Sequence record: NC_031934.1
Reading direction: 5' to 3' (one strand)
Length of the DNA stretch: 64,000 nt
Source of the DNA: Escherichia phage MX01
Translations under genes and position numbers: made by a program
Shown: piece by piece, positions 1 to 64,000 of the stretch
Position numbering within the stretch: the first letter of the stretch is position 1
Layout: every line of letters begins with the position of its first letter
The notes under the pieces: model-generated
The model's input: the letters and a program-made list of their open reading frames with translations, nothing else
What the model was told of the DNA's origin: nothing
Database searches by the model: none

Positions 1-1
1 C

Positions 2-1492
<1,491 letters not shown>

Positions 1493-1521
1493 ACAATAAA
1501 GCATAACCAAGAGGATTCAAA

Positions 1522-3504
1522 ATGGCTTTATTATCACCGGGCATTGAGCTCAAAGAAACGTCCGTACAGAGTACTGTCGTTCGTAACGCAACGGGTCGTG
1601 CAGCGCTGGTTGGTAAATTCCAGTGGGGCCCTGCTTTCCAGGTAACTCAGATTACTAATGAAGTTGAACTGGTCGACTTATTTGGAGGTCCTAATAACGA
1701 AGTTGCCGATTACTTCATGTCGGGTATGAACTTCCTCCAGTATGGTAACGACCTTCGTACTGTTCGTGTTGTTAACCGTGAATTCGCTAAAAACGCATCT
1801 CCGGTAGCAGGTAACGTCCAAACCACTATTACTACTGCAGGTTCTAACTATGCGGTAGGCGATAAAATTAATATCAAATATAACCAGACTGTTGTTGAAT
1901 CTGAAGGTCGTGTAACTTCGGTTGATACCGACGGTAAAATTATGTCGGTGTTTATTCCTACCGGCAAGATTATTTCTTATGCTCGTTCTGTTAACCAATA
2001 TCCAGACCTTGGCGCTGCGTGGACTGCTGAAGTAACTTCTGCCTCTTCAGGTGTTTCTGGTACTATTACTGTCGGTAAAATCGTAACCGATTCCGGTATT
2101 CTGTTGACTGAAGCAGAGAACAGTGAAGAAGCTATTACTTCCCTAGAATTCCAAGCATCTCTTAAACAGTTTGGTATGCCTGGTGTAGTTGCTCTTTATC
2201 CTGGCGAAATTGGTAGTACTCTGGAAGTTGAAATTGTTTCTAAAGCGGCTTATGATGCAGGTTCTACTAAAATGTTGGATATTTATCCAAATGGCGGTAC
2301 TCGTGCTTCTGTAGCTAAAGCGGTATTCAACTACGGACCTCAGACCGATAACCAGTACGCTATTATTGTTCGTCGTGACGGTGCAATCGTAGAATCCGTC
2401 GTACTTTCTACCAAAGAAGGCGAAAAAGACGTTTACGGTAATAACATCTATCTGGATGATTATTTCGCTAAAGGTACTTCGAACTATATCTTCGCTACCT
2501 CGCTGAACTGGCCAGCCGGTTTTAGTGGTATCATTAATCTTATGGGTGGTGTATCTGCTAACGACCAGGTTACTGCAGGTGATTTGATGCAGGGTTGGGA
2601 TTTGTTCGCCGACCGTGAAGCACTCCATATTAACCTTTTGATTGCTGGTGCTGTTGCCGGTGAAGGTGATGAAGTTGCTTCTACCGTCCAGAAACACGTT
2701 GTTAGTATTGCTGATGAACGTCAGGATTGCTTAGCATTTATTTCTCCTCCTAAAGGACTGTTGGTTAACGTTCCATTGACTCGTGCAGTAGATAATCTTA
2801 TCGACTGGCGTACCGGTGCAGGTACTTTCGATGCCAACAACATGAACATTAGCACCACTTATGCTGCTATTGATGGTAACTATAAATATCAGTATGACAA
2901 ATATAATGACGTAAACCGTTGGGTGCCTCTGGCCGCTGATATGGCTGGTTTGTGTGCGCGTACAGATGATGTTTCTCAGCCTTGGATGTCTCCGGCCGGT
3001 TATAACCGTGGTCAGATTCTTAACGTTCTGAAATTGGCAATTGAACCACGTCAAGCTCAACGTGACCGCATGTACCAAGAAGCTATTAACCCGGTTGTCG
3101 GTTTTGCTGGTGGTGATGGATTCGTATTGTTTGGTGATAAGACTGCAACTAAAGTTCCATCTCCGATGGACCACATTAACGTTCGCCGTCTGTTCAACAT
3201 GCTTAAGAAAAATATCGGTGATGCCTCTAAATATAAGCTGTTTGAATTGAACGACAACTTCACTCGTTCAAGCTTCCGTATGGAAGTTTCTCAGTATTTA
3301 GATGGTATTAAGGCACTTGGTGGGATTTATGAAGGACGTGTGGTTTGTGATACTACGGTGAACACCCCTGCGGTTATCGACCGTAATGAGTTTATTGCTA
3401 ATATCTATGTTAAACCTTCTCGTTCTATTAACTACATCACGTTGAACTTCGTCGCAACGAGCACTGGTGCTGATTTTGATGAATTGATTGGACCTTTAGT
3501 ATAA
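1522..3504 (+). CDS. 18: Tail sheath protein gp18
   Basis: 660 aa; N-terminus MALLSPGIELKETSVQSTVVRNATGRAALVGKFQWGP matches T4 gp18; GAGGA RBS upstream; TATAAATA late box at 1485-1492. Confidence 0.97.
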   Translation: MALLSPGIELKETSVQSTVVRNATGRAALVGKFQWGPAFQVTQITNEVELVDLFGGPNNEVADYFMSGMNFLQYGNDLRTVRVVNREFAKNASPVAGNVQTTITTAGSNYAVGDKINIKYNQTVVESEGRVTSVDTDGKIMSVFIPTGKIISYARSVNQYPDLGAAWTAEVTSASSGVSGTITVGKIVTDSGILLTEAENSEEAITSLEFQASLKQFGMPGVVALYPGEIGSTLEVEIVSKAAYDAGSTKMLDIYPNGGTRASVAKAVFNYGPQTDNQYAIIVRRDGAIVESVVLSTKEGEKDVYGNNIYLDDYFAKGTSNYIFATSLNWPAGFSGIINLMGGVSANDQVTAGDLMQGWDLFADREALHINLLIAGAVAGEGDEVASTVQKHVVSIADERQDCLAFISPPKGLLVNVPLTRAVDNLIDWRTGAGTFDANNMNISTTYAAIDGNYKYQYDKYNDVNRWVPLAADMAGLCARTDDVSQPWMSPAGYNRGQILNVLKLAIEPRQAQRDRMYQEAINPVVGFAGGDGFVLFGDKTATKVPSPMDHINVRRLFNMLKKNIGDASKYKLFELNDNFTRSSFRMEVSQYLDGIKALGGIYEGRVVCDTTVNTPAVIDRNEFIANIYVKPSRSINYITLNFVATSTGADFDELIGPLV

Positions 3505-3629
3505 TCTATTATCCCAGGCTGTAATATAAAGAACCTAAAACCATTATACCATGTGTTTGGTTACAGCGTACATCACGTAGAATTGCGCCTGGGATTGATT
3601 ATTCTTTAGGAATATGATTTATCAACTGT

Positions 3630-3637
3630 TATAAATA
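3630..3637 (+). promoter_or_regulatory. Late promoter box TATAAATA upstream of gene 19
   Basis: Exact TATAAATA in 18-19 intergenic region. Confidence 0.6.
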
Positions 3638-3650
3638 AATTAATCAGAAC

Positions 3651-3671
3651 GTTCCTGGTGTGTCCAGGAAC
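3651..3671 (+). promoter_or_regulatory. 5'-UTR hairpin (8-bp stem GTTCCTGG/CCAGGAAC) in gene 19 leader
   Basis: Perfect inverted repeat with 5-nt loop between the late box and the start codon. Confidence 0.5.
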
Positions 3672-3689
3672 TGACTTATGAGGCATCCC

Positions 3690-4181
3690 ATGGAGTTGAC
3701 AGATATCACTCGTGCATTTGAGTCAGGTGACTTTGCACGCCCTAACCTTTTCGAAGTGGAAATTCCATTTCTTGGTAAAAACTTTAGCTTTAAATGTAAA
3801 GCAGCACCTATGCCGGCAGGCATTGTAGAAAAAGTACCGGTTGGCTACATGAACCGTAAAATTAACGTAGCTGGTGACCGTACGTTTGATGATTGGACCA
3901 TTACCATTTATAACGATGATGCACATGACACTCGTCAAGCAATTGTTGATTGGCAGAATCTCTGTCATGGTATGACCAATGAAATCACCGGTGCAGCACC
4001 TGCAGAATATAAGAAACAAGCAGTAGTTCGCCAGTTCCATCGTGACGGCAAGACTGTGACCAAAGAAGTTACAATTTACGGCTTATGGCCTACTAACGTT
4101 GGTGAAGTCCAGATGGATTGGGACAGCAACAACGAGGTAGAAACTTTCGAATCTACGTTCGCTATCGATTGGTGGGAATGA
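3690..4181 (+). CDS. 19: Tail tube protein gp19
   Basis: 163 aa from second in-frame ATG (GAGG RBS 6 nt upstream); TRAFESGDFARPNLFEVEI... and C-terminal region match T4 gp19. Confidence 0.93.
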   Translation: MELTDITRAFESGDFARPNLFEVEIPFLGKNFSFKCKAAPMPAGIVEKVPVGYMNRKINVAGDRTFDDWTITIYNDDAHDTRQAIVDWQNLCHGMTNEITGAAPAEYKKQAVVRQFHRDGKTVTKEVTIYGLWPTNVGEVQMDWDSNNEVETFESTFAIDWWE

Positions 4182-4189
4182 GTATAAAT
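4182..4189 (+). promoter_or_regulatory. Late promoter box TATAAATA upstream of gene 20
   Basis: Exact TATAAATA right after gene 19 stop. Confidence 0.6.
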
Positions 4190-4197
4190 AGAATTAT

Positions 4198-4215
4198 CAA
4201 GGAGCTTCGGCTCCT
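4198..4215 (+). terminator. UUCG-tetraloop hairpin between genes 19 and 20 (AAGGAGC-TTCG-GCTCCTT)
   Basis: 7-bp stem with TTCG loop; likely partial terminator or stabilising 5' hairpin. Confidence 0.5.
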
Positions 4216-4238
4216 TATCCCATTCATCGGAGACTCTA

Positions 4239-5813
4239 ATGGCAAACTTTAATACAATATTAAGTTTTCTTAAGCCATGGGCTAATGAAGACGAAAAAGA
4301 ATATAAACAACAAATTAATAACAATTTAGAGTCTGTCACCGCACCTAAGCTTGATGATGGCGCTCGCGAAATTGAGACACAAGAGCAAAATATTCCTTAT
4401 AATGCTCTTATGCAACAGATGTTTGGTAGTAATGAGCCTGAAGTTAAAAATACCAGGGAACTTATTGATACCTACCGTAATTTAATGAACAACTATGAAG
4501 TCGACAACGCCGTACAGGAAATTGTGTCTGACGCTATTGTCTATGAGGATGATAAAGAAGTAGTTGCATTGAATTTAGACGGGACAGAATTTAGTCAAGC
4601 AATTAAAGATAAAATCTTGGCCGAATTCAGTGAAGTTTTAAACCTTTTAAATTTCCAACGTAAAGGCACTGACCATTTCCAGCGCTGGTATGTAGACTCA
4701 AGAATTTTCTTTCATAAAATTATAAACCCTAAAAAAATGAAAGATGGCGTACAAGAGCTTCGTCGCTTAGACCCACGCCAAGTCCAATATATTCGTGAAA
4801 TCGTTACACGTATGGAAGATGGTGTTAAAGTTGTAGACGGATATCGCGAGTTTTTCGTTTATGATACAGGCCATGAAAGTTATTGCGCTGATGGACGCAT
4901 TTATTCAGCCGGGACTAAAGTTAAAATTCCTCGTGCTGCTGTGGTTTATGCACATTCCGGATTATTAGATTGTTGTGGTAAAAACATCATCGGCTATTTG
5001 CAACGCGCTATTAAGCCTGCAAACCAGCTTAAATTGATGGAAGATGCAATGGTCATCTACCGTATTACCCGTGCTCCTGACCGTCGTGTATTCTATATCG
5101 ATACAGGTAATATGCCTTCACGTAAGGCTGCAGCACAAATGCAACATATCATGAACACGATGAAAAACCGTGTGGTGTATGATGCTTCGACAGGTAAAAT
5201 TAAAAACCAACAACACAATATGTCCATGACTGAAGACTATTGGTTGCAACGTCGTGATGGTAAAGCGGTAACAGAAGTTGATACAATGCCAGGTGCTACT
5301 GGTATGAGTGATATGGATGACGTTCTTTATTTCCGCACAGCACTTTACCGTGCGTTGCGTGTTCCTGAATCACGTATCCCTAGCGAGTCTAATTCTGGTG
5401 TTATGTTTGATGCCGGTACAGCAATCACTCGTGACGAATTAAAATTCTCTAAATGGATTCGTCAACTACAAAACAAATTTGAAGAAATTTTCCTAGACCC
5501 GTTAAAAACAAACCTCATTCTTAAAAAGATTATTACAGAAGATGAGTGGGAAAAGGAAATAAATAATATTAAAGTTACGTTTAACCGTGATAGCTATTTC
5601 AGTGAAATGAAAGATGCTGAAATCATGGAACGCAGAATCAATATGCTAACGATGGCTGAACCATTTATTGGTAAGTATATTTCACATCAAACGGCTATGA
5701 AAGATTTCCTCCAAATGACCGACGAAGAAATTAATCAAGAAGCTAAGCAAATTGAAGAAGAGTCTAAAGAGGCTCGTTTCCAAAACCCAGATGAAGAAGA
5801 AGAGGATTTCTAA
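4239..5813 (+). CDS. 20: Portal vertex protein gp20
   Basis: 524 aa, same length as T4 gp20; position between 19 and 67; late box at 4182-4189. Confidence 0.95.
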
Positions 5814-6058
5814 TGGAAGATTTAATCGAAGCTATTAAATCAAACGACCTCGTAGCAGTTCGTAAAGCAGCAGCCCCGCTTATCGAATCTCGAGTAACCG
5901 CTTTGATTGAAGCCCGTAAAGCAGAAATTGCTCGCTCCGTTATGATTGAAGGCGAAGAAGCTGACGAAGATGACGAAGACGACGAAAAATCCGATAAAGC
6001 AGATAAGAAAGACAAAAAAGAATCTGACGATGCGGATGATGACGAGGACGACGAATAA
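5813..6058 (+). CDS. 67: Prohead core protein gp67
   Basis: 81 aa with highly acidic C-terminal tail (DEDDEDDE...), position between 20 and 68, start overlaps stop of gene 20. Confidence 0.85.
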
Positions 6059-6486
6059 TGTTCCTTATCCCTGATGATTACGAATTAACTCTAGAAAGTG
6101 TAGAGGCCAAAATTCCAGAAGCACAGGGACGTTTTGCTGCTCTTTCTGAAGCGCTCGAGAAAAGCGATATAAATAATCTTGTAGAGAACATGATTGCTGA
6201 AGGCGATATCGAATGTGCTATCGCTCTTGGTTCTTTAAATGAATCAATGGCTCTTAACGAATTTATCGTTAAACACGTTTCCTCTAAAGGTGTGCTTACT
6301 CGTACTAAAGATATTAAAACCCGTCAACGTAACGCATTCCAAACGACAGGTTTATCTAAAGCAAAACGCCGTCAGATTGCTCGTAAAGCATCTAAAACCA
6401 AACGTGCTAACCCGTCTACTCAAGTACGTGCCGAACGTAAGCGTAAGAAAGCCCGTTCTAAACGTAAAGCTTTTGGACTTAACTAA
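6058..6486 (+). CDS. 68: Prohead core protein gp68
   Basis: 142 aa, basic C-terminus, position between 67 and 21, start overlaps upstream stop (TAATG). Confidence 0.85.
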
Positions 6487-7121
6487 TGAAACCTGAATTG
6501 CTCATCGAACATTGGGGACAACCAGGTGAAATTATCGATGGGGTTCCTATGTTGGAATCTCATGATGGAAAAAATTCTGGGCTTGCTCCCGGCCTTTATA
6601 TAGAAGGCATTTTCATGCAAGCAGAGGTAGTTAACCGTAATAAACGCCTTTACCCAAAACCTATTTTGGAAAAAGCCGTTTCTGATTATATGGCAGAACA
6701 GGTTGCTACTAAACAAGCTTTAGGAGAATTAAACCATCCACCTCGTGCTAACGTTGACCCCATGCAAGCTGCTATCATTATTGAAGATATGTGGTGGAAA
6801 GGTAATGATGTTTATGGACGTGCACGTATCATCGAAGGTGACCATGGCCCGGGTGACAAACTAGCTGCAAATATCCGAGCTGGCTGGGTTCCTGGTGTTA
6901 GTTCTCGCGGTCTTGGTTCTTTAACTGAAACCAATAAAGGATATAAGCGTGTAAACGAAGGTTATAAATTAACCGTCGGTGTTGATGCAGTATGGGGACC
7001 ATCTGCTCCTGATGCTTATGTAACTCCAAAGCAAATTACAGAATCACAAACGGTAGAAACCGATACCAGTGCCGATGACGCCTTTATGGCTCTCGCAGAG
7101 GCCATGAAAAAAGCGTTATAA
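6486..7121 (+). CDS. 21: Prohead core scaffold/protease gp21
   Basis: 211 aa (T4 gp21 about 212 aa); position between 68 and 22. Confidence 0.92.
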   Translation: MKPELLIEHWGQPGEIIDGVPMLESHDGKNSGLAPGLYIEGIFMQAEVVNRNKRLYPKPILEKAVSDYMAEQVATKQALGELNHPPRANVDPMQAAIIIEDMWWKGNDVYGRARIIEGDHGPGDKLAANIRAGWVPGVSSRGLGSLTETNKGYKRVNEGYKLTVGVDAVWGPSAPDAYVTPKQITESQTVETDTSADDAFMALAEAMKKAL

Positions 7122-7124
7122 ATA
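7117..7124 (+). promoter_or_regulatory. Late promoter box TATAAATA upstream of gene 22
   Basis: Exact TATAAATA about 28 nt upstream of gene 22 ATG. Confidence 0.6.
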
Positions 7125-7151
7125 TTATTATCTAAACAACAGGACTACAAA

Positions 7152-7967
7152 ATGCTTAAAGAACAACTGATCGCCGAAGCACAGAATATTGATGCTTCCG
7201 TTGCTCTTGATAGTATTTTCGAATCAGTTAATATTTCTCCGGAAGCAAAAGAAACTTTCGGCACTGTATTCGAAGCTACCGTCAAGCAACACGCCGTGAA
7301 ACTGGCTGAATCTCACATCGCTAAAATCGCTGAAAAAGCGGAAGAAGAAGTCGAGAAAAATAAAGAAGAAGCTGAAGAAAAAGCCGATAAGAAAATCCAA
7401 GAAGCTGCCGGTCGTTTCCTTGACCACGTTGCTAAAGAATGGATGGCTGAAAACCAGCTGGCTGTTGATAAAGGTATTAAAGCCGAACTGTTCGAATCCA
7501 TGTTGATGGGTATGAAAGAACTGTTTGTTGAACACAATGTGGTTGTTCCAGAAGAAGCAGTAGATGTTGTTGCTGAAATGGAAGAAGAGCTCCAAGAGCA
7601 GAAAGATGAAACCGCTCGTCTGTTCGAAGAAGTTGGTATGCGCGATGCGTATATTAATTACGTACAGCGTGAAGTTGCTGTTACGGAAGCAACTAAAGAC
7701 CTGACCGAATCTCAAAAAGAAAAAGTCAGTTCTCTGGTAGAAGGCATGGATTATTCCGATGCATTCGGTAAAAAAATTGGCGCTATTGTTGAAATGGTTA
7801 AAGGTCAGTCTGACGTTGGAACCCCAATCACCGAAGCCGCTATAAATAAAAATGTAGACGATGCTGCGGCACTGAATTACATTTCAGAAGCAGTTGAAGA
7901 AAAAGGCGCTAAGCCTACCCTGTCCTTCGCGGACCTGTCTGCAATCGCAGCATCACGAATTTCTTAA
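7152..7967 (+). CDS. 22: Prohead core scaffold protein gp22
   Basis: 271 aa acidic coiled-coil-like protein (EE/KE rich), position before gene 23; late box at 7117-7124. Confidence 0.92.
   Translation: MLKEQLIAEAQNIDASVALDSIFESVNISPEAKETFGTVFEATVKQHAVKLAESHIAKIAEKAEEEVEKNKEEAEEKADKKIQEAAGRFLDHVAKEWMAENQLAVDKGIKAELFESMLMGMKELFVEHNVVVPEEAVDVVAEMEEELQEQKDETARLFEEVGMRDAYINYVQREVAVTEATKDLTESQKEKVSSLVEGMDYSDAFGKKIGAIVEMVKGQSDVGTPITEAAINKNVDDAAALNYISEAVEEKGAKPTLSFADLSAIAASRIS
7841..7848 (+). promoter_or_regulatory. Late promoter box TATAAATA for gene 23 (within 3' end of gene 22)
   Basis: Exact TATAAATA about 140 nt upstream of gene 23. Confidence 0.55.
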
Positions 7968-7988
7968 TTTAATAAGGTTATACAACAC

Positions 7989-9548
7989 ATGAAAAAGAAT
8001 GCATTAGTTCAAAAATGGTCCGCTCTGCTGGAAAACGAAGCCCTTCCTGAAATCGTGGGTGCTTCTAAACAAGCTATCATCGCTAAAATTTTCGAAAACC
8101 AGGAACAAGACATCCTGACTGCCCCGGAATACCGTGATGAAAAAATCTCTGAAGCATTTGGTTCTTTCCTGACCGAAGCTGAAATTGGTGGTGACCACGG
8201 TTATGATGCTACCAATATCGCAGCTGGCCAGACTTCTGGTGCTGTAACTCAGATTGGGCCGGCAGTAATGGGTATGGTTCGTCGTGCTATTCCTCATCTG
8301 ATTGCTTTTGATATTTGTGGTGTTCAGCCTCTGAATAACCCTACCGGCCAGGTATTTGCCCTTCGTGCAGTTTATGGTAAAGACCCTATCGCTGCTGGCG
8401 CTAAAGAAGCTTTCCATCCGATGTATTCTCCGGACTCTATGTTCTCTGGTCAGGGTGCTGCTGAATCTTTCGAAGCACTGGCTGCAAGCAAAGTTCTGGA
8501 AGTTGGTAAAATTTATTCTCACTTCTTCGAAGCTACCGGTGCTGCACACTTCCAGGCAGTTGAAGCCGTAACCGTTGATGCTGCTGCTACTGATGCCGCT
8601 AAACTGGATGTTGCTGTTACCGCTTTGATTGAAGCTGGTAAGTTGGCTGAAATCGCTGAAGGTATGGCTACTTCTATCGCTGAACTTCAGGAAGGCTTTA
8701 ACGGTTCCCAGGATAACCCGTGGAACGAAATGGGCTTCCGCATCGACAAACAAGTTATCGAAGCTAAATCCCGTCAGCTGAAAGCAAGCTATTCTATCGA
8801 ACTGGCACAGGACCTTCGTGCAGTACACGGTATGGATGCAGACGCTGAACTGTCCGGTATCCTTGCTACCGAAATTATGCTCGAAATCAACCGTGAAGTT
8901 ATCGATTGGATTAACTACTCTGCACAGGTTGGTAAATCTGGCCAGACTCAGACCGTTGGTTCTAAAGCTGGTGTGTTTGACTTCCAGGACCCGATTGATA
9001 TCCGTGGTGCTCGTTGGGCCGGTGAGAGCTTTAAAGCCCTTCTGTTCCAGATTGATAAAGAAGCAGCCGAAATCGCTCGTCAGACCGGTCGTGGTGCTGG
9101 TAACTTCATCATCGCTTCCCGTAACGTAGTTAACGTACTGGCTGCAGTTGATACTTCTGTAAGTTATGCAGCTCAAGGTCTGGGTCAAGGTTTCAACGTT
9201 GACACAACCAAAGCAGTATTTGCCGGTGTTCTTGGTGGTAAATATCGCGTTTACATCGACCAGTATGCACGTTCCGATTACTTCACCATCGGTTATAAAG
9301 GCGCTAACGAAATGGACGCAGGTATCTACTACGCTCCGTACGTTGCACTGACCCCGCTGCGTGGTTCCGATCCGAAGAACTTCCAACCGGTAATGGGCTT
9401 CAAAACTCGTTACGGTATCGGTATCAACCCGTTCGCTGACCCGTCTGCACAGGCTCCTACCAAACGTATTCAGAGCGGTATGCCTGACATCGTTAACAGC
9501 CTTGGTCTGAATGGTTACTTTAGACGCGTCTACGTTAAAGGAATTTAA
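7989..9548 (+). CDS. 23: Major capsid protein gp23
   Basis: 519 aa; sequence recognisable as T4 gp23; late box at 7841-7848; strong terminator hairpin downstream. Confidence 0.98.
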   Translation: MKKNALVQKWSALLENEALPEIVGASKQAIIAKIFENQEQDILTAPEYRDEKISEAFGSFLTEAEIGGDHGYDATNIAAGQTSGAVTQIGPAVMGMVRRAIPHLIAFDICGVQPLNNPTGQVFALRAVYGKDPIAAGAKEAFHPMYSPDSMFSGQGAAESFEALAASKVLEVGKIYSHFFEATGAAHFQAVEAVTVDAAATDAAKLDVAVTALIEAGKLAEIAEGMATSIAELQEGFNGSQDNPWNEMGFRIDKQVIEAKSRQLKASYSIELAQDLRAVHGMDADAELSGILATEIMLEINREVIDWINYSAQVGKSGQTQTVGSKAGVFDFQDPIDIRGARWAGESFKALLFQIDKEAAEIARQTGRGAGNFIIASRNVVNVLAAVDTSVSYAAQGLGQGFNVDTTKAVFAGVLGGKYRVYIDQYARSDYFTIGYKGANEMDAGIYYAPYVALTPLRGSDPKNFQPVMGFKTRYGIGINPFADPSAQAPTKRIQSGMPDIVNSLGLNGYFRRVYVKGI

Positions 9549-9578
9549 TGCTTTAACGTTAAAAATACATAACCTTAT

Positions 9579-9596
9579 GGGAGACTTCGGTCTCCC
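9579..9596. terminator. Intrinsic terminator hairpin after gene 23 (GGGAGAC-TTCG-GTCTCCC), bidirectional at convergent junction
   Basis: 7-bp GC-rich stem, TTCG tetraloop, followed by T-rich tract. Confidence 0.8.
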
Positions 9597-9611
9597 ATTC
9601 TTGTTTCTGTA

Positions 9612-9878
9612 CTATGCAATCTTAACTCGGCGGTTGATGATATCACGGAAGTCAATACGATTTTCTTGGATTTTCAGCCAGTTACCGGATTTGTCTTTGG
9701 TATGGGTAGAATATTCGCCGTTCCACCAGAAATCGGTTTCATAAGCCAGAGCTTCGTATTTCTTAACCAATGCATTAACTGCATTACCATTAGGATTGGT
9801 ACCGAATTTTTCTACCAGAGCTTTGATGTCTTTGTCAAGGTTAGAAAGCGTGGTACGGATAAAGTTTAATTTGTTCAT
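9612..9878 (-). CDS. Hypothetical early protein inserted between genes 23 and 24 (start chosen at second ATG, GAGGAG RBS)
   Basis: ORF on opposite strand to flanking late genes; own GTTTAC-N18-TACTATAGAC promoter upstream (9904-9937); terminator hairpin downstream; no recognisable domain. Confidence 0.5.
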   Translation of the reverse strand: MNKLNFIRTTLSNLDKDIKALVEKFGTNPNGNAVNALVKKYEALAYETDFWWNGEYSTHTKDKSGNWLKIQENRIDFRDIINRRVKIA

Positions 9879-9903
9879 TTTTAATCTCCTCATGTTTTGA
9901 TAG

Positions 9904-9937
9904 GTCTATAGTAACACGACGCTTTTTGTGTGTAAAC
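9904..9937 (-). promoter_or_regulatory. Early sigma70-type promoter (GTTTAC-N18-TACTATAGAC) for ORF 9612..9878
   Basis: Minus-strand GTTTAC and TACTATAGAC elements; same -10 core recurs before other minus-strand early genes. Confidence 0.55.
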
Positions 9938-9943
9938 CACTTT

Positions 9944-9951
9944 TATAAATA
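9944..9951 (+). promoter_or_regulatory. Late promoter box TATAAATA upstream of gene 24
   Basis: Exact TATAAATA about 30 nt upstream of gene 24 ATG. Confidence 0.6.
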
Positions 9952-9980
9952 AAATTATATTCTCAATAAGGAAAATAGCA

Positions 9981-11261
9981 ATGGCTAAAATTAACGACCT
10001 TTTAAAAGAGTCGACCACTACTTCGAGTTCTTCGATTGGTCGTCCAAATTTAGTAGCTTTAACCAGAGCTACGACCAAACTGATTTATACCGACCTTGTA
10101 GCTCAGCAGCGTACTAACCAACCTTTGGCTGCTCTATATGGTATCAAATATCTTACAGAAAAAAACGAATTATCTTTCCAGACAGGTGCTACTTATTCTG
10201 GTGCAGTATCCGCTAAAGACCGTGCCACTATCCCAGTTTTCACAGCAGGTGCTGTTTACGCTAAAGATGATTTGTTCCAATTTGAAAACGTAGTTTATAA
10301 AGCTTTGGTAGCAACACCATTTGCCGGTGCTACTGGTGATGAATACGAACAACTTCAAGAAGCTATTGTTAAATTAACCATTCGTATTATGTCTGACGCC
10401 GCACTGACTGAGCGTTTTGAAGGTCCTCAAGAAGTAGATATCTCTGAAGCCAGATTCATCGTTAATAAATGGAACGCTCCGGTTAAATCCCGTAAGTTGA
10501 AGAGTACTGTTACCGTAGAACTGGCTCAAGACCTCGAAGCAAATGGTTTCGATGCCCCTAATTTCTTGGAAGACCTCCTGGCTACTGAAATGGCTGATGA
10601 AATCAACAAAGATATTCTTCAGTCCCTGGTTACGGTTTCCAAGCGTTATAAAGTTGAAGGTTTGTGTGATGATGGCTTAATTGACCTGAGTTATGCTAAC
10701 TCACCGGAAGCTTCTCGCAAGCTTTATGAAATAGTTTGTGAAATGGTTTCTCATATCCAGCGCGCAACCTCTTATACGGCAACTTATGTAGTAGCGAGTA
10801 CTCGCGTAGCCGCTGTTCTGGCTGGTTCCGGATGGTTAAGACACACCCCACAGAACGACAAATATCTTTCTGCAAATGCATACGGATTCCTGGAAAATGG
10901 TTTGCCTGTGTATTGTGATACCAACACGCCAATTGATTATGTTACTGTAGGTGTTAAAGAGGAATTTGGTGGGAAAGAAGCGGTAGGTTCTTTGTTCTAT
11001 GCGCCGTATACAGAAGGCCTTGATTTGGCTGACCCTGAACATGTGGGTACATTTAAAGTGGTCGTTGACCCTGAAAGCCTGCAACCATCTATTGCATTAA
11101 TGGTTCGTTATGCACTGGCTGCTAACCCTTATACGGTTACTGCTGATGATAAACAAGCCCGTATTATTGATGCGACTAATATGGATTTGATGGCGGGACG
11201 TTCTGATATGTCTGTATTGCTTGGTGTGAAACTTCCTAAAGTTTTGACTGAATTAAACTAA
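9981..11261 (+). CDS. 24: Head vertex protein gp24
   Basis: 426 aa (T4 gp24 427 aa), gp23-like fold paralog at expected position; late box at 9944-9951. Confidence 0.95.
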   Translation: MAKINDLLKESTTTSSSSIGRPNLVALTRATTKLIYTDLVAQQRTNQPLAALYGIKYLTEKNELSFQTGATYSGAVSAKDRATIPVFTAGAVYAKDDLFQFENVVYKALVATPFAGATGDEYEQLQEAIVKLTIRIMSDAALTERFEGPQEVDISEARFIVNKWNAPVKSRKLKSTVTVELAQDLEANGFDAPNFLEDLLATEMADEINKDILQSLVTVSKRYKVEGLCDDGLIDLSYANSPEASRKLYEIVCEMVSHIQRATSYTATYVVASTRVAAVLAGSGWLRHTPQNDKYLSANAYGFLENGLPVYCDTNTPIDYVTVGVKEEFGGKEAVGSLFYAPYTEGLDLADPEHVGTFKVVVDPESLQPSIALMVRYALAANPYTVTADDKQARIIDATNMDLMAGRSDMSVLLGVKLPKVLTELN

Positions 11262-11264
11262 CAA

Positions 11265-11286
11265 AAAGGGACCGTAAGGTCCCTTT
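11265..11286. terminator. Bidirectional terminator hairpin between gene 24 and rnlB (AAAGGGACC-GTAA-GGTCCCTTT)
   Basis: 9-bp stem, tetraloop, A/T tracts on both sides. Confidence 0.8.
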
Positions 11287-11291
11287 GTCGT

Positions 11292-12299
11292 TTATTTAGA
11301 TACTAGTTCAATCCATACGTGTCTTAAGGTATCTTTTACGCACTCAACGAGCTGCTTTTTAACTTCAACTGGATTTTCCGCATCAGTTAATTCCAATTCT
11401 TCACGGGTGGCTTCTTCAAGGATATCCTGGACAGTCAAGCCCATTACCTTTCCAAAATCCTTCGGCGATACTTCACCAATCTTACTGATAACGTTGTTAA
11501 TACGGTTAACAGTCACATAATCAGTGAATTGCCACATCAAGTCCATATCGTCTTGGGACAAAACTACAGCAGCCTTAATAGGCTTATCAGACTTTTTCTT
11601 CTCGCTGAATTTAGAGTTCTTACATTTAATCGCCACGCGATTTCCATTAGGAAGCCAGATAGGAGTATCAGGTTTAAGTACAAAGCCTTCAGCCGTGAAT
11701 ACTTTACCTTCTACCTTAGGAATAAAGTCTGTCGAGTTTGCAATAGTTAGGCCCGCGTTATCCACCGCAAAATTATAATCAGGAATAACTGAATCAAAGT
11801 CATTAGGTAATTTAATAAGGTCTTCAAAGCTGCCGGTGGCCAGACATGGAGCTACCTTAAACTTATGGATAATACAGAAGGCTTCCATCAATGTATCGGT
11901 TAGAACAGATTCTGAGCCATCTTCTTTAGTAACTCGGATATCGAACACATAAAAGTCTTTATCGCCGTAGTCCACATTCTTCTGGATACCTGTCCCAGCG
12001 AATTCGCCATAAATCTGGTATGACTGGTAATTAATCGATTCAATTAGATGTTGAACAGATTTAATAGAATCAGCATAGTTCTTAAGTACAATTTCATAGC
12101 CATAGAAATCTTCAGCAGGGAGGATAGGGCCAGTGCGCTTGGCGCATGTGACTGCGTCACGTTCTATGATTAAACTAAAGTTGGTTCCATGAATCTTCTC
12201 ACGTGCCACCCATTCACCACCGGTCAAACCATTAGTACGGAGTTTTTCGATAAACTTACTGTTGTAGTGGTTTTCGAGACTGCTATATTTCTTGAACAT
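11292..12299 (-). CDS. rnlB: RNA ligase 2 (Rnl2)
   Basis: 335 aa; N-terminus [20 protein letters not shown]...[11 protein letters not shown] matches T4 Rnl2 including the nucleotidyltransferase KxHG lysine motif. Confidence 0.95.
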
Positions 12300-12413
12300 A
12301 AATCACCATAATAAATATAATTAAATAGAAGAGCTAGTAGTCTTCTGTCACCAAGCCAAATGGTTTAACGGAAGGACCTAGACCCATTATAACACACCTA
12401 AATTTAAAGCATA

Positions 12414-12623
12414 TTACTTTGAACTAGAACGCGCTTTGCGCCGAACCTTGTTGTTCAATCTTTTACGATAAACAACCTTTTCTTTCGCTTTAAATTTGGC
12501 CTTGGCTTGTTCTACATCAACCCATGCTTTGGCCATATCCTTAGCGGTCCCACCCATTTTTTTAGCAATTTCTATAAAATTCAACCCAGATTCGTGTAAA
12601 AAATGTACTTTAACCTTATCCAT
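12414..12623 (-). CDS. Small basic protein with putative helix-turn-helix (24.x slot)
   Basis: 69 aa; ESGLNFIEIAKKMGGTAKDMAKAW resembles an HTH; lysine/arginine-rich C-terminus; GTTTACA-N17-TAAGAT promoter upstream. Confidence 0.45.
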   Translation of the reverse strand: MDKVKVHFLHESGLNFIEIAKKMGGTAKDMAKAWVDVEQAKAKFKAKEKVVYRKRLNNKVRRKARSSSK

Positions 12624-12707
12624 AACAATTCTCTCGTTGAGTTGGTAAAACCCATCTTAACATAGAATTTTTAACTTGTAAACAGGAATTTTGTACTTTA
12701 ATGCAAA

Positions 12708-12725
12708 ATGGGCCGAAAGGCCCAT
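12708..12725 (-). terminator. Terminator hairpin downstream of hoc (ATGGGCC-GAAA-GGCCCAT)
   Basis: 7-bp stem with GAAA tetraloop just after hoc stop. Confidence 0.65.
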
Positions 12726-12727
12726 AA

Positions 12728-13576
12728 TTAGTAAACGTAATCGTATATAACACCAGCTTCTAAAGCGGTGCGATGAATAATTCGACCATTACGAGATTCT
12801 TGTACATCAACCTCTGAATAGTCGGTAATCATTTTTTGAAGTGTATATCGGTGCAAATAATACGGGCTATCCGGGTCATCTGTTTTCCAGTCTTTGCCTT
12901 CAAGAGTCATTTTCTGGATTTCATCCATAACCCACCAACCAACCCAAATATATGCTGAATTACGAACAGGGAGTGGATGAACGTAAGGTAATTCGCCATC
13001 CGGAACCGGTGCGACTTTAGCCGTGACTGTTACATTACCGGTTTTTGTGACAGTCGCCGGGTTATAATCAGTCGCCGAAACCACAACAGAAACTTCAATA
13101 ACCTGTGAACCTTCAGTGCTTGTATCGATTGCTAGAGTATCCGTGGTGCCAACTACAGGAGAACCGTCTTTCTTCCAAGAATAGGCAAAAGTAGCACCAG
13201 CAGGCGCGCCGACCACATCCGCTTTAAAAGAAGCTGGAGTACCTTCCGGAACATTAATTGATTCTGGGGTTAATGTCACAGAAACACCAGACATAGTTTT
13301 ATTCTGGATAGTTAAAGTCGTCTCAGCTTCAGCAGTTTCCGGTTCGCCGTCCGCTGGTGTAGTTGTTGCAACAACTTTAATAGTCTTGCTGCCTGCTGGA
13401 CCAACAGCAACATAATCCATTGCAGCAGTCACAGAAGATTGAGGAACACCATCAACGGTCCAGACAAATGATTCGGTACCTTCAGCTGCAGCACCGGAAC
13501 CGGTCGCAGTGAAATTGGTTGTTGCTCCAATAACGGCCGTAGCCGCCAAAGGAGCAATATCTACGGTATAAGCCAT
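12728..13576 (-). CDS. hoc: Hoc-like outer capsid decoration protein (short form, two Ig-like repeats)
   Basis: C-terminal WVGWWVMDEIQKMTLEGKDWKTDDPDSPYYLHRYTLQKM matches T4 Hoc capsid-binding domain; N-terminal Ala/Thr/Val-rich Ig-like repeats; 282 aa vs about 376 aa in T4. Confidence 0.88.
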   Translation of the reverse strand: MAYTVDIAPLAATAVIGATTNFTATGSGAAAEGTESFVWTVDGVPQSSVTAAMDYVAVGPAGSKTIKVVATTTPADGEPETAEAETTLTIQNKTMSGVSVTLTPESINVPEGTPASFKADVVGAPAGATFAYSWKKDGSPVVGTTDTLAIDTSTEGSQVIEVSVVVSATDYNPATVTKTGNVTVTAKVAPVPDGELPYVHPLPVRNSAYIWVGWWVMDEIQKMTLEGKDWKTDDPDSPYYLHRYTLQKMITDYSEVDVQESRNGRIIHRTALEAGVIYDYVY

Positions 13577-13585
13577 AATAAACCC

Positions 13586-14257
13586 TTATTTTAAAGTGAC
13601 AAAAGATGAGTTACGAGTTTCTCGTACTAATACTGAACCATTACGATTAATGTAATAAATCAGACTAAATAATGTTTGGTGGGCAGAAGGATGTTGGAAA
13701 GCAGTTGGACGTTCTTTCCAATCTGGAGTCTCAGAAATCCATTGGTAAATCCACCAAGGAACGGTGCAATAACCTGGGTTCTTACCGATAAGCAAAAGAT
13801 TAGGACTGAAGTTTTCAGGTAAAGAGAATACAGGTTTTTCCGATTCAATAACCTTGGCTACGGCCTCTTTGAATTTCTCTTCGACAAATGGGACATCCTC
13901 TTCAATAATCTCTACCTTAGGAAGTTCGGCCACCTCAATGACTTCGACTACAGCCTCAGGAGCATCGAACAGCAGGGTTGCTTCTTCTTTAGCAGGTTCA
14001 GCACCATCAATAAATTCATTAGAACCTGTAAGTTCGTCAGCGGCATCAATCAAATCAGAAATAGACAACCCTTCGGTTTCTGGAAGTGGTTCGTCAGCCA
14101 AGGCTTTAAGACCTTCAGTGATATCGATAATCAAATTATCAAACGAACGGGTTTTCTTAAGTTTTAAACCGAACTGTTCGCCGTATTCGATTAACTTAGC
14201 TTTAGCTTCTTTTTTATCTTCGAGTGCACGAAGCTCTTCAATATATTGAGTATCCAT
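13586..14257 (-). CDS. inh: Inh-like protein (putative inhibitor of prohead protease), assigned mainly by position
   Basis: 223 aa acidic protein directly upstream of hoc and divergent from uvsW as in T4; minus-strand TATAAATA at 14281-14288. Confidence 0.5.
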   Translation of the reverse strand: MDTQYIEELRALEDKKEAKAKLIEYGEQFGLKLKKTRSFDNLIIDITEGLKALADEPLPETEGLSISDLIDAADELTGSNEFIDGAEPAKEEATLLFDAPEAVVEVIEVAELPKVEIIEEDVPFVEEKFKEAVAKVIESEKPVFSLPENFSPNLLLIGKNPGYCTVPWWIYQWISETPDWKERPTAFQHPSAHQTLFSLIYYINRNGSVLVRETRNSSFVTLK

Positions 14258-14266
14258 AATTAGTCT

Positions 14267-14288
14267 CTTGTTGGTGTATAAATATAAC
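14267..14288. promoter_or_regulatory. Divergent late promoter pair: TATAAATA on plus (14267-14274, uvsW) and on minus (14281-14288, inh/hoc)
   Basis: Exact TATAAATA on each strand in the 55-nt divergent intergenic region. Confidence 0.55.
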
Positions 14289-14312
14289 TATATTTATAAC
14301 TGAGAATTACTT

Positions 14313-15809
14313 ATGCAAATTCAAGTACATTTCGATAATTTTAGTCATGTTCGTATTGAGTGTGATGAATCCACATTCTACGAACTCAGAGACTATTTTA
14401 GCTTTGAAGCTGATGGATATAAATTCAACCCTAAATTTCGTTATGGTCAATGGGACGGACGTATTCGCCTTCTGGATTATAATCGTAAACTTCCTTATGG
14501 ATTGGTTCCGCAGATTAAAAAATTCGCTGAACAATTTGAATACTCTCTGTGGATTGACCCACGTATTCTTGAACAGGAAGATATTTCTCGTGAAGATTTT
14601 GACTCATGGGTGGCATCTCAAGAAATTTATTCAGGGTCTACCAAGATTGAGCCCCATTGGTATCAGAATGAAGCCGTATACAACGGCCTGACAAAACGTC
14701 GTGCAATTCTGAATTTACCTACATCCGCAGGTAAATCATTGATTCAGGCGCTCTTGAGTCGATATTACGTTGAGAACTATGAAGGTAAAATCCTTATTCT
14801 GGTTCCTACTACTGCACTCGTTGACCAGATGATTAATGACTTCATCGATTATCGTCTGTTCCCTAAAGCAGCAATGCTGGGTATTCGTTCAGGTACTGCT
14901 CGTGATTCTGATGCAATGATTTACGTTTCGACTTATCAAACTGCTATTAAGCAACCTAAAGAATGGTTTGCTCAGTTTGGTATGTTTATGAACGACGAAT
15001 GCCATTTGGCCACAGGTAAATCAATTTCTACTATCATCGAAGGCCTAACCAACTGTATGTTTAAATTCGGTTTGTCTGGTTCTTTAAAAGATGGTAAAGC
15101 TAATTTAATGCAATATATGGGTTTGTTTGGTGATGTGTTTAAGCCAGTATCCACCTCCCAGTTAATGGAAGAAGGACAGGTTACAGACCTTAAAATCAAC
15201 AGTATTTTCCTTCGATACCCAGACGAATTCACTGTTAAGATGAAAGGTAAAGATTACCAATCAGAAATTAAAGTCATTACTAAGGCTACTCGTCGTAATA
15301 AATGGGTTGCTAATTTAGCTGTTAAACTCGCTAAGAAAGAAGAGAACGTATTCCTGATGTTTAAAAACATCGAACACGGTAAAACTCTTTTTGAAATGGT
15401 TAAAGAGCAACATAAAGAAGTTTATTACGTATCAGGTGAAGTTAATACCGAAACGCGTAATGCTCTGAAAGTAATGGCGGAAAATGGTAAGGGTATTATT
15501 GTTGTGGCAAGTTATGGTGTGTTCTCTACTGGTATTTCCGTTAAGAACCTTCACCACGTTGTATTTGCCCATCCAGTAAAATCTAAAATCATTGTACTCC
15601 AGACAATTGGTCGTGTACTCCGTAAACATGCCTCTAAATCAACAGCACAGGTGTGGGATATCATTGACGACATGGGTGTTAAGCCTAAATCAGCTACGGC
15701 TAAAAAGAAATATGTTCATTTGAACTACGCCCTCAAACACGCTTTAGAACGTATTCAACGTTATGCTGATGAGAAATTTAATTACGTAATGAAACAGGTG
15801 GATTTATGA
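14313..15809 (+). CDS. uvsW: UvsW DNA/RNA helicase
   Basis: 498 aa; Walker A LPTSAGKS, DEAH-like NDECH, helicase C motifs; N-terminus matches T4 UvsW. Confidence 0.95.
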   Translation: MQIQVHFDNFSHVRIECDESTFYELRDYFSFEADGYKFNPKFRYGQWDGRIRLLDYNRKLPYGLVPQIKKFAEQFEYSLWIDPRILEQEDISREDFDSWVASQEIYSGSTKIEPHWYQNEAVYNGLTKRRAILNLPTSAGKSLIQALLSRYYVENYEGKILILVPTTALVDQMINDFIDYRLFPKAAMLGIRSGTARDSDAMIYVSTYQTAIKQPKEWFAQFGMFMNDECHLATGKSISTIIEGLTNCMFKFGLSGSLKDGKANLMQYMGLFGDVFKPVSTSQLMEEGQVTDLKINSIFLRYPDEFTVKMKGKDYQSEIKVITKATRRNKWVANLAVKLAKKEENVFLMFKNIEHGKTLFEMVKEQHKEVYYVSGEVNTETRNALKVMAENGKGIIVVASYGVFSTGISVKNLHHVVFAHPVKSKIIVLQTIGRVLRKHASKSTAQVWDIIDDMGVKPKSATAKKKYVHLNYALKHALERIQRYADEKFNYVMKQVDL

Positions 15810-16033
15810 AAACCTTTAAAGAAGTTATTCAGGAAGCATCTATTGAAAGCTTCATGTCTAAAATTAGTTCTTGTCAGACCATGGACGGTCTGGAGGAATT
15901 GGAGAAGTATTACAAAACTCGTAGTAAGGAAGCCGAACTTCGTGATTCGGATGATATCAGCGTACGCGATGCATTGGCTGGTAAGAGAGCTGAATTGGAG
16001 TCGATGGACGACGAGGAAGAGGAAGATTTCTAA
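15806..16033 (+). CDS. uvsW.1: UvsW.1-like small acidic protein
   Basis: 75 aa, overlaps uvsW stop, acidic C-terminal tail; position as in T4. Confidence 0.8.
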   Translation: MKTFKEVIQEASIESFMSKISSCQTMDGLEELEKYYKTRSKEAELRDSDDISVRDALAGKRAELESMDDEEEEDF

Positions 16034-16041
16034 ACAAAAAA

Positions 16042-16063
16042 GGCCCAACCTTTCGGAAGGGCC
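16042..16063. terminator. Hairpin terminator at convergent junction uvsW.1 / uvsY.-2
   Basis: GGCCC...GGGCC inverted repeat preceded by A-run. Confidence 0.6.
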
Positions 16064-16092
16064 AATAACCATAAATGGCTATACACACTAGA

Positions 16093-16260
16093 CTAAAGTA
16101 GTAATTGGGTTTCGTTCAGCTGTTCTTCAGTGTTTTCCGTAACCGGCAAGCTTTGAACGTAATTATAGCATGAGCCCGGATGAACCGGACCTTTTTCTGT
16201 TTCAACAACCAATGCAGCATCGATTGGAGTTTTACAGACAACGCAAATCTTATCTGACAT
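16093..16260 (-). CDS. Small Cys-containing protein (uvsY.-2 slot); 55 aa, below ORF-track cutoff
   Basis: Hand-translated MSDKICVVCKTPIDAALVVETEKGPVHPGSCYNY...; CxxC plus distal Cys; lies between uvsY and convergent terminator. Confidence 0.4.
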   Translation of the reverse strand: MSDKICVVCKTPIDAALVVETEKGPVHPGSCYNYVQSLPVTENTEEQLNETQLLL

Positions 16261-16288
16261 GATTGTCTCCTTAGTTTAACTTACATAC

Positions 16289-16387
16289 CTATTTATTACT
16301 TGCTAAAGCAGCATTAATGAATTCTTGGAGAAGTTTCATCTTATCGGCATCTACTTTAATGGGTTTGGTATTTTTAGTACGTCTCAT
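16289..16387 (-). CDS. Very small basic ORF (uvsY.-1 slot), 32 aa
   Basis: Hand-translated MRRTKNTKPIKVDADKMKLLQEFINAALASNK; ATG overlaps uvsY stop (TAATG). Confidence 0.3.
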   Translation of the reverse strand: MRRTKNTKPIKVDADKMKLLQEFINAALASNK

Positions 16388-16821
16388 TATTTACCCGCCT
16401 CAAATTGTCTCATCTCATGCATGGTCTTAAGGTTAAAACCACGCGCCTTAATAGCATCAAGTGCTGAACTACAAAAGTCTTGTAATAAAGCCCAATACTG
16501 AATTGATGTGTCGATTTTAATTACACTAGAATCCGCAGCCATAACGGTCTTTAATTCAGATTTCTCATATTGGTCCATACAAACCTCATCACCAGGCTCT
16601 CCACGTCCCGTGTAGAAATCTAATCGCTTCTTAAGTGAGGTCTTTTTCTGGATTTCTAATCTCATTATTTCTTTCTTACAATTCGTATACAGCCTTAGCC
16701 ATTTGCTGTGCAGCAAAACGTTGTTCTGTACTTCGTACTGTAAACGAGTCCCATCAATCTTTAAATCCTCGTCTAATGCGTCCTGGAATGATTCTAACTT
16801 ATATTCAATCTCTTTACTCAT
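16387..16821 (-). CDS. uvsY: UvsY recombination mediator
   Basis: Start set at internal ATG (MSKEIEY..., AGGAAA RBS); sequence matches T4 UvsY (LQYE..NNV.L.SKWL, YEKSELKTV, FEAGK C-terminus). Confidence 0.92.
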   Translation of the reverse strand: MSKEIEYKLESFQDALDEDLKIDGTRLQYEVQNNVLLHSKWLRLYTNCKKEIMRLEIQKKTSLKKRLDFYTGRGEPGDEVCMDQYEKSELKTVMAADSSVIKIDTSIQYWALLQDFCSSALDAIKARGFNLKTMHEMRQFEAGK

Positions 16822-16879
16822 CGCATGTTTCCTGTGTAATAACCATAGGACCATTATACACTATTCATTTGAACAGCAA

Positions 16880-17269
16880 TTAACCACTCTGTGAGAGCTG
16901 GATTCTAATTTGCTCTAATGTATCTGGGTCATCAACAATACTAAACTGAACGGTCACGATAATCGAGTTATCATCGTACACAGGTGTCACACCTACAGCC
17001 AAGGCAGAAATTCTGGGTTCGAAGTTCCGCACAGCGGAAACTATATTACGCTTAATGGTGTCTGTGATTAATGGAGTAATATTCTCAAACAATTGGTTGC
17101 TGATGTCACAACCGAATTCAGGCATAAAAGGGCGTGAACCTTTGCGAGTAGTAATAATGCCTAACAAACTATTTTTTACTGCACGAGCACCTGTAGCTTT
17201 AGCAACGTCTCTATCCCAAGACGTTCTCATCTCAGGGTCTAAATCCGAATACATTTTATTGATATTCAT
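16880..17269 (-). CDS. 25: Baseplate wedge subunit gp25
   Basis: 129 aa; KNSLLGIITTRKGSRPFMPEFGCD...FENITP matches T4 gp25. Confidence 0.93.
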   Translation of the reverse strand: MNINKMYSDLDPEMRTSWDRDVAKATGARAVKNSLLGIITTRKGSRPFMPEFGCDISNQLFENITPLITDTIKRNIVSAVRNFEPRISALAVGVTPVYDDNSIIVTVQFSIVDDPDTLEQIRIQLSQSG

Positions 17270-17892
17270 TACATCACCTTAAAGAACTCTTTAAGTCCCT
17301 CAATAACATGGACGGTATGTTCACCACATTCGCAGGAAATAGGTATGGCCAAAATAGGCTTAGGGGCGACTAGAGCATCATAAACTTCTTTTATGTCTTT
17401 TTCTGTTATCACAGAATAAAGGTCATCAAGTTCCGCATCGCTTAAATCGGAAAGAAAAAGCTTTTCGCCTGCAGAAGTTAAAATATAATCGATACACCCT
17501 GCGACCATCATAGCCCTATTTTTATCTTCAAAGAGTTTAGGATATCTGAAAACAATTTTAAAGTTGCCAAAGTCTTTAATAACATCAGGCTCTTTACCTA
17601 ATGTTGCGCGAGTTAGTGTCATAGGGACAACCTGTGAGCGACCGCAACTACAAACCCACTCACGTTCTATATTCACTTCAGCTAATGAATGGGCCCACAG
17701 GTTTATCACCAGGAGCTCAGATTCTTGCTTGTTTAAATCACGAGCATCTGTGCAATTGGAAATGAGTTCATTGATAAAGGACTCTATTCTGCCTTCTAAT
17801 TTAGCTTGGAGCAAGTCCTTATACTCTCTGAGGGTAAATGCTCTGCATTTTATGGTTTTGTTTTTAATTTTTACGTCAAAAGTATAATTCAT
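17269..17892 (-). CDS. 26: Baseplate hub subunit gp26
   Basis: 207 aa (T4 gp26 208 aa); upstream of 25, divergent from 51; minus-strand late box at 17911-17918. Confidence 0.85.
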   Translation of the reverse strand: MNYTFDVKIKNKTIKCRAFTLREYKDLLQAKLEGRIESFINELISNCTDARDLNKQESELLVINLWAHSLAEVNIEREWVCSCGRSQVVPMTLTRATLGKEPDVIKDFGNFKIVFRYPKLFEDKNRAMMVAGCIDYILTSAGEKLFLSDLSDAELDDLYSVITEKDIKEVYDALVAPKPILAIPISCECGEHTVHVIEGLKEFFKVM

Positions 17893-17910
17893 TGTCTTCT
17901 CCTTTAAGCT

Positions 17911-17922
17911 TATTTATAAATA
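17911..17922. promoter_or_regulatory. Overlapping divergent late promoter boxes (TATTTATAAATA): minus box for 26/25, plus box for 51
   Basis: Palindrome-like TATTTATAAATA contains TATAAATA on both strands in the 51-nt divergent intergenic region. Confidence 0.6.
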
Positions 17923-17943
17923 CATCAATAAGAGGATACCCTT

Positions 17944-18696
17944 ATGGCTAATATAGTACGTTGTGAAATGCCTGACGGAGTCCACCGATTTAAACCTTTT
18001 ACAGTAGCTGATTATCGTGATTTTATTTTGATTCGAAATGACATGAATAATAAATCGCCTGAAGAGCAAAAACAAATTTTAGATGAGTTACTGGAAGAAT
18101 ACTTCGGTGAATATCCTATGTCATGGCGCCCGTATATGTTCATTGAACTTTACACGTCATCACTCGGCAAGACCAAAATTCCTATCCGATACACTTGCAG
18201 TAAGTGTGAAAAGGATAGACAAGTTTTATTCAATTTGAAACAGACCAAGTTAGATAATCCCACAATTGAAGTGGCAGGCTTGAAGCTAACATTCAAATTT
18301 CCGGAAATAGAATATCAAGACAAATCTGAATTGATTTTGAACACCCTCCAAACCGTAGAAGATGAAAACGGAAAATATAATTGGACTGACCTTTCTGAAG
18401 AAGACCAATTAGCGGTAATAGATGCTATAGACTTATCCACTTTAGAGGATATAGTCAAACAAACCAGCCCTATTAATTTCGAACTCAAATATGGATGCTG
18501 CAATCGTAGAACAATTGCGTATACCGATATTTTAGAGGTGTTTAAGCTTATAGTCAATCCAGATGAGATATTTTTATTTTACCAAATAAACCATTTATTG
18601 GTAAAGAACAATTATTCATTAGAAAGCATTATGCAGATGATTCCAATCGAACGCGGTATTGCTTTGTCTTTGGTTGAAAAGGACCTTAAGAAATGA
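17944..18696 (+). CDS. 51: Baseplate hub assembly catalyst gp51
   Basis: 250 aa (T4 gp51 249 aa); position between 26 and 27; late box 17915-17922. Confidence 0.85.
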
Positions 18697-19862
18697 GTTC
18701 AAAAACTATGCAGCGTGAAGGCTTTCCTAATATTAGTATACGCCTTTACGAAGATTATGACGCCTGGTTAGAGCATCGTTTTGTTGAACTAGGCGCGACA
18801 TTTACTACTCTAACAATGCGTGATGGACTTTATGGTAGTAATGAAGGATTGCTTCAGTTTTATGATGCAAAGAACCTTCATACTAAAATGGATGGCGAAC
18901 AGATTATTCAAATTTCTGTTAAGAACGCTAACTCCGAGCGTACCCAGTCAAGAATTTATGGAAGCAAACACTTTGCTGTAGGAGTGGATTCGAAGGGCGA
19001 CAATATCATAACAATACAACTCGCCCCAATCCACTTTTTAGAGAATCTTAAATTTAGTCGTATGTTCTTCCCCAGTGTTCAAGAAACATTAACTGAAATG
19101 ATTGGTGTTATTTATCAAGACCGTCCACTTCTTGCACCCCCATTGAACGGGATAAACGTTTATGTTCCTAATGTTCCTTGGTGTGATTCAATGGACCGTT
19201 ATATGGAATTTGTACGGGAAGTAGGTATGGCCGTTGAATCTGATAAATTTGTATTTGTATGGGAAGATATAGATGGTATTTCTATCATGGACTACGAATT
19301 TATGGTTAATCAAGAGCCAATTAATTTTGTGGTAGGTGAGCCTCGTTTAATAGGCCAATACGTCCAAGATATGGACACTCCTATCGCATTTGATTTTGAA
19401 TGGTTAACTAAAGCCAACCAACATTCCAGAAAACCATATGAAAACGCTACTGTATACGCCCACTCTTTCTTAGACAAAAACGCCACACGAATTACTTTTG
19501 GTGACGGGCAAAACAGTATATTGGTTTCTCGCTCCGGTGGATATTCTGATTATACCTACCGAAACGGTTTTGAAGAAGCCGATAGATTAGTTACTATGGC
19601 CCAATACGATGGATACGCTCATTGTAAGGTATATGGTAACTTTGAACTAACTCCAGGCGATAAGATTAATTTCTATGACCCTAAAAACCAATTCCAGTAC
19701 GATTTTTATGTAGACGAAGTTATTCATGAAGTGAGTAACAATACATCAATTACAAACCTTTATATGTTTACTAATGGTAAGCCTATTAAGATTGAAGAAC
19801 CGCCGAAGGTTAAAAATGAACTTAAAACTGATACTCCCGATCAAGAAAATAACGCTGGGTGA
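18693..19862 (+). CDS. 27: Baseplate hub subunit gp27
   Basis: 389 aa (T4 gp27 391 aa); position. Confidence 0.92.
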
Positions 19863-20343
19863 CAAAGAGATTTCCATTCCTAAATTGGGTCTTAAACACC
19901 AGAAATTGGTTAAAGATGAAAAGGACCCTTACAAGGCCCTCTATATGACAATGGAATCCATTTGTAAAGGACTGTCTGCAGCAGAAACAGATTTTGCTGC
20001 TTTACACCTTTTAGAATTCAACGGACGATTAAAAGAAAAAGTAACTAAAGATGGATTCACATATAATTTAAATGACCTTTATATTTGCCAACGACTTGAA
20101 TTCCAGTTCCAAGGTAAGACATTTAAATTTAAATCACACGAACCATTTCAAACATTTGGTCCTGTTGATAGTGTACTACAATCTCTTTATCTTGGTGATG
20201 ATGTACCAGATTTTCTGGATATGCCTGCCTTTGTTGCTACATGGGCCGACGATATAACTTCTACTGTAGCTATCCCTGGTCCTAATGGTCCTATCAAAGG
20301 ATTGCTTAAAATCATGGATATCTTAAATGAAGAACGAATCTAA
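19816..20343 (+). CDS. 28: Baseplate hub distal subunit gp28 (start at internal ATG matching T4 N-terminus)
   Basis: [34 protein letters not shown] matches T4 gp28 N-terminus (MKLILPIKK...); overlaps end of gene 27. Confidence 0.85.
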
Positions 20344-22063
20344 TCAGAATAGTTTTCGTCGCAATAAACTGATTGAAGAAATGGCTCCTCAGCGTCGTGC
20401 CGAGGCGCTAGCCCAAACTCAGAACGACGAATTAGGAAATATATCAGATGTTTTATCCGATTCCCAGGCGGCGTCTGAATTGCTCTCTGAAGTTGTTGAG
20501 ACAAAGTCTAACCAGATTATTAATTCTGTAGACCGAGTAGACAAAAGCGTCCAAGATGTTGTCGCTGGAACAGAATTAACGGCCGAAGCCATATCAGAAC
20601 AAACCCAACAGTCTAAAGCTCTTTCGGATGCATTAAACGAAAAGATTAATAAGCTTTCTAATATGTTGGAGGCTAAATTTTCTGGTATTTCTATTCCACC
20701 GGAAGGGAGCTCATTAAAGGTTATTGAAGACTCTATTCCTGAAGAACCTAAGGCCGAAACTCCTAAAGTTCCAGCCGTTATTGAAGATGTTCTTCCACCT
20801 GAAGATAATAAACCTGACGCTGAATTTATGCCGGAGCCTCCTAAAAATTCAGATGAAGGTAAAGAAGGTGATAAGACTTCTCTTTCTGGTAAAATTGAAG
20901 CCCTTACTAAAATAACTGAAAAGGGATTTAAAGCTTCTATAGGCGTCGCTGATAGAATTTCAGGCATGCTTTTTAAGTATACCATTACCGCCGCCGCTGA
21001 AGCTGCTAAACTCGCTGCAGGTTTGGTCCTTTTAATATTTGGTATAGATGCCATTCGTGTATACTTCCAATATTTCATGGACCAATTTGAGTCAGGGTGG
21101 AAAGAATTTAACGATAAGTTTAAAGAGTGGGGACCATTACTTGAAGGGTTAATGACATGGGCCAAGAATGCTGAAGCCATGTTTAGTGAAGGGAACTGGT
21201 TAGGTCTGGCCGAAGCTATTATTCGTGGTATGGTCAATCTTACTAAAAATATGGCACAGCTTTTAATGCTTGGTATTTCTAAGTTAATTTCTGCTATTTT
21301 AAGTAAAATACCTGGTATGGGTGATTTGGCTGAAAACGTAGAGGCTTCCGCTTTAATGTCATATCAACAAAATACTGGAGCTACTTTAGATGACGAGGAC
21401 CAAACTAAGATAGCCAAGTACCATGATAGACGTTCTGCCGAGGCTTTAGAAACAGCCGAGAAAATGAATAAGAAGTATAAGGATAAACCTGAGCTTATAA
21501 ACCGGGCAGAGAAATACGGCAATCTTACTAAAGAGCAAGCCGACCAATTACGCGCAGGTGGAATTGACACAAGCTTCCGTGACCTCCCTGAAGAAGAACG
21601 TTTAGAGTATTTCAAGAAACGTGATAAGACCCAAGCTGATATTATTCGTTTGACTCAAACTGCTGATAATATAATGAAGCCTGATTCTAAAGATATCGAA
21701 AATGCTAAAGCATTTAAAGCTGATATCGAGAAACAATTAGCCGACCCTATTATGGCTAAAGGTGGAGCACCGAAGGACCTTAATATCCAACAATTACTTG
21801 ATAAGATGAATAAATCTTTAGAGAAATTTAACGAAGCTGAAAAGCCTAAACCTGCTTCTGTAGCGGAATCTCCTGAAAATACCCAGGTTAAAAAGGTTGA
21901 TGAGCAAATGAGAGCAAAGGAAAATGCTAAATATAGTCAGCAAGCTCCAACTCAAATAAATCAGCAAACGAATATCAAGAAAACGAGTAAGACTAGTTAT
22001 AATTTACCGCCACAGTCTTCTACTCCTGCTCCTGGTATGCGTCAAGCTACTAAAGTTAATTAG
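20327..22063 (+). CDS. 29: Baseplate hub/tail tube length determinator gp29
   Basis: 578 aa (T4 gp29 about 590 aa); position. Confidence 0.9.
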   Translation: MKNESNQNSFRRNKLIEEMAPQRRAEALAQTQNDELGNISDVLSDSQAASELLSEVVETKSNQIINSVDRVDKSVQDVVAGTELTAEAISEQTQQSKALSDALNEKINKLSNMLEAKFSGISIPPEGSSLKVIEDSIPEEPKAETPKVPAVIEDVLPPEDNKPDAEFMPEPPKNSDEGKEGDKTSLSGKIEALTKITEKGFKASIGVADRISGMLFKYTITAAAEAAKLAAGLVLLIFGIDAIRVYFQYFMDQFESGWKEFNDKFKEWGPLLEGLMTWAKNAEAMFSEGNWLGLAEAIIRGMVNLTKNMAQLLMLGISKLISAILSKIPGMGDLAENVEASALMSYQQNTGATLDDEDQTKIAKYHDRRSAEALETAEKMNKKYKDKPELINRAEKYGNLTKEQADQLRAGGIDTSFRDLPEEERLEYFKKRDKTQADIIRLTQTADNIMKPDSKDIENAKAFKADIEKQLADPIMAKGGAPKDLNIQQLLDKMNKSLEKFNEAEKPKPASVAESPENTQVKKVDEQMRAKENAKYSQQAPTQINQQTNIKKTSKTSYNLPPQSSTPAPGMRQATKVN

Positions 22064-22071
22064 GACTAATA

Positions 22072-23160
22072 ATGAAAGCAAAAGAAATTGACATTGATGT
22101 AGCCTCCTTGTTTAAAGGAGGTTCAAAAATCTCCGCGGGTCAATCTAAAACACAAGCAATACAAACCACGGTAACCGCTCAGTATCCTGCTGAGCGGGCA
22201 TCAGGTAATGACACGTCAACAGACATGGTATTAAACGACCTCTATAAAAACGGATTGCTTTTTACCGCATATAATTTTAGCTCTCGTGTATCTCCTGATT
22301 TGCGTAATGACCGATCAAGCCAAATGACTAAAAAGTTTTCAAAGGCCGCTAGTAAACTTACCGGTAATACCGGAGGATTCAGTGCAGTTAAAAACTTGTT
22401 TAGTAATAACTCTAAGGGAGTTAAATTTGACAGCCAAGCTTTGGCAAATATTTTACTCCCACGTTCTAAATCTGATGTGGATTCAGTGTCGCATAAATTT
22501 AACGATGTGGGCGAATCATTGATTACTAAAGGTGGTGGTACTGCTACAGGTATTTTGAGTAACGTGGCAAGTACTGCGGTATTTGGTGCATTGGAATCCG
22601 TGACTAATGGCGTTATGGCAGATTCAGGTGAACAAATATACACCACTGCCCGTAGTATGTACGCTGGCCCGGATAACCGTACTAAGGTATTTACCTGGGA
22701 AATGACCCCACGAAACGCTCAAGACCTTATCCAGATTATTAAAATATATGAAATCTTTAACTATTATTCTTATGGCGAAACAGGCAATTCGGCCTTCGCA
22801 GGCGAATTAAAAGAGAAGATTGATACCTGGTATCGTTCTACGTTTAAAAAAGAAGCTATTGACAAGTTTGACGGTAAGCTATTAGGGGAAAGTATTACAA
22901 GCTTCCTTTCTAATGTTATTGTGGTAAGTAACCCGACCATTTGGTATATCCGAAACTTTGGCGATAGCAGTTCATATGACGGCCGTGAAGATATTTTTGG
23001 CCCATGCCAAATCCAAAGTATACGATTTGATAAAACTCCGGATGGGCATTTTAACGGATTGGCTATTGCTCCTAACTTACCATCTACATTTAGTTTAGAA
23101 GTTACTTTCCGTGAAATTATTACTCTGAACCGTGGCTCACTTTATACGGAAGGATTCTAA
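22072..23160 (+). CDS. 48: Baseplate tail tube cap gp48
   Basis: 362 aa (T4 gp48 364 aa); position. Confidence 0.9.
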   Translation: MKAKEIDIDVASLFKGGSKISAGQSKTQAIQTTVTAQYPAERASGNDTSTDMVLNDLYKNGLLFTAYNFSSRVSPDLRNDRSSQMTKKFSKAASKLTGNTGGFSAVKNLFSNNSKGVKFDSQALANILLPRSKSDVDSVSHKFNDVGESLITKGGGTATGILSNVASTAVFGALESVTNGVMADSGEQIYTTARSMYAGPDNRTKVFTWEMTPRNAQDLIQIIKIYEIFNYYSYGETGNSAFAGELKEKIDTWYRSTFKKEAIDKFDGKLLGESITSFLSNVIVVSNPTIWYIRNFGDSSSYDGREDIFGPCQIQSIRFDKTPDGHFNGLAIAPNLPSTFSLEVTFREIITLNRGSLYTEGF

Positions 23161-24113
23161 TGTATACTTTACAAGAATTTCAGAACCAGGCAATTAATAT
23201 TGACCTGCAGAGGAATAACCTGTTTAGTGTGGTATTTGCTACAGTTCCTTCTTCTAAATCTCAAGCGCTCCTCGACCAGTTCGGTGGAGCCTTATTTAAC
23301 AACATTCCATTGAATACCGATTTGTTTGGTATTACACAAGGAGAGTTGACCCAAGGTGTTACGACATTAGTGACAGCGGGCACTCAGAAGCTCATTCGTA
23401 AGTCAGGCATAAGTAAATATCTGATTGGAGCTATGTCATCCAGGGTTGTGCAGAGCTTACTAGGAGAGTTTGAAGTAGGCACCTATCTAATGGACTTTTT
23501 CAATATGGCTTATCCTACTGCTGGCCTTTTAGTCCATGCTGTTAAAATCCCGGATAATACTTTGAATTATGAAATGGATTTGAACCACAACTCGCCTAAT
23601 ATCAAAATTACCGGAAGAGAATATTCTCCGTTGGTATTAAGCTTCCGTATGGATTCTGAAGCTGCTAACTACCGTGCTTTTAATGATTGGGTCAATAGTG
23701 TCCAAGACCCAATCACACAGTTAAGAGCCTTACCTGAGGATGTTGAAGCCGACATTCAAGTCAACCTTCATTCTCGTAATGGATTACCACATACTGTAGT
23801 AATGCTTAACGGGTGTGTTCCTGTTAGTGTTTCATCGCCTGAATTATCTTATGACGGTGATAACCAAATTGCTTCGTTTGATGTTACATTTGCCTATAGA
23901 AGTGTGCAGACGGGTGCAGTGGGTAAACAGGCCGCTTATGAGTGGTTAGAAGATAAGATTATTAAAGGTATGGCTGGGATAAGTGAGAGTAATTCACTGA
24001 GTTCTTCAGTAGCTAAATTAAGCCGACTTTCAGGAGCTTCTAGTGGATTGACTGGATTGGTTAATACATTTGGTGGGCGTGCTATTAATAACGGAATATC
24101 GAGGTTGTTATAA
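23160..24113 (+). CDS. 54: Baseplate tail tube initiator gp54
   Basis: 317 aa (T4 gp54 320 aa); position; palindromic terminator follows. Confidence 0.9.
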   Translation: MYTLQEFQNQAINIDLQRNNLFSVVFATVPSSKSQALLDQFGGALFNNIPLNTDLFGITQGELTQGVTTLVTAGTQKLIRKSGISKYLIGAMSSRVVQSLLGEFEVGTYLMDFFNMAYPTAGLLVHAVKIPDNTLNYEMDLNHNSPNIKITGREYSPLVLSFRMDSEAANYRAFNDWVNSVQDPITQLRALPEDVEADIQVNLHSRNGLPHTVVMLNGCVPVSVSSPELSYDGDNQIASFDVTFAYRSVQTGAVGKQAAYEWLEDKIIKGMAGISESNSLSSSVAKLSRLSGASSGLTGLVNTFGGRAINNGISRLL

Positions 24114-24120
24114 CAAAAAA

Positions 24121-24138
24121 GGAGAGCATATGCTCTCC
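24121..24138. terminator. Perfect palindromic hairpin GGAGAGCATATGCTCTCC at convergent junction after gene 54
   Basis: 18-nt perfect palindrome flanked by A6 and T3. Confidence 0.75.
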
Positions 24139-24148
24139 TTTAGGGGGT

Positions 24149-24439
24149 TTATTTACGGAACGAAATGAAACCTGCTGCAGTCATTAATGGTTGCTTTTTA
24201 ACAAACACTGTGACTGAAATAGGAGCTTCAGATTCAAGCTGACCAGTCACTACACCATTAAAGATATTTTCAGTTTGTTCTGGATGAGAAAAATTCTCAA
24301 CAGGTCGGATATCAAACTGTTTGTCTTCACCGAAAACTCGACGTAATTCATTACCTACGGCACTGTCAAACACTTCAGAAGCAGGGATAACGTTTTCAAC
24401 TACCAGTTCTTGACCATTAAAACGGAATGCAGATTTCAT
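24149..24439 (-). CDS. Hypothetical protein downstream of the alt array
   Basis: 96-aa ORF with RBS; position corresponds to the alt.-x slots of T4. Confidence 0.5.
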   Translation of the reverse strand: MKSAFRFNGQELVVENVIPASEVFDSAVGNELRRVFGEDKQFDIRPVENFSHPEQTENIFNGVVTGQLESEAPISVTVFVKKQPLMTAAGFISFRK

Positions 24440-24496
24440 AATGTTCTCCTCATGTTTGTGTAAGGTAATAGTACCACATCCTTGTGGTGTTGTAAA

Positions 24497-26620
24497 CTAC
24501 ATTTTGAATTTATTTGATAAAGAAGAGATGTCCAAAGATGCAGCAAGGATTTCCATAGCTTCGTTGCTTTCAGAAACGGATTCATTAACCAAGAATTGAC
24601 TGAATCCATCCATCAGGCGAACTTCACCAGTTTCCATCAAATGGTCACCATCGTAAACAGATTCGCTGAGCTCTGAAGGAGGTGTTACGGTAGCTTCCAT
24701 AAGGTATTTGTGAGATACTCTATCATTCATGGCAAAAGCTGCTACTTTATCAACCTTCAACAATAATCCACGCGGAAGGATAATTTCTGCTTCTTCGGCA
24801 TATTCTGTAAGGTCACCAGGAGCGATAACTTTAACTGCTTCAGCACCTCGAATAACCATACCAATTTCAGCAATTCTATCTGCAGGACCTTCAGGTGCAA
24901 TTGGATTACCAAACTCGTCTTCTTCCCATTCTACCTCTTCATCATCGACTTCACCCACATCAGATGAACTACCGCTAGCCAATTTAAACAACTCATCAGC
25001 GGAGGATAAAGAACCTTCACCACCAACAAAAACGGCTTGGTTGTCGAGGGCCATATAATTTTTACCAAATTCGCCAAAGATGTTAGGCTTTAATGAGGCT
25101 GACACAAAGTTCTTAAAGTAAAATGTTTTGTTATCGATATTATGACGCAGAATTTTGTATGGCAAATCCTGACCACGATACAAAATAGTACCCTTAGGAA
25201 GTTTAATACCCTTAGTAAATGCTGAGTCTAAATCCTTAATCAATTTAATAGCCGTTGTATTGTTTTCGGATTCAGGTTTACCTAAAAGGAACAAGTTCAT
25301 AGGAGCATATTCAGCTGCGCAATATTCAATAATAGCATTGCTTTCGTCTTTGGTTAGGCCCTTAGGTTTAATGAGCTCACCTGAATAAGCATATGCATCA
25401 CTAATAGAATCGTTAATTAGTTTATAAACGGCTTCCATAGCGAAAGCAATTCGGGATGCTTTCTCTGAAGGGGAGCCTTTAAAACGGGTACTCAGGTTAT
25501 TAACAATTTTCTTAATAATATCCAGACTATTGGTTGTATTGATTTGCGAAAGGCCACTTAAAAGTCTATCGACTTCTGTATTAAAAAATGCCATATTATT
25601 AGAGTAAATTTCAAACCCTTGTTTATCTCTATTAGCATAATTTAGTTTAAATTTACTATCAGTCATTAAAGCGTGTGTGAGAGCAATAGTGTATCTAAAG
25701 TTGGCAAGGTCCTCGCTCTTAGATTTAAACTGAGAAGCCTGGCGCATTTTGGTAATAGCACCTTTTTTAAAGTTCTGACTAATCTGTTCAATACCTTCGT
25801 TCTCAGGGCCTTCAGCCGTGTGAACCGGTACAGAAGCTTCAAACTCGTTATAAACCTGCAATTCTTTAGGGGACAAAGTTTCAGGCTCAGCAGTAGAATA
25901 CTGCGCCGCCGCTGCCATACGACGCGAAATCTTAGTACGAGTAATGACAGCCTTATCAGTACGTTTCTCTTCAACTTGTGCAATAGATGCCGCTACGGCT
26001 TCGACCTTACTTACGGCCTGGCCGGTTTTCTTAGAAACATACACTTCGCCAACTTTAGACTCAACTTTAGTATAAAGATCGGCATTAATTTCAGGCATAC
26101 CCTTGATATCTTCAATATTAGCACCACGACGTACTAAAAGAACGTAGGTATGTTTTCCGCTGAATTGGAACATGTCGTCAACAACTTTAAACTTACCACC
26201 GGTACGAGCCATAGCCAAGCGAGCTAATACGCGCTGAACGGTAGGACCTTTACCTTTCATTTTCTTAGTAGGGAAACGGAACAAAACCGCGTCCATTTTA
26301 AGTTTGTTTATTTGTTCATATATGGTATCGAAAATGGTGTTCAGTGTACCGAGTGGATCGGTACCCAAACCACCCTTGAGTTCTGCCGGAGCGCCTTTAG
26401 CAGATAAACTCATTAAGATAACATGGACGTACTTATCACCCGGCTTAACCATTTTAATAGCATCGCCTTCAGACGCGTATGAAACCATACGCGCTACTAA
26501 ATTGTCATTACCAGGAGCATGGACCGCAAAAATCTGCGGTACGCCCGAGCCAGGTTTAAGATTTGTTACTGGGTAATTTTTTTTATCGCTTTTATCAAAA
26601 ACTTCGTTTAAATTTTCCAT
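24497..26620 (-). CDS. alt: Alt-like ADP-ribosyltransferase, paralog 1
   Basis: 707 aa; N-terminal 230 aa conserved with the two neighbours and T4 Alt (PQIF, LSAKG, KLKGGLG, TKVESKVGEVY); C-terminal R-S-E signature YRGQ / FVSASL / EAEIILPRG. Confidence 0.85.
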   Translation of the reverse strand: MENLNEVFDKSDKKNYPVTNLKPGSGVPQIFAVHAPGNDNLVARMVSYASEGDAIKMVKPGDKYVHVILMSLSAKGAPAELKGGLGTDPLGTLNTIFDTIYEQINKLKMDAVLFRFPTKKMKGKGPTVQRVLARLAMARTGGKFKVVDDMFQFSGKHTYVLLVRRGANIEDIKGMPEINADLYTKVESKVGEVYVSKKTGQAVSKVEAVAASIAQVEEKRTDKAVITRTKISRRMAAAAQYSTAEPETLSPKELQVYNEFEASVPVHTAEGPENEGIEQISQNFKKGAITKMRQASQFKSKSEDLANFRYTIALTHALMTDSKFKLNYANRDKQGFEIYSNNMAFFNTEVDRLLSGLSQINTTNSLDIIKKIVNNLSTRFKGSPSEKASRIAFAMEAVYKLINDSISDAYAYSGELIKPKGLTKDESNAIIEYCAAEYAPMNLFLLGKPESENNTTAIKLIKDLDSAFTKGIKLPKGTILYRGQDLPYKILRHNIDNKTFYFKNFVSASLKPNIFGEFGKNYMALDNQAVFVGGEGSLSSADELFKLASGSSSDVGEVDDEEVEWEEDEFGNPIAPEGPADRIAEIGMVIRGAEAVKVIAPGDLTEYAEEAEIILPRGLLLKVDKVAAFAMNDRVSHKYLMEATVTPPSELSESVYDGDHLMETGEVRLMDGFSQFLVNESVSESNEAMEILAASLDISSLSNKFKM

Positions 26621-26623
26621 TAT

Positions 26624-28669
26624 TTACCCTTGGATGAATTTTTCTGGGATTTCGTCAAAATTAATACATGAAGCTAAAATAGGCATTATATCCACCTTGG
26701 TCGATTTGACAAATGAATCAAAAGACACAGGGTTGTCGGTCTCTGTTTCTACACCTTGGTAAACAACCAATTCGCCTGTTTCCATCAATGCATCGCCATC
26801 ATAGATAACCGCATTTTCTGCTAGTTGGTCTGTGGTCTGGATATCTGCTTCCAATAATTTGGTGTTGTAGTTTCCTTTATATGAGGCATCAGTAATTTTA
26901 GTAATCTTAACTGTAGTTCCACGTGGAAGAATAACCTCTTGTTCTGTTGGAGAACCTGACAATTCACCAGGCATAATTACGTTAATAGAGTCTGCACCAG
27001 AAATTTTCCAGCCGATGTTCATCATTGTATTTTCGGAACTCGTCAGCATACTTGGAAGAACAATTTCATTATCGCCTTGGAAAGATGTCCCAGCGCGATA
27101 GTCTTGATGTACTGCTGCCATTGCGACGTTTGATACCCAGCCGCCAAAGATAATTGGCTTAAGGGACGTTGATACATAGTTCCTGAAATAAAACAATTTT
27201 GAGTGTTTGATTTTATCAAAAGTGTTAACATTTAAATATTGCCCACGCCAAAGTGTAATATCAGGTGGCAATTTATGGCCAATTTCAAATGCCGCATCCA
27301 TATCGTTAATTACTTCAATTACACGCTGGCTATCAATGAATTCTGCATCCTCTTCATAATAATTACCCAACAAATAATTATTAACATCGGTATAATATTG
27401 GCCACAATAAGAAGAAATAGCCTCACGCTGCTCATACTCAAATCGATTATCGCTATAACCGGCTGTAAAATGCATAAGACTTTCTGATGCTTCATTAGCA
27501 AAGTCGGTAACAGCAGCACTTATACGTTGAGCATACTCTTGTTCCCAAAGCTCTGCTGCATATTCTGACGCATCCATATTAGGAGGGGCCTCATTCACTT
27601 TTCTTTCGATAAATGCAGCTTTGCGAAGGTTAAGAATCTCTGCACATGATTCGGCAAAAATCTGCATCTGCTTCATACTGCCAACAGGAGCACGTTTAAG
27701 TTCACGATGCATACGGTTAAAAATTGGGTCAGAGTCTTCGACTCGAATTTCTTCTTTCCAAACACCATTTGCTCGCATAGCCGTATCTGCCGCGCGCATA
27801 CGGTCCATAGTATTCGTTTCAGAAGGTCGAACAAAAATTTCTAGTTCTTCATAATCATCGATAAGTTCTGCCGTAGCCGGTCGACTAAACTTAGCAGCTT
27901 CTGCATCAATTTCGTCCCAACCTTCCGGAACTTCATCTCGAGGAGAATACTGGGCTGCGGCCACAGCACGCCTAGAAATCTTGGTAGTAGTAATAACAGC
28001 CTTATCCGTACGTTTTTCTTCGACTGCCGCTATACTAGCAGATAGTGCTTCTATTTTGGTTACTGATTGGCCGGTTTTCTTAGAAACATAAACCTCACCA
28101 ACTTTAGACTCAACCTTAGTGTAAAGGTCTGCATCAATTTCAGGCATACCTTTTATGTCCTCAATATTAGCTTGTTTACGAACCAGTAAAACGTATGTAT
28201 GTTTGCCTGTAAATTGATACATATCATCGACAACTTTAAACTTGCCGCCAGTACGAGCCATCGCCAAACGTGCCAATACACGTTGAACAGTAGGACCCTT
28301 ACCTTTCATTTTCTTGGTAGGGAAGCGGAAAAGAACTGCATCCATTTTAAGTTTATTTACCTGTTCATATACCGTATCGAAAATGGTATTCAATGTACCA
28401 AATGGGTCAGAACCTAACCCACCTTTCAACTCGGCTGGGGTACCCTTAGCAGACAAACTCATTAGAATAACGTGGACATATTTGTCGCCTGGCTTAACCA
28501 TTTTAATAGCGTCTCCTTGAGACGCATAAGATACCATACGAGCAACCAAGTTATCATTACCTGGTGCTTGGATAGAGAAAATCTGTGGAATACCGGAACC
28601 TGGTTTAAGATTTATTACTGGATAGTTTTTAGCGGAATCACTATCAAAAACTTCGTTTAAATTTTCCAT
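26624..28669 (-). CDS. Alt-like ADP-ribosyltransferase, paralog 2
   Basis: 681 aa; same conserved N-terminal domain; R-S-E signature WRGQ / YVSTSL / EQEVILPRG; divergent central region. Confidence 0.85.
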   Translation of the reverse strand: MENLNEVFDSDSAKNYPVINLKPGSGIPQIFSIQAPGNDNLVARMVSYASQGDAIKMVKPGDKYVHVILMSLSAKGTPAELKGGLGSDPFGTLNTIFDTVYEQVNKLKMDAVLFRFPTKKMKGKGPTVQRVLARLAMARTGGKFKVVDDMYQFTGKHTYVLLVRKQANIEDIKGMPEIDADLYTKVESKVGEVYVSKKTGQSVTKIEALSASIAAVEEKRTDKAVITTTKISRRAVAAAQYSPRDEVPEGWDEIDAEAAKFSRPATAELIDDYEELEIFVRPSETNTMDRMRAADTAMRANGVWKEEIRVEDSDPIFNRMHRELKRAPVGSMKQMQIFAESCAEILNLRKAAFIERKVNEAPPNMDASEYAAELWEQEYAQRISAAVTDFANEASESLMHFTAGYSDNRFEYEQREAISSYCGQYYTDVNNYLLGNYYEEDAEFIDSQRVIEVINDMDAAFEIGHKLPPDITLWRGQYLNVNTFDKIKHSKLFYFRNYVSTSLKPIIFGGWVSNVAMAAVHQDYRAGTSFQGDNEIVLPSMLTSSENTMMNIGWKISGADSINVIMPGELSGSPTEQEVILPRGTTVKITKITDASYKGNYNTKLLEADIQTTDQLAENAVIYDGDALMETGELVVYQGVETETDNPVSFDSFVKSTKVDIMPILASCINFDEIPEKFIQG

Positions 28670-28672
28670 TAT

Positions 28673-30757
28673 TTACCCTTGGATGAATTTTTCTGGGATG
28701 TCATAGAGGTCTATGCATGAAGCCAAAAGAGACAGCACATCAACCCGTGTAGATTTAACAAATGAATCAAAAGATACAGGGCTTTCGGAAGTATCGAAAT
28801 CATCTTGATATACGACCAACTCGCCGGTTTCCATTAGTACGTCACCATCATACACCACAGATTCTTGAAGCTCATCTGTTGTCATAACTTCGGCTTGGAT
28901 GAGTTTTGTATTATTAGATGTTGTTCCATCATTATTAGAAGCATCTGTTATTTTATTAACTTTGACCATTAATCCACGTGGTAGAATAACTTCAGCTTCA
29001 GTTGCTATTCCGAGATTTCCTGGATATACAACATTAACTTTATGAGCCCCATCAATCGCCCATCCTATTTGAACTTTAACGTATTCAGGATTTTCTTTAT
29101 ATGCTCTTATTTCATTAGGATTGATAGTTATTCCTTCTTCATTTTTATCGACTGTCAATTCATTGCGAACTTCAGGTTCTAAAAGACCAATACCTGCGTG
29201 GGTAACACCAAAACGTCCGAAAATGATAGGAGTTAATGAAGTAGATACAAAATTTCTAAAATAAAACACTTTATTTTTAACTAGTGCTTCGTATATAGGA
29301 GCAGTCATACTCTGTGCACGATAAACTGTGATGCCTTCTGGTATACGGTCGCCATTTTCAAAAGCAGAATCCAAATTATTAACTGCAGATTCGATATCTT
29401 TTTCACTCATAATCTCATAGTTATGAGGATTGTAACGACCTAAAAGAAGGTTATTTATATCGCCGTATCCAGAGCCACAATATTCTCTGATGCCACGCTT
29501 TTGCGATGGGGTATATTTAGAACCCTCACGAGCAATAGTAATATCAACCATTGAACCACCACCCACACCAGCAAAACTATATACGCGTTTTTTAATGAAT
29601 TTGGTCTTGGCTGCTTTCCACTTGGACTCGGTCAATTCATTCCAGAGGTCATCAGGTTGTCCTTTACGAGTTTTGTTATGCGTAGCCAACCACTCGCCTT
29701 TGTATTCTTCGAAAACGGTATTAATAGCAGAGGCATATTTTTCTAGAGCTTTAACAGATGTCAAAGGTTCGTTTTTGATGGCTGATAGGATTTTCTCTTT
29801 AATTTTCTCTTTGATTTCACCTATACCGTGAAGAGGAAACATTTTATAATCGTAATGCAATTCTTCAGCAGTACCTTCAGCTACTATATTAGCAACCTTA
29901 TTTTTAGCCGCAGGAGAATTGTTATTAGTAACCATTTCCTGGGCCTCAGGGATTAATGGAACTGTTGCCGGTTTATTAAAATCCGCTGCAGTAGCTTCAT
30001 ATTTCTTAAACAATTCACTTTCATTACGATAAGATTCCAATGATTGGCTTGCTGCAATGGCGCGCCTAGAAATCTTAGTCTTGGTTATAACCATTTTATC
30101 AGTGCGACGTTCTTCAACCTTAGCAATACTGCCGGCAATAGCAGTTTCTTTAGTAACCTGCACACCTTCTTTTTTGGAAATATAAACTTCACCGACATCA
30201 GAATCTACCTTAGTATACAATTCAGCATTAATTCCAGGCATACCTTTGATATCTTCGATATCAGCTTGTTTACGGACTACCAGGATGTAAGTATGTTTAC
30301 CGGTAAATTGGTACATAGCCGGAACCACTTTAAAACGTCCACCGGTTTTCTGTGTTACCAAACGTTGGATAATACGTTGAACGATAGGGCCTTGACCTTT
30401 CATTTTCTTGGTAGGAAAACGGAACATCACGGCATCCATACGAAGCTTTTTAACTTGGTCATAAACCACATCAAAAATAGTATTAATCGCATCTACAGGA
30501 GTAGGGCCAAGGCCACCTTTAAGTTCGGCTGGAGTACCTTTAGCTGAAAGGCTCATAAGGATAACGTGGGCATATTTATCACCCATTTTAACTTGTTTAA
30601 TAGCATCACCTTCAGAAGCGTAGGATACCATACGAGCAACTAATTGGGACTCTGCATCGCCAATCTTCCAAATCTGGGGTACTTTAAGTTTTGGGTTCAA
30701 GTTTACTGTAGGCAGAGTGCCTTCGGACTCAAACACTTCATTTAATTGTTCGGTCAT
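28673..30757 (-). CDS. Alt-like ADP-ribosyltransferase, paralog 3
   Basis: 694 aa; same conserved N-terminal domain; R-S-E signature YRAQ / FVSTSL / EAEVILPRG; C-terminal tail shared with paralog 2. Confidence 0.85.
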   Translation of the reverse strand: MTEQLNEVFESEGTLPTVNLNPKLKVPQIWKIGDAESQLVARMVSYASEGDAIKQVKMGDKYAHVILMSLSAKGTPAELKGGLGPTPVDAINTIFDVVYDQVKKLRMDAVMFRFPTKKMKGQGPIVQRIIQRLVTQKTGGRFKVVPAMYQFTGKHTYILVVRKQADIEDIKGMPGINAELYTKVDSDVGEVYISKKEGVQVTKETAIAGSIAKVEERRTDKMVITKTKISRRAIAASQSLESYRNESELFKKYEATAADFNKPATVPLIPEAQEMVTNNNSPAAKNKVANIVAEGTAEELHYDYKMFPLHGIGEIKEKIKEKILSAIKNEPLTSVKALEKYASAINTVFEEYKGEWLATHNKTRKGQPDDLWNELTESKWKAAKTKFIKKRVYSFAGVGGGSMVDITIAREGSKYTPSQKRGIREYCGSGYGDINNLLLGRYNPHNYEIMSEKDIESAVNNLDSAFENGDRIPEGITVYRAQSMTAPIYEALVKNKVFYFRNFVSTSLTPIIFGRFGVTHAGIGLLEPEVRNELTVDKNEEGITINPNEIRAYKENPEYVKVQIGWAIDGAHKVNVVYPGNLGIATEAEVILPRGLMVKVNKITDASNNDGTTSNNTKLIQAEVMTTDELQESVVYDGDVLMETGELVVYQDDFDTSESPVSFDSFVKSTRVDVLSLLASCIDLYDIPEKFIQG

Positions 30758-30793
30758 AATAATTCCTCTTTAATAACCTTATTTATGCCAGAA

Positions 30794-30809
30794 AAGGCCC
30801 GAAGGCCTT
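30794..30809 (-). terminator. Hairpin AAGGCC-CGAA-GGCCTT upstream of alt paralog 3
   Basis: 6-bp stem with tetraloop in the only sizeable gap flanking the alt array. Confidence 0.45.
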
Positions 30810-31032
30810 AAAGTGGTAGCAACGTACGGTATACTTCAAATTTAGGACCCTTTTCATAGCGGTCGAAATTATCTTTAAAATCAGCGAATGCGATTTCATT
30901 TTCAAATTCAAGGACAATTTGGGACACTGCAGTGGAGACATCCCCACCTTCTTTATATCCAATAACCACGGTTTCTAAATAAGCTTTCATATTATAGTCC
31001 AGTTTGAGACCAATCACCAAATACATCTTCAA
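30808..31032 (-). CDS. Hypothetical small protein between alt array and ligase
   Basis: 74-aa ORF; overlaps ligase 3' end by about 40 nt and a terminator hairpin, so boundaries uncertain. Confidence 0.35.
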   Translation of the reverse strand: MKMYLVIGLKLDYNMKAYLETVVIGYKEGGDVSTAVSQIVLEFENEIAFADFKDNFDRYEKGPKFEVYRTLLPL

Positions 31033-32515
31033 ATGTATCAGCTTCTGTTTTATCGAAACGCCAACCTTTAATGATTGGAAGGAAAATACCTACAGTATCG
31101 GTACGTCCTTTAGAATGAACCCAACCATTACATTCACAGTCAGCAATACGTCCAATCAACTTACCTTCACGAGCTTGTTTCATAAGAAGTTCACGGTCTA
31201 AATCAGGACGGTCTTCCAATGGAATCAATACTTTTTTACCTGATTTATCTTTCTTATGGGTGGTATCTTTAAAGCCTGAACCACAGTCGCTTGTAATTCG
31301 ACGACAACGTGATACCAACTCGACACCACCTAGCTTGTTAGGGTCCTTCGAGTGTTCATAATAACCCACCACTTCTAAAGCAATATCGATTACTTCTTTG
31401 AACTTGATAAGATTCTTAGAACGACGGTTTTCCCAGTAGGAGTCCATGTTCTTAAGGATAATGCCTTCCAGACCCTGGTCGACATATTTCTTATAAACGA
31501 CTTTAGCTTCTTCAAGATTATTAACCCACCGGTTTTCGATAGCTTCAACACGCGTTGTACCATGCAATACGACATTATGAGCAACCATAAGTTCTAAGGC
31601 TGTAAAGCGTACATCATACTTATCGCCTTTAATTTTACCTTCGGAATATACGACATCCAATGGGACATAATCCCATGCCTGTAATACCATACCAGCGGCT
31701 TCAGTAGCCGAAATAGTTCCTTGAAGAGCTTTGTTAGCCAAGCCATTTGACGTAGAACGATTGGCGACAGTTTGGAATTCCTTAGCCTTACTTAATTCAG
31801 GAAGTTCCTCGTCAAACATACTAAACAAATCATTAGATGCTTTAGGTTCTACCTTAGGAGTATGGTAAACTAATTCGCCATCAATCATAACGCCATTAGG
31901 ATGGCGTTGTCGAGCTTCTTCGGTCATGGCCATTAATTCAGCCGCCAAAAGATTAAGCCCTTGATATTCGTTACCACCACGAGTAAGGAATGTCACACCA
32001 TCGTTACGAACTTCGGCAAAACAACGAGCACCATCAGCTTTTAATTGAGCAAACGCTGGCCATTTAATATTTTTCTTAATCAAAGCTTCATCATAAGAAC
32101 TCGCCAACATCTGCGGTTGTTCAGGGATTAAACCTTTCCAAACCTTGTTAGCAATAGAAATCGATGCACCACATTCAAGGTCGCGCATCATTACACGACG
32201 TAATACCTCGGCATCCGGGGCCTTAGCATCAGCAATGATTTGAGCCAGTTCTTCAATAGCCGCATTACCCGTAATCTTACGTGTGGCTAATGTGAATTCA
32301 GCGAAATCAAGAAGGTCTTCAAGAGTAATCATACCAAAGGATTGAGATGTAAATCCAGGTTCTGGCCACTTTTTAATACCGTAGTTCAGACGACGGGTAT
32401 AAGCCATACGATAAACACGTTTCAGAAGCTCATTGTCCTTTTCACGAGCAATAATGGCTTCTTTAGCTTTAGTAGAATCAATAGCAGCAATTTCGTTTAA
32501 AATATCTAAAATCAT
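30992..32515 (-). CDS. 30: ATP-dependent DNA ligase gp30
   Basis: Start at internal ATG (MILDILNEI..., GAGGTGA RBS) matching T4 ligase N-terminus MILKILNEI; KADGARC adenylation motif; 507 aa. Confidence 0.95.
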   Translation of the reverse strand: MILDILNEIAAIDSTKAKEAIIAREKDNELLKRVYRMAYTRRLNYGIKKWPEPGFTSQSFGMITLEDLLDFAEFTLATRKITGNAAIEELAQIIADAKAPDAEVLRRVMMRDLECGASISIANKVWKGLIPEQPQMLASSYDEALIKKNIKWPAFAQLKADGARCFAEVRNDGVTFLTRGGNEYQGLNLLAAELMAMTEEARQRHPNGVMIDGELVYHTPKVEPKASNDLFSMFDEELPELSKAKEFQTVANRSTSNGLANKALQGTISATEAAGMVLQAWDYVPLDVVYSEGKIKGDKYDVRFTALELMVAHNVVLHGTTRVEAIENRWVNNLEEAKVVYKKYVDQGLEGIILKNMDSYWENRRSKNLIKFKEVIDIALEVVGYYEHSKDPNKLGGVELVSRCRRITSDCGSGFKDTTHKKDKSGKKVLIPLEDRPDLDRELLMKQAREGKLIGRIADCECNGWVHSKGRTDTVGIFLPIIKGWRFDKTEADTFEDVFGDWSQTGL

Positions 32516-32525
32516 AATCACCTCA

Positions 32526-32804
32526 TTAGTCATGGATTCTATTATAAGCCACATCAGCCAAAAGCAAGTCTAATCGCTTATGATAAGAGAACACAAATCT
32601 CATTCGCCCATCAGATTTGAACTTGGACATAAAGTGGACATAAATGAATCCCTGTTCGACGCATTCGCGCCAAACAGGATGGTCTTTAGCCGGATTTACA
32701 TCAAATGAGTAATCATGATTCACATGACGAATAAACTGGTTTACATGACCATAATCCATTGTAGTGGTAGGACCATAGTCTGAAATTGTATGAACTACAA
32801 ACAT
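32526..32804 (-). CDS. Hypothetical protein (30.1 slot)
   Basis: Start at internal ATG with GAGG RBS; no recognised domain. Confidence 0.5.
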   Translation of the reverse strand: MFVVHTISDYGPTTTMDYGHVNQFIRHVNHDYSFDVNPAKDHPVWRECVEQGFIYVHFMSKFKSDGRMRFVFSYHKRLDLLLADVAYNRIHD

Positions 32805-32805
32805 A

Positions 32806-33444
32806 TTAACCTCGAGCAATCCATTCAACTGCGGCATTATTACGAAGGGATTCGATTGCTGCGATATCGTCCCATGAATTAACCTTTACGGCTAAATTAG
32901 GTTTAAAGTCACGTTCACCACGAGCTAACCAATAAACTTGGATATCCATGAGAACATTAGATGCAGCATCACAGTGGTGAGCCAAATCATCAACATAAAA
33001 CTTAATACGTTTACCGTACGTATTTTTAGCTCTTATGAAGAGGTCTTCTTTTGATTCTGAATGACCACACATCAGAATCTCCTTGAATGCGCCAGGGAAC
33101 AAAGCATTCAAATTGAATTGTCTATTCAGCAGTGCATCAATTGAGTCGCCTAGCGCAGTCACGGCTACAAAATCGAAGTCTTTTTTGAGCTTGTTGATAT
33201 GTTTTAATGCGTCCATGTAAGGAGACAGATAACGAATAAAATCTGACTGATTGTACTTCTCGATTAAACGAGCGCCTAATTCATTATCACAATTAAACAG
33301 CTCACCAGGAGATAAGAAACGTTCGTCCTGAATCATATTCAAAATATGTTCTAAAGGCAAATTATATTTCTGTGCGAAATAAGGCAAGCCGGACTGCCAA
33401 CTTAAACATACTCCATCGATATCTGTTAAGATAACTGGTTTCAT
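32806..33444 (-). CDS. HAD-superfamily hydrolase-like protein (possible 5'(3')-deoxyribonucleotidase-type)
   Basis: 212 aa; N-terminal LTDIDGV (DxDG motif I of HAD phosphatases). Confidence 0.5.
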   Translation of the reverse strand: MKPVILTDIDGVCLSWQSGLPYFAQKYNLPLEHILNMIQDERFLSPGELFNCDNELGARLIEKYNQSDFIRYLSPYMDALKHINKLKKDFDFVAVTALGDSIDALLNRQFNLNALFPGAFKEILMCGHSESKEDLFIRAKNTYGKRIKFYVDDLAHHCDAASNVLMDIQVYWLARGERDFKPNLAVKVNSWDDIAAIESLRNNAAVEWIARG

Positions 33445-33908
33445 AATAAATCTCTCAATTTGTTTAGGATGTCGATAAACTCTTTTTCAGTTAGTATTGT
33501 ATCACATTCTGTAAGGTGGCTCGCCATCGAATGCTTTAAAACTTTGCCCTTTGTAGCTTGTAATGCGTCGCGGAATCCTTTGTTTTGGAGCGCTGCTTCA
33601 AAATATGCATTTGTATACAACTCTTTCCATGATGTAGAGTATCTTGAAAAGGGAATTCCAAGCCAGAAAAGCGTCCCACGGTCCGCAGCTCTTGCATAAG
33701 CTCTTCCAGTTTGTTGTGCGGCCAGACCGGACATCCTAAATATACGTTTTTGTTGTTCATGATTTCTCACCTTACACCCTTGGAGGAATCCTTCGAGTCC
33801 ACCAAATTGGATACCATCCATAACGAAAGGCCATTTAGCAAAGTTACTTAATGCACACGATGGCCACGGAAAATTACTTCTGATTTCTAACTCAGACATC
33901 TTTGACAC
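33441..33908 (-). CDS. NADAR/YbiA-like domain protein
   Basis: 155 aa; LSNFAKWPFVMDGIQFGGLEGFLQGCK matches the FSNFA.WP...DG...E..FQ core of the YbiA/NADAR family as I recall it. Confidence 0.6.
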   Translation of the reverse strand: MSKMSELEIRSNFPWPSCALSNFAKWPFVMDGIQFGGLEGFLQGCKVRNHEQQKRIFRMSGLAAQQTGRAYARAADRGTLFWLGIPFSRYSTSWKELYTNAYFEAALQNKGFRDALQATKGKVLKHSMASHLTECDTILTEKEFIDILNKLRDLL

Positions 33909-34104
33909 TTATAATTTCGACATCAGCCCAATGCCCGTAACCAGGCAGACGGTCTTCAATAGATAATCCGCCATCAGATTTCAGCATTTTAATTGTTTTA
34001 GTATATGGTTCATCTTGCGGATGCACAGGAGATAAATCAGTTACACGATAAGTCACTTCGACCATTTCCGTACCTAATAATTTCTGAATCAATTTCTTAA
34101 CCAT
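33892..34104 (-). CDS. Hypothetical protein
   Basis: 70-aa ORF in 30.x operon, overlapping upstream stop. Confidence 0.4.
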   Translation of the reverse strand: MVKKLIQKLLGTEMVEVTYRVTDLSPVHPQDEPYTKTIKMLKSDGGLSIEDRLPGYGHWADVEIISVKDV

Positions 34105-34105
34105 A

Positions 34106-34300
34106 TTATCCTCGCTTTAAACATTTGATTACAGACAGTTCACCACCCGTGCGAACATCTTCAGTTCCATCGACCCATAGGACGGTGTAGGCTTCTTTAA
34201 TAGTAACATTACCTAATTTAAAAGCAGGTAGAACCTTTGAAATCATTCCAGGAATACCTACACCTTTTAGCTGAACAGTTTGTGATAAGAATAGTTGCAT
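34106..34300 (-). CDS. Hypothetical protein
   Basis: 64-aa ORF tightly packed in 30.x operon. Confidence 0.35.
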   Translation of the reverse strand: MQLFLSQTVQLKGVGIPGMISKVLPAFKLGNVTIKEAYTVLWVDGTEDVRTGGELSVIKCLKRG

Positions 34301-34587
34301 TAGAACCTCATCTGAAAGCCATGTGATTTAACATTACCGCCGTAGATGTCAGACGTATTGACTTCACGGGCAGCGCTCGGGTCGATATTGATATCATGGT
34401 TGAGCTTAGTGATTGCTAGGGTATCACGACCATTAACAGTACGGAATTCTACCGGGCATACAACATCGGCGTAAGCCTTAATAGATTCACGAGTGGGCTG
34501 TTTGTCGGCAGGAACGTCTTTACCCGCTTTAGAGAAAACAACTTCACAGAAATTTTTACGAGTATCGAAATAAGTGGTCATAAACAT
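34300..34587 (-). CDS. Hypothetical protein
   Basis: 95-aa ORF, start overlaps downstream stop. Confidence 0.45.
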   Translation of the reverse strand: MFMTTYFDTRKNFCEVVFSKAGKDVPADKQPTRESIKAYADVVCPVEFRTVNGRDTLAITKLNHDINIDPSAAREVNTSDIYGGNVKSHGFQMRF

Positions 34588-34627
34588 AATATTTTCCTCA
34601 AAGGGGCCGAAGCCTCCATTTTTAAGA

Positions 34628-34993
34628 TTAGATATCGAATTCGTTCAGAACTACATCAAAGATTGCTTCCAGGTGTTCAGGTTTAGCTCGGTTGCTCAGG
34701 ATGTGACGAATCCAAGTTTTAACCAGAAGCTTACGATTAACACCGTTCCAGCAAGGATGGGTACCTAAATCACGTTGACGGAAATCATCATCTAAAGCGA
34801 TTTTAAAAGTAGAACCTTCCATTGTGATTGAAACCGTAATACCATTTTCAAAGCGCATATAAACGTAGTTAGGAGTCATGCACTGTTCGATTTCGCACAC
34901 CGCGCCGTTGTTGTGTTTCCACAGGCAAATAACTTCAGAAGAACCAGCGATACCGTTAGAAACATATTTACGTTCGAAGTTGATGTAGTTCAT
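34628..34993 (-). CDS. Hypothetical protein with duplicated promoter/leader cassette
   Basis: 121 aa; 39-nt 5' leader identical to that of ORF 35067..35399. Confidence 0.55.
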   Translation of the reverse strand: MNYINFERKYVSNGIAGSSEVICLWKHNNGAVCEIEQCMTPNYVYMRFENGITVSITMEGSTFKIALDDDFRQRDLGTHPCWNGVNRKLLVKTWIRHILSNRAKPEHLEAIFDVVLNEFDI

Positions 34994-35054
34994 TTTATTC
35001 TCCAGTTTGTTTTCGTATTATTTGGTACAGGTCTATAATAACACAACCTGTACC
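34991..35054 (-). promoter_or_regulatory. Early promoter/leader cassette copy A with inverted repeat GGTACAGG/CCTGTACC flanking -10 (PeSL-like)
   Basis: 39-nt leader identical to copy B; 8-bp inverted repeat arms at 35024-35031 and 35047-35054. Confidence 0.6.
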
Positions 35055-35066
35055 AAAGTAAAACAT

Positions 35067-35399
35067 TTATTTCACAACATTCCAATTTTTCATATCAAGT
35101 TTACCAACTTTTTTCATCTGAGCAATCAGACGTTCAGCGCGTGTACGGGCATTAACATAATAGAATTCACCATTTTTGTTTTCTTCAATACGACCAGTAA
35201 TTACAGTTTTCAGTTCATAAATCCAACCTGTAAAGAAGTTGTGAAGCTCGATGGTGAACGTGAAATCAGTACCCGTACCTTCAGTTGTTTCAACTTCGAT
35301 GATATCACCTTCAACTGCAGTCAGGACCCACATGGTTTCTTGATATCCGCCGTTGAAACATTTAGCTTTAACAGATGCATTCAGATTTACAGTTTTCAT
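35067..35399 (-). CDS. Hypothetical protein with duplicated promoter/leader cassette
   Basis: 110 aa; identical leader GTACCAAATAATACGAAAACAAACTGGAGAATAAAATG. Confidence 0.55.
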   Translation of the reverse strand: MKTVNLNASVKAKCFNGGYQETMWVLTAVEGDIIEVETTEGTGTDFTFTIELHNFFTGWIYELKTVITGRIEENKNGEFYYVNARTRAERLIAQMKKVGKLDMKNWNVVK

Positions 35400-35470
35400 T
35401 TTATTCTCCAGTTTGTTTTCGTATTATTTGGTACATGTCTATAGTATCATGCCTACCGGAGATGTACACC
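35397..35470 (-). promoter_or_regulatory. Early promoter/leader cassette copy B
   Basis: Identical 39-nt leader CATTTTATTCTCCAGTTTGTTTTCGTATTATTTGGTACA (plus strand) and TACTATAGAC -10. Confidence 0.6.
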
Positions 35471-35495
35471 ATTTTTTAAAGATTTAGAAACAAAA

Positions 35496-35517
35496 ATGGG
35501 ACTCCGAAGAGTCCCAT
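35496..35517 (-). terminator. Terminator hairpin ATGGGACTC-CGAA-GAGTCCCAT
   Basis: 9-bp stem, tetraloop, T-tract on the minus strand; downstream of the small basic ORF. Confidence 0.7.
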
Positions 35518-35522
35518 AACTT

Positions 35523-35684
35523 ATGCCTGAGGCTTACCAAAGCAAGCAGCATCTGCACGCAATACTGCACGAGCACGAGCTTGAAGCTTATCAACTACCT
35601 GATTGATACGCTTGTTGGACGCACGCTTGTAACCAGCGCGTTTAGAGGTACCGTCAACTACTTTAACTTCTTTCTTAGCCATTT
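35523..35684 (-). CDS. Small basic protein (53 aa), below ORF-track cutoff
   Basis: Hand-translated MAKKEVKVVDGTSKRAGYKRASNKRINQVVDKLQARARAVLRADAACFGKPQA; followed by a tetraloop terminator on the minus strand. Confidence 0.4.
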
Positions 35685-35949
35685 TAAATCTCTTAAATTA
35701 GAATGCAGGACTTATTGGCGTTGCCTGCGCAAGCCCTCAAGGGGAACATAGGTTTCGGATATTTAACGACAGGATAACCATAAACCTCGTCATCATACCA
35801 ACCACGACTTAGACAGATAACCTTTTTCTGACGCGTGATAGTACAAAATACATTCAAGAGGTACACCGTAAAATTGTCGGGGCGGTACTTCTAAAACATA
35901 CCGATTCGTAAATCGATAATCAGACAATTCGACGGCTCCTCGATTTAAC

Positions 35950-36198
35950 TTACTTCAGGGTAATAATAAAATGACGTACTGCTTTACGAGCTGCTGAAGC
36001 CAAAGGCTTAGAAAATTTCAGTTCATCTTTAGCTTCCAGTTCAGCAGCCAGAGTAGCCTGTGCTGGGTTCAGATGTTTGAAATAACGCAGGATTTCCAGT
36101 GCTTCGGCTTCAACATCAATAGATGCACCGTAGTTTTCGTGACCGTTGTTCCAAGCGTTGCGTTGCAGTTCAAGAGCGTGATTCAGATGTTTGTTCAT
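35950..36198 (-). CDS. rIII: rIII lysis inhibition accessory protein
   Basis: 82 aa, same length as T4 rIII; position adjacent to gene 31. Confidence 0.8.
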   Translation of the reverse strand: MNKHLNHALELQRNAWNNGHENYGASIDVEAEALEILRYFKHLNPAQATLAAELEAKDELKFSKPLASAARKAVRHFIITLK

Positions 36199-36336
36199 TT
36201 TAGTTTCTCAATTCGAGATAAAGATTGGCGAGCACGTTCGTCTCAGTATTTCCAGCTGAGTTGTATCTCGCCGTATGGAAGAGGCTAACCCCATACACCA
36301 ACCGAAGTTCTGTATGACATCAACCTCTTCGTAATT

Positions 36337-36660
36337 TTATTTATACAGGCAAGGAATTGCTTTATAATGACAGGTAACGAATTTTTGTTTAATTTCTTTA
36401 GGTTGTTTAATACCTAATGCAACCAACGGATGAGGCACGTTAGCAATCTTACCCACAGGAAGTGGAGTCAAATCACCTACTTCACAAAAATCTTCAGGGA
36501 CATCAGGTCCTACAGAATAAATTTCACAAAGTTCAGGGATTTCACCTTGATGAAGTTTGCCAATAACGATACCAGATGCAGTAGTTTCTTCATCGCCAGC
36601 TTGTTTTGGTTCGGAAACGAGAATAACATATTCTCCGACCGCTTTAATAGGAAGTTCCAT
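36337..36660 (-). CDS. 31: Co-chaperonin gp31 (GroES analogue)
   Basis: [28 protein letters not shown]...[23 protein letters not shown] closely matches T4 gp31. Confidence 0.95.
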
Positions 36661-36718
36661 ATTTAATCCATATTGTTTTGTTGATAGATTAATAATAACA
36701 CGCTATTCTTAAAGCATA

Positions 36719-37018
36719 TTACAGGACAAGCAGAGTTTCGGTCTGAAGGCCGTTAACAGAAATCAGCTTATCGAAACGGAATGAACGCCAATCATTAACC
36801 TTGGTATCAAATACTCTGATATAATTAACAGGTTCTTTATTGGCTTCCGGCCCAGGGGCCTGGACTTCTTTATACGGAAGCAGGTCTAAGTCACGGGTAC
36901 AAGTCATGCGACGGGCACTACCATCGGCTTTTTCAAACAGGACTTCGTGAAAACCAACAGACAAAATAGTCTTGACTTTTTCACGGAGACGAATTGTTTC
37001 TTGTTCAGTTAAAATCAT
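36719..37018 (-). CDS. Hypothetical protein (31.x slot)
   Basis: 99-aa ORF with RBS. Confidence 0.5.
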   Translation of the reverse strand: MILTEQETIRLREKVKTILSVGFHEVLFEKADGSARRMTCTRDLDLLPYKEVQAPGPEANKEPVNYIRVFDTKVNDWRSFRFDKLISVNGLQTETLLVL

Positions 37019-37020
37019 AA

Positions 37021-37254
37021 TTATTCCAGAATAGTTTTGATAGTGGTTGCGTTACGCTCTTTTAGAGCTCTTAATAGGTTATGACAATTATCAAGAATAG
37101 GCACCGTTTTATATTTCATTTCGGCGCGAACCCAATCAGATTTATAGTACGATTTCCATCGAGAGAAAAAGTACTTTTTATATTCTACTGAATAGGCTAC
37201 TAAGCTTTCACCTTTTGAGTTCAGACCTGAAAATTTAACTAGACGAAATTTCAT
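37021..37254 (-). CDS. Hypothetical protein (31.x slot)
   Basis: 77-aa ORF. Confidence 0.45.
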   Translation of the reverse strand: MKFRLVKFSGLNSKGESLVAYSVEYKKYFFSRWKSYYKSDWVRAEMKYKTVPILDNCHNLLRALKERNATTIKTILE

Positions 37255-37799
37255 TATTCACCACAATAGTTTTGAATTGATTCCCAGTTCAGAGAACGGA
37301 GACCTGTACGATTATACTGGATAACTTCTATGCCTGATTCACGGAGGATATCGTCCCATCCTTCAGGATTTCGGTCATATAGCTCAGCATAAACCAATGT
37401 TTTAATTCCAGACTGCGCAATAGACTTAGCACAATCTGCACATGGAGATAACGTCACGTACATCGTAGCGCCGTCAATAGAACTTCCGGTACGAGCTGCA
37501 AACAAAATGGCATTCAGTTCAGCATGGATTTCATTTTTGGATGACCATGCTGCATGAGCCATACGGTGTTCTTTAAGAAGAACGGATTTGTGCGACATCC
37601 GCGCTGGGTCATACACAACACGGGTCCAGTCTTGTTCCACAGCGTGGTCACAACAGTTAACACCACCGGATGGTGAACCGTTATACCCTGTAGAAATAAT
37701 GCGGCCATTCTTTTCAATAACCGCGCCCACTTTCCATGAACAACATTTTGATTCCTGAGAAATCAGATATGCAATCTGAAGGTATGTGCTTGCTTTCAT
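37254..37799 (-). CDS. cd: dCMP deaminase
   Basis: 181 aa; HAELNAILFAA and PCADC zinc-binding cytidine/dCMP deaminase motifs. Confidence 0.93.
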   Translation of the reverse strand: MKASTYLQIAYLISQESKCCSWKVGAVIEKNGRIISTGYNGSPSGGVNCCDHAVEQDWTRVVYDPARMSHKSVLLKEHRMAHAAWSSKNEIHAELNAILFAARTGSSIDGATMYVTLSPCADCAKSIAQSGIKTLVYAELYDRNPEGWDDILRESGIEVIQYNRTGLRSLNWESIQNYCGE

Positions 37800-38029
37800 T
37801 CTATGAACACTCGCTGCGCTTCGACCAGACCATCAGAACCAAGTTTCAACTGGGTAATCTGGCCGCCATTTTTAGGATTAACGATAACCAATACCGCACG
37901 TGGTGATTCCTGAATTACTCGCAGAGTTGCGTCAGGAAAACGTACAGAAACCTTATTAATCAGGGCCTGAGCAAATTCTTTAACTTTAACTTGGAACTGC
38001 TCTACAGTAATAGGTTGTTCGCTCAGCAT
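37796..38029 (-). CDS. Hypothetical protein (cd.x slot)
   Basis: 77-aa ORF overlapping cd start. Confidence 0.45.
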   Translation of the reverse strand: MLSEQPITVEQFQVKVKEFAQALINKVSVRFPDATLRVIQESPRAVLVIVNPKNGGQITQLKLGSDGLVEAQRVFIE

Positions 38030-38583
38030 TAGATGCTCTCCAACTTAAGTTGTTTGGTAGTGGTAGCTTGGGTAATGTCGCCTTTAACAATATAACACAC
38101 TTGTTGGAACGACTTAGTCAAAAGCTCTTCAGCCTGACGATCGGCTTGTTCCTTTGTGTTATGGCGAGAATGAACTTCAATCTTACCATTTTTAACAATA
38201 AGCACTTTCCAATCAGCCGGAGTTTTAATAGGTTTGATTTCAGGGTTCTGGAAAACTAACTGCACTTCTTTAGGGTCTACCACTTCAATAAAGTATTCGA
38301 ATTCATGGCTAAAAAAGCCCGCTGAATTAAAAAGAACACTATTTGCATCGTCAGGATTACCTGTGATTTTGCTCAGGTCGATAAACATCATCTCGTCATA
38401 TACACGAATTCGGCTTACACGTTCATGACCATTATGATAATCAATTTCAACTTCAAACGGATTCATACCCACATACTTAGCAAAAGCTGTATTGAGGCCA
38501 TAAGCACCGTTATTAGTGAATTTGTTTTTAGTGTATTCACCAACGAACTTGTAAAACTTACGCTCTTCAAAGAACTGGCTCAT
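38029..38583 (-). CDS. Hypothetical protein (start set at internal ATG with GAGGAA RBS)
   Basis: 184 aa; promoter embedded in 9-bp inverted repeat immediately upstream. Confidence 0.5.
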   Translation of the reverse strand: MSQFFEERKFYKFVGEYTKNKFTNNGAYGLNTAFAKYVGMNPFEVEIDYHNGHERVSRIRVYDEMMFIDLSKITGNPDDANSVLFNSAGFFSHEFEYFIEVVDPKEVQLVFQNPEIKPIKTPADWKVLIVKNGKIEVHSRHNTKEQADRQAEELLTKSFQQVCYIVKGDITQATTTKQLKLESI

Positions 38584-38604
38584 TTCGATTTCCTCATTTG
38601 TTTC

Positions 38605-38632
38605 GGTAGGACTACTATACCACAGTCCTACC
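38605..38632 (-). promoter_or_regulatory. Early promoter embedded in 9-bp inverted repeat GGTAGGACT/AGTCCTACC (PeSL-like)
   Basis: Minus-strand GTTTAC-N18-TATAGT with perfect 9-bp arms flanking the -10. Confidence 0.55.
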
Positions 38633-38645
38633 ATAGTGTAAACAC

Positions 38646-38924
38646 TTAAATTGCTTCGACAACTACCGTTTGTTTCTGGAAATCCATTTTGCATGAAATA
38701 GCCAAAATGTGGTTATCAATTTTAAATGGAACGATTGCAAATGCTGCACCGGGCGTGAGTTGAACAGTGATTGCATCAACTGCATCCGGGAACATGATTT
38801 CCAGAATAGCAGACAAACGACCGTGCACTTTTAGTTCAGTCGACACGTCGACGCTTTCGTATAGATAATCAGATACAATCTGACTAAAAACTACTTTAAC
38901 AATTTCAGAATAAGTAGGGAACAT
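38646..38924 (-). CDS. Hypothetical protein
   Basis: 92-aa ORF. Confidence 0.45.
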   Translation of the reverse strand: MFPTYSEIVKVVFSQIVSDYLYESVDVSTELKVHGRLSAILEIMFPDAVDAITVQLTPGAAFAIVPFKIDNHILAISCKMDFQKQTVVVEAI

Positions 38925-38931
38925 AATTACC

Positions 38932-39147
38932 TCAGTGTACTGTATGGACCTTCACGTTAACAATAAACCGGTCAACGACTTCAGTCAGAGGAACAAACTC
39001 AACATAGTACTCGCCTTTGTAACGTTCATTGAGGTCATTACGAAGGGCCGCTAGTGAGTTAATGAGGGTAGGAGACATATTCTGACCTACCAGTTTCTGA
39101 AGCTCTTTATAAGCTTCTTCTTCAACTTCGTGGTGTTTGTTATACAT
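38932..39147 (-). CDS. Hypothetical protein (start at internal ATG, GGAAGA RBS)
   Basis: 71 aa; longer reading frame overlaps upstream gene. Confidence 0.4.
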   Translation of the reverse strand: MYNKHHEVEEEAYKELQKLVGQNMSPTLINSLAALRNDLNERYKGEYYVEFVPLTEVVDRFIVNVKVHTVH

Positions 39148-39336
39148 AATGTTCTTCCAAGAAGGCAAGGAGTTCAGGAGCGGATTTAAAAATACCACCA
39201 TCGACCTTGTCTTCATCTTTATAGTCCATAACATCCAGGCCAATACGTCCATCAGTTAAAGGCCATACGCCGAAGAAAAAGCATTTACGTTTTTCAATTT
39301 CTTCGATTGTACGAAAAATCTTTTCGATATTATTCA

Positions 39337-39337
<1 letters not shown>
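39140..39337 (-). CDS. Hypothetical protein
   Basis: 65-aa ORF directly downstream of pseT. Confidence 0.4.
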
Positions 39338-40540
<1,203 letters not shown>

Positions 40541-40544
<4 letters not shown>

Positions 40545-41059
40545 ACACCAAGTTCCTTATAAAGTTCTTCACGGCAAGTTTTAAGGGTTTTACCCGATTC
40601 GTAAGCAACACTTTCAGGAACATCGCCAAGGGTTACTGCGGATTGCATTTGACCGTGACGTTTAGCCGCGTATTCAAAACTTTTCACTAGCTCACGAATA
40701 CGTTCTTTTTCATTATATTCTTCAATGAATTCAGGGTATTCCCAAACCGGACGCATCATACGATACCACTGTTGGATGGTGATATAATTACTTCCATCCA
40801 AATTAATAATCTGCGAAGGCTCAATAGACCCTGGAGCATAAAAAGTTACCTGTCTTACTACATCAATACCGTCCACAATAGCCCAAGCAAAATCGAAAGT
40901 TGCCTTCTTTTCAATTGGCGTGCTTGCACAGGACCCTAGCTTAAGGAGCTTTTGTAATGCAGGAGATTTGACACCTGAAATGTATTCAGGCTTAGCCACA
41001 AAACTGTTATCACGTAAAGTCATAATAATTTCCTCAATTTTTATAATCCGTAGGAGCAT
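40541..41059 (-). CDS. Hypothetical protein (pseT.x slot)
   Basis: 172-aa ORF; true start may be internal. Confidence 0.5.
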
Positions 41060-41190
41060 TATACTCCGCTCCCAAGAGTTTGTAAACTACTTTCCAAAAA
41101 TACCATTTATACACATGCTAAGCACGATTCCAAAACAAAAGCATGTAAAGCCAAATAGAATGACATCCGACCCATCGATACAAGACTCAA

Positions 41191-41481
41191 TCATTTGCAC
41201 TTCTCCTCTTTTAGTCCGGAACGATAATAACATAACATAGATTTCTGGTCTTGTACATATCTTTTTACGTCATTCAACCAAATACGATGTTCTTGGGAAT
41301 CTTCAAATGGCATTCCAACCCAAGCTTTACCATCGATTACCTTAACCTGCCATTTAACATTATGTTTGGCAATAGGTTGTGGCCATGAAGGATGTAGTTG
41401 TTGCTTAGGCACTACAGGGATGTCCTGGGCACATCCAACTAACAAGCCAATAGATAATACTACCACAGATAATTTAATCAT
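41191..41481 (-). CDS. Putative o-spanin (Rz1-like outer membrane lipoprotein)
   Basis: 96 aa; signal peptide with lipobox LLVGC; immediately downstream of i-spanin candidate. Confidence 0.7.
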   Translation of the reverse strand: MIKLSVVVLSIGLLVGCAQDIPVVPKQQLHPSWPQPIAKHNVKWQVKVIDGKAWVGMPFEDSQEHRIWLNDVKRYVQDQKSMLCYYRSGLKEEKCK

Positions 41482-41831
41482 TCTGTAATGCTCCTGAAGT
41501 CTTCTGTAAAGGAATCGAAGGACTTGTTGATTTGTTTTTCGACCAATCCTGGCTTACTTGCCACCACGTGCGCCTTCTTCGAATCTTTACGGAGCTTTTC
41601 ATTTTCTACCTTAATTTTATCCATTCGGGCATTCATTTCAGTAGTACGGAATTCAATATCAGAGTATTGGCCACGTAGGTCATCTACGGCTTCGGCATTC
41701 TGTTTGGCCGTTTGCTGGGTTGTTTTCAGTTCTTCAGTAAGGGTATCAATACGGCTTGATTGATACGAAATAAAACCGTAAGCACCTACTGCAATGGCTC
41801 CAGCTAAAAGGTAAATACTTAATTTAGACAT
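41478..41831 (-). CDS. Putative i-spanin (Rz-like)
   Basis: 117 aa; N-terminal transmembrane helix (IYLLAGAIAVGAYGFI) followed by coiled-coil-like periplasmic region. Confidence 0.7.
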   Translation of the reverse strand: MSKLSIYLLAGAIAVGAYGFISYQSSRIDTLTEELKTTQQTAKQNAEAVDDLRGQYSDIEFRTTEMNARMDKIKVENEKLRKDSKKAHVVASKPGLVEKQINKSFDSFTEDFRSITE

Positions 41832-42319
41832 TTGGTAATAATCTCGATGATGTCATCACGTGACAGGGAATTAATAAGAACCGTTTTAGGATTTTCGCAC
41901 TGAATTTTGTACGTTTCGAACATAAAACACAATTCTTCAGCGGTATGGTAAGGACTTGAAATGCCAAGGCGATTAAACTTGTCGCTTAATGGGTCACAAA
42001 TCAAATAGAAAGTGATGCCTGAGATTTTGACATTAGGTTGACTAATATTAATGAACACCTCGGCATCATACTTGGAAAGGTTGTTTTGGAGAAACTCAAC
42101 CATAGAGTTGACGGCTTCAGGCATGGCTTCACGCTTTTCTTCTGCATAACGGGTAGAGTATTCTTTTTGCTTGATTTTCTTTTTAGCATTTTTAGCTAAA
42201 GTGACACGAAGATCGGTCAGGTAACCTACTGCACGAGAACCTTTAAAAACTTGGATGCCGTCAGTAGAGTCACCAAAAGCCTTAACAACCATTTCGTTAG
42301 TAATCATTTGCATATTCAT
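41819..42319 (-). CDS. alc: Alc-like protein (assigned by position and size)
   Basis: 166 aa (T4 Alc 167 aa) between spanins and rnlA; early promoter in inverted repeat upstream. Confidence 0.5.
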   Translation of the reverse strand: MNMQMITNEMVVKAFGDSTDGIQVFKGSRAVGYLTDLRVTLAKNAKKKIKQKEYSTRYAEEKREAMPEAVNSMVEFLQNNLSKYDAEVFINISQPNVKISGITFYLICDPLSDKFNRLGISSPYHTAEELCFMFETYKIQCENPKTVLINSLSRDDIIEIITKCLN

Positions 42320-42327
42320 TTTGTTTT

Positions 42328-42370
42328 CTCCTCATTAGTTGGTAAGTCTATACTAACACGTCATGAGGAG
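42328..42370 (-). promoter_or_regulatory. Early promoter for alc-like gene with 8-bp inverted repeat CTCCTCAT/ATGAGGAG; downstream arm contains the RBS
   Basis: Minus-strand GTTTAC ... TAGTAT; inverted repeat arms at 42328-42335 and 42363-42370. Confidence 0.55.
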
Positions 42371-42377
42371 ATGTAAA

Positions 42378-43526
42378 CTACTCTACCACAATTTCTTTCA
42401 AATATTTTTCAGGGATTTGGGCCTTATGATTTTTCAAGAACACAGAGTTAATCTGGTCCATGACCGTATCATAATTAATACCGCCTACGTACGCCTGCAT
42501 AAGAATAGAGAACAACCCTGGGAAGTCCTTAAGGATTAATTGACCTGTAACGGCATAGTCTTTACGGTCACGTCCCTTGAGTTGGGAATATGCTGCTTCC
42601 AACAAAGCCAATGATTGTTCTAGGTAATCTAAATGGATACGTTCGAAGGCATCGATTTTCTCGATAGCAAACGAATCCGTACTGAACAGACCACGAAGGT
42701 CATCAGTTCCGCCAGCCACTACAACTTCAAACAAACGTTCGTTATTGTTAATGGAATCTTTGGTATGATGCAGTGCACTGTACCATGCAGTTTTGAGTTT
42801 AAAGAACGTACCATCTTTAAGTACAAAGATGAAACCTTCAATACCCTCTTGTTTACGGATGTTTTCTACGAAATCACCCTCAGAGAGGTCATAGCTTTCA
42901 ACCAAATGCTTACGCAGGGCGCCATCTTTAAACAATTCAGCATACGGAATATATTCACCCGTTTCATTATTACGAACGTTTAACAGGATGAGGTTTGTTT
43001 CTTGGTAAGCCAACACGATACGGTTGGTAGGTGCAACATATTCAAGGTTGCAGGTATACCCGGCTTTGGTGATTTCTTCTAGACGTGCGGCAAAAGCCTC
43101 GTTCTCAGGGAGACGAAGGAAACGTAAAGAATCATGCACCATTGATGAATGGATAGAGCCTTTAGATTTAACAGAAAGATACTGACGGTCCATGAATGTA
43201 GAAATCAGAGAACCATCTTCCTTAGCCATTACGAGGTCGATATTTTCCGGCGACAAATCTAGACCGATAGTCATAGGGTTTTCGTCAAGGTTAAAGAACT
43301 TTTGCATAGGACGAGCAGCAATACGTACTGGACCTTTCTCGTCCATTTCAAACATAATGCCTCGACACTCTAGTGCGCCGTCTTCCAACCAATCACTGTA
43401 CGATGCATAGTTATAACTAAAGATGCGATAGTTGACTCCTAGCGCACTCTGAAAGTCTTTAAAGAAGAACTTAGATTTAGTCGAGTTTTTAACCAGGGCC
43501 ATTAAGTTATCATATAATTCAATCAT
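42378..43526 (-). CDS. rnlA: RNA ligase 1
   Basis: 382 aa; YRIFSYNYASYSDWLEDGALECRGIMFEMD matches T4 Rnl1. Confidence 0.95.
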   Translation of the reverse strand: MIELYDNLMALVKNSTKSKFFFKDFQSALGVNYRIFSYNYASYSDWLEDGALECRGIMFEMDEKGPVRIAARPMQKFFNLDENPMTIGLDLSPENIDLVMAKEDGSLISTFMDRQYLSVKSKGSIHSSMVHDSLRFLRLPENEAFAARLEEITKAGYTCNLEYVAPTNRIVLAYQETNLILLNVRNNETGEYIPYAELFKDGALRKHLVESYDLSEGDFVENIRKQEGIEGFIFVLKDGTFFKLKTAWYSALHHTKDSINNNERLFEVVVAGGTDDLRGLFSTDSFAIEKIDAFERIHLDYLEQSLALLEAAYSQLKGRDRKDYAVTGQLILKDFPGLFSILMQAYVGGINYDTVMDQINSVFLKNHKAQIPEKYLKEIVVE

Positions 43527-43529
43527 TGC

Positions 43530-43967
43530 TTATCCTTTTAATCGGTGTTGGGTATTCCAAGGTGGATTAAATTTCTTTATGAACATTGGCTCTTCAAGAG
43601 ACATGGTCTCAACCGACATAGTTCCAAGTTCGTTAGTCATCGACAGATTAAAGCACTGCCGTGCATAGAACTCTACCTTTTTACCTGCCATTAATGCTTC
43701 ATGAATCAGAATGGACTTGGTCGAATCCGACGTTTGGTCCTTACGATTAATAGCGGTTCGGTAGTAGTTGATGCGCTTACGAAGATTTTTAGTCTTCCCA
43801 ATGTAGACTAGTATATCATCAACCGCTATAGCATATATGACATTTTGTTTATTTGGTACTGTGAGTGGAGCTATGGTGGCGTCATCTTGGAGTTCTAGGG
43901 TGACGTACTTGATAAAGCTAAATTCGTCTGCGATTTCTTTCATAGCAATAAGGGGCCGAAGCCCCAT
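43530..43967 (-). CDS. denA: Endonuclease II (GIY-YIG family)
   Basis: 145 aa; VIYAIAVDDILVYIGKT GIY-YIG-like motif; position between rnlA and nrdB. Confidence 0.8.
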   Translation of the reverse strand: MGLRPLIAMKEIADEFSFIKYVTLELQDDATIAPLTVPNKQNVIYAIAVDDILVYIGKTKNLRKRINYYRTAINRKDQTSDSTKSILIHEALMAGKKVEFYARQCFNLSMTNELGTMSVETMSLEEPMFIKKFNPPWNTQHRLKG

Positions 43968-43970
43968 TCC

Positions 43971-45179
43971 TTAAAAATATTTCTTGTACGATGCCATTAC
44001 TTTTTCATCGACATCGTTATCAATTTGTGCTACAAGGTAAGAACTGATTTCCACTTCCTGAGGAGCAGCCTGTACAGCATCAGAGTTCAGGTATTCACGA
44101 ATCCAAGGATACGGATGGCGGGCAGGGGCATCAGTAATAGGACATGGTAAGCCACATTGCTTCATACGAGAAACTGTCAGGTAATCGACAAAAGCACCCA
44201 TGTTCTGAGTATTTAATCCAGGGCAAGTACCGTCTTTGAACAGGTGAGCGGCCCATTCTTTTTCTTGTCGGTTAACTTCCATGAAAATATCAACTGCTTC
44301 TTGTTCGCACTCTTGGGCAATTTTAACCCATTCGTCGCCATCAGTACCAAGTTGAAGCTGACGAATAATGTACTGAGTACCCTTGAGGTGGAGCTGTTCA
44401 TCACGTGCAATGAACTTCATAATCTTGGCATTACCTTCCATTATTTCCATGTTTTTGTGGAAGTTAAAGGTACATGCGAAAGATACGTAAAAACGAATAG
44501 CTTCCAATGCGTTGATTACATGAAGGCAAAGGTAAAGGGATTTCATTAGCTCACGCTTCCAATACATCTCATGCTCAATAGCATCTTCAATATCGTCTTC
44601 GTCTGCATTAATTTCTTTTTGGTATTCGATATCAGCTTTAGCATTCTGCCAATAGCGAGTTTTCTCAATAACGTCGTCGTAATAACGACCAATAGATTCA
44701 GCACGTTTCATGATAGCGTCATCTAACAGAATTTCATCAAATACCTTTGACGGGTCTGTATAGAGGTTACGCATGATATGGGTATATGAACGAGAGTGAA
44801 TAGTCTCACTAAAGGTCCATGTAGCCACCCATGTATCAAGGCTAGGGTCTGAAATCAAGGCTTGGAGTGCAGCAGAAGGAGCACGTCCCTGGATACTATC
44901 CAGAAGTGATTGATACTTCAGGTTATTGGTAAAAATATTTTGTTGGAACTGTGGAAGCTTATTAAATTGAGCGCCGTCCATCATCAAGTTAACTTCCTCG
45001 GGTCTCCAAAAAAATCCGAGTTGCTTTTCACAGAGTTCTTCAAATACTTTATGGCGCTGGATGTCATAACGGGCCAATCCTAATCCTGAACCAAAGAACA
45101 TCGGTTCGGCTAAAACATCAACTGGGGTGGTATTAAAAACTGTAGACATGTTATTCTCATTTGTTAGTGACTCATCCAT
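43971..45179 (-). CDS. nrdB: Ribonucleotide reductase small subunit, uninterrupted
   Basis: 402 aa contiguous ORF of class Ia R2 type; position. Confidence 0.93.
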   Translation of the reverse strand: MDESLTNENNMSTVFNTTPVDVLAEPMFFGSGLGLARYDIQRHKVFEELCEKQLGFFWRPEEVNLMMDGAQFNKLPQFQQNIFTNNLKYQSLLDSIQGRAPSAALQALISDPSLDTWVATWTFSETIHSRSYTHIMRNLYTDPSKVFDEILLDDAIMKRAESIGRYYDDVIEKTRYWQNAKADIEYQKEINADEDDIEDAIEHEMYWKRELMKSLYLCLHVINALEAIRFYVSFACTFNFHKNMEIMEGNAKIMKFIARDEQLHLKGTQYIIRQLQLGTDGDEWVKIAQECEQEAVDIFMEVNRQEKEWAAHLFKDGTCPGLNTQNMGAFVDYLTVSRMKQCGLPCPITDAPARHPYPWIREYLNSDAVQAAPQEVEISSYLVAQIDNDVDEKVMASYKKYF

Positions 45180-45202
45180 GAGTCAATTATAATCAGATTT
45201 TA

Positions 45203-47458
45203 TTAAAGCTTACAAGCTGCACAATCGTCGGCTTTAGGAGTTTCGATTTCATAGTCATCAGTACCAGAGCCATCACGGGTATTATGATAGTAAAGGTTCT
45301 TACCACCGTAGTACCAGAAATACAGCAGGTCATCAAGCATTACCGACATCGGAACTTTTCCTTTTGGAAAAATCTGTGGGTCATAATATGTATTCGCTGA
45401 TGCCGATTGACACACCCATTTCAACGCTATTGCCACTTGGGTAAGATAAGGTTTATTACCTTTCTTAGCAAGAGACCAAGCATAATCGTAGAGCCCTTGG
45501 TTATGTTCTACATTAGGAACTACCTGACGGAAGTTACCTTCTTTAGATTCTTTAATACTTACCGGACCACGTGGAGGTTCGATACCGTTTGTAGAGTTGG
45601 AAACCTGGCTGCTTGATTCACACGGCATAAGTGCTGATAATGTGCTATTACGGATGCCATGTTTAGCCAAGTCTTCCCGCAACGACGTCCAGTCACAAAC
45701 ATAGTTAGGGGCTGCGATTTGGTCAATCTTTTTATTGTACCAGTCGATAGGTAATTCGCCTCGAGACCATTTAGTGTCTGAATAATACTCGCAATGTCCT
45801 TTTTCTTCGGCCAGCTTGATGGATGCTCGGATAAGTCCATATTGTAATCTCTCAAACAGTTCGTGAGTTAAATCGTTAGCGTCTTCATAAGAAGCAAAGT
45901 TGCTTGCCAACCAAGCAGCGTAGTTCGTAACACCAACACCCAGGTTACGACGTTTCTTAGCCTTCAGAGCTTCAGGAACAGGATAATCTTGATAGTCCAA
46001 CAGGTTATCAAGTGCACGTACTTGTACTTCAGCCAGCTCGTTGATTTTGTCTTGGTCCTGCCAATCGAAGTTATCCAATACGAATGCAGACAACGTACAC
46101 AAACCAATTTCAGCGTCAGGACTATTCACGTCAGTAGTCGGGATAGCAATTTCACAACACAAGTTGCTCTGACGAATAGGAGCTTTTTCACGAATAAATG
46201 GTGTGAAGTTGTTAGTGTTATCAACGAACTGAGGATAAATTCGTGCAGTGCCTGAACGTTCAGTCATGAACAATTCAAAAAGGTCACGTGCCTTAATACG
46301 TTTCTTACGAATACTAGGGTCTTTTTCTGCGGCTTCATACAATTCACGGAAACGGTCTTGGTCTTCGAAATAAGAATAATAAAGCTCACCACTCATTTCA
46401 TGAGGACTAAACAGGGTAATATAATCATTTTTACCGAAACGTTCCATCATCAGGTCGTTCAACTGGATTCCGTAGTCCATATGACGAATACGGTTCTCAT
46501 CGACACCCTTGTTGTTTTTCAGAACGAGCAGATTTTCAACTTCCAAATGCCAAATAGGATAATAAGCAGTAGCAGCGCCGCCACGGATTCCACCTTGTGA
46601 ACATGATTTAACAGCAGTCTGGAAATGTTTCCAGAATGGAATAACACCGGTATGCTTGACTTCGCCCATGCCAATACGAGAACCTTCAGCACGAATCATA
46701 CCAACGTTGATACCAATACCTGCACGTTTAGAAATGTATTCAATTATTGAGTTAGCAGTTTTGTTAATAGATTTCAGCGAGTCGCCGGCTTCAATAACCA
46801 CACAAGAACTAAATTGACGGGTTGGTGTACGTGCTCCAGCCATAATAGGAGTAGGCAATGAAACCTGACGAGTACTTACAGCATCATAAAAACGAATAAT
46901 ATGTGCTAAACGATTACCTGGCTCTTCTTGGTGCAACGCCATACCAATACACATAATAGCGAACTGAGGAGTTTCGTAGATTTTACCGGTTGTTTTATCT
47001 TTAACCAGATATTTCTCTTTCAGCTGCATTGCGCCGGCGTAGGTCAATTCAAAGTCACGTTCATGCTTGATATGAGATTCTAAGAAAGTAATTTCTTCTG
47101 CAGAATATCGAGACAACAATTCAGGGTCATATTTACCTTCGTTAACACAATAGGAAATATGGTCGATAAAACTACGCGGTTCAAACTGGCCGTAAACTTC
47201 TTTACGAAGAGCAAACATCAATTGCTTTGCGGCAACATACTGATAGTCAGGTTCTTCAACCGAGATAAGGTTGGCTGCTACCTTAACAGTCAGATTCTGG
47301 ATATCTTTGGTAGTCATACCGTCACGAAGATGAGATTTGATTTCTTCGTATAATTCATAGGGGTCGATTTGGGTTCCTTCACAGCCCCAAGTCAGAACTT
47401 TAATAATTTTTTGTGCGTCAAAATCTTGGGATACACCACTACTTTTTTGTACTTGCAT
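45203..47458 (-). CDS. nrdA: Ribonucleotide reductase large subunit
   Basis: 751 aa (T4 NrdA 754 aa); class Ia R1. Confidence 0.96.
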   Translation of the reverse strand: MQVQKSSGVSQDFDAQKIIKVLTWGCEGTQIDPYELYEEIKSHLRDGMTTKDIQNLTVKVAANLISVEEPDYQYVAAKQLMFALRKEVYGQFEPRSFIDHISYCVNEGKYDPELLSRYSAEEITFLESHIKHERDFELTYAGAMQLKEKYLVKDKTTGKIYETPQFAIMCIGMALHQEEPGNRLAHIIRFYDAVSTRQVSLPTPIMAGARTPTRQFSSCVVIEAGDSLKSINKTANSIIEYISKRAGIGINVGMIRAEGSRIGMGEVKHTGVIPFWKHFQTAVKSCSQGGIRGGAATAYYPIWHLEVENLLVLKNNKGVDENRIRHMDYGIQLNDLMMERFGKNDYITLFSPHEMSGELYYSYFEDQDRFRELYEAAEKDPSIRKKRIKARDLFELFMTERSGTARIYPQFVDNTNNFTPFIREKAPIRQSNLCCEIAIPTTDVNSPDAEIGLCTLSAFVLDNFDWQDQDKINELAEVQVRALDNLLDYQDYPVPEALKAKKRRNLGVGVTNYAAWLASNFASYEDANDLTHELFERLQYGLIRASIKLAEEKGHCEYYSDTKWSRGELPIDWYNKKIDQIAAPNYVCDWTSLREDLAKHGIRNSTLSALMPCESSSQVSNSTNGIEPPRGPVSIKESKEGNFRQVVPNVEHNQGLYDYAWSLAKKGNKPYLTQVAIALKWVCQSASANTYYDPQIFPKGKVPMSVMLDDLLYFWYYGGKNLYYHNTRDGSGTDDYEIETPKADDCAACKL

Positions 47459-47586
47459 AATTTCCTCAATATGTTAGGTTCTACAATTATTCTATCATAG
47501 AACCTGTTAAGCATGGACTGATATTTATAGAATGAAATTCAGTCCGACCATAATAACCAAAAACAGAGTACAGATTATTTGAATTT

Positions 47587-49272
<1,686 letters not shown>

Positions 49273-49279
49273 TTTATTC

Positions 49280-49320
49280 TCCTTAGTTGATAAGGCTATA
49301 GTATCACTACCATAGCCTGG
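49280..49320 (-). promoter_or_regulatory. Early promoter cassette (GTTTAC-N18-TACTAT) with inverted repeat AGGCTAT/ATAGCCT
   Basis: Arms at 49293-49299 and 49312-49318 flank the -10. Confidence 0.55.
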
Positions 49321-49327
49321 TGTAAAC

Positions 49328-49573
49328 TTATTTTTGAATTAAGCCCATATAAAATTTAGCGTCTTCCGGGTGCATACCGTCACAATACTCGTAAGCCATA
49401 AAGCGGGTAAGGTCTTCAAGAGGACCTTGGACTTCAATTTGCATACTACAGAATTGAGTATCTTTAATATGGGTCATAACTAAAGAAGGATAACGATTAC
49501 GGATAACTTCGTAAGTGTATTCAAAATCAACGATATCAATATTAACCTTAGCCATTTTATTTTCCTCACTCAT
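49328..49573 (-). CDS. Hypothetical protein (frd.x slot)
   Basis: 81 aa; early promoter cassette upstream. Confidence 0.5.
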
Positions 49574-49574
49574 T

Positions 49575-49620
49575 AGTTGATAGGTCTATAGTATCATGTT
49601 TAAAGGCGTTGTAAACATTT
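49575..49620 (-). promoter_or_regulatory. Early promoter cassette, near-identical to copy at 50290-50335
   Basis: Shared about 60-nt sequence TTAGTTGATAGGTCTATAGTATCATGTTTAAAGG..TTGTAAAC (plus strand). Confidence 0.55.
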
Positions 49621-49879
49621 ATTTTTGAATTTTATCAAGCCATTTACCAAGTTTAATCATTTCTTTGGTAGCTTTTTCCATACTTCTAAATTTAACCAGT
49701 AAAGGTTGGGCATCAACACCCATAACTAAGGTGGTTACAAGACTATGTTCACCTACAAGCCATAATGAATAAGTTTGGATATCGAGCCCGTAATTTCGGT
49801 CTTTATGAACTCGTACACCCATCACTTCAAATTTCTCACTGGCTTTTTCTACTGCATCCAGGAAATCATCTTTAGTCAT
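49619..49879 (-). CDS. Hypothetical protein (frd.x slot; start at internal ATG)
   Basis: 86 aa from MTKDDFLDAV; upstream gene stop 1 nt away. Confidence 0.45.
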   Translation of the reverse strand: MTKDDFLDAVEKASEKFEVMGVRVHKDRNYGLDIQTYSLWLVGEHSLVTTLVMGVDAQPLLVKFRSMEKATKEMIKLGKWLDKIQK

Positions 49880-49880
49880 A

Positions 49881-50270
49881 TTAGGCCTTAAAAGTTTTTT
49901 GCAAAAGTTCAATGATTTGGTCAACGTTCTGTTCGGTGACAATGCAATGGATTTGAGTCACACCGGCCTTAGCAATAGGCTCATCGATTTCTTTATCTTC
50001 CACAACATATTCACAGAAGCAATAGAACTCATCTTCATGCAACTCAAAATAATTTGGCACCAACCCAAATGCATTATAAATCTCGCCGTTAGCACATTCG
50101 ATTTCAGTCACAAATTTGTCGCCATCCATAGTCAACATATCCTTTACTTCAAACCAACCTCCGTTGTCTTGGATAAGGTCGACCATGCTTTTATTATTTT
50201 CATATTCGTCCATTTCAATAAAGTCTTTAATGCATTCAGGACGAAGTTCATAAGTTTTACCGATTTCCAT
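49881..50270 (-). CDS. Hypothetical acidic protein (frd.x slot)
   Basis: 129 aa; early promoter cassette upstream. Confidence 0.5.
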   Translation of the reverse strand: MEIGKTYELRPECIKDFIEMDEYENNKSMVDLIQDNGGWFEVKDMLTMDGDKFVTEIECANGEIYNAFGLVPNYFELHEDEFYCFCEYVVEDKEIDEPIAKAGVTQIHCIVTEQNVDQIIELLQKTFKA

Positions 50271-50289
50271 TTTATTTCCTCATCTATTA

Positions 50290-50335
50290 GTTGATAGGTC
50301 TATAGTATCATGTTTAAAGGTATTGTAAACCATTA
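50290..50335 (-). promoter_or_regulatory. Early promoter cassette, near-identical to copy at 49575-49620
   Basis: Same GTTTACAA-N-TACTATAGACCTATCAACTAAT core on minus strand. Confidence 0.55.
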
Positions 50336-50346
50336 AATGCCAAAAA

Positions 50347-50366
50347 GGGAAGACCGAAGTCTTCCC
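50347..50366 (-). terminator. Terminator hairpin downstream of gene 32 (GGGAAGAC-CGAA-GTCTTCCC)
   Basis: 8-bp stem with tetraloop, followed by T5 on the minus strand. Confidence 0.8.
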
Positions 50367-50382
50367 ATTATAAATCAATAAC

Positions 50383-51294
50383 TTATAGACCCGCTAACAG
50401 GTCGTCCAGACCATCGTCATCAGAAGGACTTACTGACGGCTCAGGAGTAGTGGAACGAGTCGGTGTAGATGGTTTGGAGTCATATGCATCAAGGTCTGCA
50501 CTGAATGCGTCCAGGTCATCACCAATCTTATCAGCGGCTGCAGAAGCTTTAGCGGCAGCACCACCAAGAGCAGCTGTACCAACAACTTTCTTAAACTTAG
50601 CTTCGTTAGTTTCGAATGATTTGAAATCGAGCAGTTTAGAAAGGTCGTGCATTTCTTCCATCAATTTAGCTTGGTAAGCTTCATCATTGATGTTAGGAAT
50701 TTCAGACTGACCCATGAATTTGGAATCGTCGTAGTTCTTGAAGTCGCCAACTTTCTTAGATTTCAGTACGAAGTTCGCACCATCAAACGGACATGTTACG
50801 TCAACCGGCACTTCACCAATATCAGTATCAACTTCAACCATCTGGTTGATTTTATCCATAATTTTCTGACCGAAACGGAATTTAAACACTTTACCTTCGT
50901 TAGCAGGCACTGCACTGTCCTTAATAACAAGGATGTTAGCCCAGAAGGAAGTTTTACGTTTCATCAGTTTGTATTCGGCATTATTAGTATTAAAGGTATC
51001 ATTCTGGTTCATGTATTTACATACAGGACATGAATCGAAATCACCATGAGTAGACGTACATGATTCGATATACCACTGACCATTTTTCTTAAAACCATGG
51101 TTAACAAGCTTAATGAATGGGGATGGATTAGCTTCGTTTTTCGAAGGAAGGAATCGAATAACTGCGGTTCCTACGCCATTGTCATCTTTCAATTTCCATT
51201 CGGATTTGTCATCAGACGAGAAAGAAGAGCCACCTTTCATTGCAGACAGTTGAGCAGCAAGTTCAGCAGGATTACGGCGTTTAAACATAGACAT
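50383..51294 (-). CDS. 32: Single-stranded DNA-binding protein gp32
   Basis: 303 aa; [12 protein letters not shown]..., RFLPSK, zinc-binding Cys/His region, acidic C-terminal tail; matches T4 gp32. Confidence 0.97.
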
Positions 51295-51369
51295 ATTATT
51301 TACCTTATTTGATATATTTAATAAATTTATTAACAGTTGTTGTTATCACGTTTACCTTGATAACTAGGT
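51295..51369 (-). promoter_or_regulatory. Putative gp32 autogenous translational operator: unstructured AU-rich leader plus upstream H-type pseudoknot candidate
   Basis: Minus-strand ACCT-a-GTTATCA-AGGT-aaacg-TGATAAC (interleaved stems) followed by about 40 nt of A/U-rich sequence up to the start codon. Confidence 0.5.
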
Positions 51370-51392
51370 TTTGAAGATGAAGTAATTATATA

Positions 51393-52037
51393 TCACTTCG
51401 AATAAAGCATTTTCAACTTAATGAATTCAGGGTCATCATTAGGAACCCAACCCTCATTAAATTGTTTAATCATACTCTTTGATGTAGTTTCACTAACATT
51501 TATACCAGAGTTAATGAGACGCCTCCATCCACAAGCTCTTCCACTAGAATTAATTATACAATAATTAGTATAAGCAATATCACTAAGCATCCAATCTAAA
51601 GGGTTTGCTCTAGAAGTTTTCCAAGGACGGTAATCAGGTTGATTCATATAGTTAGCAGCTTTCATATGGGCTCTAACTTCAGGACGTTTGGCTGGGTGAG
51701 TGCATCCAAAGACTCCAAATCCGCCACCGGCATAAACCAAATTAAAATAATCATCATTATCTCTAGCTTGAACTTCCAATTGTTCTGAACGTTCAATATT
51801 AATAACAATATCAAATGGCGTTATAGCCAAAATTTCAACAATAGGTTTTTCTTCTTCGATGGCCTCTTTAAATCTTGATTGCTCGCAAGAGGTCCAATAC
51901 TCTTTACCTTTACAGTCAATAATCACGCCATTTTCAAAAGTACAATTAGTTTTAGAACCTATGTACGAAAACGGCTTAATATTATTAGCCTGACGATTAA
52001 GCCAAGTCATTTTATAAACTATATTCAAAATTTGCAA
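51393..52037 (-). CDS. Hypothetical protein in the gene 32/59 junction (segG slot)
   Basis: 214 aa; no GIY-YIG/HNH motif recognised; start overlaps gene 59 stop. Confidence 0.5.
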   Translation of the reverse strand: MQILNIVYKMTWLNRQANNIKPFSYIGSKTNCTFENGVIIDCKGKEYWTSCEQSRFKEAIEEEKPIVEILAITPFDIVINIERSEQLEVQARDNDDYFNLVYAGGGFGVFGCTHPAKRPEVRAHMKAANYMNQPDYRPWKTSRANPLDWMLSDIAYTNYCIINSSGRACGWRRLINSGINVSETTSKSMIKQFNEGWVPNDDPEFIKLKMLYSK

Positions 52038-52678
52038 CCCTTAATTGTTTCAATGAACAATTTACGAGCTTCTAAATTATCGATTATAAGAATTTTCTTA
52101 TAAGCATTTAATTTAGTCGAATACTTAGACCATACTAAATCGTTGGTCTGTTCATCATGTTTATCAATTATATCCATAAATGAATCAAGCAAAATAAACG
52201 TTTCGAATGAAATAACATTCGATTGAAGGAGCTTAAAAATATAGCTCGAGTTAACTTTTTTATTATAATCAAAAATTTCAGAAAGCGATTGAACTTCCAC
52301 TTTCTTACTGAAATAATAAATGTTTTTGATATCATCCTCAAAAACTTGTTTTATTCTTTTAAGTCTACCGATATATTCTCGGTAAAAGACTAAGGCGTCA
52401 GCATCACTGATGTCGCCAATCCATGCGTCTTGGTTAGCTACCAAGTTACTCATGAAAATAAGAGCAAGCTCTTTCAAAGTGTATTTATCACTCAATTTCT
52501 CAAAGAAATATTTGTCACGACGTTTTTGGTAAGCCGTATCAGAGATTCGCATGACCCAGTTATATTTTATAACGTCGTATTTGGCATTGAAGTGATGTTT
52601 GAGCATTAAGTATAGTGAATATACGCTCTTACCATTCACCATACGGTTATTGTTTGGTGGCATGCGAATCTTAATCAT
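52025..52678 (-). CDS. 59: gp59 helicase loader
   Basis: 217 aa; near-identical to T4 gp59 as recalled. Confidence 0.95.
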   Translation of the reverse strand: MIKIRMPPNNNRMVNGKSVYSLYLMLKHHFNAKYDVIKYNWVMRISDTAYQKRRDKYFFEKLSDKYTLKELALIFMSNLVANQDAWIGDISDADALVFYREYIGRLKRIKQVFEDDIKNIYYFSKKVEVQSLSEIFDYNKKVNSSYIFKLLQSNVISFETFILLDSFMDIIDKHDEQTNDLVWSKYSTKLNAYKKILIIDNLEARKLFIETIKGCKF

Positions 52679-52977
52679 AACAAGAAATCCAGGGTATTAG
52701 TCTTTTGCGTTCGGGCCATTGAAGGTCGAAGCAAGTTATCATCAATGGCCTCGTTCATAATTTTATCAATAATTCCTGCAGGCAAATAACGAGCAAAGTT
52801 ACCTTCAGGAATGCTGTTCTCTTCCAACCATGCGGTAGCCGCTTCGAGGTAACTACAACCTTCAGCCTCAACAAAGGCCTCAATATCAAGACCATTCTGT
52901 TGTTTGTTTACCAATACATGGACAGGTTCGGAAGCGGTATTAACCGCTCCATCAAAATCATTCAAAGATTGTGTCAT
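52675..52977 (-). CDS. 33: gp33 late transcription co-activator
   Basis: 100 aa; C-terminal ...TNTLDFLL hydrophobic clamp-binding tail; position. Confidence 0.78.
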   Translation of the reverse strand: MTQSLNDFDGAVNTASEPVHVLVNKQQNGLDIEAFVEAEGCSYLEAATAWLEENSIPEGNFARYLPAGIIDKIMNEAIDDNLLRPSMARTQKTNTLDFLL

Positions 52978-53236
52978 ACAGTTCTACCACTTCAGTTTTT
53001 TCGTCTTCGAAACGTTCACGAGTGCCTTTATGGTACAGGGAGAACAGTTGGTTAAACATTTTACCGTCTACACCAAGTTCAGTCTTAGCACGGTCTTTGA
53101 TATCTTTAATTTCGTCACCGTAAGCTTCCATTTTTAATTTAGTATCGGAAGCAGACTTAATCAGTTGTGCCAATGTATTACCATGTTCTTCTTGATTGAA
53201 TTCAACTTTCACTTTTTCTTTAGCCATTATATTCAC
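52958..53236 (-). CDS. dsbA: DsbA-like dsDNA-binding protein
   Basis: 92 aa; position between 33 and rnh. Confidence 0.65.
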   Translation of the reverse strand: MNIMAKEKVKVEFNQEEHGNTLAQLIKSASDTKLKMEAYGDEIKDIKDRAKTELGVDGKMFNQLFSLYHKGTRERFEDEKTEVVELYDTIFE

Positions 53237-53237
53237 C

Positions 53238-54185
53238 TTAATAAAAATCAGCTACTGTAGCGGTTAGTTTAGACAAACCAGATTTAACGAAATAAGGATA
53301 AACTTTAGATTTCGAAGGTTTGTTATACGTATTATATCTTTCAGTAATTAAAGCAACAATATCATCTGGAATAAAGTCCATATCAATTAAGATTTGGTTT
53401 TCACAGAAACGTTCATATTGTTCTTCAGTAAGAAGTGTTTTAATTATATCATGGTCGTAATAATTAAGAGCAATTGCTTCAAGTTCCTTGGCACGAGTGC
53501 TAGGAGTACGTTCGCCTTCAACCATCGTCAACCAGTAATCACCACGAACTTTAATACTCGCGACGTTATCCTTGCGGTCGCCTTTAACAACCTTAGTTAC
53601 ACAATCCAATAATGAATCGCCAGATTTTGTTTTGACGAATTTTTTCTGCATTGGAGACCATTGTTTTACCCCAGGGAATTTATGGAGTTGGGTAAAGTCA
53701 CCATCCGAAGAACCGATCATAACAGGATGGCCTAAAGTTGTAAGGATACGGGTTAAAACAGCAATATGGTCGTCAGCTTCGATTGTATCGATATTCATAA
53801 CAATATAAGGCATGTTTTGTTCCAGTTCATCAACAATAATATGCATTGCTGTGAATAAACCTTCCCAATCAAATGGTGATTCGTCACGTGCCTTAGCACG
53901 GTTTTTCTTATAATAAGGTGAATAGCGACGACGCCAATAACCTGATTTAGAGTTATCAACACAAATAACCAGTTGGTTGTAACCTTGTTTACGGAAGTCT
54001 TTAATGTTTTTCTTAATTGAATTCAACACGAGGTGTCGAAGCATTGCTGTAGTTACTTTAGGAAATCCAGCATTCTCACCAAACTCTTGGAAAGCTGCAG
54101 CCATAATGATTTGGCTGAAATCTAGGAGTAAAAATCCATCTTTTTGTTGGTCTTCTTCAGGAAGTAAAAAATCTAAATCGTTCAT
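53238..54185 (-). CDS. rnh: RNase H (5'-3' exonuclease / flap endonuclease)
   Basis: 315 aa; CIDNSKSGYWRR, EADDHIAVL, SSDGDFTQLHK motifs as in T4 RNase H. Confidence 0.95.
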   Translation of the reverse strand: MNDLDFLLPEEDQQKDGFLLLDFSQIIMAAAFQEFGENAGFPKVTTAMLRHLVLNSIKKNIKDFRKQGYNQLVICVDNSKSGYWRRRYSPYYKKNRAKARDESPFDWEGLFTAMHIIVDELEQNMPYIVMNIDTIEADDHIAVLTRILTTLGHPVMIGSSDGDFTQLHKFPGVKQWSPMQKKFVKTKSGDSLLDCVTKVVKGDRKDNVASIKVRGDYWLTMVEGERTPSTRAKELEAIALNYYDHDIIKTLLTEEQYERFCENQILIDMDFIPDDIVALITERYNTYNKPSKSKVYPYFVKSGLSKLTATVADFY

Positions 54186-54252
54186 ATGAACCTCTGTTCA
54201 AGTAGTTGAGAGGTCCATTATATCATGGGTTTTAAGGAAGTAAACATCTTGC

Positions 54253-54260
54253 TATAAATA
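54253..54260 (+). promoter_or_regulatory. Late promoter box TATAAATA upstream of gene 34
   Basis: Exact TATAAATA about 33 nt upstream of gene 34 ATG. Confidence 0.6.
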
Positions 54261-54292
54261 GTTCTATACCCTGAAAACGAAAAGGAAATAAA

Positions 54293-57200
54293 ATGGCCGA
54301 TATTTTAAAACCTGCCTTCCGTGCTACATCCGGACTCGATGCTGCAGGCGAGAAAGTTATCAATGTTGCCAAAGCCGATTACAATGTATTAGACGACGGC
54401 GTCAACGTTGAATTCTTTATAGATGAGAACACCATCCAGGCGTACGACGAGACGCGTGGATATAAGAAAGGGTTTGCAGTAATCCATGACCAACGTATCT
54501 GGGTTGCTCAGCGTGATATCGATGCTCCGGCAGGAACCTTTACACCAGGTTATTGGACAGCAACTCGTACCGACCCTAAGTGGATTACCGTAGCGTCTCC
54601 TACACGCCAACTGGCTTCCGGTGAATATATTGCGGTGGATTCCGCTGCTAGCTTTACTACATTTACCCTGCCTCCTAACCCTACAGATGGCGATACCGTT
54701 GTAATTAAAGATATTGGTGGACGTGTCGGTTATAATGAAATCAAGGTCCAATCTAGTTCTGCACCTGGTGCCGGTAACCAGAAAATTGTTCGTTTTGGTA
54801 ATCAGTTCTCTGAAACCCTGATAACCAAACCATTTTCTTATAACATGCTTATCTTTGCTAACCGTCTTTGGCATTTCTGGGAAGCAGGTAACGAAGAACG
54901 TGGTATCCGTGTAGAACCTAACACCGCTCAGTTCCAATCACAAGCCGGTGATAACGTTTTACGTCGTTATACTTCAGGTGCAGTAATTAAATTTACTCTT
55001 CCTAAGTATGCAAACCAGGGTGATATGATTAAAACCGTTGATATTGATGGTTTAGGAAGTAAGTTCCACTTAATCGTCGAAACATTTGATGCTTCGTCTT
55101 CATTAGGTAAGCTTGGTCAGCATAGCATGGAATTCCGTACCTCCGGTGATGGATTCTTCGTTTATAACTCTAACGAAAAATTATGGTATGTTTGGGACGG
55201 CGACCGTCAAACTCGTTTACGCGTAATTCGTGACGATGTTGAGCTCTTGGCTAATGAAAGTGTCATTGTTTTTGGTCCTAATAATACAACGCCGCAGACG
55301 ATTAATATCACATTACCTACAGGTGTAGCCCAGGGTGATGTAGTTAAGATTGCTCTGAACTATCTCCGTAAAGCTCAGACGGTAAATATTAAGGCTGCTG
55401 TAGGAGATAAAATTGCTTCATCTGTCCAGCTGCTTCAATTCCCTAAACGTTCGGAATATCCGCCAGAAACCGAATGGGTATTGAATGATGTACTGACCTT
55501 TAATGGTAATATAAGTTATACTCCGGTTATTGAACTGAGTTATATCGAAGACACCACTATAGGTGGCAAATATTGGGTTGTTGCTCAGAACGTTCCTACT
55601 ATAGAACGTGTAGATTCTAAAGATGATTTAACTCGTGCTCGTTTAGGTGTTATTGCCCTTGCGTCCCAGACTCAAGCAAACGTTGACCACGAAAATAATC
55701 CTGAGAAAGAACTTGCAATTACTCCACAGACTTTAGCTAATCGTGTAGCGACTGAATCTCGTCGTGGTATTGCTCGTATTGCTACTACTGCTCAGGTGAA
55801 CCAGGACACAACCTTCGCATTCCAGGACGATTTGATTATTTCTCCTAAGAAATTAAACGAACGTACTGCAACCGAAACTCGTCGTGGTGTTGCTGAAATT
55901 GCTACGCAAGTTGAAACTAACACGGGTACAGATGATACTACAATCATCACTCCTAAGAAGCTACAAGCACGCCAGGGTTCGGAAAGTCTTTCAGGTATTG
56001 TAACATATACCTCTACTGTAGGAACCACTCCTGCGACTGCTAGAGACACTGTAGGTACTAACGTTTATAATAAGAACGTTGGCAATTTGGTTATTTCTCC
56101 TAAAGCTCTCGACCAGTATAAAGCTACCCAAGTTCAACAGGGTACAGTATATCTTTCTAACCAATCTGAAGTTAACGCAGGTCAAACTGCAAGTGGATTT
56201 GCCAACAGTGCTGTTTCTCCGGAAACATTACATGCTCGTGTGGCTCTTGATACTCGTACAGGGTTAATTGAAATTGCTACGCAAGCAGAGACTGATACTG
56301 GAACAGATTATACTCGTGCGGTAACGCCTAAAACGTTAAATGATAGGAAAGCTACGGAAGGATTGACTGGTATTGCTAGAATTGCAACACAGGTAGAATT
56401 TGATGCTGGTACGTTAGATAATGTTATTTCAACTCCGTTGAAAGTTAAAACACGTTTTAATGATACTGCTAGAACTTCTGTCTCAGCAGCCAGTGGTTTG
56501 GTTGAATCAGGAACCTTATGGAACCATTATACACTAGATATTAGAGAAGCAAATGAGACACAACGTGGTACTGCTCGCCTGGCGACCCAGACCGAAGTCA
56601 ACGTTGGTACCGATGATAAAACTATCATCACTCCTTTGAAATTGCATTCTAAAAAATCTACTGAAAGTTCTGAAGGTATTATTCGTGTTGCAACGAATAC
56701 CGAAACAACCGCAGGAACTTCTAAAGTTCTGGCTGTAAGCCCTTCTGGTTTAAAATATGTAGTACAGACCGAAACCACTTGGGAAGCTACTGCCCTTCGT
56801 CGCGGATTTGTTAAACTAACCGAAGGTGCTTTAACCTATTCAGGAAATAAAGTTACTGGTTCTGGTGTTAAATTTAACTCAGGTACAGGCCTTTACGAGA
56901 ACGACGATACTGTTCTGAACGCAGCTAACTACCCTAAAACAGGTTATGCTGTTTCATCTTACGAGATGAATAAAACTTTACAGAACTTTTTACCTATAAA
57001 TGCTACGGCAGTGAACTCCGAGAAATTGGATGGCCTAGATTCACTTCAGTTCATTCGTAGAGACGTCGACCAAACGGTTAATGGTTCTTTAACGTTGACA
57101 AAACAATTGAACCTGGCAGCTCCTCTGGTGTCTTCTAGTACGGCTAATATTACCGGCAACACTATTTTAGGTTCTCTAGAAGTAACTGGAAATTCTACTT

Positions 57201-58342
57201 TTAAAAATGATGTATCTGTTAGCTCAGGTAAATCTATTAAATTTGTAGGGCCCCAGTCAGGTGCAGGTACTTGGAACTCTCAAGGTGATACTTTAGCTCC
57301 GATTTTTGCCGAGATAAATTCGACCCCAGATGCCAAGTTCCATCCTATTGTTAAACAACGTTTAGGGCAAGGTACGTTCTCTTTAGGCACTGTAAATGAT
57401 GGAACTCGTGATTTTAAAATACATTATCTTCCATCGCCGGGTTCTTTAGAATCTTTCTACTGGACCTTTAATACGACCGGTGACTTTGCTGTTAATAGTG
57501 GTTCTATTAGTATTTCCAAGAACGCTAATATCACAGGTACAACTACTTCTAACGGTGTTTCTACAACCACACTAAATGCTTCTGCTCTGTCTTCGTTGCA
57601 AAACGTAACTACTTCAGGTACTATCGTTTCTACCGGACAGGTATCTGCAAATAATGGTTTGGTTGCTCAAAAATACGTTCGTTCTGTTGGTGTTAAACCT
57701 ACATTAGCATCGCAGGTTCCTACTGCAGAAACAGTTGGCTTCTGGTCTGTTGATATCAATGATTCGGCCACATTTAACCTGTTCCCAGGTTATTGGACGA
57801 TGAAAACGAAACGTCAGGTTAATATTGACACGGTCCAAACTAAACCTGCTGGTGTTTCTGATGAGATATGGAATGCTTCTGGTTGGTTAACAGAAACGGG
57901 TGCATTTAGTTCTCCGGCTATTCGTTATCGTAACGAAGACGGTAGTTTTGGTGACGAAGTTCTCGGTACATCAGGTCAGAAATTACGTGGTACTTGGTTT
58001 GATTATTCTGTTCGTGATAAGGAAGTTAAATATCCTGGTACGTTAACCCAGTTTGGTAATACTCTGGATTCATGTTATCAGGATTGGGTGTGCTATCCTA
58101 CAGGATTGAATGGTGGTACTATTCGTTATACACGTACCTGGCAGAAAAATAAAAACGCATGGACTACGTTCTCTATGGTCTATACCGCAGATAACCCTCC
58201 TTCTGCGGAAGAGGTTGGTGCATTGCCTGCTGATAACGCTACAATGGGTAACATTACAATCCTTGATTGGTTACGTATTGGTAACGTTCGTATTATTCCT
58301 GACCCAGTCACTAAATCCGTTAAGTTTGAGTGGATTGAATAA
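54293..58342 (+). CDS. 34: Long tail fibre proximal subunit gp34
   Basis: 1349 aa; internal degenerate fibre repeats; late box 54253-54260; followed by 35-36-37. Confidence 0.95.
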   Translation: MADILKPAFRATSGLDAAGEKVINVAKADYNVLDDGVNVEFFIDENTIQAYDETRGYKKGFAVIHDQRIWVAQRDIDAPAGTFTPGYWTATRTDPKWITVASPTRQLASGEYIAVDSAASFTTFTLPPNPTDGDTVVIKDIGGRVGYNEIKVQSSSAPGAGNQKIVRFGNQFSETLITKPFSYNMLIFANRLWHFWEAGNEERGIRVEPNTAQFQSQAGDNVLRRYTSGAVIKFTLPKYANQGDMIKTVDIDGLGSKFHLIVETFDASSSLGKLGQHSMEFRTSGDGFFVYNSNEKLWYVWDGDRQTRLRVIRDDVELLANESVIVFGPNNTTPQTINITLPTGVAQGDVVKIALNYLRKAQTVNIKAAVGDKIASSVQLLQFPKRSEYPPETEWVLNDVLTFNGNISYTPVIELSYIEDTTIGGKYWVVAQNVPTIERVDSKDDLTRARLGVIALASQTQANVDHENNPEKELAITPQTLANRVATESRRGIARIATTAQVNQDTTFAFQDDLIISPKKLNERTATETRRGVAEIATQVETNTGTDDTTIITPKKLQARQGSESLSGIVTYTSTVGTTPATARDTVGTNVYNKNVGNLVISPKALDQYKATQVQQGTVYLSNQSEVNAGQTASGFANSAVSPETLHARVALDTRTGLIEIATQAETDTGTDYTRAVTPKTLNDRKATEGLTGIARIATQVEFDAGTLDNVISTPLKVKTRFNDTARTSVSAASGLVESGTLWNHYTLDIREANETQRGTARLATQTEVNVGTDDKTIITPLKLHSKKSTESSEGIIRVATNTETTAGTSKVLAVSPSGLKYVVQTETTWEATALRRGFVKLTEGALTYSGNKVTGSGVKFNSGTGLYENDDTVLNAANYPKTGYAVSSYEMNKTLQNFLPINATAVNSEKLDGLDSLQFIRRDVDQTVNGSLTLTKQLNLAAPLVSSSTANITGNTILGSLEVTGNSTFKNDVSVSSGKSIKFVGPQSGAGTWNSQGDTLAPIFAEINSTPDAKFHPIVKQRLGQGTFSLGTVNDGTRDFKIHYLPSPGSLESFYWTFNTTGDFAVNSGSISISKNANITGTTTSNGVSTTTLNASALSSLQNVTTSGTIVSTGQVSANNGLVAQKYVRSVGVKPTLASQVPTAETVGFWSVDINDSATFNLFPGYWTMKTKRQVNIDTVQTKPAGVSDEIWNASGWLTETGAFSSPAIRYRNEDGSFGDEVLGTSGQKLRGTWFDYSVRDKEVKYPGTLTQFGNTLDSCYQDWVCYPTGLNGGTIRYTRTWQKNKNAWTTFSMVYTADNPPSAEEVGALPADNATMGNITILDWLRIGNVRIIPDPVTKSVKFEWIE
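55720..56830 (+). repeat. Degenerate in-frame tandem repeats within gene 34
   Basis: Recurring peptide unit E(S/T)RRG(I/V)A(R/E)IAT...(V/T)(N/D)xGTDDTTIITPKKL, at least six copies. Confidence 0.5.
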
Positions 58343-58350
58343 GAGGTATT

Positions 58351-59472
58351 ATGGAAAGATTTATGGCAGAATTTGGACAAGGATATGTCCAGGTTCCTAC
58401 ATTATCTGAAAACAATGCTGTAAGGTATAAACTTAGTATAGCGGGTAGTTGTACTAAGTCTACCACAAAAGCATATGTTAAATTTCAAGATGGGGACTTC
58501 GGTCCCCAGAATTTTCAAAATGGATTAAACCTTATAGAAATCGATGTTAGTGCTGAACCCAAAATAGTGGCTAACAAAACTTATAGTTTTACAAAAGATT
58601 TTGATGTTATCTCTGAAGCTTTTATAACGTATATAAATTCTATACCAGCCAATAGAATAGTTTGTTTAGTATCTTCTGGTAGATTAAATGCTTCACAAAA
58701 ACTTATCGATTGGTTCCGTGCAGCAGGAAGTACCGCATTTCCATCTAAATGGCTAATAGACCGCTTCGAGCCGTCTTATTCGGCATTTTATGTTTCAGGA
58801 AGGAATACCATAGTAATGGAACATGTGCTTTATAATGATGGGGTGTTTGTCGAAGATGTTTCTACTCCATTAGAAGTGGTATTTGATGATATCAGCGACG
58901 TCGGTGGTACAGGATATCCTGTCAGAATTGTTGAAGACGAAAGCACTTATCTAAGCAATGATGGAGATGAAATTAAGCGATTTCCTACCGAATCTCCTAC
59001 CACCCCATTAACAGATTATAATATGAAACCAGGTGAATTCTTTTACCTTAAGTTTCAATTAATGTGCGACCAAGCTTTAAAAGATGTCGGGACCTCTCAG
59101 ATGTCTGTTAGATTTTTTAATGCCTCAGGTGCTTTAACCGGGACAGTTAATATGGACGTTCCTTCCAACGTTCCTGCTGGTGCATGGATGACATTTGAAC
59201 GGGTTGTAATGGTTCCTGAAGGTACTACAGACTTTACCCTTTATGCCAGAAAAACAGCTTCGGCCGGACAAGGTGGAGTTCGAAATGTTATGTTCGGTGA
59301 GATATCTGAATCAGAACCTCAGCCAAAACCTGCTGAATTTGGTGTTAACGGTATTCGTATGAACTTTGGTACGGAAACTAAAAATATGGGTACTACCATA
59401 GCCCAGCTATATGATAAAACAGGCACTAAACCTGGTCAGGTTTGGGTCGCTGAATTTAGAGAAAAATATTAA
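58351..59472 (+). CDS. 35: Long tail fibre hinge protein gp35
   Basis: 373 aa (T4 gp35 372 aa); position. Confidence 0.9.
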   Translation: MERFMAEFGQGYVQVPTLSENNAVRYKLSIAGSCTKSTTKAYVKFQDGDFGPQNFQNGLNLIEIDVSAEPKIVANKTYSFTKDFDVISEAFITYINSIPANRIVCLVSSGRLNASQKLIDWFRAAGSTAFPSKWLIDRFEPSYSAFYVSGRNTIVMEHVLYNDGVFVEDVSTPLEVVFDDISDVGGTGYPVRIVEDESTYLSNDGDEIKRFPTESPTTPLTDYNMKPGEFFYLKFQLMCDQALKDVGTSQMSVRFFNASGALTGTVNMDVPSNVPAGAWMTFERVVMVPEGTTDFTLYARKTASAGQGGVRNVMFGEISESEPQPKPAEFGVNGIRMNFGTETKNMGTTIAQLYDKTGTKPGQVWVAEFREKY

Positions 59473-59546
59473 GGAACCTTCGGGTTCCTTTTTCGTTTTT
59501 ACAGCCATAAATATATAAAAGGCTATAACTCCCAAAGGAAACTCAA

Positions 59547-60194
59547 ATGGCAGATTTAAAATTAGGTTCTACAGCAGGAGGTTCGGTATTATGGCACCAA
59601 GGTAATTTTCCCTTAACGCCTGTATCAAATGACCTTCTTTACAAAACATATAAAGTTTACACCGAATATAATAAACCACAAGCCACTGATAACGATTTTG
59701 TTTCAAAAGCAAATGGTGGTAATTATAAGAATAACGTGTATTTTGAAAAAGGGCTGACCTTTAATGATACTAATGGATACGGTATTAAATTAGGAGCAAG
59801 AACTGGCGGAGCACCGTTCACGGCTTCTTTCCGTATTAAAGGCGCTTTTGGATATGAAACGGAAGACGGTACTCCGTTCATGATATTCAACCCAAGTACA
59901 GTAGTAGGTGCTAAACGCCTTACAGTAATGGGTGATTCATTATTCCGTCAAGTTTATGACGAATCAGGTCGTGTATTCAGCCCAGGCAACACCCCTACTA
60001 AAGCTCAAGTAGGATTATCGTTAGTAGATAACGCAAAACAGGTCCAAATAAATAATACTAACATGCAAACAATGACCGGGGTACTTGCTGCTCCTAACTT
60101 TATTTCGCTGAATCCGGCCTCTGACGCAGGACACGTTCCTCGTTTTGACCAGATTGTTATTAAAGATTCTATTCAAGATTTTGGTTATTATTAA
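59547..60194 (+). CDS. 36: Long tail fibre distal connector gp36
   Basis: 215 aa; position. Confidence 0.9.
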   Translation: MADLKLGSTAGGSVLWHQGNFPLTPVSNDLLYKTYKVYTEYNKPQATDNDFVSKANGGNYKNNVYFEKGLTFNDTNGYGIKLGARTGGAPFTASFRIKGAFGYETEDGTPFMIFNPSTVVGAKRLTVMGDSLFRQVYDESGRVFSPGNTPTKAQVGLSLVDNAKQVQINNTNMQTMTGVLAAPNFISLNPASDAGHVPRFDQIVIKDSIQDFGYY

Positions 60195-60202
60195 GAGGCA
60201 TT

Positions 60203-63200
60203 ATGGCTACTTTAAAGCAAATCCAATTTAAAAGAAGTAAAGTGGCCGGTGTACGTCCAACACCGGCCCAGTTGGCTGAAGGCGAACTGGCTATTAACTT
60301 AAAGGACCGTTTACTTTTTACTAAAGACGATACTGGAGCGATTATCGACCTTGGCTTTGCTAAAGGTGGTAATATCGATGGTAACGTTATCCATAAAGGA
60401 AATTACACCCAAACCGGTAATTATACTATAGCCGGAGCCATTTCACAAACGTCCGGACATTTTACTACTACTGGTAATATAACAGCAACCGGTGATATTA
60501 CTGCAAAAGCCCGTTTAATGACAGATAACGGTGAAGTTCTTGTACGAGGTACAGGAACTACTCATGTTCGATTCCAGGATTTGGCTGATGCTCGCGAAAG
60601 AGGTATAATTTATTCTCAAAACCGTGCTGGGGATACCAAGCAAATCTTGAACGTTCGTGTCCAGGATTATACTAATTCGACATCTAATATTTTTGCATTC
60701 AACGGCGACGGTTTATTTTATGCTCCGTCTATTTCTGGTGGAACATCAATAAAATCTCCAGTAATTTATACTAATACCGTTAATACTGATAGTAAGAAGA
60801 TTGGTGATTACGATATATCTTCATTAGCAAATAACACTCCATTTGCAGAAGGCGAAACGGCTATTAACCACCTCCGTGTTATGCGAAATGCTGTAGGAGC
60901 AGGTATTTTCCACGAAGTTAATGTTAATGACGGAATAACCTGGTATTCCGGAGATGGCTTAGACACTTATCTTTGGTCGTTTACCTGGTCCGGTGGATTG
61001 AAAGCAGGTCATTCTATTTCTGTAGGTCTTCCAGGTGGTTCTAAAGGATATTCTGAATTAGGAACTGCATCAATTGCTCTTGGCGATAATGACACCGGGT
61101 TAAAATGGCATCAGGATGGATATTATTTCAGCGTTAATAACGGCACGAGAACTTTCCTGTACAGCCCCGCAGAAACCACCAGTCTTAGAAAAATGGTTAT
61201 GGGTTATTCTGTAAACGGTACCGATTTAACCACTCCTCCGGTGGAAAACTATGCATTAGCCACTGTTGTTACTTACCATGATAATAACGCGGTAGGTGAC
61301 GGCCAAACTCTTTTAGGTTATTATCAAGGTGGTAATTATCACCACTATTTCCGTGGTAAAGGTACTACAAACGTTAACACTGCTGGCGGTTTGTTAGTTA
61401 CTCCTGGTAATATTGATGTTGTTGGTGGTTCGGTTAATATTGATGGCCGTAACAACGCTTCGACTCTTTTGTTCAGAGGAAATACAACAGGAAGTAGTTC
61501 AGTTGATAATATGACTATCAGCGTTTGGGGTGACACTTTTAATACGGTAGGTGGTTCTCGTAAAAACGTAATGGAAACATCTGATGCTACCGGCTGGATG
61601 CATTATATTCAACGAACTACAGCAGGTAAAGTCGAATCCTATTTAAATGGTTCCATGAATGTAATTGAAGGATTGACTGTAGTAAAAAATGCTACATTTG
61701 ACGGTACAATCAGCGCAGCCGGTGGAATCGCGACAAATGCTGTAAATGGTCTTCGTATTTGGAACGACGACTACGGTGCTATTTTCCGCCGTTCTGAAAA
61801 TGGCCTTCATATTATTCCTACCGAGTTTGGACAAGGTAAAACCGGAAATATCGGACCACTTCGCCCATTTAGTATAGCTTTAGATACAGGTAAGGTTAAT
61901 ATTCCTGATTTACAGTCAAGATACAATACGATCACTGCGAACGGCTATATTAAATTTGTTGGCCATGGTGCAGGCGCTGGTGGTTATGACATTCAATATG
62001 CTCAAGCGGCTCCTATTTTCCAGGAAATTGATGATGACGCAGTAAGTAAATATTATCCTATTGTTAAACAGAAGTTTTTAAACAGTAAAGCTGTTTGGTC
62101 TTTAGGTACTGAAATAGAATCTGGTACATTCGTTATTCATCATCTGAAAGAAGATGGTTCACAAGGCCATACGTCTCGTTTTAATCAAGACGGTACTGTT
62201 AACTTCCCGGATAATGTTCTGGTCGACGGTGATATTAACATGAAAGGCGTGATGACTTTTGATGCCGGACGTTTAGGATCACGAGATTATTTTAAATTTA
62301 ACCATTGGGGTGATAGTAATAATGCTCGTGATAACATCATCCAGTTAGAAGATAGTCAAGGCGCCCATTTTTCCACTGAACGTACTTTAGCGACAGGTGC
62401 AATTAAAACTCGTTTCTTTGGCGAAACATTCACTGATGGTACATTATACCTAAATCAGATGAATAATAGCTCTGAAGGATTCTCTATTAATAATTGGGGA
62501 AATTCAGAAGTTGGTCGCGCGGCAGTGATGGAAGTCAGTGATTCCAAAGGTTATCACTTCTATACGGAACGCAGGACAGATAACAGTTTGGCGTTTGATG
62601 TTGCTGGCAATTTTACTACGCATGGACCTAGCGGAATAACCATCAAAAACTCAACTGGCGCTCGCCACATCTGGTTTAAAGATGATAGCGATGCAGAAAA
62701 GGCTGTTATCTGGGCTACAGATGAGGGTATTTTACATATTCGCAATAATCATGGGGGTTCATTTAGTCATCACTTCCAGGGCGCAATGATTAAAGTGGGA
62801 GAGCGTGTTCCTTATGCCGGAGATCAAGGGCTTATTCGCGGTGAAGTTTCTGGTGGTGCATGGGTAGACTGGCGAGAGCGCCCGGCTGGTATTCTCTTAG
62901 ATTGTCAGGATTCACAAAACCAAGCATATTCAATTTGGAAAGCAGTTCATTGGGGTTCTGATTATCTTGCGACAATGGGTGTTCATGCTGGCGGTGGTAA
63001 CGCTACCGTAATGATGCATATGAACAAAGGCGGCTGGTATTCATGGGCTGCAAATGGTGATTTCACATCTAGTGCTTCTGTATATTGTAACGACGTTTAT
63101 ATTCGTTCTGACCGTCGTCTGAAAATTAACGTTGAAGACTACGAAGAAAATGCGGTAGATAAGGTAAATAAACTAAAAGTTAAAACCTACGATAAAGTTA

Positions 63201-63460
63201 AGTCTCTTTCTGACCGAGAAGTCATCGCACATGATATTGGTATTATCGCGCAGGATTTACAAGAAATTTTACCGGAAGCTGTTAGCACTTCTAATGTCGG
63301 ATCTCTTGATAACCCAGAAGAAATTTTAACAATTTCTAACTCTGCTGTGAACGCGCTTTTAATTAAGGCCATTCAGGAAATGAGTGAAGAAATTAAAGAA
63401 TTGAAAACGCCTCTCTTTACTAAAATTGCTCGCAAAATTGGTAAATACTTTAAATTCTAA
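60203..63460 (+). CDS. 37: Long tail fibre distal subunit gp37 with C-terminal intramolecular chaperone-like domain
   Basis: 1085 aa; C-terminal ~120 aa (SDRRLKINVEDY...AHDIGIIAQDLQEILPEAV...) resembles autoproteolytic fibre chaperone domains. Confidence 0.93.
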   Translation: MATLKQIQFKRSKVAGVRPTPAQLAEGELAINLKDRLLFTKDDTGAIIDLGFAKGGNIDGNVIHKGNYTQTGNYTIAGAISQTSGHFTTTGNITATGDITAKARLMTDNGEVLVRGTGTTHVRFQDLADARERGIIYSQNRAGDTKQILNVRVQDYTNSTSNIFAFNGDGLFYAPSISGGTSIKSPVIYTNTVNTDSKKIGDYDISSLANNTPFAEGETAINHLRVMRNAVGAGIFHEVNVNDGITWYSGDGLDTYLWSFTWSGGLKAGHSISVGLPGGSKGYSELGTASIALGDNDTGLKWHQDGYYFSVNNGTRTFLYSPAETTSLRKMVMGYSVNGTDLTTPPVENYALATVVTYHDNNAVGDGQTLLGYYQGGNYHHYFRGKGTTNVNTAGGLLVTPGNIDVVGGSVNIDGRNNASTLLFRGNTTGSSSVDNMTISVWGDTFNTVGGSRKNVMETSDATGWMHYIQRTTAGKVESYLNGSMNVIEGLTVVKNATFDGTISAAGGIATNAVNGLRIWNDDYGAIFRRSENGLHIIPTEFGQGKTGNIGPLRPFSIALDTGKVNIPDLQSRYNTITANGYIKFVGHGAGAGGYDIQYAQAAPIFQEIDDDAVSKYYPIVKQKFLNSKAVWSLGTEIESGTFVIHHLKEDGSQGHTSRFNQDGTVNFPDNVLVDGDINMKGVMTFDAGRLGSRDYFKFNHWGDSNNARDNIIQLEDSQGAHFSTERTLATGAIKTRFFGETFTDGTLYLNQMNNSSEGFSINNWGNSEVGRAAVMEVSDSKGYHFYTERRTDNSLAFDVAGNFTTHGPSGITIKNSTGARHIWFKDDSDAEKAVIWATDEGILHIRNNHGGSFSHHFQGAMIKVGERVPYAGDQGLIRGEVSGGAWVDWRERPAGILLDCQDSQNQAYSIWKAVHWGSDYLATMGVHAGGGNATVMMHMNKGGWYSWAANGDFTSSASVYCNDVYIRSDRRLKINVEDYEENAVDKVNKLKVKTYDKVKSLSDREVIAHDIGIIAQDLQEILPEAVSTSNVGSLDNPEEILTISNSAVNALLIKAIQEMSEEIKELKTPLFTKIARKIGKYFKF

Positions 63461-63464
63461 TAAC

Positions 63465-63481
63465 AAGGGGCATTGCCCCTT
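63465..63481 (+). terminator. Short hairpin AAGGGGC-ATT-GCCCCTT between genes 37 and 38
   Basis: 7-bp stem directly after gene 37 stop and before gene 38 RBS. Confidence 0.45.
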
Positions 63482-63493
63482 TGGAGATAAATT

Positions 63494-64000
63494 ATGGCAG
63501 TAGTTGGAGTTCCTGGCTGGATTGGAAGTTCAGCCGTAAATGAAACGGGTCAGCGCTGGATGAGTCAAGCAGCTGGTCAATTAAGATTGGGTGTTCCTTG
63601 CTGGATGAGTCAATTTGCAGGTCGCTCAAGAGAAATTATTCATACACTTGGAGCAGACCATAACTTCAATGGTCAATGGTTCCGAGACCGCTGCTTTGAA
63701 GCAGGCAGTGCACCTATAGTGTTTAATATCACAGGTGATTTGGTATCTTACGACCGTAATGTTCCATTGTTCTTTATGAATGCCGACACACCTAATGAAT
63801 ATGTCAATTTGACTATTCATGGAGGCGTGCATATGTGGGGCCGAGGCGGCCACGGCGGATGGACTCATTCAGGTGGCGACGGTAACGGTCAATGGGGTGG
63901 TGATTGTATAGTCAACCATATAGGTAATAGACTACGTATTTGGAACTATGGGGTTATCTGTGGCGGTGGCGGTGGCGGTGGTGGCATTGCGTATCGTCCT
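63494..64000 (+). CDS. 38: gp38 adhesin (T2-type receptor-recognition protein), 3'-truncated at window edge
   Basis: Hand-translated [63 protein letters not shown]... with glycine-rich motifs ([16 protein letters not shown]). Confidence 0.9.

Follow-up and report, generated by a model that had tools for sequence, protein, structure and literature searches.

A conserved spacer RNA with an H-type pseudoknot between rIII and 30.9 of T4-type phages, and its possible role as a leader of gene 30.9

In the gene 32 mRNA of phages T4 and T2, a pseudoknot operator serves the autogenous translational control by gp32; the pseudoknot is thought to nucleate protein binding, and gp32 polymerises on the unstructured, AU-rich tract downstream of it. 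In the T4 genes e, soc, 49 and I-TevI, which have hairpins that sequester the ribosome binding site (RBS), a late promoter inside the hairpin gives an open transcript. Processing of the tRNA precursor of T4 also yields two stable RNAs, C and D. The promoter-early stem-loops (PeSLs), said to have been described by Arbiol et al. in 2010, are reportedly modular intergenic cassettes of T4-type phages. Pseudoknots are high-affinity targets of ribosomal protein bS1 and operators of ribosomal protein (r-protein) genes, and that of mycobacterial rpsO lies upstream of the initiation site (PMC10931766).

Here, we describe the tract between rIII and 30.9 in a stretch of 64,000 nt from Escherichia phage MX01 (NC_031934.1; "the window"). 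By comparison of its sequence with those of relatives, the tract is non-coding and extremely conserved, and has a strand-specific secondary structure. We put at about one half the probability that it is a structured, cis-acting leader that sets the translation of 30.9 or the stability of its message, probably via a bound protein. We rate this leader as a new RNA family of a kind, the structured mRNA leader with a pseudoknot, that is already known. A literature search, which did not reach older Lithuanian T4 papers, found no description of the rIII–30.9 spacer.

The rIII–30.9 locus and its transcript

The window comes from a T-even-type phage (Dhakavirus): the 851 bases around the tract are 98% identical to Dhakavirus genomes, those of Salmonella phage vB_SalM_ABTNLsp5, IME341 and IME08 among others. 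All genes here are on the minus strand, in the order cd, 31.2, 31.1, 31 (36337–36660), rIII (35950–36198), tract, 30.9 (35521–35682, including the stop codon), terminator and 30.8 (35067–35399). The upstream neighbour of the tract, with its stop codon at 35950–35952, encodes an 82-aa product that matches PHROG 1457, lysis inhibition accessory protein (E = 7.7e-42), and is annotated as rIII in relatives. The downstream neighbour appears in the list of open reading frames as a 53-aa basic protein and is named 30.9 in IME08. From the rIII stop to the 30.9 ATG, the spacer measures 267 nt (35683–35949, minus strand). The initial annotation had described a 53-aa Lys/Arg-rich ORF and a tract without ORFs of 60 aa or more. 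Both exist, but the ORF had been placed at 35523–35684, 2 nt off and without a strand, and the tract had been given as 265 nt. That account gave no strand, did not recognise the ORF as 30.9, and mentioned neither the pseudoknot nor the mosaic of modules seen across genera.

The strong terminator that had been placed next to the basic ORF was confirmed as a minus-strand intrinsic terminator (35517–35496). It has a 9-bp stem, a UUCG loop and a T-run (ATGGGACTCTTCGGAGTCCCAT plus TTTTGTTTCT; also written as GGGACUCUUCGGAGUCCC with a U-run), and it ends the 31–rIII–30.9 transcription unit. The T4 record X54536 places a middle promoter upstream of gene 31, a late one where gene 31 ends and an early one after 30.9, and none in the rIII–30.9 gap. 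Our promoter and terminator scan found no minus-strand consensus of either type inside the tract or flanking any of its modules, and the late promoter TATAAATA was absent from the tract. Since no promoter or terminator consensus lies inside the tract, and no promoter is annotated in this gap in the T4 record, the tract is most simply read as an internal part of the 31–rIII–30.9 transcript and would not be separately transcribed. A candidate MotA middle promoter at GGGCTTGCG was rejected by inspection: it lacks a correctly spaced TAnnnT, and other genera do not keep the spacing.

Other spacers of the region have features of their own. The spacer between gene 31 and rIII (36199–36336, minus strand) has an exceptionally stable predicted fold, at −47.7 kcal/mol (z = −5.0; 0 of 200 shuffles were as stable), with two long hairpins; because the end of gene 31 overlaps with a late promoter of the T4 type, TATAAATA, this spacer would be the structured 5′ UTR of the late rIII transcript. 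The spacers upstream of 30.7 and 30.8 (34994–35066 and 35400–35480) contain an identical plus-strand stretch of 39 nt, CATTTTATTCTCCAGTTTGTTTTCGTATTATTTGGTACA, flanked in each case by a GGTAC.../...GTACC-type stem-loop and AT-rich, promoter-like sequence. They resemble the PeSL cassettes of T4-type phages, and these PeSL-like repeats of promoter and stem-loop flank 30.8 and 30.7 in the window. In IME08, an extra insert of ≈65 nt directly 3′ of the rIII stop (L002:2482–2553) has a sigma-70-like promoter (TTGGCA-17-TATAAT) and a stem-loop. As this PeSL-like insert lies just upstream of the first spacer module, A, the leader and 30.9 would there have a promoter of their own.

The product of 30.9 (gp30.9) is small and very basic, with a length of 53–59 aa across relatives and the invariant motif SKRAGYKR..SN.RI. 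It belongs to PHROG 1427, of unknown function, and its homologues are confined to T4-like phages, where all are labelled "hypothetical". No Pfam match and no detectable similarity to any ribosomal protein were found, and a search of PDB sequences gave only noise-level matches to SlmA (E = 0.2). The AlphaFold model, of moderate confidence (mean pLDDT 70.6), has a disordered basic N-terminus followed by two helices. In T4, 30.9 is annotated as 72 aa, starting at an ATG within the loop of spacer hairpin H2. Because this upstream ATG is not conserved (it is ACG in the window), translation probably begins at the shorter form's start, MAKQ/MAKK. The upstream start or a misnaming of the gene is found in several T4-type records (L005:972–1190, L041:1554–1772, L006:1127–1345 and L038:679–897), and several pipelines name gp30.9 "1,4-alpha-glucan branching enzyme, GH-13", a label that nothing here supports. 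In some records, including T2 (L035:536–742) and NHEP29 (L036:523–726), spurious CDSs have been put inside the spacer.

Conservation and structure of the spacer RNA

The tract has a GC content of 41.2%, compared to 40.1% for the whole window and 30–35% in two promoter-type spacers downstream, and is, as the initial annotation had stated, less AT-rich than intergenic DNA nearby. A query with 265 nt of the tract matched 774 phage records at 70–99.6% identity, including Dhakavirus, Mosigvirus and Tequatrovirus (T2, T6 and the T4-type RB55), and the 3′ 110 nt also matched Gelderlandvirus STML-198 and Pectobacterium phage PM2. Identity to T4 is 92% for the E1–H2 part of the spacer (its 3′ 118 nt) and 86% for module A, compared to 83% for rIII and 69% for 30.9. 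When aligned with IME08, C6, T6, RB55 and OMNI12, the spacer has long blocks without any change, in contrast to the divergent coding DNA of 30.9 and rIII on either side.

This conservation is not due to coding, since the conserved blocks carry 1-nt indels among relatives, not multiples of three, and since the spacer ORFs differ in frame and extent among the window, T4, T6, T2 and PhAPEC2, or are absent, the STML-198 spacer having no ORF of at least 25 aa. The longest minus-strand ORFs of the tract, of 57 aa (GTG start) and 44 aa (TTG start), are not conserved in relatives. Two coding readings, the 57-aa GTG ORF and a 19-aa leader peptide starting at "AUGAUG", were rejected, because relatives do not keep the frames and several genera lack AUGAUG. 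ARAGORN found no tRNA genes in the whole window, in agreement with the earlier failure to see a cloverleaf in the tract. With Rfam 15, cmscan under permissive filters (E ≤ 10) over 34000–37500 gave no match inside 35683–35949, and a search of eight related loci, some of which contain the additional module E3, gave no match to the spacer at E ≤ 5.

Folding stability was uninformative for the whole tract (z = −1.6 on the minus strand and −1.0 on the plus strand), and the E1–H3 segment, folded as a single sequence, was no more stable than its shuffles (z = +0.18). With so weak a thermodynamic signal, the structural case rests on covariation, drawn from about 25 distinct, phylogenetically related sequences.

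By this measure, the tract contains an H-type pseudoknot, E1 (35747–35797, minus strand). In stem 1, GAC(G)AGG (35785–35791) pairs with CCUGUC (35768–35773); in stem 2, the loop sequence GGUU (35776–35779) pairs with AACC (35751–35754), 22 nt downstream. Stem 1 and the AACC of stem 2 are separated by an A-rich loop 3, GUUAAAUAUCCGA. Stem 2 was spotted by eye through co-changes of loop and tail: AAAGUU/AACUUU in CkP1, GUGAG/CUCAC in VIPECLOM01, GUAG/CUAC in PM2 and CAAGGUU/AACCUUG in a Proteus phage. In a MAFFT alignment of 24 distinct but phylogenetically related sequences, 8 of the 13 pairs were changed on both sides, across about ten Tevenvirinae genera. Each helix contributed four of these double changes, with 87.6% pairing in helix 1 and 74.9% in helix 2. 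The covariation score was 0.275, compared to 0.114 ± 0.019 in shuffles, none of which (0/500) reached it, and every slid register scored lower. The loop and linker nucleotides are as strongly conserved as the stems.

A covariance model of E1 found a single copy in the window, at 76.7 bits, the next match having 13.8 bits. Exactly one gene-sense copy was present in each of 54 loci (54/54), always in the order rIII–E1–30.9, as would be expected, since these loci are largely the model's training sequences or close copies of them. The position of E1 between the two genes varies. Its distance from the 30.9 start codon is ≈75 nt in T-even phages and ≈270 nt in locus L016; E1 begins 0–10 nt after the rIII stop in L016, L045, L060 and L046, and 150–300 nt downstream of rIII, behind other modules, in the T-even phages including the window.

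Upstream of E1, module A (35850–35946, minus strand) is an irregular hairpin of ≈97 nt that emerged from the RNAalifold consensus and from covariation. Its outer stem, GAGG/CCUC, is followed by a middle helix of 13 bp and, at the tip, by an 8-bp hairpin with a UNCG tetraloop as its cap (UACG in the window, UGCG in T4). Of the 25 consensus pairs, 5 have compensatory changes; pairing holds in 99% of cells, compared to 25–62% when the partner strand is slid, and 0 of 500 shuffles reached the covariation score. Three of the pairs are G·U in most or all sequences, which makes the fold specific to the minus-strand RNA.

Between A and E1 lies a variable segment, V1 (35798–35849, minus strand), delimited from alignments. 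It contains a hairpin, GUCAGA-AAAAGGUUA-UCUGUC (35812–35832), whose CAGA/UCUG stem is CAGC/GCUG in the Mosigvirus loci L023, L037 and L059. V1 is absent from T4, and many relatives have the ≈140-nt E3 at this site instead. Some close relatives, CE1 and UGJNEcP1 among them, have neither A nor V1.

Three small hairpins lie between E1 and 30.9. H1 (35734–35744, minus strand), seen directly in the sequence as CCC-CUUGA-GGG and followed by a conserved CUUG, corresponds to the hairpin potential that had been pointed out at CCCTCAAGGGG, which is real and kept in most relatives. Its loop varies across genera (CUUGA, UUCGA, CUCGA or CUAGA), and the hairpin is absent from PM2 and CkP1. H2 (35705–35728, minus strand; GCAGG-CAACGCCAAUAAGU-CCUGC) was judged by folding each sequence separately, since MAFFT lost the register of its 3′ strand. 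The predicted pairing is kept with stems that differ by genus: GCAGG/CCUGC, GGGAG/CUCCC, GAGAG/CUCUC, GAACUGG/CCAGUUC, GGGAAC/GUUCCC and GAAAGG/CCUUUC. An alternative minimum free energy hairpin, GGCUUGC-GCAG-GCAA(N)GCC, was rejected because it is not conserved outside the T-even phages, whereas H2 is. The idea that H2 is an intrinsic terminator or attenuator was likewise dropped: the terminator scan reported only the terminator after 30.9 and one intragenic site, and U-rich sequence follows H2 only in some genera.

In H3 (35690–35703, minus strand), also from per-sequence folding, an anti-Shine–Dalgarno (anti-SD) UUCU is predicted to pair with the SD sequence of 30.9, AGAG. In the window, the hairpin is short and AU-rich, with four pairs, but it was predicted in nearly all variants examined. 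The two strands change together, with UUUUC/GAGAA in Tequatrovirus (T4) and UCUCC/GGAAGA or UCC/GGA in other genera, showing that this predicted SD/anti-SD pairing is kept across genera.

The module mosaic in the Tevenvirinae

A gap of 120–398 nt separates rIII and 30.9 in every Tevenvirinae genus sampled, and is filled from the same kit of modules in differing orders and combinations. The sampling covered Tequatro-, Mosig-, Dhaka-, Gelderland-, Mosuguk-, Kagamiyama-, Kanagawa-, Karam- and Winklervirus and Klebsiella phages of the Marfavirus type; scans of metagenomes and of IMG/VR added 12–14 loci each. CE1 has a minimal version, E1–H1–H2–H3. The order is E2–A–E1–H1–H2–H3 in T4, E1–E2–E3–H1–H2–H3 in L016 and H1–E3–E1–...–H2–H3 in EcS1.

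Two of the modules are absent from the window. E3, possibly the most interesting RNA of the locus, is a multi-helix element of ≈140 nt (ACGGCAAGUGCAUGC...GCUAACGGUGUGCAACAGAUAAG) with a GNRA-capped hairpin that replaces V1 in many T4-like phages. It was found in OMNI12 (L006:896–1047) and in L016, L017, L042–L045, L048, L050–L057, L060 and L061. It is present in single copy in 404 phage records, with 80–100% identity across genera, and has no Rfam match. Of its 41 predicted pairs, 9 are compensatory; 98% of cells are paired, and 0 of 500 shuffles reach its score. E2, a small hairpin with the pattern NNN-U-AC-tetraloop-GU-NNN, follows GGUGAUU or GGAGAUU, as in T4 (L041:1355–1385; UCAC-U-GC-CUUA-GU-GUGA), and is also found in L012–L014, L016, L017, L046, L047 and L049. 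By eye, its lower stem covaries (CAC/GUG, CGC/GCG, UGC/GCA and AGC/GCU). E2 precedes module A in T4 and follows E1 in other genera.

Other genera have further small hairpins where the spacer begins (L017:1118–1145, L040:676–700, L045:≈620–640 and L048:≈570–590). The hairpins CCAUG-UGUACG-CAUGG of Klebsiella phages and CUCUG-UGUACG-CAGAG of PM2 have the same loop and compensatory changes in the stem, and Kanagawavirus and Karamvirus have a GNRA-capped UUGCC-GUAA-GGCAA at the start of the spacer.

Possible function and relation to known systems

The initial annotation had suggested that the tract could be a structured 5′ leader or a small RNA. Poor conservation or the lack of a conserved structure, either of which would speak against that proposal, is the opposite of what was found: the tract is a conserved, structured RNA of the minus strand. 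The leader fits better than the small RNA, because the last hairpins abut and pair with the 30.9 RBS, and because the gap in X54536 has no promoter. As a leader, the tract would be part of a polycistronic message of the minus strand, transcribed from promoters ahead of gene 31 and of rIII and terminated after 30.9. The spacer RNA folds as a chain of independent modules, A, V1, E1, H1, H2 and H3, in which H3 would keep the 30.9 RBS paired, leading to low translation by default. The sequence-conserved E1, aided by the stable UNCG-capped hairpins, may be a platform for a protein that sets the translation of 30.9 or the stability of the message, in the manner of the pseudoknot operators of gene 32 and of r-protein mRNAs. 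We infer this regulation of 30.9 and its binder, for which the candidates are the small basic gp30.9 itself, in an autoregulatory role, and ribosomal protein S1. Several features go against the leader reading: the thermodynamic signal and H3 are weak, A and V1 are dispensable in some close relatives, and, as the main weakness, E1 is not at a constant distance from the start codon and in several genera directly follows the rIII stop. Such a variable position is unusual for an RBS operator and would fit independent modules or a role at the 3′ end of rIII equally well, which keeps alive a processed RNA, an rIII- and S1-linked element and a riboswitch as rivals.

On the model of RNAs C and D, the modules might be processed from the polycistronic transcript and act in trans as stable sRNAs or RNPs, for example as host-factor decoys or regulators. 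Each module seems to work alone, since orders and combinations vary by genus; loops and linkers are conserved as strongly as stems; A and E3, with their stable UNCG and GNRA caps, are the size of small RNAs; and the conservation of the tract exceeds that of the gene downstream. However, none of the modules has a promoter or terminator beside it, the elements do not occur at other places in the genome, they always lie in the sense orientation between the same two genes, and the 3′-most hairpins are physically part of the 30.9 RBS. We regard processing as a tentative alternative, on the unlikely side. It is unlikely, too, that the spacer is a cassette array of autonomous, exchangeable RNAs (E1, E2, A and E3), released from the mRNA and acting in trans on host or phage machinery, possibly by sequestering S1 or a defence nuclease and possibly as RNPs with the basic gp30.9. 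If true, the best-studied family of phages would have a class of non-coding RNA that has so far gone unrecognised.

The loci in which E1 starts just after the rIII stop raise the question of whether it belongs to rIII, as a 3′-UTR pseudoknot that binds ribosomal protein S1 or protects the 3′ end of the rIII message. The affinity of bS1 for pseudoknots (PMC10931766), the binding of the RIII protein to bS1 domains (PMC9409239) and the universal order of rIII, E1 and 30.9 in the sampled loci would agree with this; but the argument is circumstantial, and the distance of E1 from rIII in T-even phages, with other modules in between, makes such a link quite doubtful. E1 could also be conceived as a small ligand-sensing riboswitch aptamer, similar to preQ1-I with its A-rich tail, for which H3 would be the expression platform. 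An H-type pseudoknot with invariant loop nucleotides and covarying stems, upstream of an SD-sequestering hairpin, has the appropriate form, but no Rfam riboswitch model matched even at E ≤ 10, other modules fill up to ≈200 nt between E1 and H3 in several genera, E1 and H3 are not connected by any alternative pairing, and the regulated gene is without a metabolic association, making a riboswitch very unlikely. We give the least credence of all to a decayed or unannotated protein gene or a DNA element, such as a promoter, a recombination cassette or the scar of a mobile element. "Hypothetical protein" CDSs were auto-annotated in the tract in T2, NHEP29 and other records, the presence of modules differs between close relatives in a manner suggesting recombination, and IME08 has its promoter-like insert after rIII. 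Against this, there is no conserved ORF, the indels are not multiples of three, the tract scan and the T4 record list no minus-strand promoter, and the constant G·U pairs and the pseudoknot make sense only in a minus-strand RNA.

The tract must be under strong selection, since it evolves more slowly than both of its neighbour genes, contains a pseudoknot supported by covariation and consists of modules that are reused in about ten genera. Although T4 and its relatives serve as the reference for the study of gene expression in phages, the spacer is unannotated in hundreds of genomes or filled with spurious "hypothetical protein" or "glycogen branching enzyme" CDSs. This conservation, combined with the shuffling of modules, would surprise a T4 specialist. 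The modules represent new RNA families for annotation pipelines and a natural case of RNA structural elements shuffled as units, and the tract offers a handle on the function of gp30.9 and possibly on the RIII–S1 axis.

Compared to the preQ1-I riboswitch (RF00522) and other small pseudoknot aptamers, E1 has a similarly compact H-type fold with an A-rich 3′ loop and tail, but its loops differ from those of preQ1-I, it has no covariance-model match at E ≤ 10, and in many genera it is not located beside the expression platform. Like the PeSLs, the modules are conserved cassettes of intergenic DNA that T4-type genomes gain, lose and shuffle; unlike PeSLs, they have no promoter consensus, are present in single copy per genome and covary at the RNA level, including in a pseudoknot. 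The RBS-sequestering hairpins of genes e, soc, 49 and I-TevI are matched by H3, a local hairpin that contains the SD sequence in a read-through transcript, although the tract lacks the late promoter. The leaders of r-protein genes (rpsO/uS15 of E. coli and mycobacteria, uS4 of the alpha operon and bL20) similarly place a pseudoknot before the gene of a small, very basic protein; however, gp30.9 has no detectable similarity to r-proteins, and the putative 30.9 leader, unlike those of r-protein genes, is a mosaic of shuffled modules. From the gene 32 operator, the tract differs in having no sequence similarity, a distance between E1 and the start codon that varies by genus, and the hairpins H1–H3 after the pseudoknot in place of an unstructured AU-rich tract. 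What it has in common with that operator is an H-type pseudoknot in an untranslated leader that is conserved among T-even phages and lies upstream of the RBS without covering it.

Follow-up and report, generated by a model that had tools for sequence, protein, structure and literature searches.

What is an inverted repeat doing when it is wrapped around the -10 element of a phage early promoter? The question is raised by positions 38605-38632 of a 64,000-nt stretch of Escherichia phage MX01 (NC_031934.1), referred to here as the window, where GGTAGGACT (38605-38613) and AGTCCTACC (38624-38632), read on the plus strand, form a perfect 9-bp inverted repeat around the 10-nt spacer ACTATACCAC. A sequence-only reading had described this repeat and the minus-strand TATAGT of a GTTTAC-type promoter within its spacer, and both sequence and coordinates are exact. 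The answer matters for understanding how phage early regions, with their tightly spaced genes, keep the transcription of neighbours separate.

Judged by the 93-97% identity around the inverted repeat to Dhakavirus genomes such as WG01, IME08, Bp7, QL01 and JS98, the window is Dhakavirus, from a JS98/WG01-like T4-type coliphage. The gene order taken from the WG01 and JS98 annotations (alt - 30 - 30.x - rIII - 31 - cd - cd.x - pseT - alc - rnlA - denA - nrdBA - td - frd - 32 - 59 - 33 - dsbA - rnh) identifies it as the early/middle gene block of such a phage, with all genes from alt to rnh on the minus strand. Two repeat arrays of a different kind lie in the same window: at 24497-30757 a tandem of three paralogous, alt-like genes for RNA polymerase ADP-ribosyltransferases, recurring every 2049-2094 bp (against two copies in JS98 and SP18 and a single full one in T4), and four diverged 68-nt coding repeats at 55718-56388 within the gene for the long tail fibre proximal subunit (gene 34).

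The gap between cd.3 (38646-38924, minus strand; DUF7355) and the next gene measures 62 nt and holds a promoter as well as a hairpin. On the minus strand it reads TAA gt GTTTAC actat GGTAGGACT gtggTATAGT AGTCCTACC gaaacaaat GAGGAA atcgaa ATG. The cd.3 stop codon (TAA, 38646-38648) forms the 5' edge of this cassette and is followed by the -35 hexamer of a T4-type early promoter (GTTTAC, 38638-38643), by the 5' arm GGTAGGACT (38624-38632) between -35 and -10, by the loop GTGGTATAGT (38614-38623) carrying the extended -10 TG and the hexamer TATAGT (38614-38619), and by the 3' arm AGTCCTACC (38605-38613); the Shine-Dalgarno sequence (SD) GAGGAA (38590-38595) and the ATG (38581-38583) of the downstream gene form the 3' edge, the SD lying outside the hairpin. 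The promoter geometry is GTTTAC(38643-38638)-N18-TATAGT(38619-38614), which a promoter scan reads as TTTACA-N17-TATAGT with a TG extension, and the predicted transcription start would fall inside the 3' arm, about 7 nt past the -10. The stem has 9 perfect base pairs, or 10 with one G:U, around a loop of 8-10 nt; it begins about 20 nt after the cd.3 stop codon, and a 51-nt segment of the cassette has a minimum free energy (MFE) of -17 kcal/mol (z -3.0). There is no T-run after the hairpin at 38605-38632, its tail GAAACAAAT being A-rich, and it does not qualify as an intrinsic terminator; nor does any Rfam family match at gathering score in the whole window.

The gene that follows, a homologue of JS98 orf212 (38029-38583, minus strand; phrog_5804), matches no Pfam family over 38032-38583. 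Its N-terminus shows a weak match to goF, an mRNA metabolism modulator (phrog_2980, E 8e-6). The gene in this position varies among relatives: T4, T2 and Mosigvirus have cd.2 there, Dhakavirus and Gaprivervirus an orf212 homologue, and some Tequatrovirus a distant homologue.

Similar arrangements had been reported at 35024-35054, 42328-42370 and 49293-49318; they are real, and each is larger than first described, with 12-bp arms at 35021-35057, 9-bp arms at 42327-42371 and 11 bp, as RNA, at 49293-49318. All sister cassettes lie on the minus strand. The 30.7 cassette (35021-35063) has the -35 TTTTAC and carries the arms TTTGGTACAGGT/ACCTGTACCAAA (35021-35057) around the -10 TATTAT. In the frd.1 cassette (49293-49327) the hairpin AGGCTATGGTA/TACTATAGCCT (49293-49318) includes one G:U, and its 3' arm contains the -10 TACTAT. 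The alc cassette (42327-42378) places its 5' arm TCTCCTCAT between -35 and -10, and its 3' arm ATGAGGAGA is the SD of alc, which would therefore be hidden in read-through RNA only; the earlier proposal that the ribosome-binding site is sequestered here is thus upheld, and T4 keeps the pairing with a different sequence. A cassette at 41052-41087 combines GTTTAC N18 TATAAT with the arms GGGAGC/GCTCCT (6 bp, one G:U) around the -10, and a JS98 paralogue upstream of 55.2 has GGGACC/GGTCCC. The 30.8 cassette (35394-35517) begins with a UUCG terminator and T-run (35496-35517), followed by the promoter, whose spacer contains CTCCGG (35456-35461), complementary to the SD region CTGGAG (35406-35411). 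The alt.-3 cassette (24474-24497) has a short hairpin, CCACA/TGTGG, in the -35/-10 spacer.

The -10 hexamer thus sits in the loop at 38605-38632, 35021-35057 and 41052-41073 and inside the stem at frd.1, loop lengths range from 4 to 27 nt, and the arms differ from site to site (GGTAGGACT, TTTGGTACAGGT, AGGCTATGGTA, GGGAGC, TCTCCTCAT). The hairpins of the sister cassettes, too, are followed by no T-run. Two further loci in the window have hairpins at promoters. Upstream of td (47476-47545, minus strand) two promoter-nested hairpins stand next to each other with no early promoter involved: the late promoter TATAAATA is in the loop of GGACTGA/TCAGTCC (47515-47545), and a MotA-type middle promoter (TGCTT box and TAGAAT) has its -10 inside AGGTTCTATGAT/ATTGTAGAACCT (47476-47505; z -4.5), resembling the published 'PmSL'. 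At the rnh promoter (54185-54245, minus strand) the hairpin GGACCTCTC...GAGGTTC lies downstream of the -10 and covers the rnh SD; it is therefore present in the promoter's own transcript, and the T4 arrangement is similar.

A single 9-bp repeat is not beyond chance. Perfect 9-bp repeats with loops of 3-30 nt number 15 in the window versus 7.7 +/- 2.9 in 60 dinucleotide shuffles, one of which reached 15. Placement on promoters together with conservation, by comparison, is beyond chance, and the view that the recurrence is functional finds its backing in this association with early promoters. Exact matches to GTTTAC-N15-19-TATANT number 3 in the window versus 0.43 expected. As the exact pattern gave these three sites, the promoter family was listed by looser, hand-checked criteria; the sample comprises 12 T4-type early cassettes from the minus strand of the window and 14 from JS98 1-50 kb, 26 altogether, and includes the direct-repeat families D5-D7 and D14.

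Folding of these promoters in silico, which had been suggested as a check, gave z values of -3.0, -5.4, -4.3 and -3.4 for 38605-38632, 35021-35057, 42327-42371 and 49293-49318, respectively. Among the early-promoter 50-mers of the window (n=12), three fall in the lowest 1.3% of the window MFE distribution and a fourth at 4.8%, and the 26 early cassettes have a mean z of -2.4 versus dinucleotide shuffles (Wilcoxon p 7e-6). Strong folding depends on transcriptional context. Cassettes exposed to co-directional upstream transcription without a canonical terminator (n=19) have a mean MFE of -14.1, with z <= -2.5 in 11 of them, versus a mean MFE of -9.2 and z <= -2.5 in 0/7 of the terminator-preceded or divergent cassettes (Fisher p 0.01; Mann-Whitney p 0.003 on MFE); the classes were assigned after the data had been seen, which makes this result supportive rather than decisive. 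A hairpin is lacking at two exposed promoters, window 49573-49616 and JS98 srd.

Of the relevant sites, a terminator scan flags the canonical UUCG terminators at 35517-35496 and 50366-50347 only. Canonical GC-rich hairpins with UUCG tetraloops occur at 35496-35517 and 50347-50366, both followed by a T-run, and near 12700, 30790 and 34610, where they were spotted by eye. Three UUCG hairpins lie directly upstream of early promoters, and those promoters are without a strong nested hairpin.

If the hairpins matter as paired structures, relatives should be informative, and arm covariation had been named beforehand as a check. A protein-anchored retrieval from IMG/VR returned 6, 13 and 13 loci only, and diversity was taken from GenBank phage records. 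The T4 ortholog of the cd.3-cassette promoter is the annotated Pe133295, between cd.3 and cd.2 (NC_000866 / MT984581), which reads GTTTAC tttac GGTAGAG ttgtgatattatag CTCTACC aaaacaaatGAGGAAaacaaaATG; the Watson-Crick part of its stem GGTAGAG/CTCTACC is 7 bp around a 14-nt loop, and G:U pairs lengthen it. T4 records (133300-133318) annotate this 14-nt loop as 'inverted complement of previously reported sequence'. That the loop had flipped naturally in T4 was considered and rejected: of 427 matching phage records, the old fragment X03007.1 alone has the loop inverted, apparently an artefact that arose when the inverted repeat was cloned or sequenced.

The 28 nt that the hairpin occupies can be aligned gap-free over Dhakavirus, Tequatrovirus, Mosigvirus, Gaprivervirus and one Klebsiella phage. 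In 11 orthologous promoters downstream of cd.3, scored over an 11-pair stem, 85% of cells pair versus 31-59% with the partner slid. When Dhakavirus is compared with T4/Mosigvirus, one pair changes GC<->AU and another AU<->GC; a third goes CG/UG/UA, and double changes occur in 10 cells, a number reached by 1/500 shuffles. Within Dhakavirus the arms are invariant and the 5 nt between -35 and arm vary at 4 positions. Not every relative keeps the stem: in Gaprivervirus its place is taken by a 5-bp hairpin, CACCA/TGGTG, in the spacer, the stems of IME341 and IME281 (both Dhakavirus) and of the Klebsiella phage are degenerate, and in IME341/IME281 the promoter core of the cd.3 cassette is replaced.

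Other loci behave in a comparable manner. The frd.1 promoter has 10-13-bp stems overlapping the -10 in four genera, with clearly different arms (AGGCTATGGTA, AGGGTAGTAGTG, GATAGGGTTAT, ATGGGGCTAT); their register shifts by one between genera, so that a single structure string is inadequate and per-sequence stems were used. The core arms of the 30.7 promoter, GGTACAGG/CCTGTACC, are invariant in four genera, including T4, Mosigvirus and Gaprivervirus, and its leader diverges. The arm/SD pairing is AGTCC.TC/GAGGACT in T4 versus TCTCCTC/GAGGAGA in the window at alc, and TTCCTTTG/CAAAGGAG in T4 versus CTCCGG/CTGGAG in the window at 30.8. Pairing potential is thus conserved at homologous sites and covaries, so that the outcome named in the sequence-only reading as refuting it, an absence of such conservation in related genomes, is not what is seen. 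T4 also has a near-identical anti-SD cassette of about 50 nt (GTTTACaagtccctcgtgttgtgttatagtagtcttact.acataacatgagga) before both alt.-3 and alc, 13 kb apart (L057 7039-7072 and 20281-20346), the sort of dispersed repeat through which shuffling has been proposed to occur.

At which level the pairing acts can be approached from the position of the arms and from strand asymmetry. The predicted +1 of each embedded promoter is inside or after the 3' arm and the 5' arm lies upstream of it, so that the hairpin would form in read-through transcripts only, in agreement with the sequence-only reading, which had the hairpins folding in transcripts that arrive from upstream. Wherever a cd.3 or frd.1 ortholog has a stem, folding favours the sense over the antisense strand by 2-9 kcal/mol, because the 5'-arm nucleotides that face the T's of the -10 are A in some orthologs and G in others. 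Strand-symmetric scoring of mismatched positions in the same orthologs gave 25 G:T and 10 A:C, the latter mostly from weak, probably spurious stems. The asymmetry holds for the cd.3 and frd.1 orthologs only and over all exposed cassettes is weak and not significant (Wilcoxon p 0.09). Overall, compensatory changes at one locus across genera, anti-SD arms that follow the SD, and the restriction of strong folding to promoters not already shielded from read-through by a canonical terminator or a divergent gene lend modest support to selection on pairing in sense-strand read-through RNA; the stem-loops appear to be more than recombination linkers.

The element at 38605-38632 is best explained as a PeSL (promoter-early stem-loop), a class of cassettes described in RB49/phi1 (Arbiol et al. 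2010, PMC2839356). Such a compact intergenic module consists of an upstream stop codon, a strong early promoter for host sigma70 (GTTTAC...TAnnnT) and a nested stem-loop, followed by the SD and ATG with which the next gene is translated. RNA from the cassette's own promoter would start without the 5' arm and have an open leader, and RNA from upstream promoters could fold. In the latter the hairpin would serve as an insulator that attenuates, terminates or protects the 3' end of the upstream message, and in variants of the alc and 30.8 type it would hide the SD instead, with the outcome that each small early gene is expressed chiefly from its own promoter. As DNA, the conserved cassette may also supply short homologies for gene swaps between related phages. 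That 38605-38632 is such an element, whose hairpin insulates or gates the downstream gene in read-through RNA and which doubles as a recombination linker, is probable; as to the action of the hairpin in read-through RNA taken by itself, we lean towards it with some reserve. The dominant RNA-level effect would be attenuation, 3'-end protection or translational gating. No T-run follows the hairpins, and efficient intrinsic termination is thus not expected from sequence alone; a literature search found no transcript-end datasets for MX01, other Dhakavirus or T4.

The strongest of the competing explanations, still an unlikely one, holds that the hairpin acts chiefly as a barrier in mRNA processing or at the 3' end rather than as a terminator: it would protect the cd.3 message from 3' exonucleases, and an endonucleolytic cut in the A-rich leader would cost the read-through copy of the downstream gene. 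A stem without a T-run followed by an A-rich single-stranded leader suits this role, as does a hairpin beginning about 20 nt past the cd.3 stop, and T4 early mRNAs are known from the literature to be cut by RegB, RNase E and RNase G. The restriction of strong folding to promoters without a canonical upstream terminator fits termination and a 3'-end role alike. Against this, one PeSL stem-loop of RB49/phi1 cut lacZ read-through in a transcriptional fusion about as strongly as rrnB T1 (PMC2839356), and the anti-SD variants are left unexplained.

It is improbable that selection acts at the DNA level only, with the cassette as a protein-bound or extruded recombination signal or hot spot and RNA folding incidental, even though recombination has left its traces here. 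The 30.7 and 30.8 cassettes share a 55-nt direct repeat, 95% identical (34989-35043 and 35395-35449, 406 bp apart), which comprises the 3' arm, leader, SD and ATG and flanks gene 30.8 (35067-35399); this pair of repeats would be a substrate for mini-circles of the kind reported between neighbouring PeSLs in RB49/phi1 (PMC2839356). IME341 and IME08 have a different, non-homologous 30.8 allele between 35063 and 35360, and the edge of their homology with the window falls exactly at 35062/63, where the 30.7 cassette has its -35. In vB_EcoM_005 a partial second cassette, made up of the -10 and downstream part, is fused upstream of the cd.3 cassette. The recombinogenic role suggested in the sequence-only reading fits the PeSL literature and these breakpoints in IME341/IME08 and vB_EcoM_005, and the authors of the PeSL study speculate that the stem-loop could be a target for a recombination protein. 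Indels near ~37810, ~38930 and ~39336 were considered as PeSL-bounded and rejected, being gene insertions or a middle promoter. Breakpoints, partial cassettes and the direct repeats around gene 30.8 all favour a role in recombination, but the recombining homology is the whole cassette, with the arms its most variable part between sites. Furthermore, the sense-strand stems tolerate G:T and rarely A:C, a bias not expected of a symmetric DNA structure; changes in the SD are matched in the anti-SD arms, and folding depends on transcriptional context.

Two further DNA-level explanations have a slim chance each. The first, which had been raised from sequence, is that of an operator, double-stranded DNA to which a dimeric regulator, of the phage or of its host, would bind to silence the early promoter; it can call on the perfect dyad symmetry centred on the -10 and on a T4 early-promoter shut-off whose mechanism is described in the literature as not fully understood. 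The arms, however, are unrelated between sites, which makes a shared operator or common DNA-binding protein unlikely, loops range from 4 to 27 nt, and at one locus arm changes between genera, compensatory or of G:U type, preserve pairing and not a recognition sequence; the proposal is not borne out. The second, no better placed, is that cruciform extrusion presents the -10 single-stranded and speeds promoter opening, as the position of the -10 hexamer in the loop at 38605-38632, 35021-35057 and 41052-41073 would allow. At frd.1, however, the -10 lies within the stem, and in T4 the 7-bp Watson-Crick stem is too short and its 14-nt loop too open, short stems with large loops being unsuited to cruciform extrusion; in addition, the G:T positions are A:C mismatches in the hairpin of the other strand, and divergent promoters, which would benefit equally, do without the repeat. 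The least probable explanation, a chance palindrome with no function, can point to the ~8 perfect repeats of at least 9 bp expected per 64 kb of shuffled sequence; strongly against it stand their repeated placement on promoter -10 elements, their conservation across genera with compensatory changes, and the invariant Dhakavirus arms beside a 5-nt stretch that varies at 4 positions.

Insulation or gating by a hairpin in read-through RNA might also be generalized. Promoter-nested hairpins could form an RNA-level rule of T4-type phages, 'expressed from its own promoter only', which we put forward as a tentative possibility. Under such a rule the stem would be placed to exist only in read-through RNA, would be kept by compensatory and G:U changes, would be dispensed with where a canonical terminator or a divergent arrangement blocks read-through, and would hide the SD in a subset (alc, 30.8, motB.2, 55.6 and nrdC.8). 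If true, the gating known from late-promoter genes e, soc, 49 and I-TevI would extend to early promoters, and to middle and late ones as upstream of td.

The cd.3 cassette is an element of a kind already described, and the promoter of its T4 ortholog has long been annotated. By sequence features alone the cassette very probably belongs to the PeSL class: promoter spacing, the nested stem-loop, the bounds set by stop codon and by SD and start, repetition in the genome and the link with indels and replacements are all present. PeSLs also have an AT-rich tract upstream of the -35; in MX01 the 15 nt at this place, cgaagcaatttaagt, belong to the 3' end of cd.3 and are no more than moderately AT-rich. 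PeSL promoters are very strong in RB49/phi1, and their stem-loops fall into five positional subclasses, the commonest overlapping the -10 or lying between -35 and -10; the same study mentions PeSL-like sequences in JS98 and AT-richer analogues at T4 early promoters in T-even phages (PMC2839356). Comeau et al. 2014 (PMC4122927) extended PeSLs to PST/T4 and nt-1/KVP40, with middle-promoter versions too, and gave the PST/T4 consensus TTTACW-N17-TAYWAT, which the MX01 promoter fits. MX01 shares with the PeSLs the order of stop codon, -35/-10, nested stem-loop, SD and ATG, the common positional subclasses, the repetition in gaps before small genes of unknown function, and gene replacement and indels between close relatives. 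The stems differ, being G(n)-loop-C(n) in RB49/phi1 and mixed-sequence and AT-richer in MX01, and the PST/T4 stem-loops are drawn just upstream of the promoter, whereas those of MX01 and its T4 orthologs are nested in it. The functional tests of PeSLs come from RB49/phi1, a different genus with G/C-rich stems, whereas the MX01 elements are known from sequence. What is added here is comparative support for selection on pairing in sense-strand read-through RNA, and for its restriction to promoters at which neither a canonical terminator nor a divergent gene already stops read-through.

A close counterpart is T4 Pe133295, a positional ortholog that shares with MX01 the GTTTAC, the 28-nt extent of the hairpin and the leader AAACAAATGAGGAAA; it differs in inner pairs through compensatory changes (GA/TC versus AG/CT) and in its downstream gene, cd.2 rather than the orf212 homologue. 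In the T4 genes e, soc, 49 and I-TevI, a promoter within an SD-hiding hairpin gates translation (reviewed in PMC3014915). The MX01 alc (42327-42378) and 30.8 cassettes resemble these genes in having the 5' strand of the helix ahead of the point where the proximal promoter starts its RNA, which would leave only the proximal transcript open to ribosomes; the T4 promoters, however, are late and those of alc and 30.8 early, and the T4 hairpins include the SD, whereas that at 38605-38632 does not. Finally, the cd.3 hairpin is, like the intrinsic terminators at 35496-35517 and 50347-50366, a stable hairpin directly after a gene; unlike them it has no T-run, a less G+C-rich stem and a loop of 8-10 nt, and it overlaps a promoter, but its dependence on context suggests that the roles of the two overlap.

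What the first reader, a model, noticed from the sequence alone, without database searches (positions are those of the whole stretch)
51393..52037. Unknown 214-aa ORF occupying the gene 32/59 junction, a homing-endonuclease hotspot in T4
In T4 this junction carries segG, a GIY-YIG homing endonuclease. Here a 214-aa ORF with no GIY-YIG, HNH or other motif I can recognise sits in the slot, overlapping the stop of gene 59. It has several Cys/His residues (C..C near the N-terminus, GCTHPAKRPEVRAHMKA, CGWRR). It could be a novel free-standing endonuclease or an unrelated accessory (defence or anti-defence) gene acquired at a recombination hotspot.
Basis: partly seen in the sequence, partly recalled or inferred. 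Interest (0 to 1): 0.5.

Follow-up and report, generated by a model that had tools for sequence, protein, structure and literature searches.

The report
Diverged copy of T4 SegG endonuclease
The "unknown" ORF between genes 59 and 32 is the JS98-like phage version of T4's well-studied SegG, a selfish GIY-YIG homing endonuclease gene, so the finding is ordinary and already annotated in public records.

Summary

Comparative evidence fits homing. About 685 bp here replaces 43 bp in segG-less JS98. The first ~315 nt of gene 32 form a diverged tract (84–91% versus 97–99% identity downstream) that goes with this segG allele. T4 and T2 differ in the same region. The cassette's 3' end carries a T4-type middle promoter, followed by a T4-type gene 32 leader pseudoknot.

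Verdict: already known, low interest. The probable start is the TTG at 52028 (211 aa), not 52037.

The parts
51393..52028 (-). segG orthologue CDS with the probable TTG start (211 aa plus stop TGA at 51395..51393). The maximal ORF extends to the TTG at 52037 (214 aa).
   Evidence: the ORF; 58% identity, E=1e-88 to T4 SegG, with the alignment starting at codon 4; the PSD2002 protein is 211 aa and starts MNIVY; phrog_7504 'homing endonuclease', E=2.7e-113.
52038..52042 (-). Shine-Dalgarno-like AAGGG inside the last codons of gene 59, 9 nt upstream of the TTG at 52028. The start TTG overlaps the gp59 stop TGA (TTGA, 52028..52025), which suggests translational coupling.
   Evidence: sequence 52060..51995; the last ~30 nt of gene 59 diverge from JS98 (ATTAAGGGTTGC versus ATCAAATCTTGT), so the SD-like sequence is specific to segG-carrying phages. 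Function is inferred.
51723..52028 (-). N-terminal GIY-YIG-type nuclease domain (ORF residues ~4-105). Y8 is the 'GIY' Tyr, Y25-I26-G27 is 'YIG', and E82 and N99 are the candidate catalytic Glu and Asn.
51621..51722 (-). Flexible linker (residues ~106-139) containing THPAKRPEVRAHMKAANYMN, possibly a degenerate NUMOD3-like motif.
   Evidence: pLDDT below 50 at residues 101-112 and 120-128; distant relatives that share the N-domain carry Pfam NUMOD3 in the equivalent region. The window protein has no NUMOD3 hit, so the motif assignment is inference only.
51396..51620 (-). C-terminal helical domain (residues ~140-214), a predicted helix-turn-helix-type DNA-binding domain that would set target specificity.
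51385..51412 (-). T4-type middle (MotA-dependent) promoter candidate for gene 32, embedded in the last codons and stop of segG: AAATGCTTTA (MotA box TGCTTTA, 51409..51403), a 12-nt spacer, then TATAAT (51390..51385).
   Evidence: the strict pattern occurs 4 times in 64 kb on both strands, against 0.45 in shuffles, and one copy is here; equivalent MotA box + 12 nt + TAnnnT in VR5, 04086, NC-G, JS98 and QL01 just upstream of gene 32. PMC2988022: in T4 the middle and late promoters of gene 32 lie within segG. Activity was not tested.
51342..51369 (-). T4-type gene 32 leader pseudoknot candidate: ACCU-A-GUUAUCA-AGGU-AAACG-UGAUAAC. It lies at the 3' edge of the DNA that is absent from JS98.
   Evidence: the 7-bp hairpin is predicted in the window, AnYang, VR5, 04086, T4 and T2 but not in JS98, QL01 or NC-G; all 11 pairs are formed in 5 sequences, 5 pairs show compensatory changes relative to T4/T2, and sliding controls fall to 24-49% paired. 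PMC535899: the T4 pseudoknot overlaps the segG 3' end. The sample is small and the structure was drawn by eye.
51342..52026 (.). Insertion/deletion polymorphism: 685 bp here replaces 43 bp in segG-less Dhakavirus JS98.
   Evidence: homology with JS98 runs to 52027 and resumes at 51341.: ~10 Dhakavirus records carry the insert, and most (JS98, JS10, IME08, QL01, WG01 and others) lack it.
50980..51341 (-). Co-conversion-like tract: the gene 32 leader plus gene 32 nt 1-315 (codons 1-105). The allele is linked to this segG. The inferred SegG target lies near its distal end, around or after the Zn-finger CPVC codons 89-92.
   Evidence: 84-91% identity to phages without this segG in nt 1-315, against 97-99% in nt 316-912. 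There are 36 of 105 versus 16 of 198 codon differences (Fisher p=3.4e-8), 27 of the 36 synonymous. AnYang is 99.7% in the tract and 97.8% beyond it; the tract is 99.2-99.7% identical in all phages with this segG allele and 82-85% in segG-less ones. T4 and T2 gene 32 differences cluster at +207..+319.

Best explanation
The ORF encodes the Dhakavirus (JS98/Bp7-like T-even phage) orthologue of T4 SegG, a free-standing GIY-YIG homing endonuclease.

Proposed mechanism, by analogy with T4 SegG: when a segG-carrying phage and a segG-less relative infect the same cell, the enzyme binds DNA through its C-terminal helix-turn-helix-like domain. Its N-terminal GIY-YIG domain then makes a double-strand break inside gene 32 of the segG-less genome, roughly 300 nt into the gene. 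Repair copies from the segG-carrying genome. This moves segG together with the gene 32 leader and about the first 315 nt of gene 32 (co-conversion, also called marker exclusion).

The cassette has no promoter of its own and appears to be translationally coupled to gene 59 (TTG start overlapping the gp59 TGA). Its 3' end supplies a middle promoter for the essential gene 32, followed by the leader pseudoknot, which would make deletion costly.

Shown here: the orthology, the fold, the presence/absence polymorphism, the linked tract and the motif matches. Inferred: nuclease activity, the exact cut site, and promoter and pseudoknot function.
For: Orthology: 58% identity, E=1e-88, full length, to annotated T4 SegG. 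tblastn finds T4/RB3/RB6 segG at E~1e-73. The gene order 33-59-segG-32 is the same as in T4. phrog_7504 'homing endonuclease' matches at E=2.7e-113. VR5's copy is annotated 'similar to T4 SegG (gp32.1)'.

Mobility signature: 685 bp replaces 43 bp relative to JS98. Only a minority of relatives carry the gene: about 10 of ~47 Dhakavirus records and 141 of ~500 Tequatrovirus records. The diverged gene 32 5' tract is strictly linked to this segG allele, and it matches where T4 and T2 differ.

Regulatory signals: the middle-promoter pattern lies in the last codons, and the pseudoknot shows compensatory changes.

Literature: T4 SegG is a GIY-YIG endonuclease inserted between genes 32 and 59 that targets gene 32. 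It is a promoter-less cassette with gene 32 promoters embedded in it (PMC2988022; PMC2330249; PMC535899).

Against: The canonical catalytic Arg (I-TevI R27) has no clearly conserved counterpart. R55 is conserved in 10 of 11 SegG-family members but not in wider relatives.

The sequence around the CPVC codons (gene 32 nt 265-293) is identical in segG-carrying and segG-less Dhakaviruses. So what protects the carrier's own gene 32, and exactly where the cut falls, remain unresolved.

Phage 04086 carries the tract-like leader with a different Seg gene, so linkage between leader type and Seg type is not absolute.

No activity was measured.
Confidence: 0.9

Rival explanations
1. A domesticated or decaying SegG remnant. 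The ORF is kept because it contains the promoter of essential gene 32 and precedes its leader pseudoknot, while the nuclease itself is inactive or no longer mobile.
For: Gene 32 promoter-like signals lie inside the ORF's 3' end and the leader pseudoknot follows it. PMC2988022 notes that embedded promoters favour retention of the endonuclease gene. The start codon is the weak TTG. The canonical Arg is not clearly conserved.
Against: The ORF is full length and intact, with all other GIY-YIG signature residues invariant. The cassette plus tract is 99.2-99.7% identical across phages whose adjacent gene 32 sequence is only ~97.8% identical, which points to recent horizontal spread rather than passive retention. 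Segregating presence/absence is as expected for an active element.
Confidence: 0.07
2. An unrelated accessory gene (defence, anti-defence or exclusion function) acquired at a recombination hotspot.
For: The slot is variable: empty, SegG-type or NC-G-type Seg within one genus. Homing endonucleases do act in phage-phage competition (marker exclusion, PMC2330249), so in a loose sense the gene excludes competitor alleles.
Against: No PADLOC match. There is unambiguous full-length homology to an experimentally characterised homing endonuclease, a GIY-YIG fold, and a linked co-conversion tract typical of homing.
Confidence: 0.02
3. A chance ORF or annotation artefact with no protein product.
For: No canonical ATG start at the position homologous to T4. 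Several GenBank records call it 'hypothetical protein' or start it at an internal ATG.
Against: A 214-codon ORF conserved at 47-99% protein identity in 10 clusters with 60 invariant columns. A confident two-domain structure prediction. 234 profile hits in 1.84 billion proteins.
Confidence: 0.01

Closest known systems
Bacteriophage T4 SegG (gp32.1), free-standing GIY-YIG homing endonuclease (Liu et al. 2003, J Mol Biol 334:13; reviewed in PMC2988022)
   Same: 58% identical and collinear over the whole protein. Same slot between genes 59 and 32, same orientation. Same presence/absence polymorphism among close relatives. Gene 32 promoter signals embedded in the 3' end and a gene 32 pseudoknot at the 3' boundary. 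Diverged gene 32 5' region consistent with a distant cleavage site in gene 32. Neither protein is detected by Pfam GIY-YIG models.
   Different: 42% of residues differ. The start is a TTG overlapping the gp59 stop, whereas T4 has an ATG one base after it. The stop lies 98 nt upstream of gene 32 and ahead of the pseudoknot, whereas the T4 ORF runs into the pseudoknot. Host gene 32 is only ~65-68% identical to T4's at the DNA level, so the recognition sequence may differ. No experimental data exist for this orthologue.
I-TevI (T4 td intron endonuclease), prototype GIY-YIG homing endonuclease; catalytic domain structures 1LN0 and 1MK0
   Different: Only ~14% identity, with no significant sequence or profile match. 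SegG has a 15-residue spacer plus an extra beta-hairpin between the GIY and YIG-proximal elements, no Zn finger, and no detectable NUMOD3 or I-TevI_DNA-bd domain. It is free-standing rather than intron-encoded, and by analogy with T4 SegG it cuts hundreds of bp from its insertion site.
NC-G/04086-type Seg endonuclease occupying the same 59/32 slot in other Dhakaviruses
   Same: Same slot, orientation and size (209 aa). N-terminal ~60 residues are very similar (MNIVYWLEF...YIGSK...GKEYWSSC). Overall 29% identity, E=2e-24.
   Different: The C-terminal two-thirds are highly diverged, so it is a different lineage and probably has a different specificity. In NC-G it is associated with the JS98-type gene 32 leader.
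SegE-like GIY-YIG domain family (Pfam PF19835) with NUMOD3-containing Seg-like endonucleases
   Same: About 200 protein clusters share the ~100-residue N-terminal domain (E down to 1e-24). 13 of 38 sampled touch PF19835 at sub-threshold scores.
   Different: Those proteins are ~270-420 aa with NUMOD3 repeats and other C-terminal domains. Only 4 representatives in 1.84 billion proteins share the full SegG architecture at E<1e-30.

Membership tests
T4 SegG orthologue group | Full-length sequence homology to T4 SegG | tested here: met
   BLASTP 58% identity, 72% positives, E=1e-88, residues 4-211 versus 1-210. tblastn to annotated segG of T4, RB3 and RB6 at E~1e-73.
T4 SegG orthologue group | Located between gene 59 and gene 32, in the same orientation as its neighbours | tested here: met
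   Window: gp59 52025..52678, ORF 51393..52037, gp32 50383..51294, all on the minus strand. T4: 59 / segG / 32.
T4 SegG orthologue group | Site-specific cleavage within gene 32 of genomes lacking segG | not testable with these tools
   Indirect evidence only: a diverged, allele-linked tract covering gene 32 nt 1-315, in the same region as the T4/T2 difference cluster.
Free-standing homing endonuclease gene | Presence/absence polymorphism with clean boundaries among otherwise near-identical genomes | tested here: met
   685 bp versus 43 bp relative to JS98, with flanks 92-97% identical. About 10 Dhakavirus records have it and most lack it. Same pattern in Tequatrovirus, 141 of ~500.
Free-standing homing endonuclease gene | Co-conversion of flanking markers linked to the endonuclease gene | tested here: met
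   The tract allele is 99.2-99.7% identical in all carriers of this segG and 82-85% in non-carriers. Identity steps up at gene 32 nt ~315, Fisher p=3.4e-8. This is comparative evidence, not a cross.
GIY-YIG nuclease superfamily | GIY-YIG alpha/beta fold | tested here: met
GIY-YIG nuclease superfamily | 'GIY' and 'YIG' motifs with conserved Tyr residues | tested here: met
   N-I-V-Y8 and Y25-I26-G27-S28. Y8, Y25 and G27 are invariant in 38 relatives. The spacer is 15-16 residues rather than the usual 10-11.
GIY-YIG nuclease superfamily | Catalytic Glu and Asn (I-TevI E75, N90) | tested here: met
   E82 and N99 are invariant. hhalign aligns IERSEQ with IERENF and YFNL with GYNI (the alignment itself is not significant, E=0.13).
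GIY-YIG nuclease superfamily | Conserved Arg in the first helix (I-TevI R27) | tested here: inconclusive
   R55 at the start of helix 54-62 is conserved in 10 of 11 SegG-family sequences, but the column is variable in the wider N-domain family. Model coordinates could not be inspected.
GIY-YIG nuclease superfamily | Match to curated sequence models (Pfam PF01541 or PF19835) | tested here: not met
   No hit for this protein or for T4 SegG itself. Only sub-threshold hits in 13 of 38 (PF19835) and 2 of 38 (PF01541) of the N-domain relatives. This reflects model sensitivity, because the experimentally characterised T4 SegG fails too.
Anti-phage defence systems (PADLOC) | Match to any defence-system protein model | tested here: not met
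   0 families at E<=1.

The most novel reading that the evidence does not exclude
In Dhakaviruses, SegG-driven co-conversion may carry more than the endonuclease gene. It may also carry a whole alternative regulatory module for the essential gene 32: its own MotA-type middle promoter, a T4-type leader pseudoknot that is absent from segG-less JS98, QL01 and NC-G, a 2-codon-longer gp32 N-terminus, and 9 amino-acid changes in gp32 residues 1-105. If so, a selfish nuclease would be swapping the autoregulatory RNA operator and the N-terminal cooperativity region of the phage single-stranded-DNA-binding protein between lineages. The enzyme may also have a target specificity different from T4 SegG, since the two gene 32 sequences are only ~65-68% identical.
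Probability: 0.3. Interest if true: 0.35.

Novelty: already known. Interest (0 to 1): 0.12.

Why it matters
It matters little as a discovery. The gene family, its insertion slot, its target gene and its mode of inheritance were established for T4 SegG in 2003, and the Dhakavirus copies are already labelled as homing endonucleases in public records.

The practical value is corrective.
- SegG-type proteins escape the Pfam and NCBIfam GIY-YIG models, so motif-based reading and routine annotation miss them. Several records call them 'hypothetical protein'.
- Several deposited annotations start the gene at an internal ATG, which removes the GIY strand.
- The natural-population data give a clean example of a co-conversion tract ending about 315 nt into gene 32. 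This could guide mapping of the Dhakavirus SegG cleavage site.

Tried and rejected
- Pfam, NCBIfam and PADLOC scans of the ORF gave nothing meaningful. The DUF2799 hit (E=0.09) is noise.
- phmmer and profile searches of PDB sequences, with the SegG family (A1) and with the wider N-domain profile (A3), gave only chance hits with E>=0.3.
- hhalign of the N-domain profile against I-TevI was not significant (E=0.13), although the aligned segment is the expected one.
- The Rfam scan of 50000-53500 found only a chance snoRNA match and no curated gene 32 pseudoknot family.
- The sigma-70 promoter and terminator scan found no more sites than in shuffles and was uninformative. No exact late-promoter TATAAATA lies in the ORF, only TATAAAT(G) at 51504..51498.
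- The global MAFFT alignment of the junction misplaced the right-hand boundary. It was replaced by local BLAST.
- The primary SegG paper (PMID 14596796) is not in the held library. The exact T4 cleavage coordinate (~332 bp from the insertion site) is therefore my recollection only. It was replaced by an empirical T4 versus T2 comparison.

Full report
OBSERVATION. The ORF exists as described. It runs 51393..52037 on the minus strand, 214 codons from a TTG, between gene 32 (50383..51294) and gene 59 (52025..52678), and it overlaps the gene 59 stop. Pfam confirms the neighbours as gp32, gp59 and gp33. The window is ~99% identical to Escherichia phage LHE83 and 98% identical to Bp7, PSD2002 and IME540. 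These are T-even phages of the genus Dhakavirus (JS98 group).

WHAT IT IS. The ORF is not unknown.
- PHROGs places it in phrog_7504 'homing endonuclease' at E=2.7e-113.
- tblastn against phage genomes finds annotated segG of T4, RB3 and RB6 at 58% identity over 97% of the query, E~1e-73.
- Direct BLASTP against the T4 SegG protein gives 58% identity, 72% positives, E=1e-88, collinear from residue 4 to 211.
- The T4 locus has the same order, 33-59-segG-32.
- Near-identical proteins are already annotated 'homing endonuclease' (PSD2002, LHE83, Bp7 RefSeq). The VR5 record says 'similar to bacteriophage T4 SegG (gp32.1)'.

WHY THE MOTIF WAS MISSED. Neither this protein nor T4 SegG matches any Pfam model. 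NCBIfam and PDB sequence searches are also empty. The family alignment (11 sequences) and a wider alignment of the N-terminal domain (38 sequences) show a degenerate signature: N-I-V-Y8, a 15-residue spacer, Y25-I-G-S-K29, then Y47..S50, E82 and N99, all invariant.

A profile search of 1.84 billion representative proteins found 234 relatives. Only four share the full-length architecture at E<1e-30. About 200 share only the ~100-residue N-domain, fused to other C-termini that carry NUMOD3 motifs. Of 38 sampled, 13 give sub-threshold SegE_GIY-YIG hits.

The counterpart of the catalytic Arg of I-TevI is uncertain. R55 is conserved only within the SegG group.

START CODON. The TTG at 52028 (codon 4 of the listed ORF) aligns with the T4 ATG, and the PSD2002 annotation uses it (211 aa). 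It has AAGGG 9 nt upstream and overlaps the gp59 TGA as TTGA. Starts at the internal ATG (codon 10), as used for VR5 and AnYang, would delete the GIY strand and are probably wrong. The AAGGG lies in the last codons of gene 59, which differ from JS98.

MOBILITY SIGNATURE. Against segG-less JS98, homology runs up to 52027 and resumes at 51341, so 685 bp replaces 43 bp. About 10 of ~47 close Dhakavirus records carry the insert. In the T4 genus, 141 of ~500 do, and T2 and T6 lack it.

Downstream of the insert, the gene 32 leader and the first ~315 nt of gene 32 are only 60-92% identical to JS98 in 40-nt bins. The remaining 600 nt are 92-100% identical per bin (97.3% overall). That is 36 differing codons of 105 against 16 of 198 (Fisher p=3.4e-8), and 27 of the 36 are synonymous.

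The tract allele is 99.2-99.7% identical in every phage with this segG allele (Bp7, AnYang, IME540, PSD2002, LHE83, FB) and 82-85% in all segG-less Dhakaviruses. In AnYang the tract is closer to the window (99.7%) than the rest of gene 32 is (97.8%). That is what horizontal spread of cassette plus tract would produce.

As a calibration, T4 (segG-carrying) and T2 (segG-less) gene 32 differ in a cluster at +207..+319. The literature states that T4 SegG targets gene 32, excludes the T2 gene 32 marker, and that free-standing endonucleases cut hundreds of bp from their own gene (PMC2988022; PMC2330249). My recollection that the T4 site is ~332 bp from the insertion site could not be verified, because the paper is not held.

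One open point remains. Gene 32 nt 265-293 (the CPVC Zn-finger codons and those following) is identical in carriers and non-carriers. The discriminating positions, if any, must be the flanking differences.

REGULATORY CONTENT OF THE CASSETTE. The last codons of the ORF read AAATGCTTTA-12 nt-TATAAT (51412..51385). This is a strict T4 middle-promoter pattern that occurs only 4 times in the 64-kb window, against 0.45 in shuffles. Equivalent MotA-box promoters precede gene 32 in all compared phages, and in JS98 one lies directly after the gene 59 stop. The cassette therefore replaces the promoter it displaces, as reported for T4 (PMC2988022).

Immediately downstream, 51369..51342 can form an H-type pseudoknot that matches the T4/T2 gene 32 autoregulatory pseudoknot. 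All 11 pairs form in 5 sequences, and 5 pairs show compensatory changes. Sliding controls fall to 24-49% paired. The sample is small and I drew the structure by eye. JS98, QL01 and NC-G leaders lack this hairpin.

ALTERNATIVES. A defence or anti-defence gene is unsupported. A decaying remnant is unlikely, given the intact ORF, the invariant catalytic residues and the evidence of recent spread. A chance ORF is excluded by conservation.

COMPARISON AND VERDICT. This is the Dhakavirus orthologue of T4 SegG. It has the same slot, architecture and inferred life-style. It differs in 42% of residues, in its start-codon arrangement, and in stopping before rather than inside the leader pseudoknot. It is already present and annotated in public databases. 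Novelty: already known. Interest is low (0.12).

The least ordinary reading still open concerns co-conversion. It may move an alternative gene 32 regulatory leader and gp32 N-terminal allele between Dhakavirus lineages. That is plausible but modest, and it fits published ideas (PMC535899).

Noticed in passing
L004 (Escherichia phage AnYang, NC_055782) 2672-3358, minus strand; also IME540: AnYang and IME540 carry a second free-standing endonuclease (228 aa) inserted between genes 59 and 33, which the window lacks. It is a canonical GIY-YIG + NUMOD3 + I-TevI-type DNA-binding-domain protein (Pfam E=5e-5, 9e-5 and 1.6e-14).
   Followed up: partly
L005 (phage NC-G) 1363-1992 and L008 (phage 04086) ~1296-2014: A different Seg-like endonuclease (29% identical to the window protein, with a similar N-terminus and a diverged C-terminus) occupies the same 59/32 slot in NC-G. 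Phage 04086 has an intact copy that is not annotated in its GenBank record. So the slot has at least three states within one genus.
   Followed up: partly
window 51342-51369 (minus strand), compared with L002 (JS98), L009 (QL01) and L005 (NC-G) leaders: Dhakavirus gene 32 leaders come in two types. One has a T4-like pseudoknot (window, AnYang, VR5, 04086) and one lacks it (JS98, QL01, NC-G). Leader type is not strictly tied to which Seg gene is present, since 04086 pairs the NC-G-type Seg with the pseudoknot leader.
   Followed up: partly
window 51286-51294 (gene 32 start): gp32 in segG-carrying phages and in NC-G begins MSMFKRR, two codons longer than JS98, QL01, T4 and T2 (MFKRK). Nine amino-acid differences from JS98 fall within residues 1-105, against one in the remaining 198.
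   Followed up: partly
window 47587-48447 (minus strand): The thymidylate synthase (td) gene is an uninterrupted 286-codon ORF. This phage therefore lacks the td group I intron and the I-TevI gene that T4 carries at the equivalent position (compare L003).
   Followed up: no
L007 (VR5) 1394-2005 and L004 (AnYang) 1394-2011: The deposited CDS annotations of the SegG orthologue in VR5 (203 aa) and AnYang (205 aa) start at an internal ATG. This removes the N-terminal NIVY ('GIY') strand. The TTG start homologous to the T4 ATG is more likely correct.
   Followed up: partly
window 51498-51504 (minus strand): A near-consensus T4 late-promoter sequence, TATAAAT(G) (7 of 8 matches to TATAAATA), lies inside the segG coding region ~205 nt upstream of gene 32. 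T4 is reported to have a gene 32 late promoter inside segG.
   Followed up: no

Follow-up and report, generated by a model that had tools for sequence, protein, structure and literature searches.

The removal of a C-terminal piece of gp37 in T2-type long tail fibres, the Peptidase_S74 intramolecular chaperone and the polyglycine (PGII) sandwich adhesin have all been published already, and the locus reported here leaves the current understanding of them unchanged. In T2, gp37 is proteolytically processed with loss of its C-terminus, as summarised in PMC3157838 with reference to Drexler 1986. The Ser-Lys dyad of the Peptidase_S74 family was defined in PMC8326128, and cleavage has been demonstrated for S16 gp37 at the motif DLNVS^SDRRIKK, with DVYIR^SDGRLKI in the fPS phages (PMC7917993). 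The tryptophan residues of gp38 have a described role in docking (PMC6851490). Among the related adhesins, dependence on OmpA and LPS was shown experimentally for infection by AV111, while the receptors given for other phages are OmpA with LPS (RB32), OmpA (Ox2) and OmpF (FL33). The T6 adhesin is of the Tsx type, and T2 binds FadL and OmpF.

The window, by which the whole analysed stretch of 64,000 nucleotides is meant, very probably carries at its downstream end the receptor-specificity end of a long tail fibre of the T2/S16 type, in its module as well as in its mechanism.

Fibre operon and mosaic composition of the adhesin locus

The ORF map gives the canonical T-even long-tail-fibre operon, all on the + strand as are the other features below, with gp34 (54293-58342), gp35 (58351-59472), gp36 (59547-60194) and gene 37 (60203..63460) followed by gene 38 as the immediate downstream neighbour, its ATG (63494) lying 34 nt past the gene 37 stop and its reading frame running past the window's end at 64000. 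The holin, which comes after gene 38 in every relative examined, is also located beyond that end. Gene 37 encodes the distal subunit of the fibre, a protein of 1085 residues matching PHROG 1699 ('long tail fiber protein distal subunit') with E=0 and bearing a Pfam Gp34_trimer domain at aa 452-558. Across the entire 64-kb window, neither Rfam families nor tRNA genes were detected.

Just 3' of the gene 37 stop codons lies a G+C-rich hairpin (AAGGGGC-ATT-GCCCCTT, 63465..63481), after which comes the Shine-Dalgarno sequence of gene 38 (GGAG, 63483-63486). Hairpins with different stem sequences were found at the equivalent site in T2 (C-TTCG-G loop), S16 and Bp7; these were matched by eye, the three being misregistered in the MAFFT alignment and the covariation count unusable. 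The hairpin departs from the consensus of an intrinsic terminator, and neither a late promoter (TATAAATA) nor an intrinsic terminator was found between genes 37 and 38.

The genome backbone is that of a Dhakavirus (Bp7-like). Nucleotide identity to Bp7, 89% upstream, falls to 38-56% from about 62150 onward, and the megablast matches to Bp7, JS98 and E33 end at 62212-62232. Past about 62150, identity is mostly 89-99% to FL33 (Tequatrovirus) and P479 (Gaprivervirus). The distal mature part of gp37 (62150..63106), judged by this identity profile and the megablast matches, is an exchanged segment within the Dhakavirus backbone and has at its end a predicted docking tip for gp38 (...CNDVYIR968). 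Together with the chaperone domain of gp37 and the N-terminal domain of gp38, it forms a cassette common to Tequatrovirus and Gaprivervirus phages. The adhesin locus is a mosaic of three pieces, namely the gp37 tip with the chaperone domain and the gp38 N-domain, the gp38 beta-helix, and the block of hypervariable segments (HVS); the sharing of the first piece across genera provides a tidy example of mosaicism. Searching the contig collection for the exact gp37 sequence gave no identical copy on record, and it was therefore impossible to obtain the complete gp38 of this phage.

A difference in identity within the first of these pieces was also observed. Compared with this phage, T6 and Ox2 have 96-98% identity in the gp38 N-domain and 70% in the chaperone domain but 25-35% in the last 60 residues of mature gp37, and over 12 phages the identities of N-domain and chaperone domain correlate with r=0.85 as against 0.64 for N-domain and tip. 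It is conceivable, though doubtful, that the gp38 attachment domain is transferred together with the removed chaperone domain and not with the mature gp37 tip to which it finally binds. If so, chaperone domain and N-domain would be functionally matched, occupying the DVYIR surface successively in a hand-over step; alternatively, the two may be linked merely by their adjacency on the DNA.

The gp38 adhesin and its receptor type

The window cuts gp38 at position 64000, so that 169 of about 266 residues fall inside it and some 97, with most of the hypervariable receptor-binding segments, lie beyond. The preliminary description had recognized in this gene an adhesin of the T2/T6 type, and the family searches bear this out: Pfam Gp38_N (PF21721) matches aa 1-42 with E=3.8e-21 and GP38 (PF05268) aa 47-166 with E=7.9e-46, the PHROG assignment reads 'tail fiber protein; host specificity', and the crystal structures of the PP01 gp38 receptor-binding domain (9V85, E=2e-50) and of S16 gp38 (6F45_D, E=8e-37) are both matched. 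The N-terminal gp37-attachment domain, on whose presence that recognition had been made to depend, is there (aa 1-42, 63494..63619). Its Trp prongs W9, W22 and W37 align with the tryptophans of S16 gp38, all three docking residues being kept, and the domain is 100% identical to those of RB32, FL33 and P479.

The first part of the central beta-helix domain follows (aa 47-115, 63632..63838), as placed by Pfam GP38 and by alignment with 9V85 and S16, and then the start of the PGII sandwich (63839..64000), for which the S16 alignment and the loop definitions of the PP01 structure paper were used. The latter comprises the glycine-rich motif GRM1 (GRGGHGG, aa 116-122, 63839-63859), the 12 residues of loop A/HVS1 (aa 123-134, 63860-63895), a beta-helix turn (63905-63961), the G8 helix (aa 157-164, 63962-63985), which aligns with helix 3 of S16 (151-GGGGGGGG-158), and the first five residues of HVS2/loop B (IAYRP, 63986-64000). 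Glycine accounts for 21 of the 55 residues at aa 115-169 compared with 13 of the 114 upstream. The earlier account of poly-glycine motifs framing hypervariable segments holds for one segment inside the window, where the glycine-rich parts are GRM1, short GGD/GG stretches and the G8 helix, and was overstated beyond that; close relatives of this gp38 have the full set of five GRMs and 10 PGII helices.

Over aa 115-169, gp38 is 96% identical to AV111, and 96-98% across AV111, QL01 and IME540. Identity is lower to RB32 (85%) and Ox2 (80%), and lower again to FL33 (57%), T6 (56%) and T2 (43%). Where full-length relatives have this loop A, the rest of their receptor-binding domain reaches 76-77% identity with Ox2 and RB32 but only 36-55% with FL33, T2 and T6. 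When a receptor-binding domain composed of this gp38 and P479 was used as a tblastn query, the low-complexity filter masked most of it; only aa 136-177 aligned, and they pointed to AV111. An exact 30-mer from HVS1 had as its sole match in IMG/VR a QL01-like contig, 91% identical and with a different gp37. Loops of the AV111/QL01/Ox2/RB32 class suggest OmpA as the likely receptor, possibly with a contribution of LPS. As gp38 ends at residue 169 in the window, this assignment draws on one loop and on its linkage to the rest of the domain in relatives.

The module could also be as described and its receptor a different one (Tsx, OmpC, OmpF, FadL or LPS alone), either through HVS2-4 of another type or through small changes that switched specificity, which is the less likely reading but one of appreciable weight given how little of the binding surface falls inside the window, namely loop A and the first five HVS2 residues. 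Exchange junctions at GRM1 are evident in FL33 and FL34, whose similarity stops exactly there (63846-63855) and then gives way to divergence; HVS sets can be exchanged at the GRMs. In PP01 gp38, moreover, most of the specificity is carried by loops B to E, with loops D and E deciding binding, and the Discussion of PMC12032242 describes switching of gp38 between OmpA and Tsx by few substitutions. Against this, the start of HVS2 (IAYRP) is likewise of the AV111/Ox2/RB32 type, all of the full-length relatives found with this loop A (P479, IME540, QL01-like and AV111) keep one type of downstream receptor-binding domain, 91% identical mutually, and Trojet et al. recovered no viable chimeric phage in which the exchange lay between GRM1 and GRM5. 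The OmpA assignment remains the preferred one. The host-range determinant of this Dhakavirus-like phage is identified, and the receptor predicted for it, OmpA and perhaps LPS as well, can be tested; this could be of use for phage cocktails or host-range engineering, a value that is practical only.

Chaperone domain and cleavage motif of gp37

The last 117 of the 1085 residues of gp37, at the extreme C-terminus of the distal subunit, form an intramolecular chaperone domain of the Peptidase_S74 type (aa 969-1085, 63107..63457), recognized by Pfam, by sequence and profile matches to PDB entries and by alignment. It starts with SDRRLKINVEDYEE at residue 969 (nt 63107) and continues to the stop, in agreement with the preliminary description, which had seen such a domain in the last 120 or so residues; the start it gave for the module, 63095, is codon 965, four residues ahead of the serine. 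Pfam PF13884 covers aa 969-1027 (the core, 63107-63283) and takes in all but the last of the 58 profile positions (1-57); the match scores 53 bits (E=4.1e-14), where the cutoff is 22. Like the two Pfam matches of gp38, it lies well clear of its cutoff and far from chance level. The domain was aligned with those of T2, T6, S16, Ox2, RB32 and Bp7. The resemblance to known chaperone domains noted earlier was found at profile level too: a profile from six T-even chaperone domains matches S16 gp37 (6F45_A, 3e-44), the intramolecular chaperone (ICA) of MyRF (7DC3, 4e-10), a phage tail fibre (8JOV, 3e-7) and the chaperone domain of the GA-1 neck appendage (3GUD, 1.3e-3). Downstream of the core are a predicted helical coiled-coil segment (about 63332-63406) and a basic tail, TPLFTKIARKIGKYFKF (63407-63457). 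The AlphaFold2 model made from the single sequence of aa 901-1085 had a mean pLDDT of 38 and was unusable, only long C-terminal helices being visible in it.

The autocleavage motif DVYIR^SDRRLK (63092..63124) was located by motif comparison and alignment, with R968/S969 as the predicted scissile bond. Its Ser-Lys dyad consists of S969, residue 1 of the domain, and K974, five residues on within SDRRLK, and corresponds to S911/K916 in endoNF and S587/K592 in MyRF, D970-K974 aligning with D588-K592 of the latter. The motif has the same form as that of S16 gp37, for which processing was demonstrated. Its S, D, R and K are invariant in the six T-even chaperone domains, a comparison that took in T2, T6, S16, Bp7 and QL01-like domains. 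T6, Ox2 and the fPS phages likewise have DVYIR ahead of the serine. The domain might instead be a non-cleaving relic kept on the mature fibre, with gp38 attached elsewhere or not at all. The basic 17-residue tail, which T2 does not have, could be read in this way; yet T6, Ox2 and RB32 possess the same tail and have gp38 as their adhesin, and with Ser969, Lys974 and the SDxRxK motif intact at profile position 1, behind an unchanged DVYIR, such a relic is highly improbable.

By analogy with its homologues, gp37 of this phage would thus be a cleaved fibre subunit. It would be made as a precursor of 1085 residues in which S969-F1085 acts as the Peptidase_S74 intramolecular chaperone, trimerising through its C-terminal helices and nucleating the folding of the trimeric beta-helix that precedes it. 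The chaperone domain would then remove itself by a cut of the R968-S969 bond catalysed by Ser969 and Lys974, and this would uncover the flat ...DVYIR tip of gp37. One gp38 monomer may dock at that tip through the three helices of its N-domain, in a 3:1 stoichiometry as expected from homologues, with W9, W22 and W37 each entering one of three symmetry-related pockets. The remainder of gp38 would be a beta-helix with protruding glycine-rich PGII helices, and these would show the hypervariable loops that bind the outer-membrane protein.

Comparison with T4 and with related fibres

The arrangement of T4, with an adhesin at the needle tip of gp37 and gp38 as a chaperone, was considered and rejected, as the preliminary description had already argued, there being no homology in gp38 or in the gp37 tip: BLASTP found no similarity between gp38 and T4 gp38 (E=15) or between the distal 385 residues of gp37 and the T4 gp37 tip (E=0.099), and in Pfam T4 gp37 has the Collar and Phage_fiber domains without S74, whereas gp37 here is the reverse. 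That gp38 might be a T4-style assembly chaperone outside the virion, leaving receptor binding to gp37, can practically be dismissed, for the names 'long tail fiber assembly catalyst' and 'assembly chaperone' borne by some database homologues are carried over from T4, while gp38 has the E value just given against its T4 namesake and strong matches among adhesin families and among crystal structures in which the adhesin sits at the tip of the fibre, and gp37 is without the T4 needle domains.

At the level of the chaperone family, the domain shares with those of the endosialidases, the T5 L-shaped fibre, the GA-1 neck appendage and MyRF the Ser-Lys dyad beginning at domain residue 1, the GxIAQE..LP core and a C-terminal helical segment. 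The similarity is at family level only, and unlike in those proteins the released surface would here become the docking site of gp38.

T2 shows the same organisation, with the C-terminus of gp37 proteolytically removed, and has a related motif, SDIRLK. The module reported here is of a T6/K3-like subtype, however, with identities to T2 of 67% in the N-domain, 36% in the beta-helix and 39% in the chaperone domain. The comparison with S16 (6F45; Dunne et al. 2018) is similar in kind. Both have an autocleaved type of gp37 chaperone end (S^SDRRIKK in S16, R^SDRRLK here), a three-helix attachment domain of gp38 with Trp prongs, a beta-helix and a PGII sandwich with a G8 helix; sequence identity is modest, at 57-58% in the gp38 N-domain, 34% in the beta-helix and 31% in the chaperone domain, and the two mature gp37 tips are different. 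The loops seen here are of a type other than in S16, which binds OmpC of Salmonella.

The T6-type attachment domain is found also in Ox2 and RB32, with gp38 N-domains 98-100% identical and with loop A/HVS1 and the start of HVS2 of the same type, and the RB32 chaperone domain is 93% identical; loop A has GQQ in RB32 and GQW here. AV111 and QL01 have the same type of receptor-binding domain as this phage but combine it with another attachment domain (53-58% identical) and another chaperone domain (32%). The backbone in which the adhesin module is set here is that of a Dhakavirus and not of a Tequatrovirus.

Tail-fibre operon and the gp37 chaperone domain

A canonical T-even long-tail-fibre operon occupies the plus strand of the window's last 10 kb. 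The ORF map placed gp34 at 54293-58342 (1349 aa), gp35 at 58351-59472, gp36 at 59547-60194 and the distal fibre subunit gp37 at 60203-63460 (1085 aa), followed by a partial gp38, the tip adhesin, which runs for 169 codons from the ATG at 63494 to the window end. PHROG gave concordant assignments for gp35, gp36, gp37 and gp38, the four proteins tested. T4-type late-promoter boxes number 17 in the window compared with 6.3 expected by chance; the sole exact copy in the last 10 kb is TATAAATA (54253-54260), with the gp34 start 33 nt downstream. Since no exact box was found between genes 34 and 38, genes 34-38 may be transcribed from this box or from variant boxes. A borderline Pfam match (28.5 bits, cutoff 27; E=2e-6) linked residues 57-130 of gp35, the proximal hinge connector, with ILEI (PF15711, interleukin-like EMT inducer); it may represent a common small beta-rich fold or chance.

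The preliminary description had likened the gp37 C-terminus to the autoproteolytic intramolecular chaperone domains of phage fibres and endosialidases, and both Pfam and PDB matches bear this out. Peptidase_S74 ('chaperone of endosialidase') was matched at residues 969-1027 (E=4.1e-14; 53 bits, cutoff 22), spanning profile positions 1-57 of 58. In phmmer searches of the PDB the domain matched S16 gp37 (6F45_A, 4e-12), the phage tail fibre 8JOV and the ICA domain of MyRF (7DC3); a profile of six T-even chaperone domains recovered the same three (3e-44, 3e-7 and 4e-10, respectively) and added the GA-1 neck-appendage chaperone domain 3GUD at 1.3e-3. The peptide originally quoted for this domain starts at S969 (nt 63107) and runs for 117 residues to the stop, so its coordinates were correct within four codons. 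A model of the chaperone fold by single-sequence AlphaFold2 reached a pLDDT of only 38.

Cleavage in the S74 family falls N-terminal to the catalytic serine, the catalytic dyad being Ser911/Lys916 in endoNF and Ser587/Lys592 in MyRF (PMC8326128). The gp37 motif SDRRLK contains the dyad residues S969 and K974, phmmer aligned D970-K974 with MyRF D588-K592, and the S, D, R and K of the motif are invariant in all six chaperone domains compared (the window, T2, T6, S16, Bp7 and a QL01-like phage). S16 gp37 autocleaves at DLNVS^SDRRIKK, whereby the last 113 residues are released and the gp38 docking surface is exposed, and DVYIR^SDGRLKI has been predicted as the cleavage site in fPS phages (PMC7917993). 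The corresponding motif in the window, DVYIR^SDRRLKI, is a predicted cleavage site; a mature chain ending at R968 would have about 105 kDa rather than about 118 kDa. T2 gp37 was already known in 1986 to be processed proteolytically (Drexler et al., a work listed among the references of PMC3157838).

Behind the helical segment, the last 17 residues of the chaperone domain form a basic, amphipathic-looking tail, TPLFTKIARKIGKYFKF (aa 1069-1085; 63407-63457), which is common to T6, Ox2, RB32 and P479 but absent from T2; the chaperone domains of S16, Bp7 and QL01 have ELKxxxKxLL in its place. Immediately 3' of the gene 37 stop codons lies a G+C-rich hairpin, AAGGGGC-ATT-GCCCCTT (63465-63481), with the gene 38 Shine-Dalgarno directly 3' of it. 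It is no consensus terminator because only three T follow the stem. Hairpins with other stem sequences and C-TTCG-G or TACG loops occupy this 37/38 position in T2, S16 and Bp7; it is the structure that is conserved, not the sequence.

The gp38 adhesin and its predicted receptor

Pfam recognized Gp38_N at gp38 residues 1-42 (E=3.8e-21) and the GP38 family at residues 47-166 (E=7.9e-46), and the PDB matches were the receptor-binding domain of PP01 gp38 (9V85, 2e-50; PMC12892980) and S16 gp38 (6F45_D, 8e-37). The three N-terminal helices of S16 gp38 each bear a tryptophan at the apex, and these side chains fill three symmetry-equivalent pockets in the gp37 trimer (PMC6851490). Since W9, W22 and W37 of the window gp38 stand at the aligned positions, the attachment domain (N-domain), predicted to dock on gp37, is retained; its absence was what the preliminary description had named as refuting the adhesin module. 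The first glycine-rich motif (GRM1, GRGGHGG, aa 116-122) is followed by loop A, the first hypervariable segment (HVS1; 12 residues, aa 123-134), a beta-helix turn, an eight-glycine run (aa 157-164) that aligns with PGII helix 3 of S16, and, at the window end, the opening residues of HVS2/loop B (IAYRP). Most of loop B and all of loops C, D and E fall past 64000, in the roughly 300 nt of gene 38 outside the window; in PP01 gp38 the decisive contacts are made by loops D and E (PMC12892980).

Among 12 phages, which are non-independent, the N-domain subtype correlates better with the subtype of the cleaved-off chaperone domain (r=0.85) than with that of the mature gp37 tip (r=0.64). For T6 and Ox2, identity to the window is 96-98% over the N-domain, 70% over the chaperone domain and 25-35% over the final 60 residues of mature gp37. 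This co-variation is explained most simply by adjacency on the DNA; a reading of the same sequence comparison in which the chaperone domain hands over functionally to gp38 seems quite improbable.

The partial gp38 was aligned with adhesins from annotated records, including phages with known receptors, as the preliminary description had proposed, and identity was taken over residues 115-169. Among the known-receptor phages the closest were AV111 (OmpA and LPS, 96%), RB32 (OmpA and LPS, 85%) and Ox2 (OmpA, 80%), followed by S16 (OmpC, 60%), FL33 (OmpF, 57%), T6 (Tsx, 56%) and T2 (FadL/OmpF, 43%); outside this group, identity was 98% to IME540 and a QL01-like contig and 95% to P479. Further adhesins with a known receptor are those of AV119, FL08 and K3 (OmpA), FL04 (Tsx) and PP01 (OmpC). 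The dependence of AV111 on OmpA and LPS has been demonstrated experimentally (PMC10844046), both are recognized by RB32 (Trojet 2011), and Ox2 is a classical OmpA phage. Full-length relatives with the window's loop A carry one type of downstream receptor-binding domain, 91% identical to each other and 76-77% to Ox2/RB32, compared with 36-55% to FL33, T2 and T6. Both the identities to AV111, RB32 and Ox2 and this downstream domain type suggest that the window gp38 is probably an OmpA-type adhesin, a prediction of moderate confidence because 97 residues lie outside the window and exchange junctions occur at GRM1.

Mosaic origin of the locus

Most of the window is Dhakavirus: over 20 kb, it is 96% identical to Bp7, and the figure for IME08 is 94%. 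Nucleotide identity to Bp7, ~89% before about 62150, is down to 38-56% from there to about 63500, and megablast matches to Bp7, JS98 and E33 end at 62212-62232, inside gene 37. FL33 (Tequatrovirus) and P479 (Gaprivervirus) match most of 62150-63650 at 89-100% identity. Similarity to FL33/FL34 ends at 63846-63855, exactly at GRM1, beyond which the closest relatives are IME540, QL01 and AV111; QL01 and AV111 have another attachment domain (53-58% identical to the window's) and another chaperone domain (32%). These differing relatives along 62150-63855 indicate that the adhesin locus was built from at least three exchangeable pieces, a mode of assembly described by Trojet et al. The closest database match to 62000-64000 was P479 (92.9% nucleotide identity), and an exact look-up of gp37 found no identical copy on record.

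QL01-like similarity was seen to start at about 63580, downstream of the gp38 attachment domain. Identity to T6 in gene 37 is 30-50% except at 62153-62452, where it reaches 72-79%; this island may be the sign of a conserved motif for exchange. In Bp7 gp38 as annotated (12997-13788 in the Bp7 stretch compared), the conserved adhesin C-terminus is gone past about residue 215 (...GGRGGEDGIITYLDLAVVLL...), suggesting that the Bp7 record has a frameshift or sequencing error; this record names the protein 'assembly catalyst', a label inherited from T4.

Two further loci lie on the minus strand. At 24497-30757, Pfam recognized an ADP-ribosyltransferase exoenzyme domain (PF03496; E from 4e-17 to 9e-36) in each of three tandem ORFs (707, 681 and 694 aa), which look like a triplicated Alt-like locus. 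An ORF of 214 aa with a TTG start (51393-52037), between gp59-like and gp32-like genes, had no Pfam match, and its Bp7 counterpart at the same place is annotated as a hypothetical protein.

Comparison with known adhesin modules

A T4-type arrangement was rejected, in agreement with the preliminary description: BLASTP found no similarity between the window gp38 and T4 gp38 (E=15), and none was found between the distal 385 residues of gp37 and the T4 gp37 tip (E=0.099). The domain content is also reversed: Collar and Phage_fiber domains are present and S74 is absent in T4 gp37, whereas the window gp37 has S74 without these two. The adhesin module first noted at 63095-64000 is confirmed as an observation, and its T2-type interpretation is supported. 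The locus is already known in kind: it is a T2/S16-type adhesin module of textbook form, carried by a Bp7-like coliphage.
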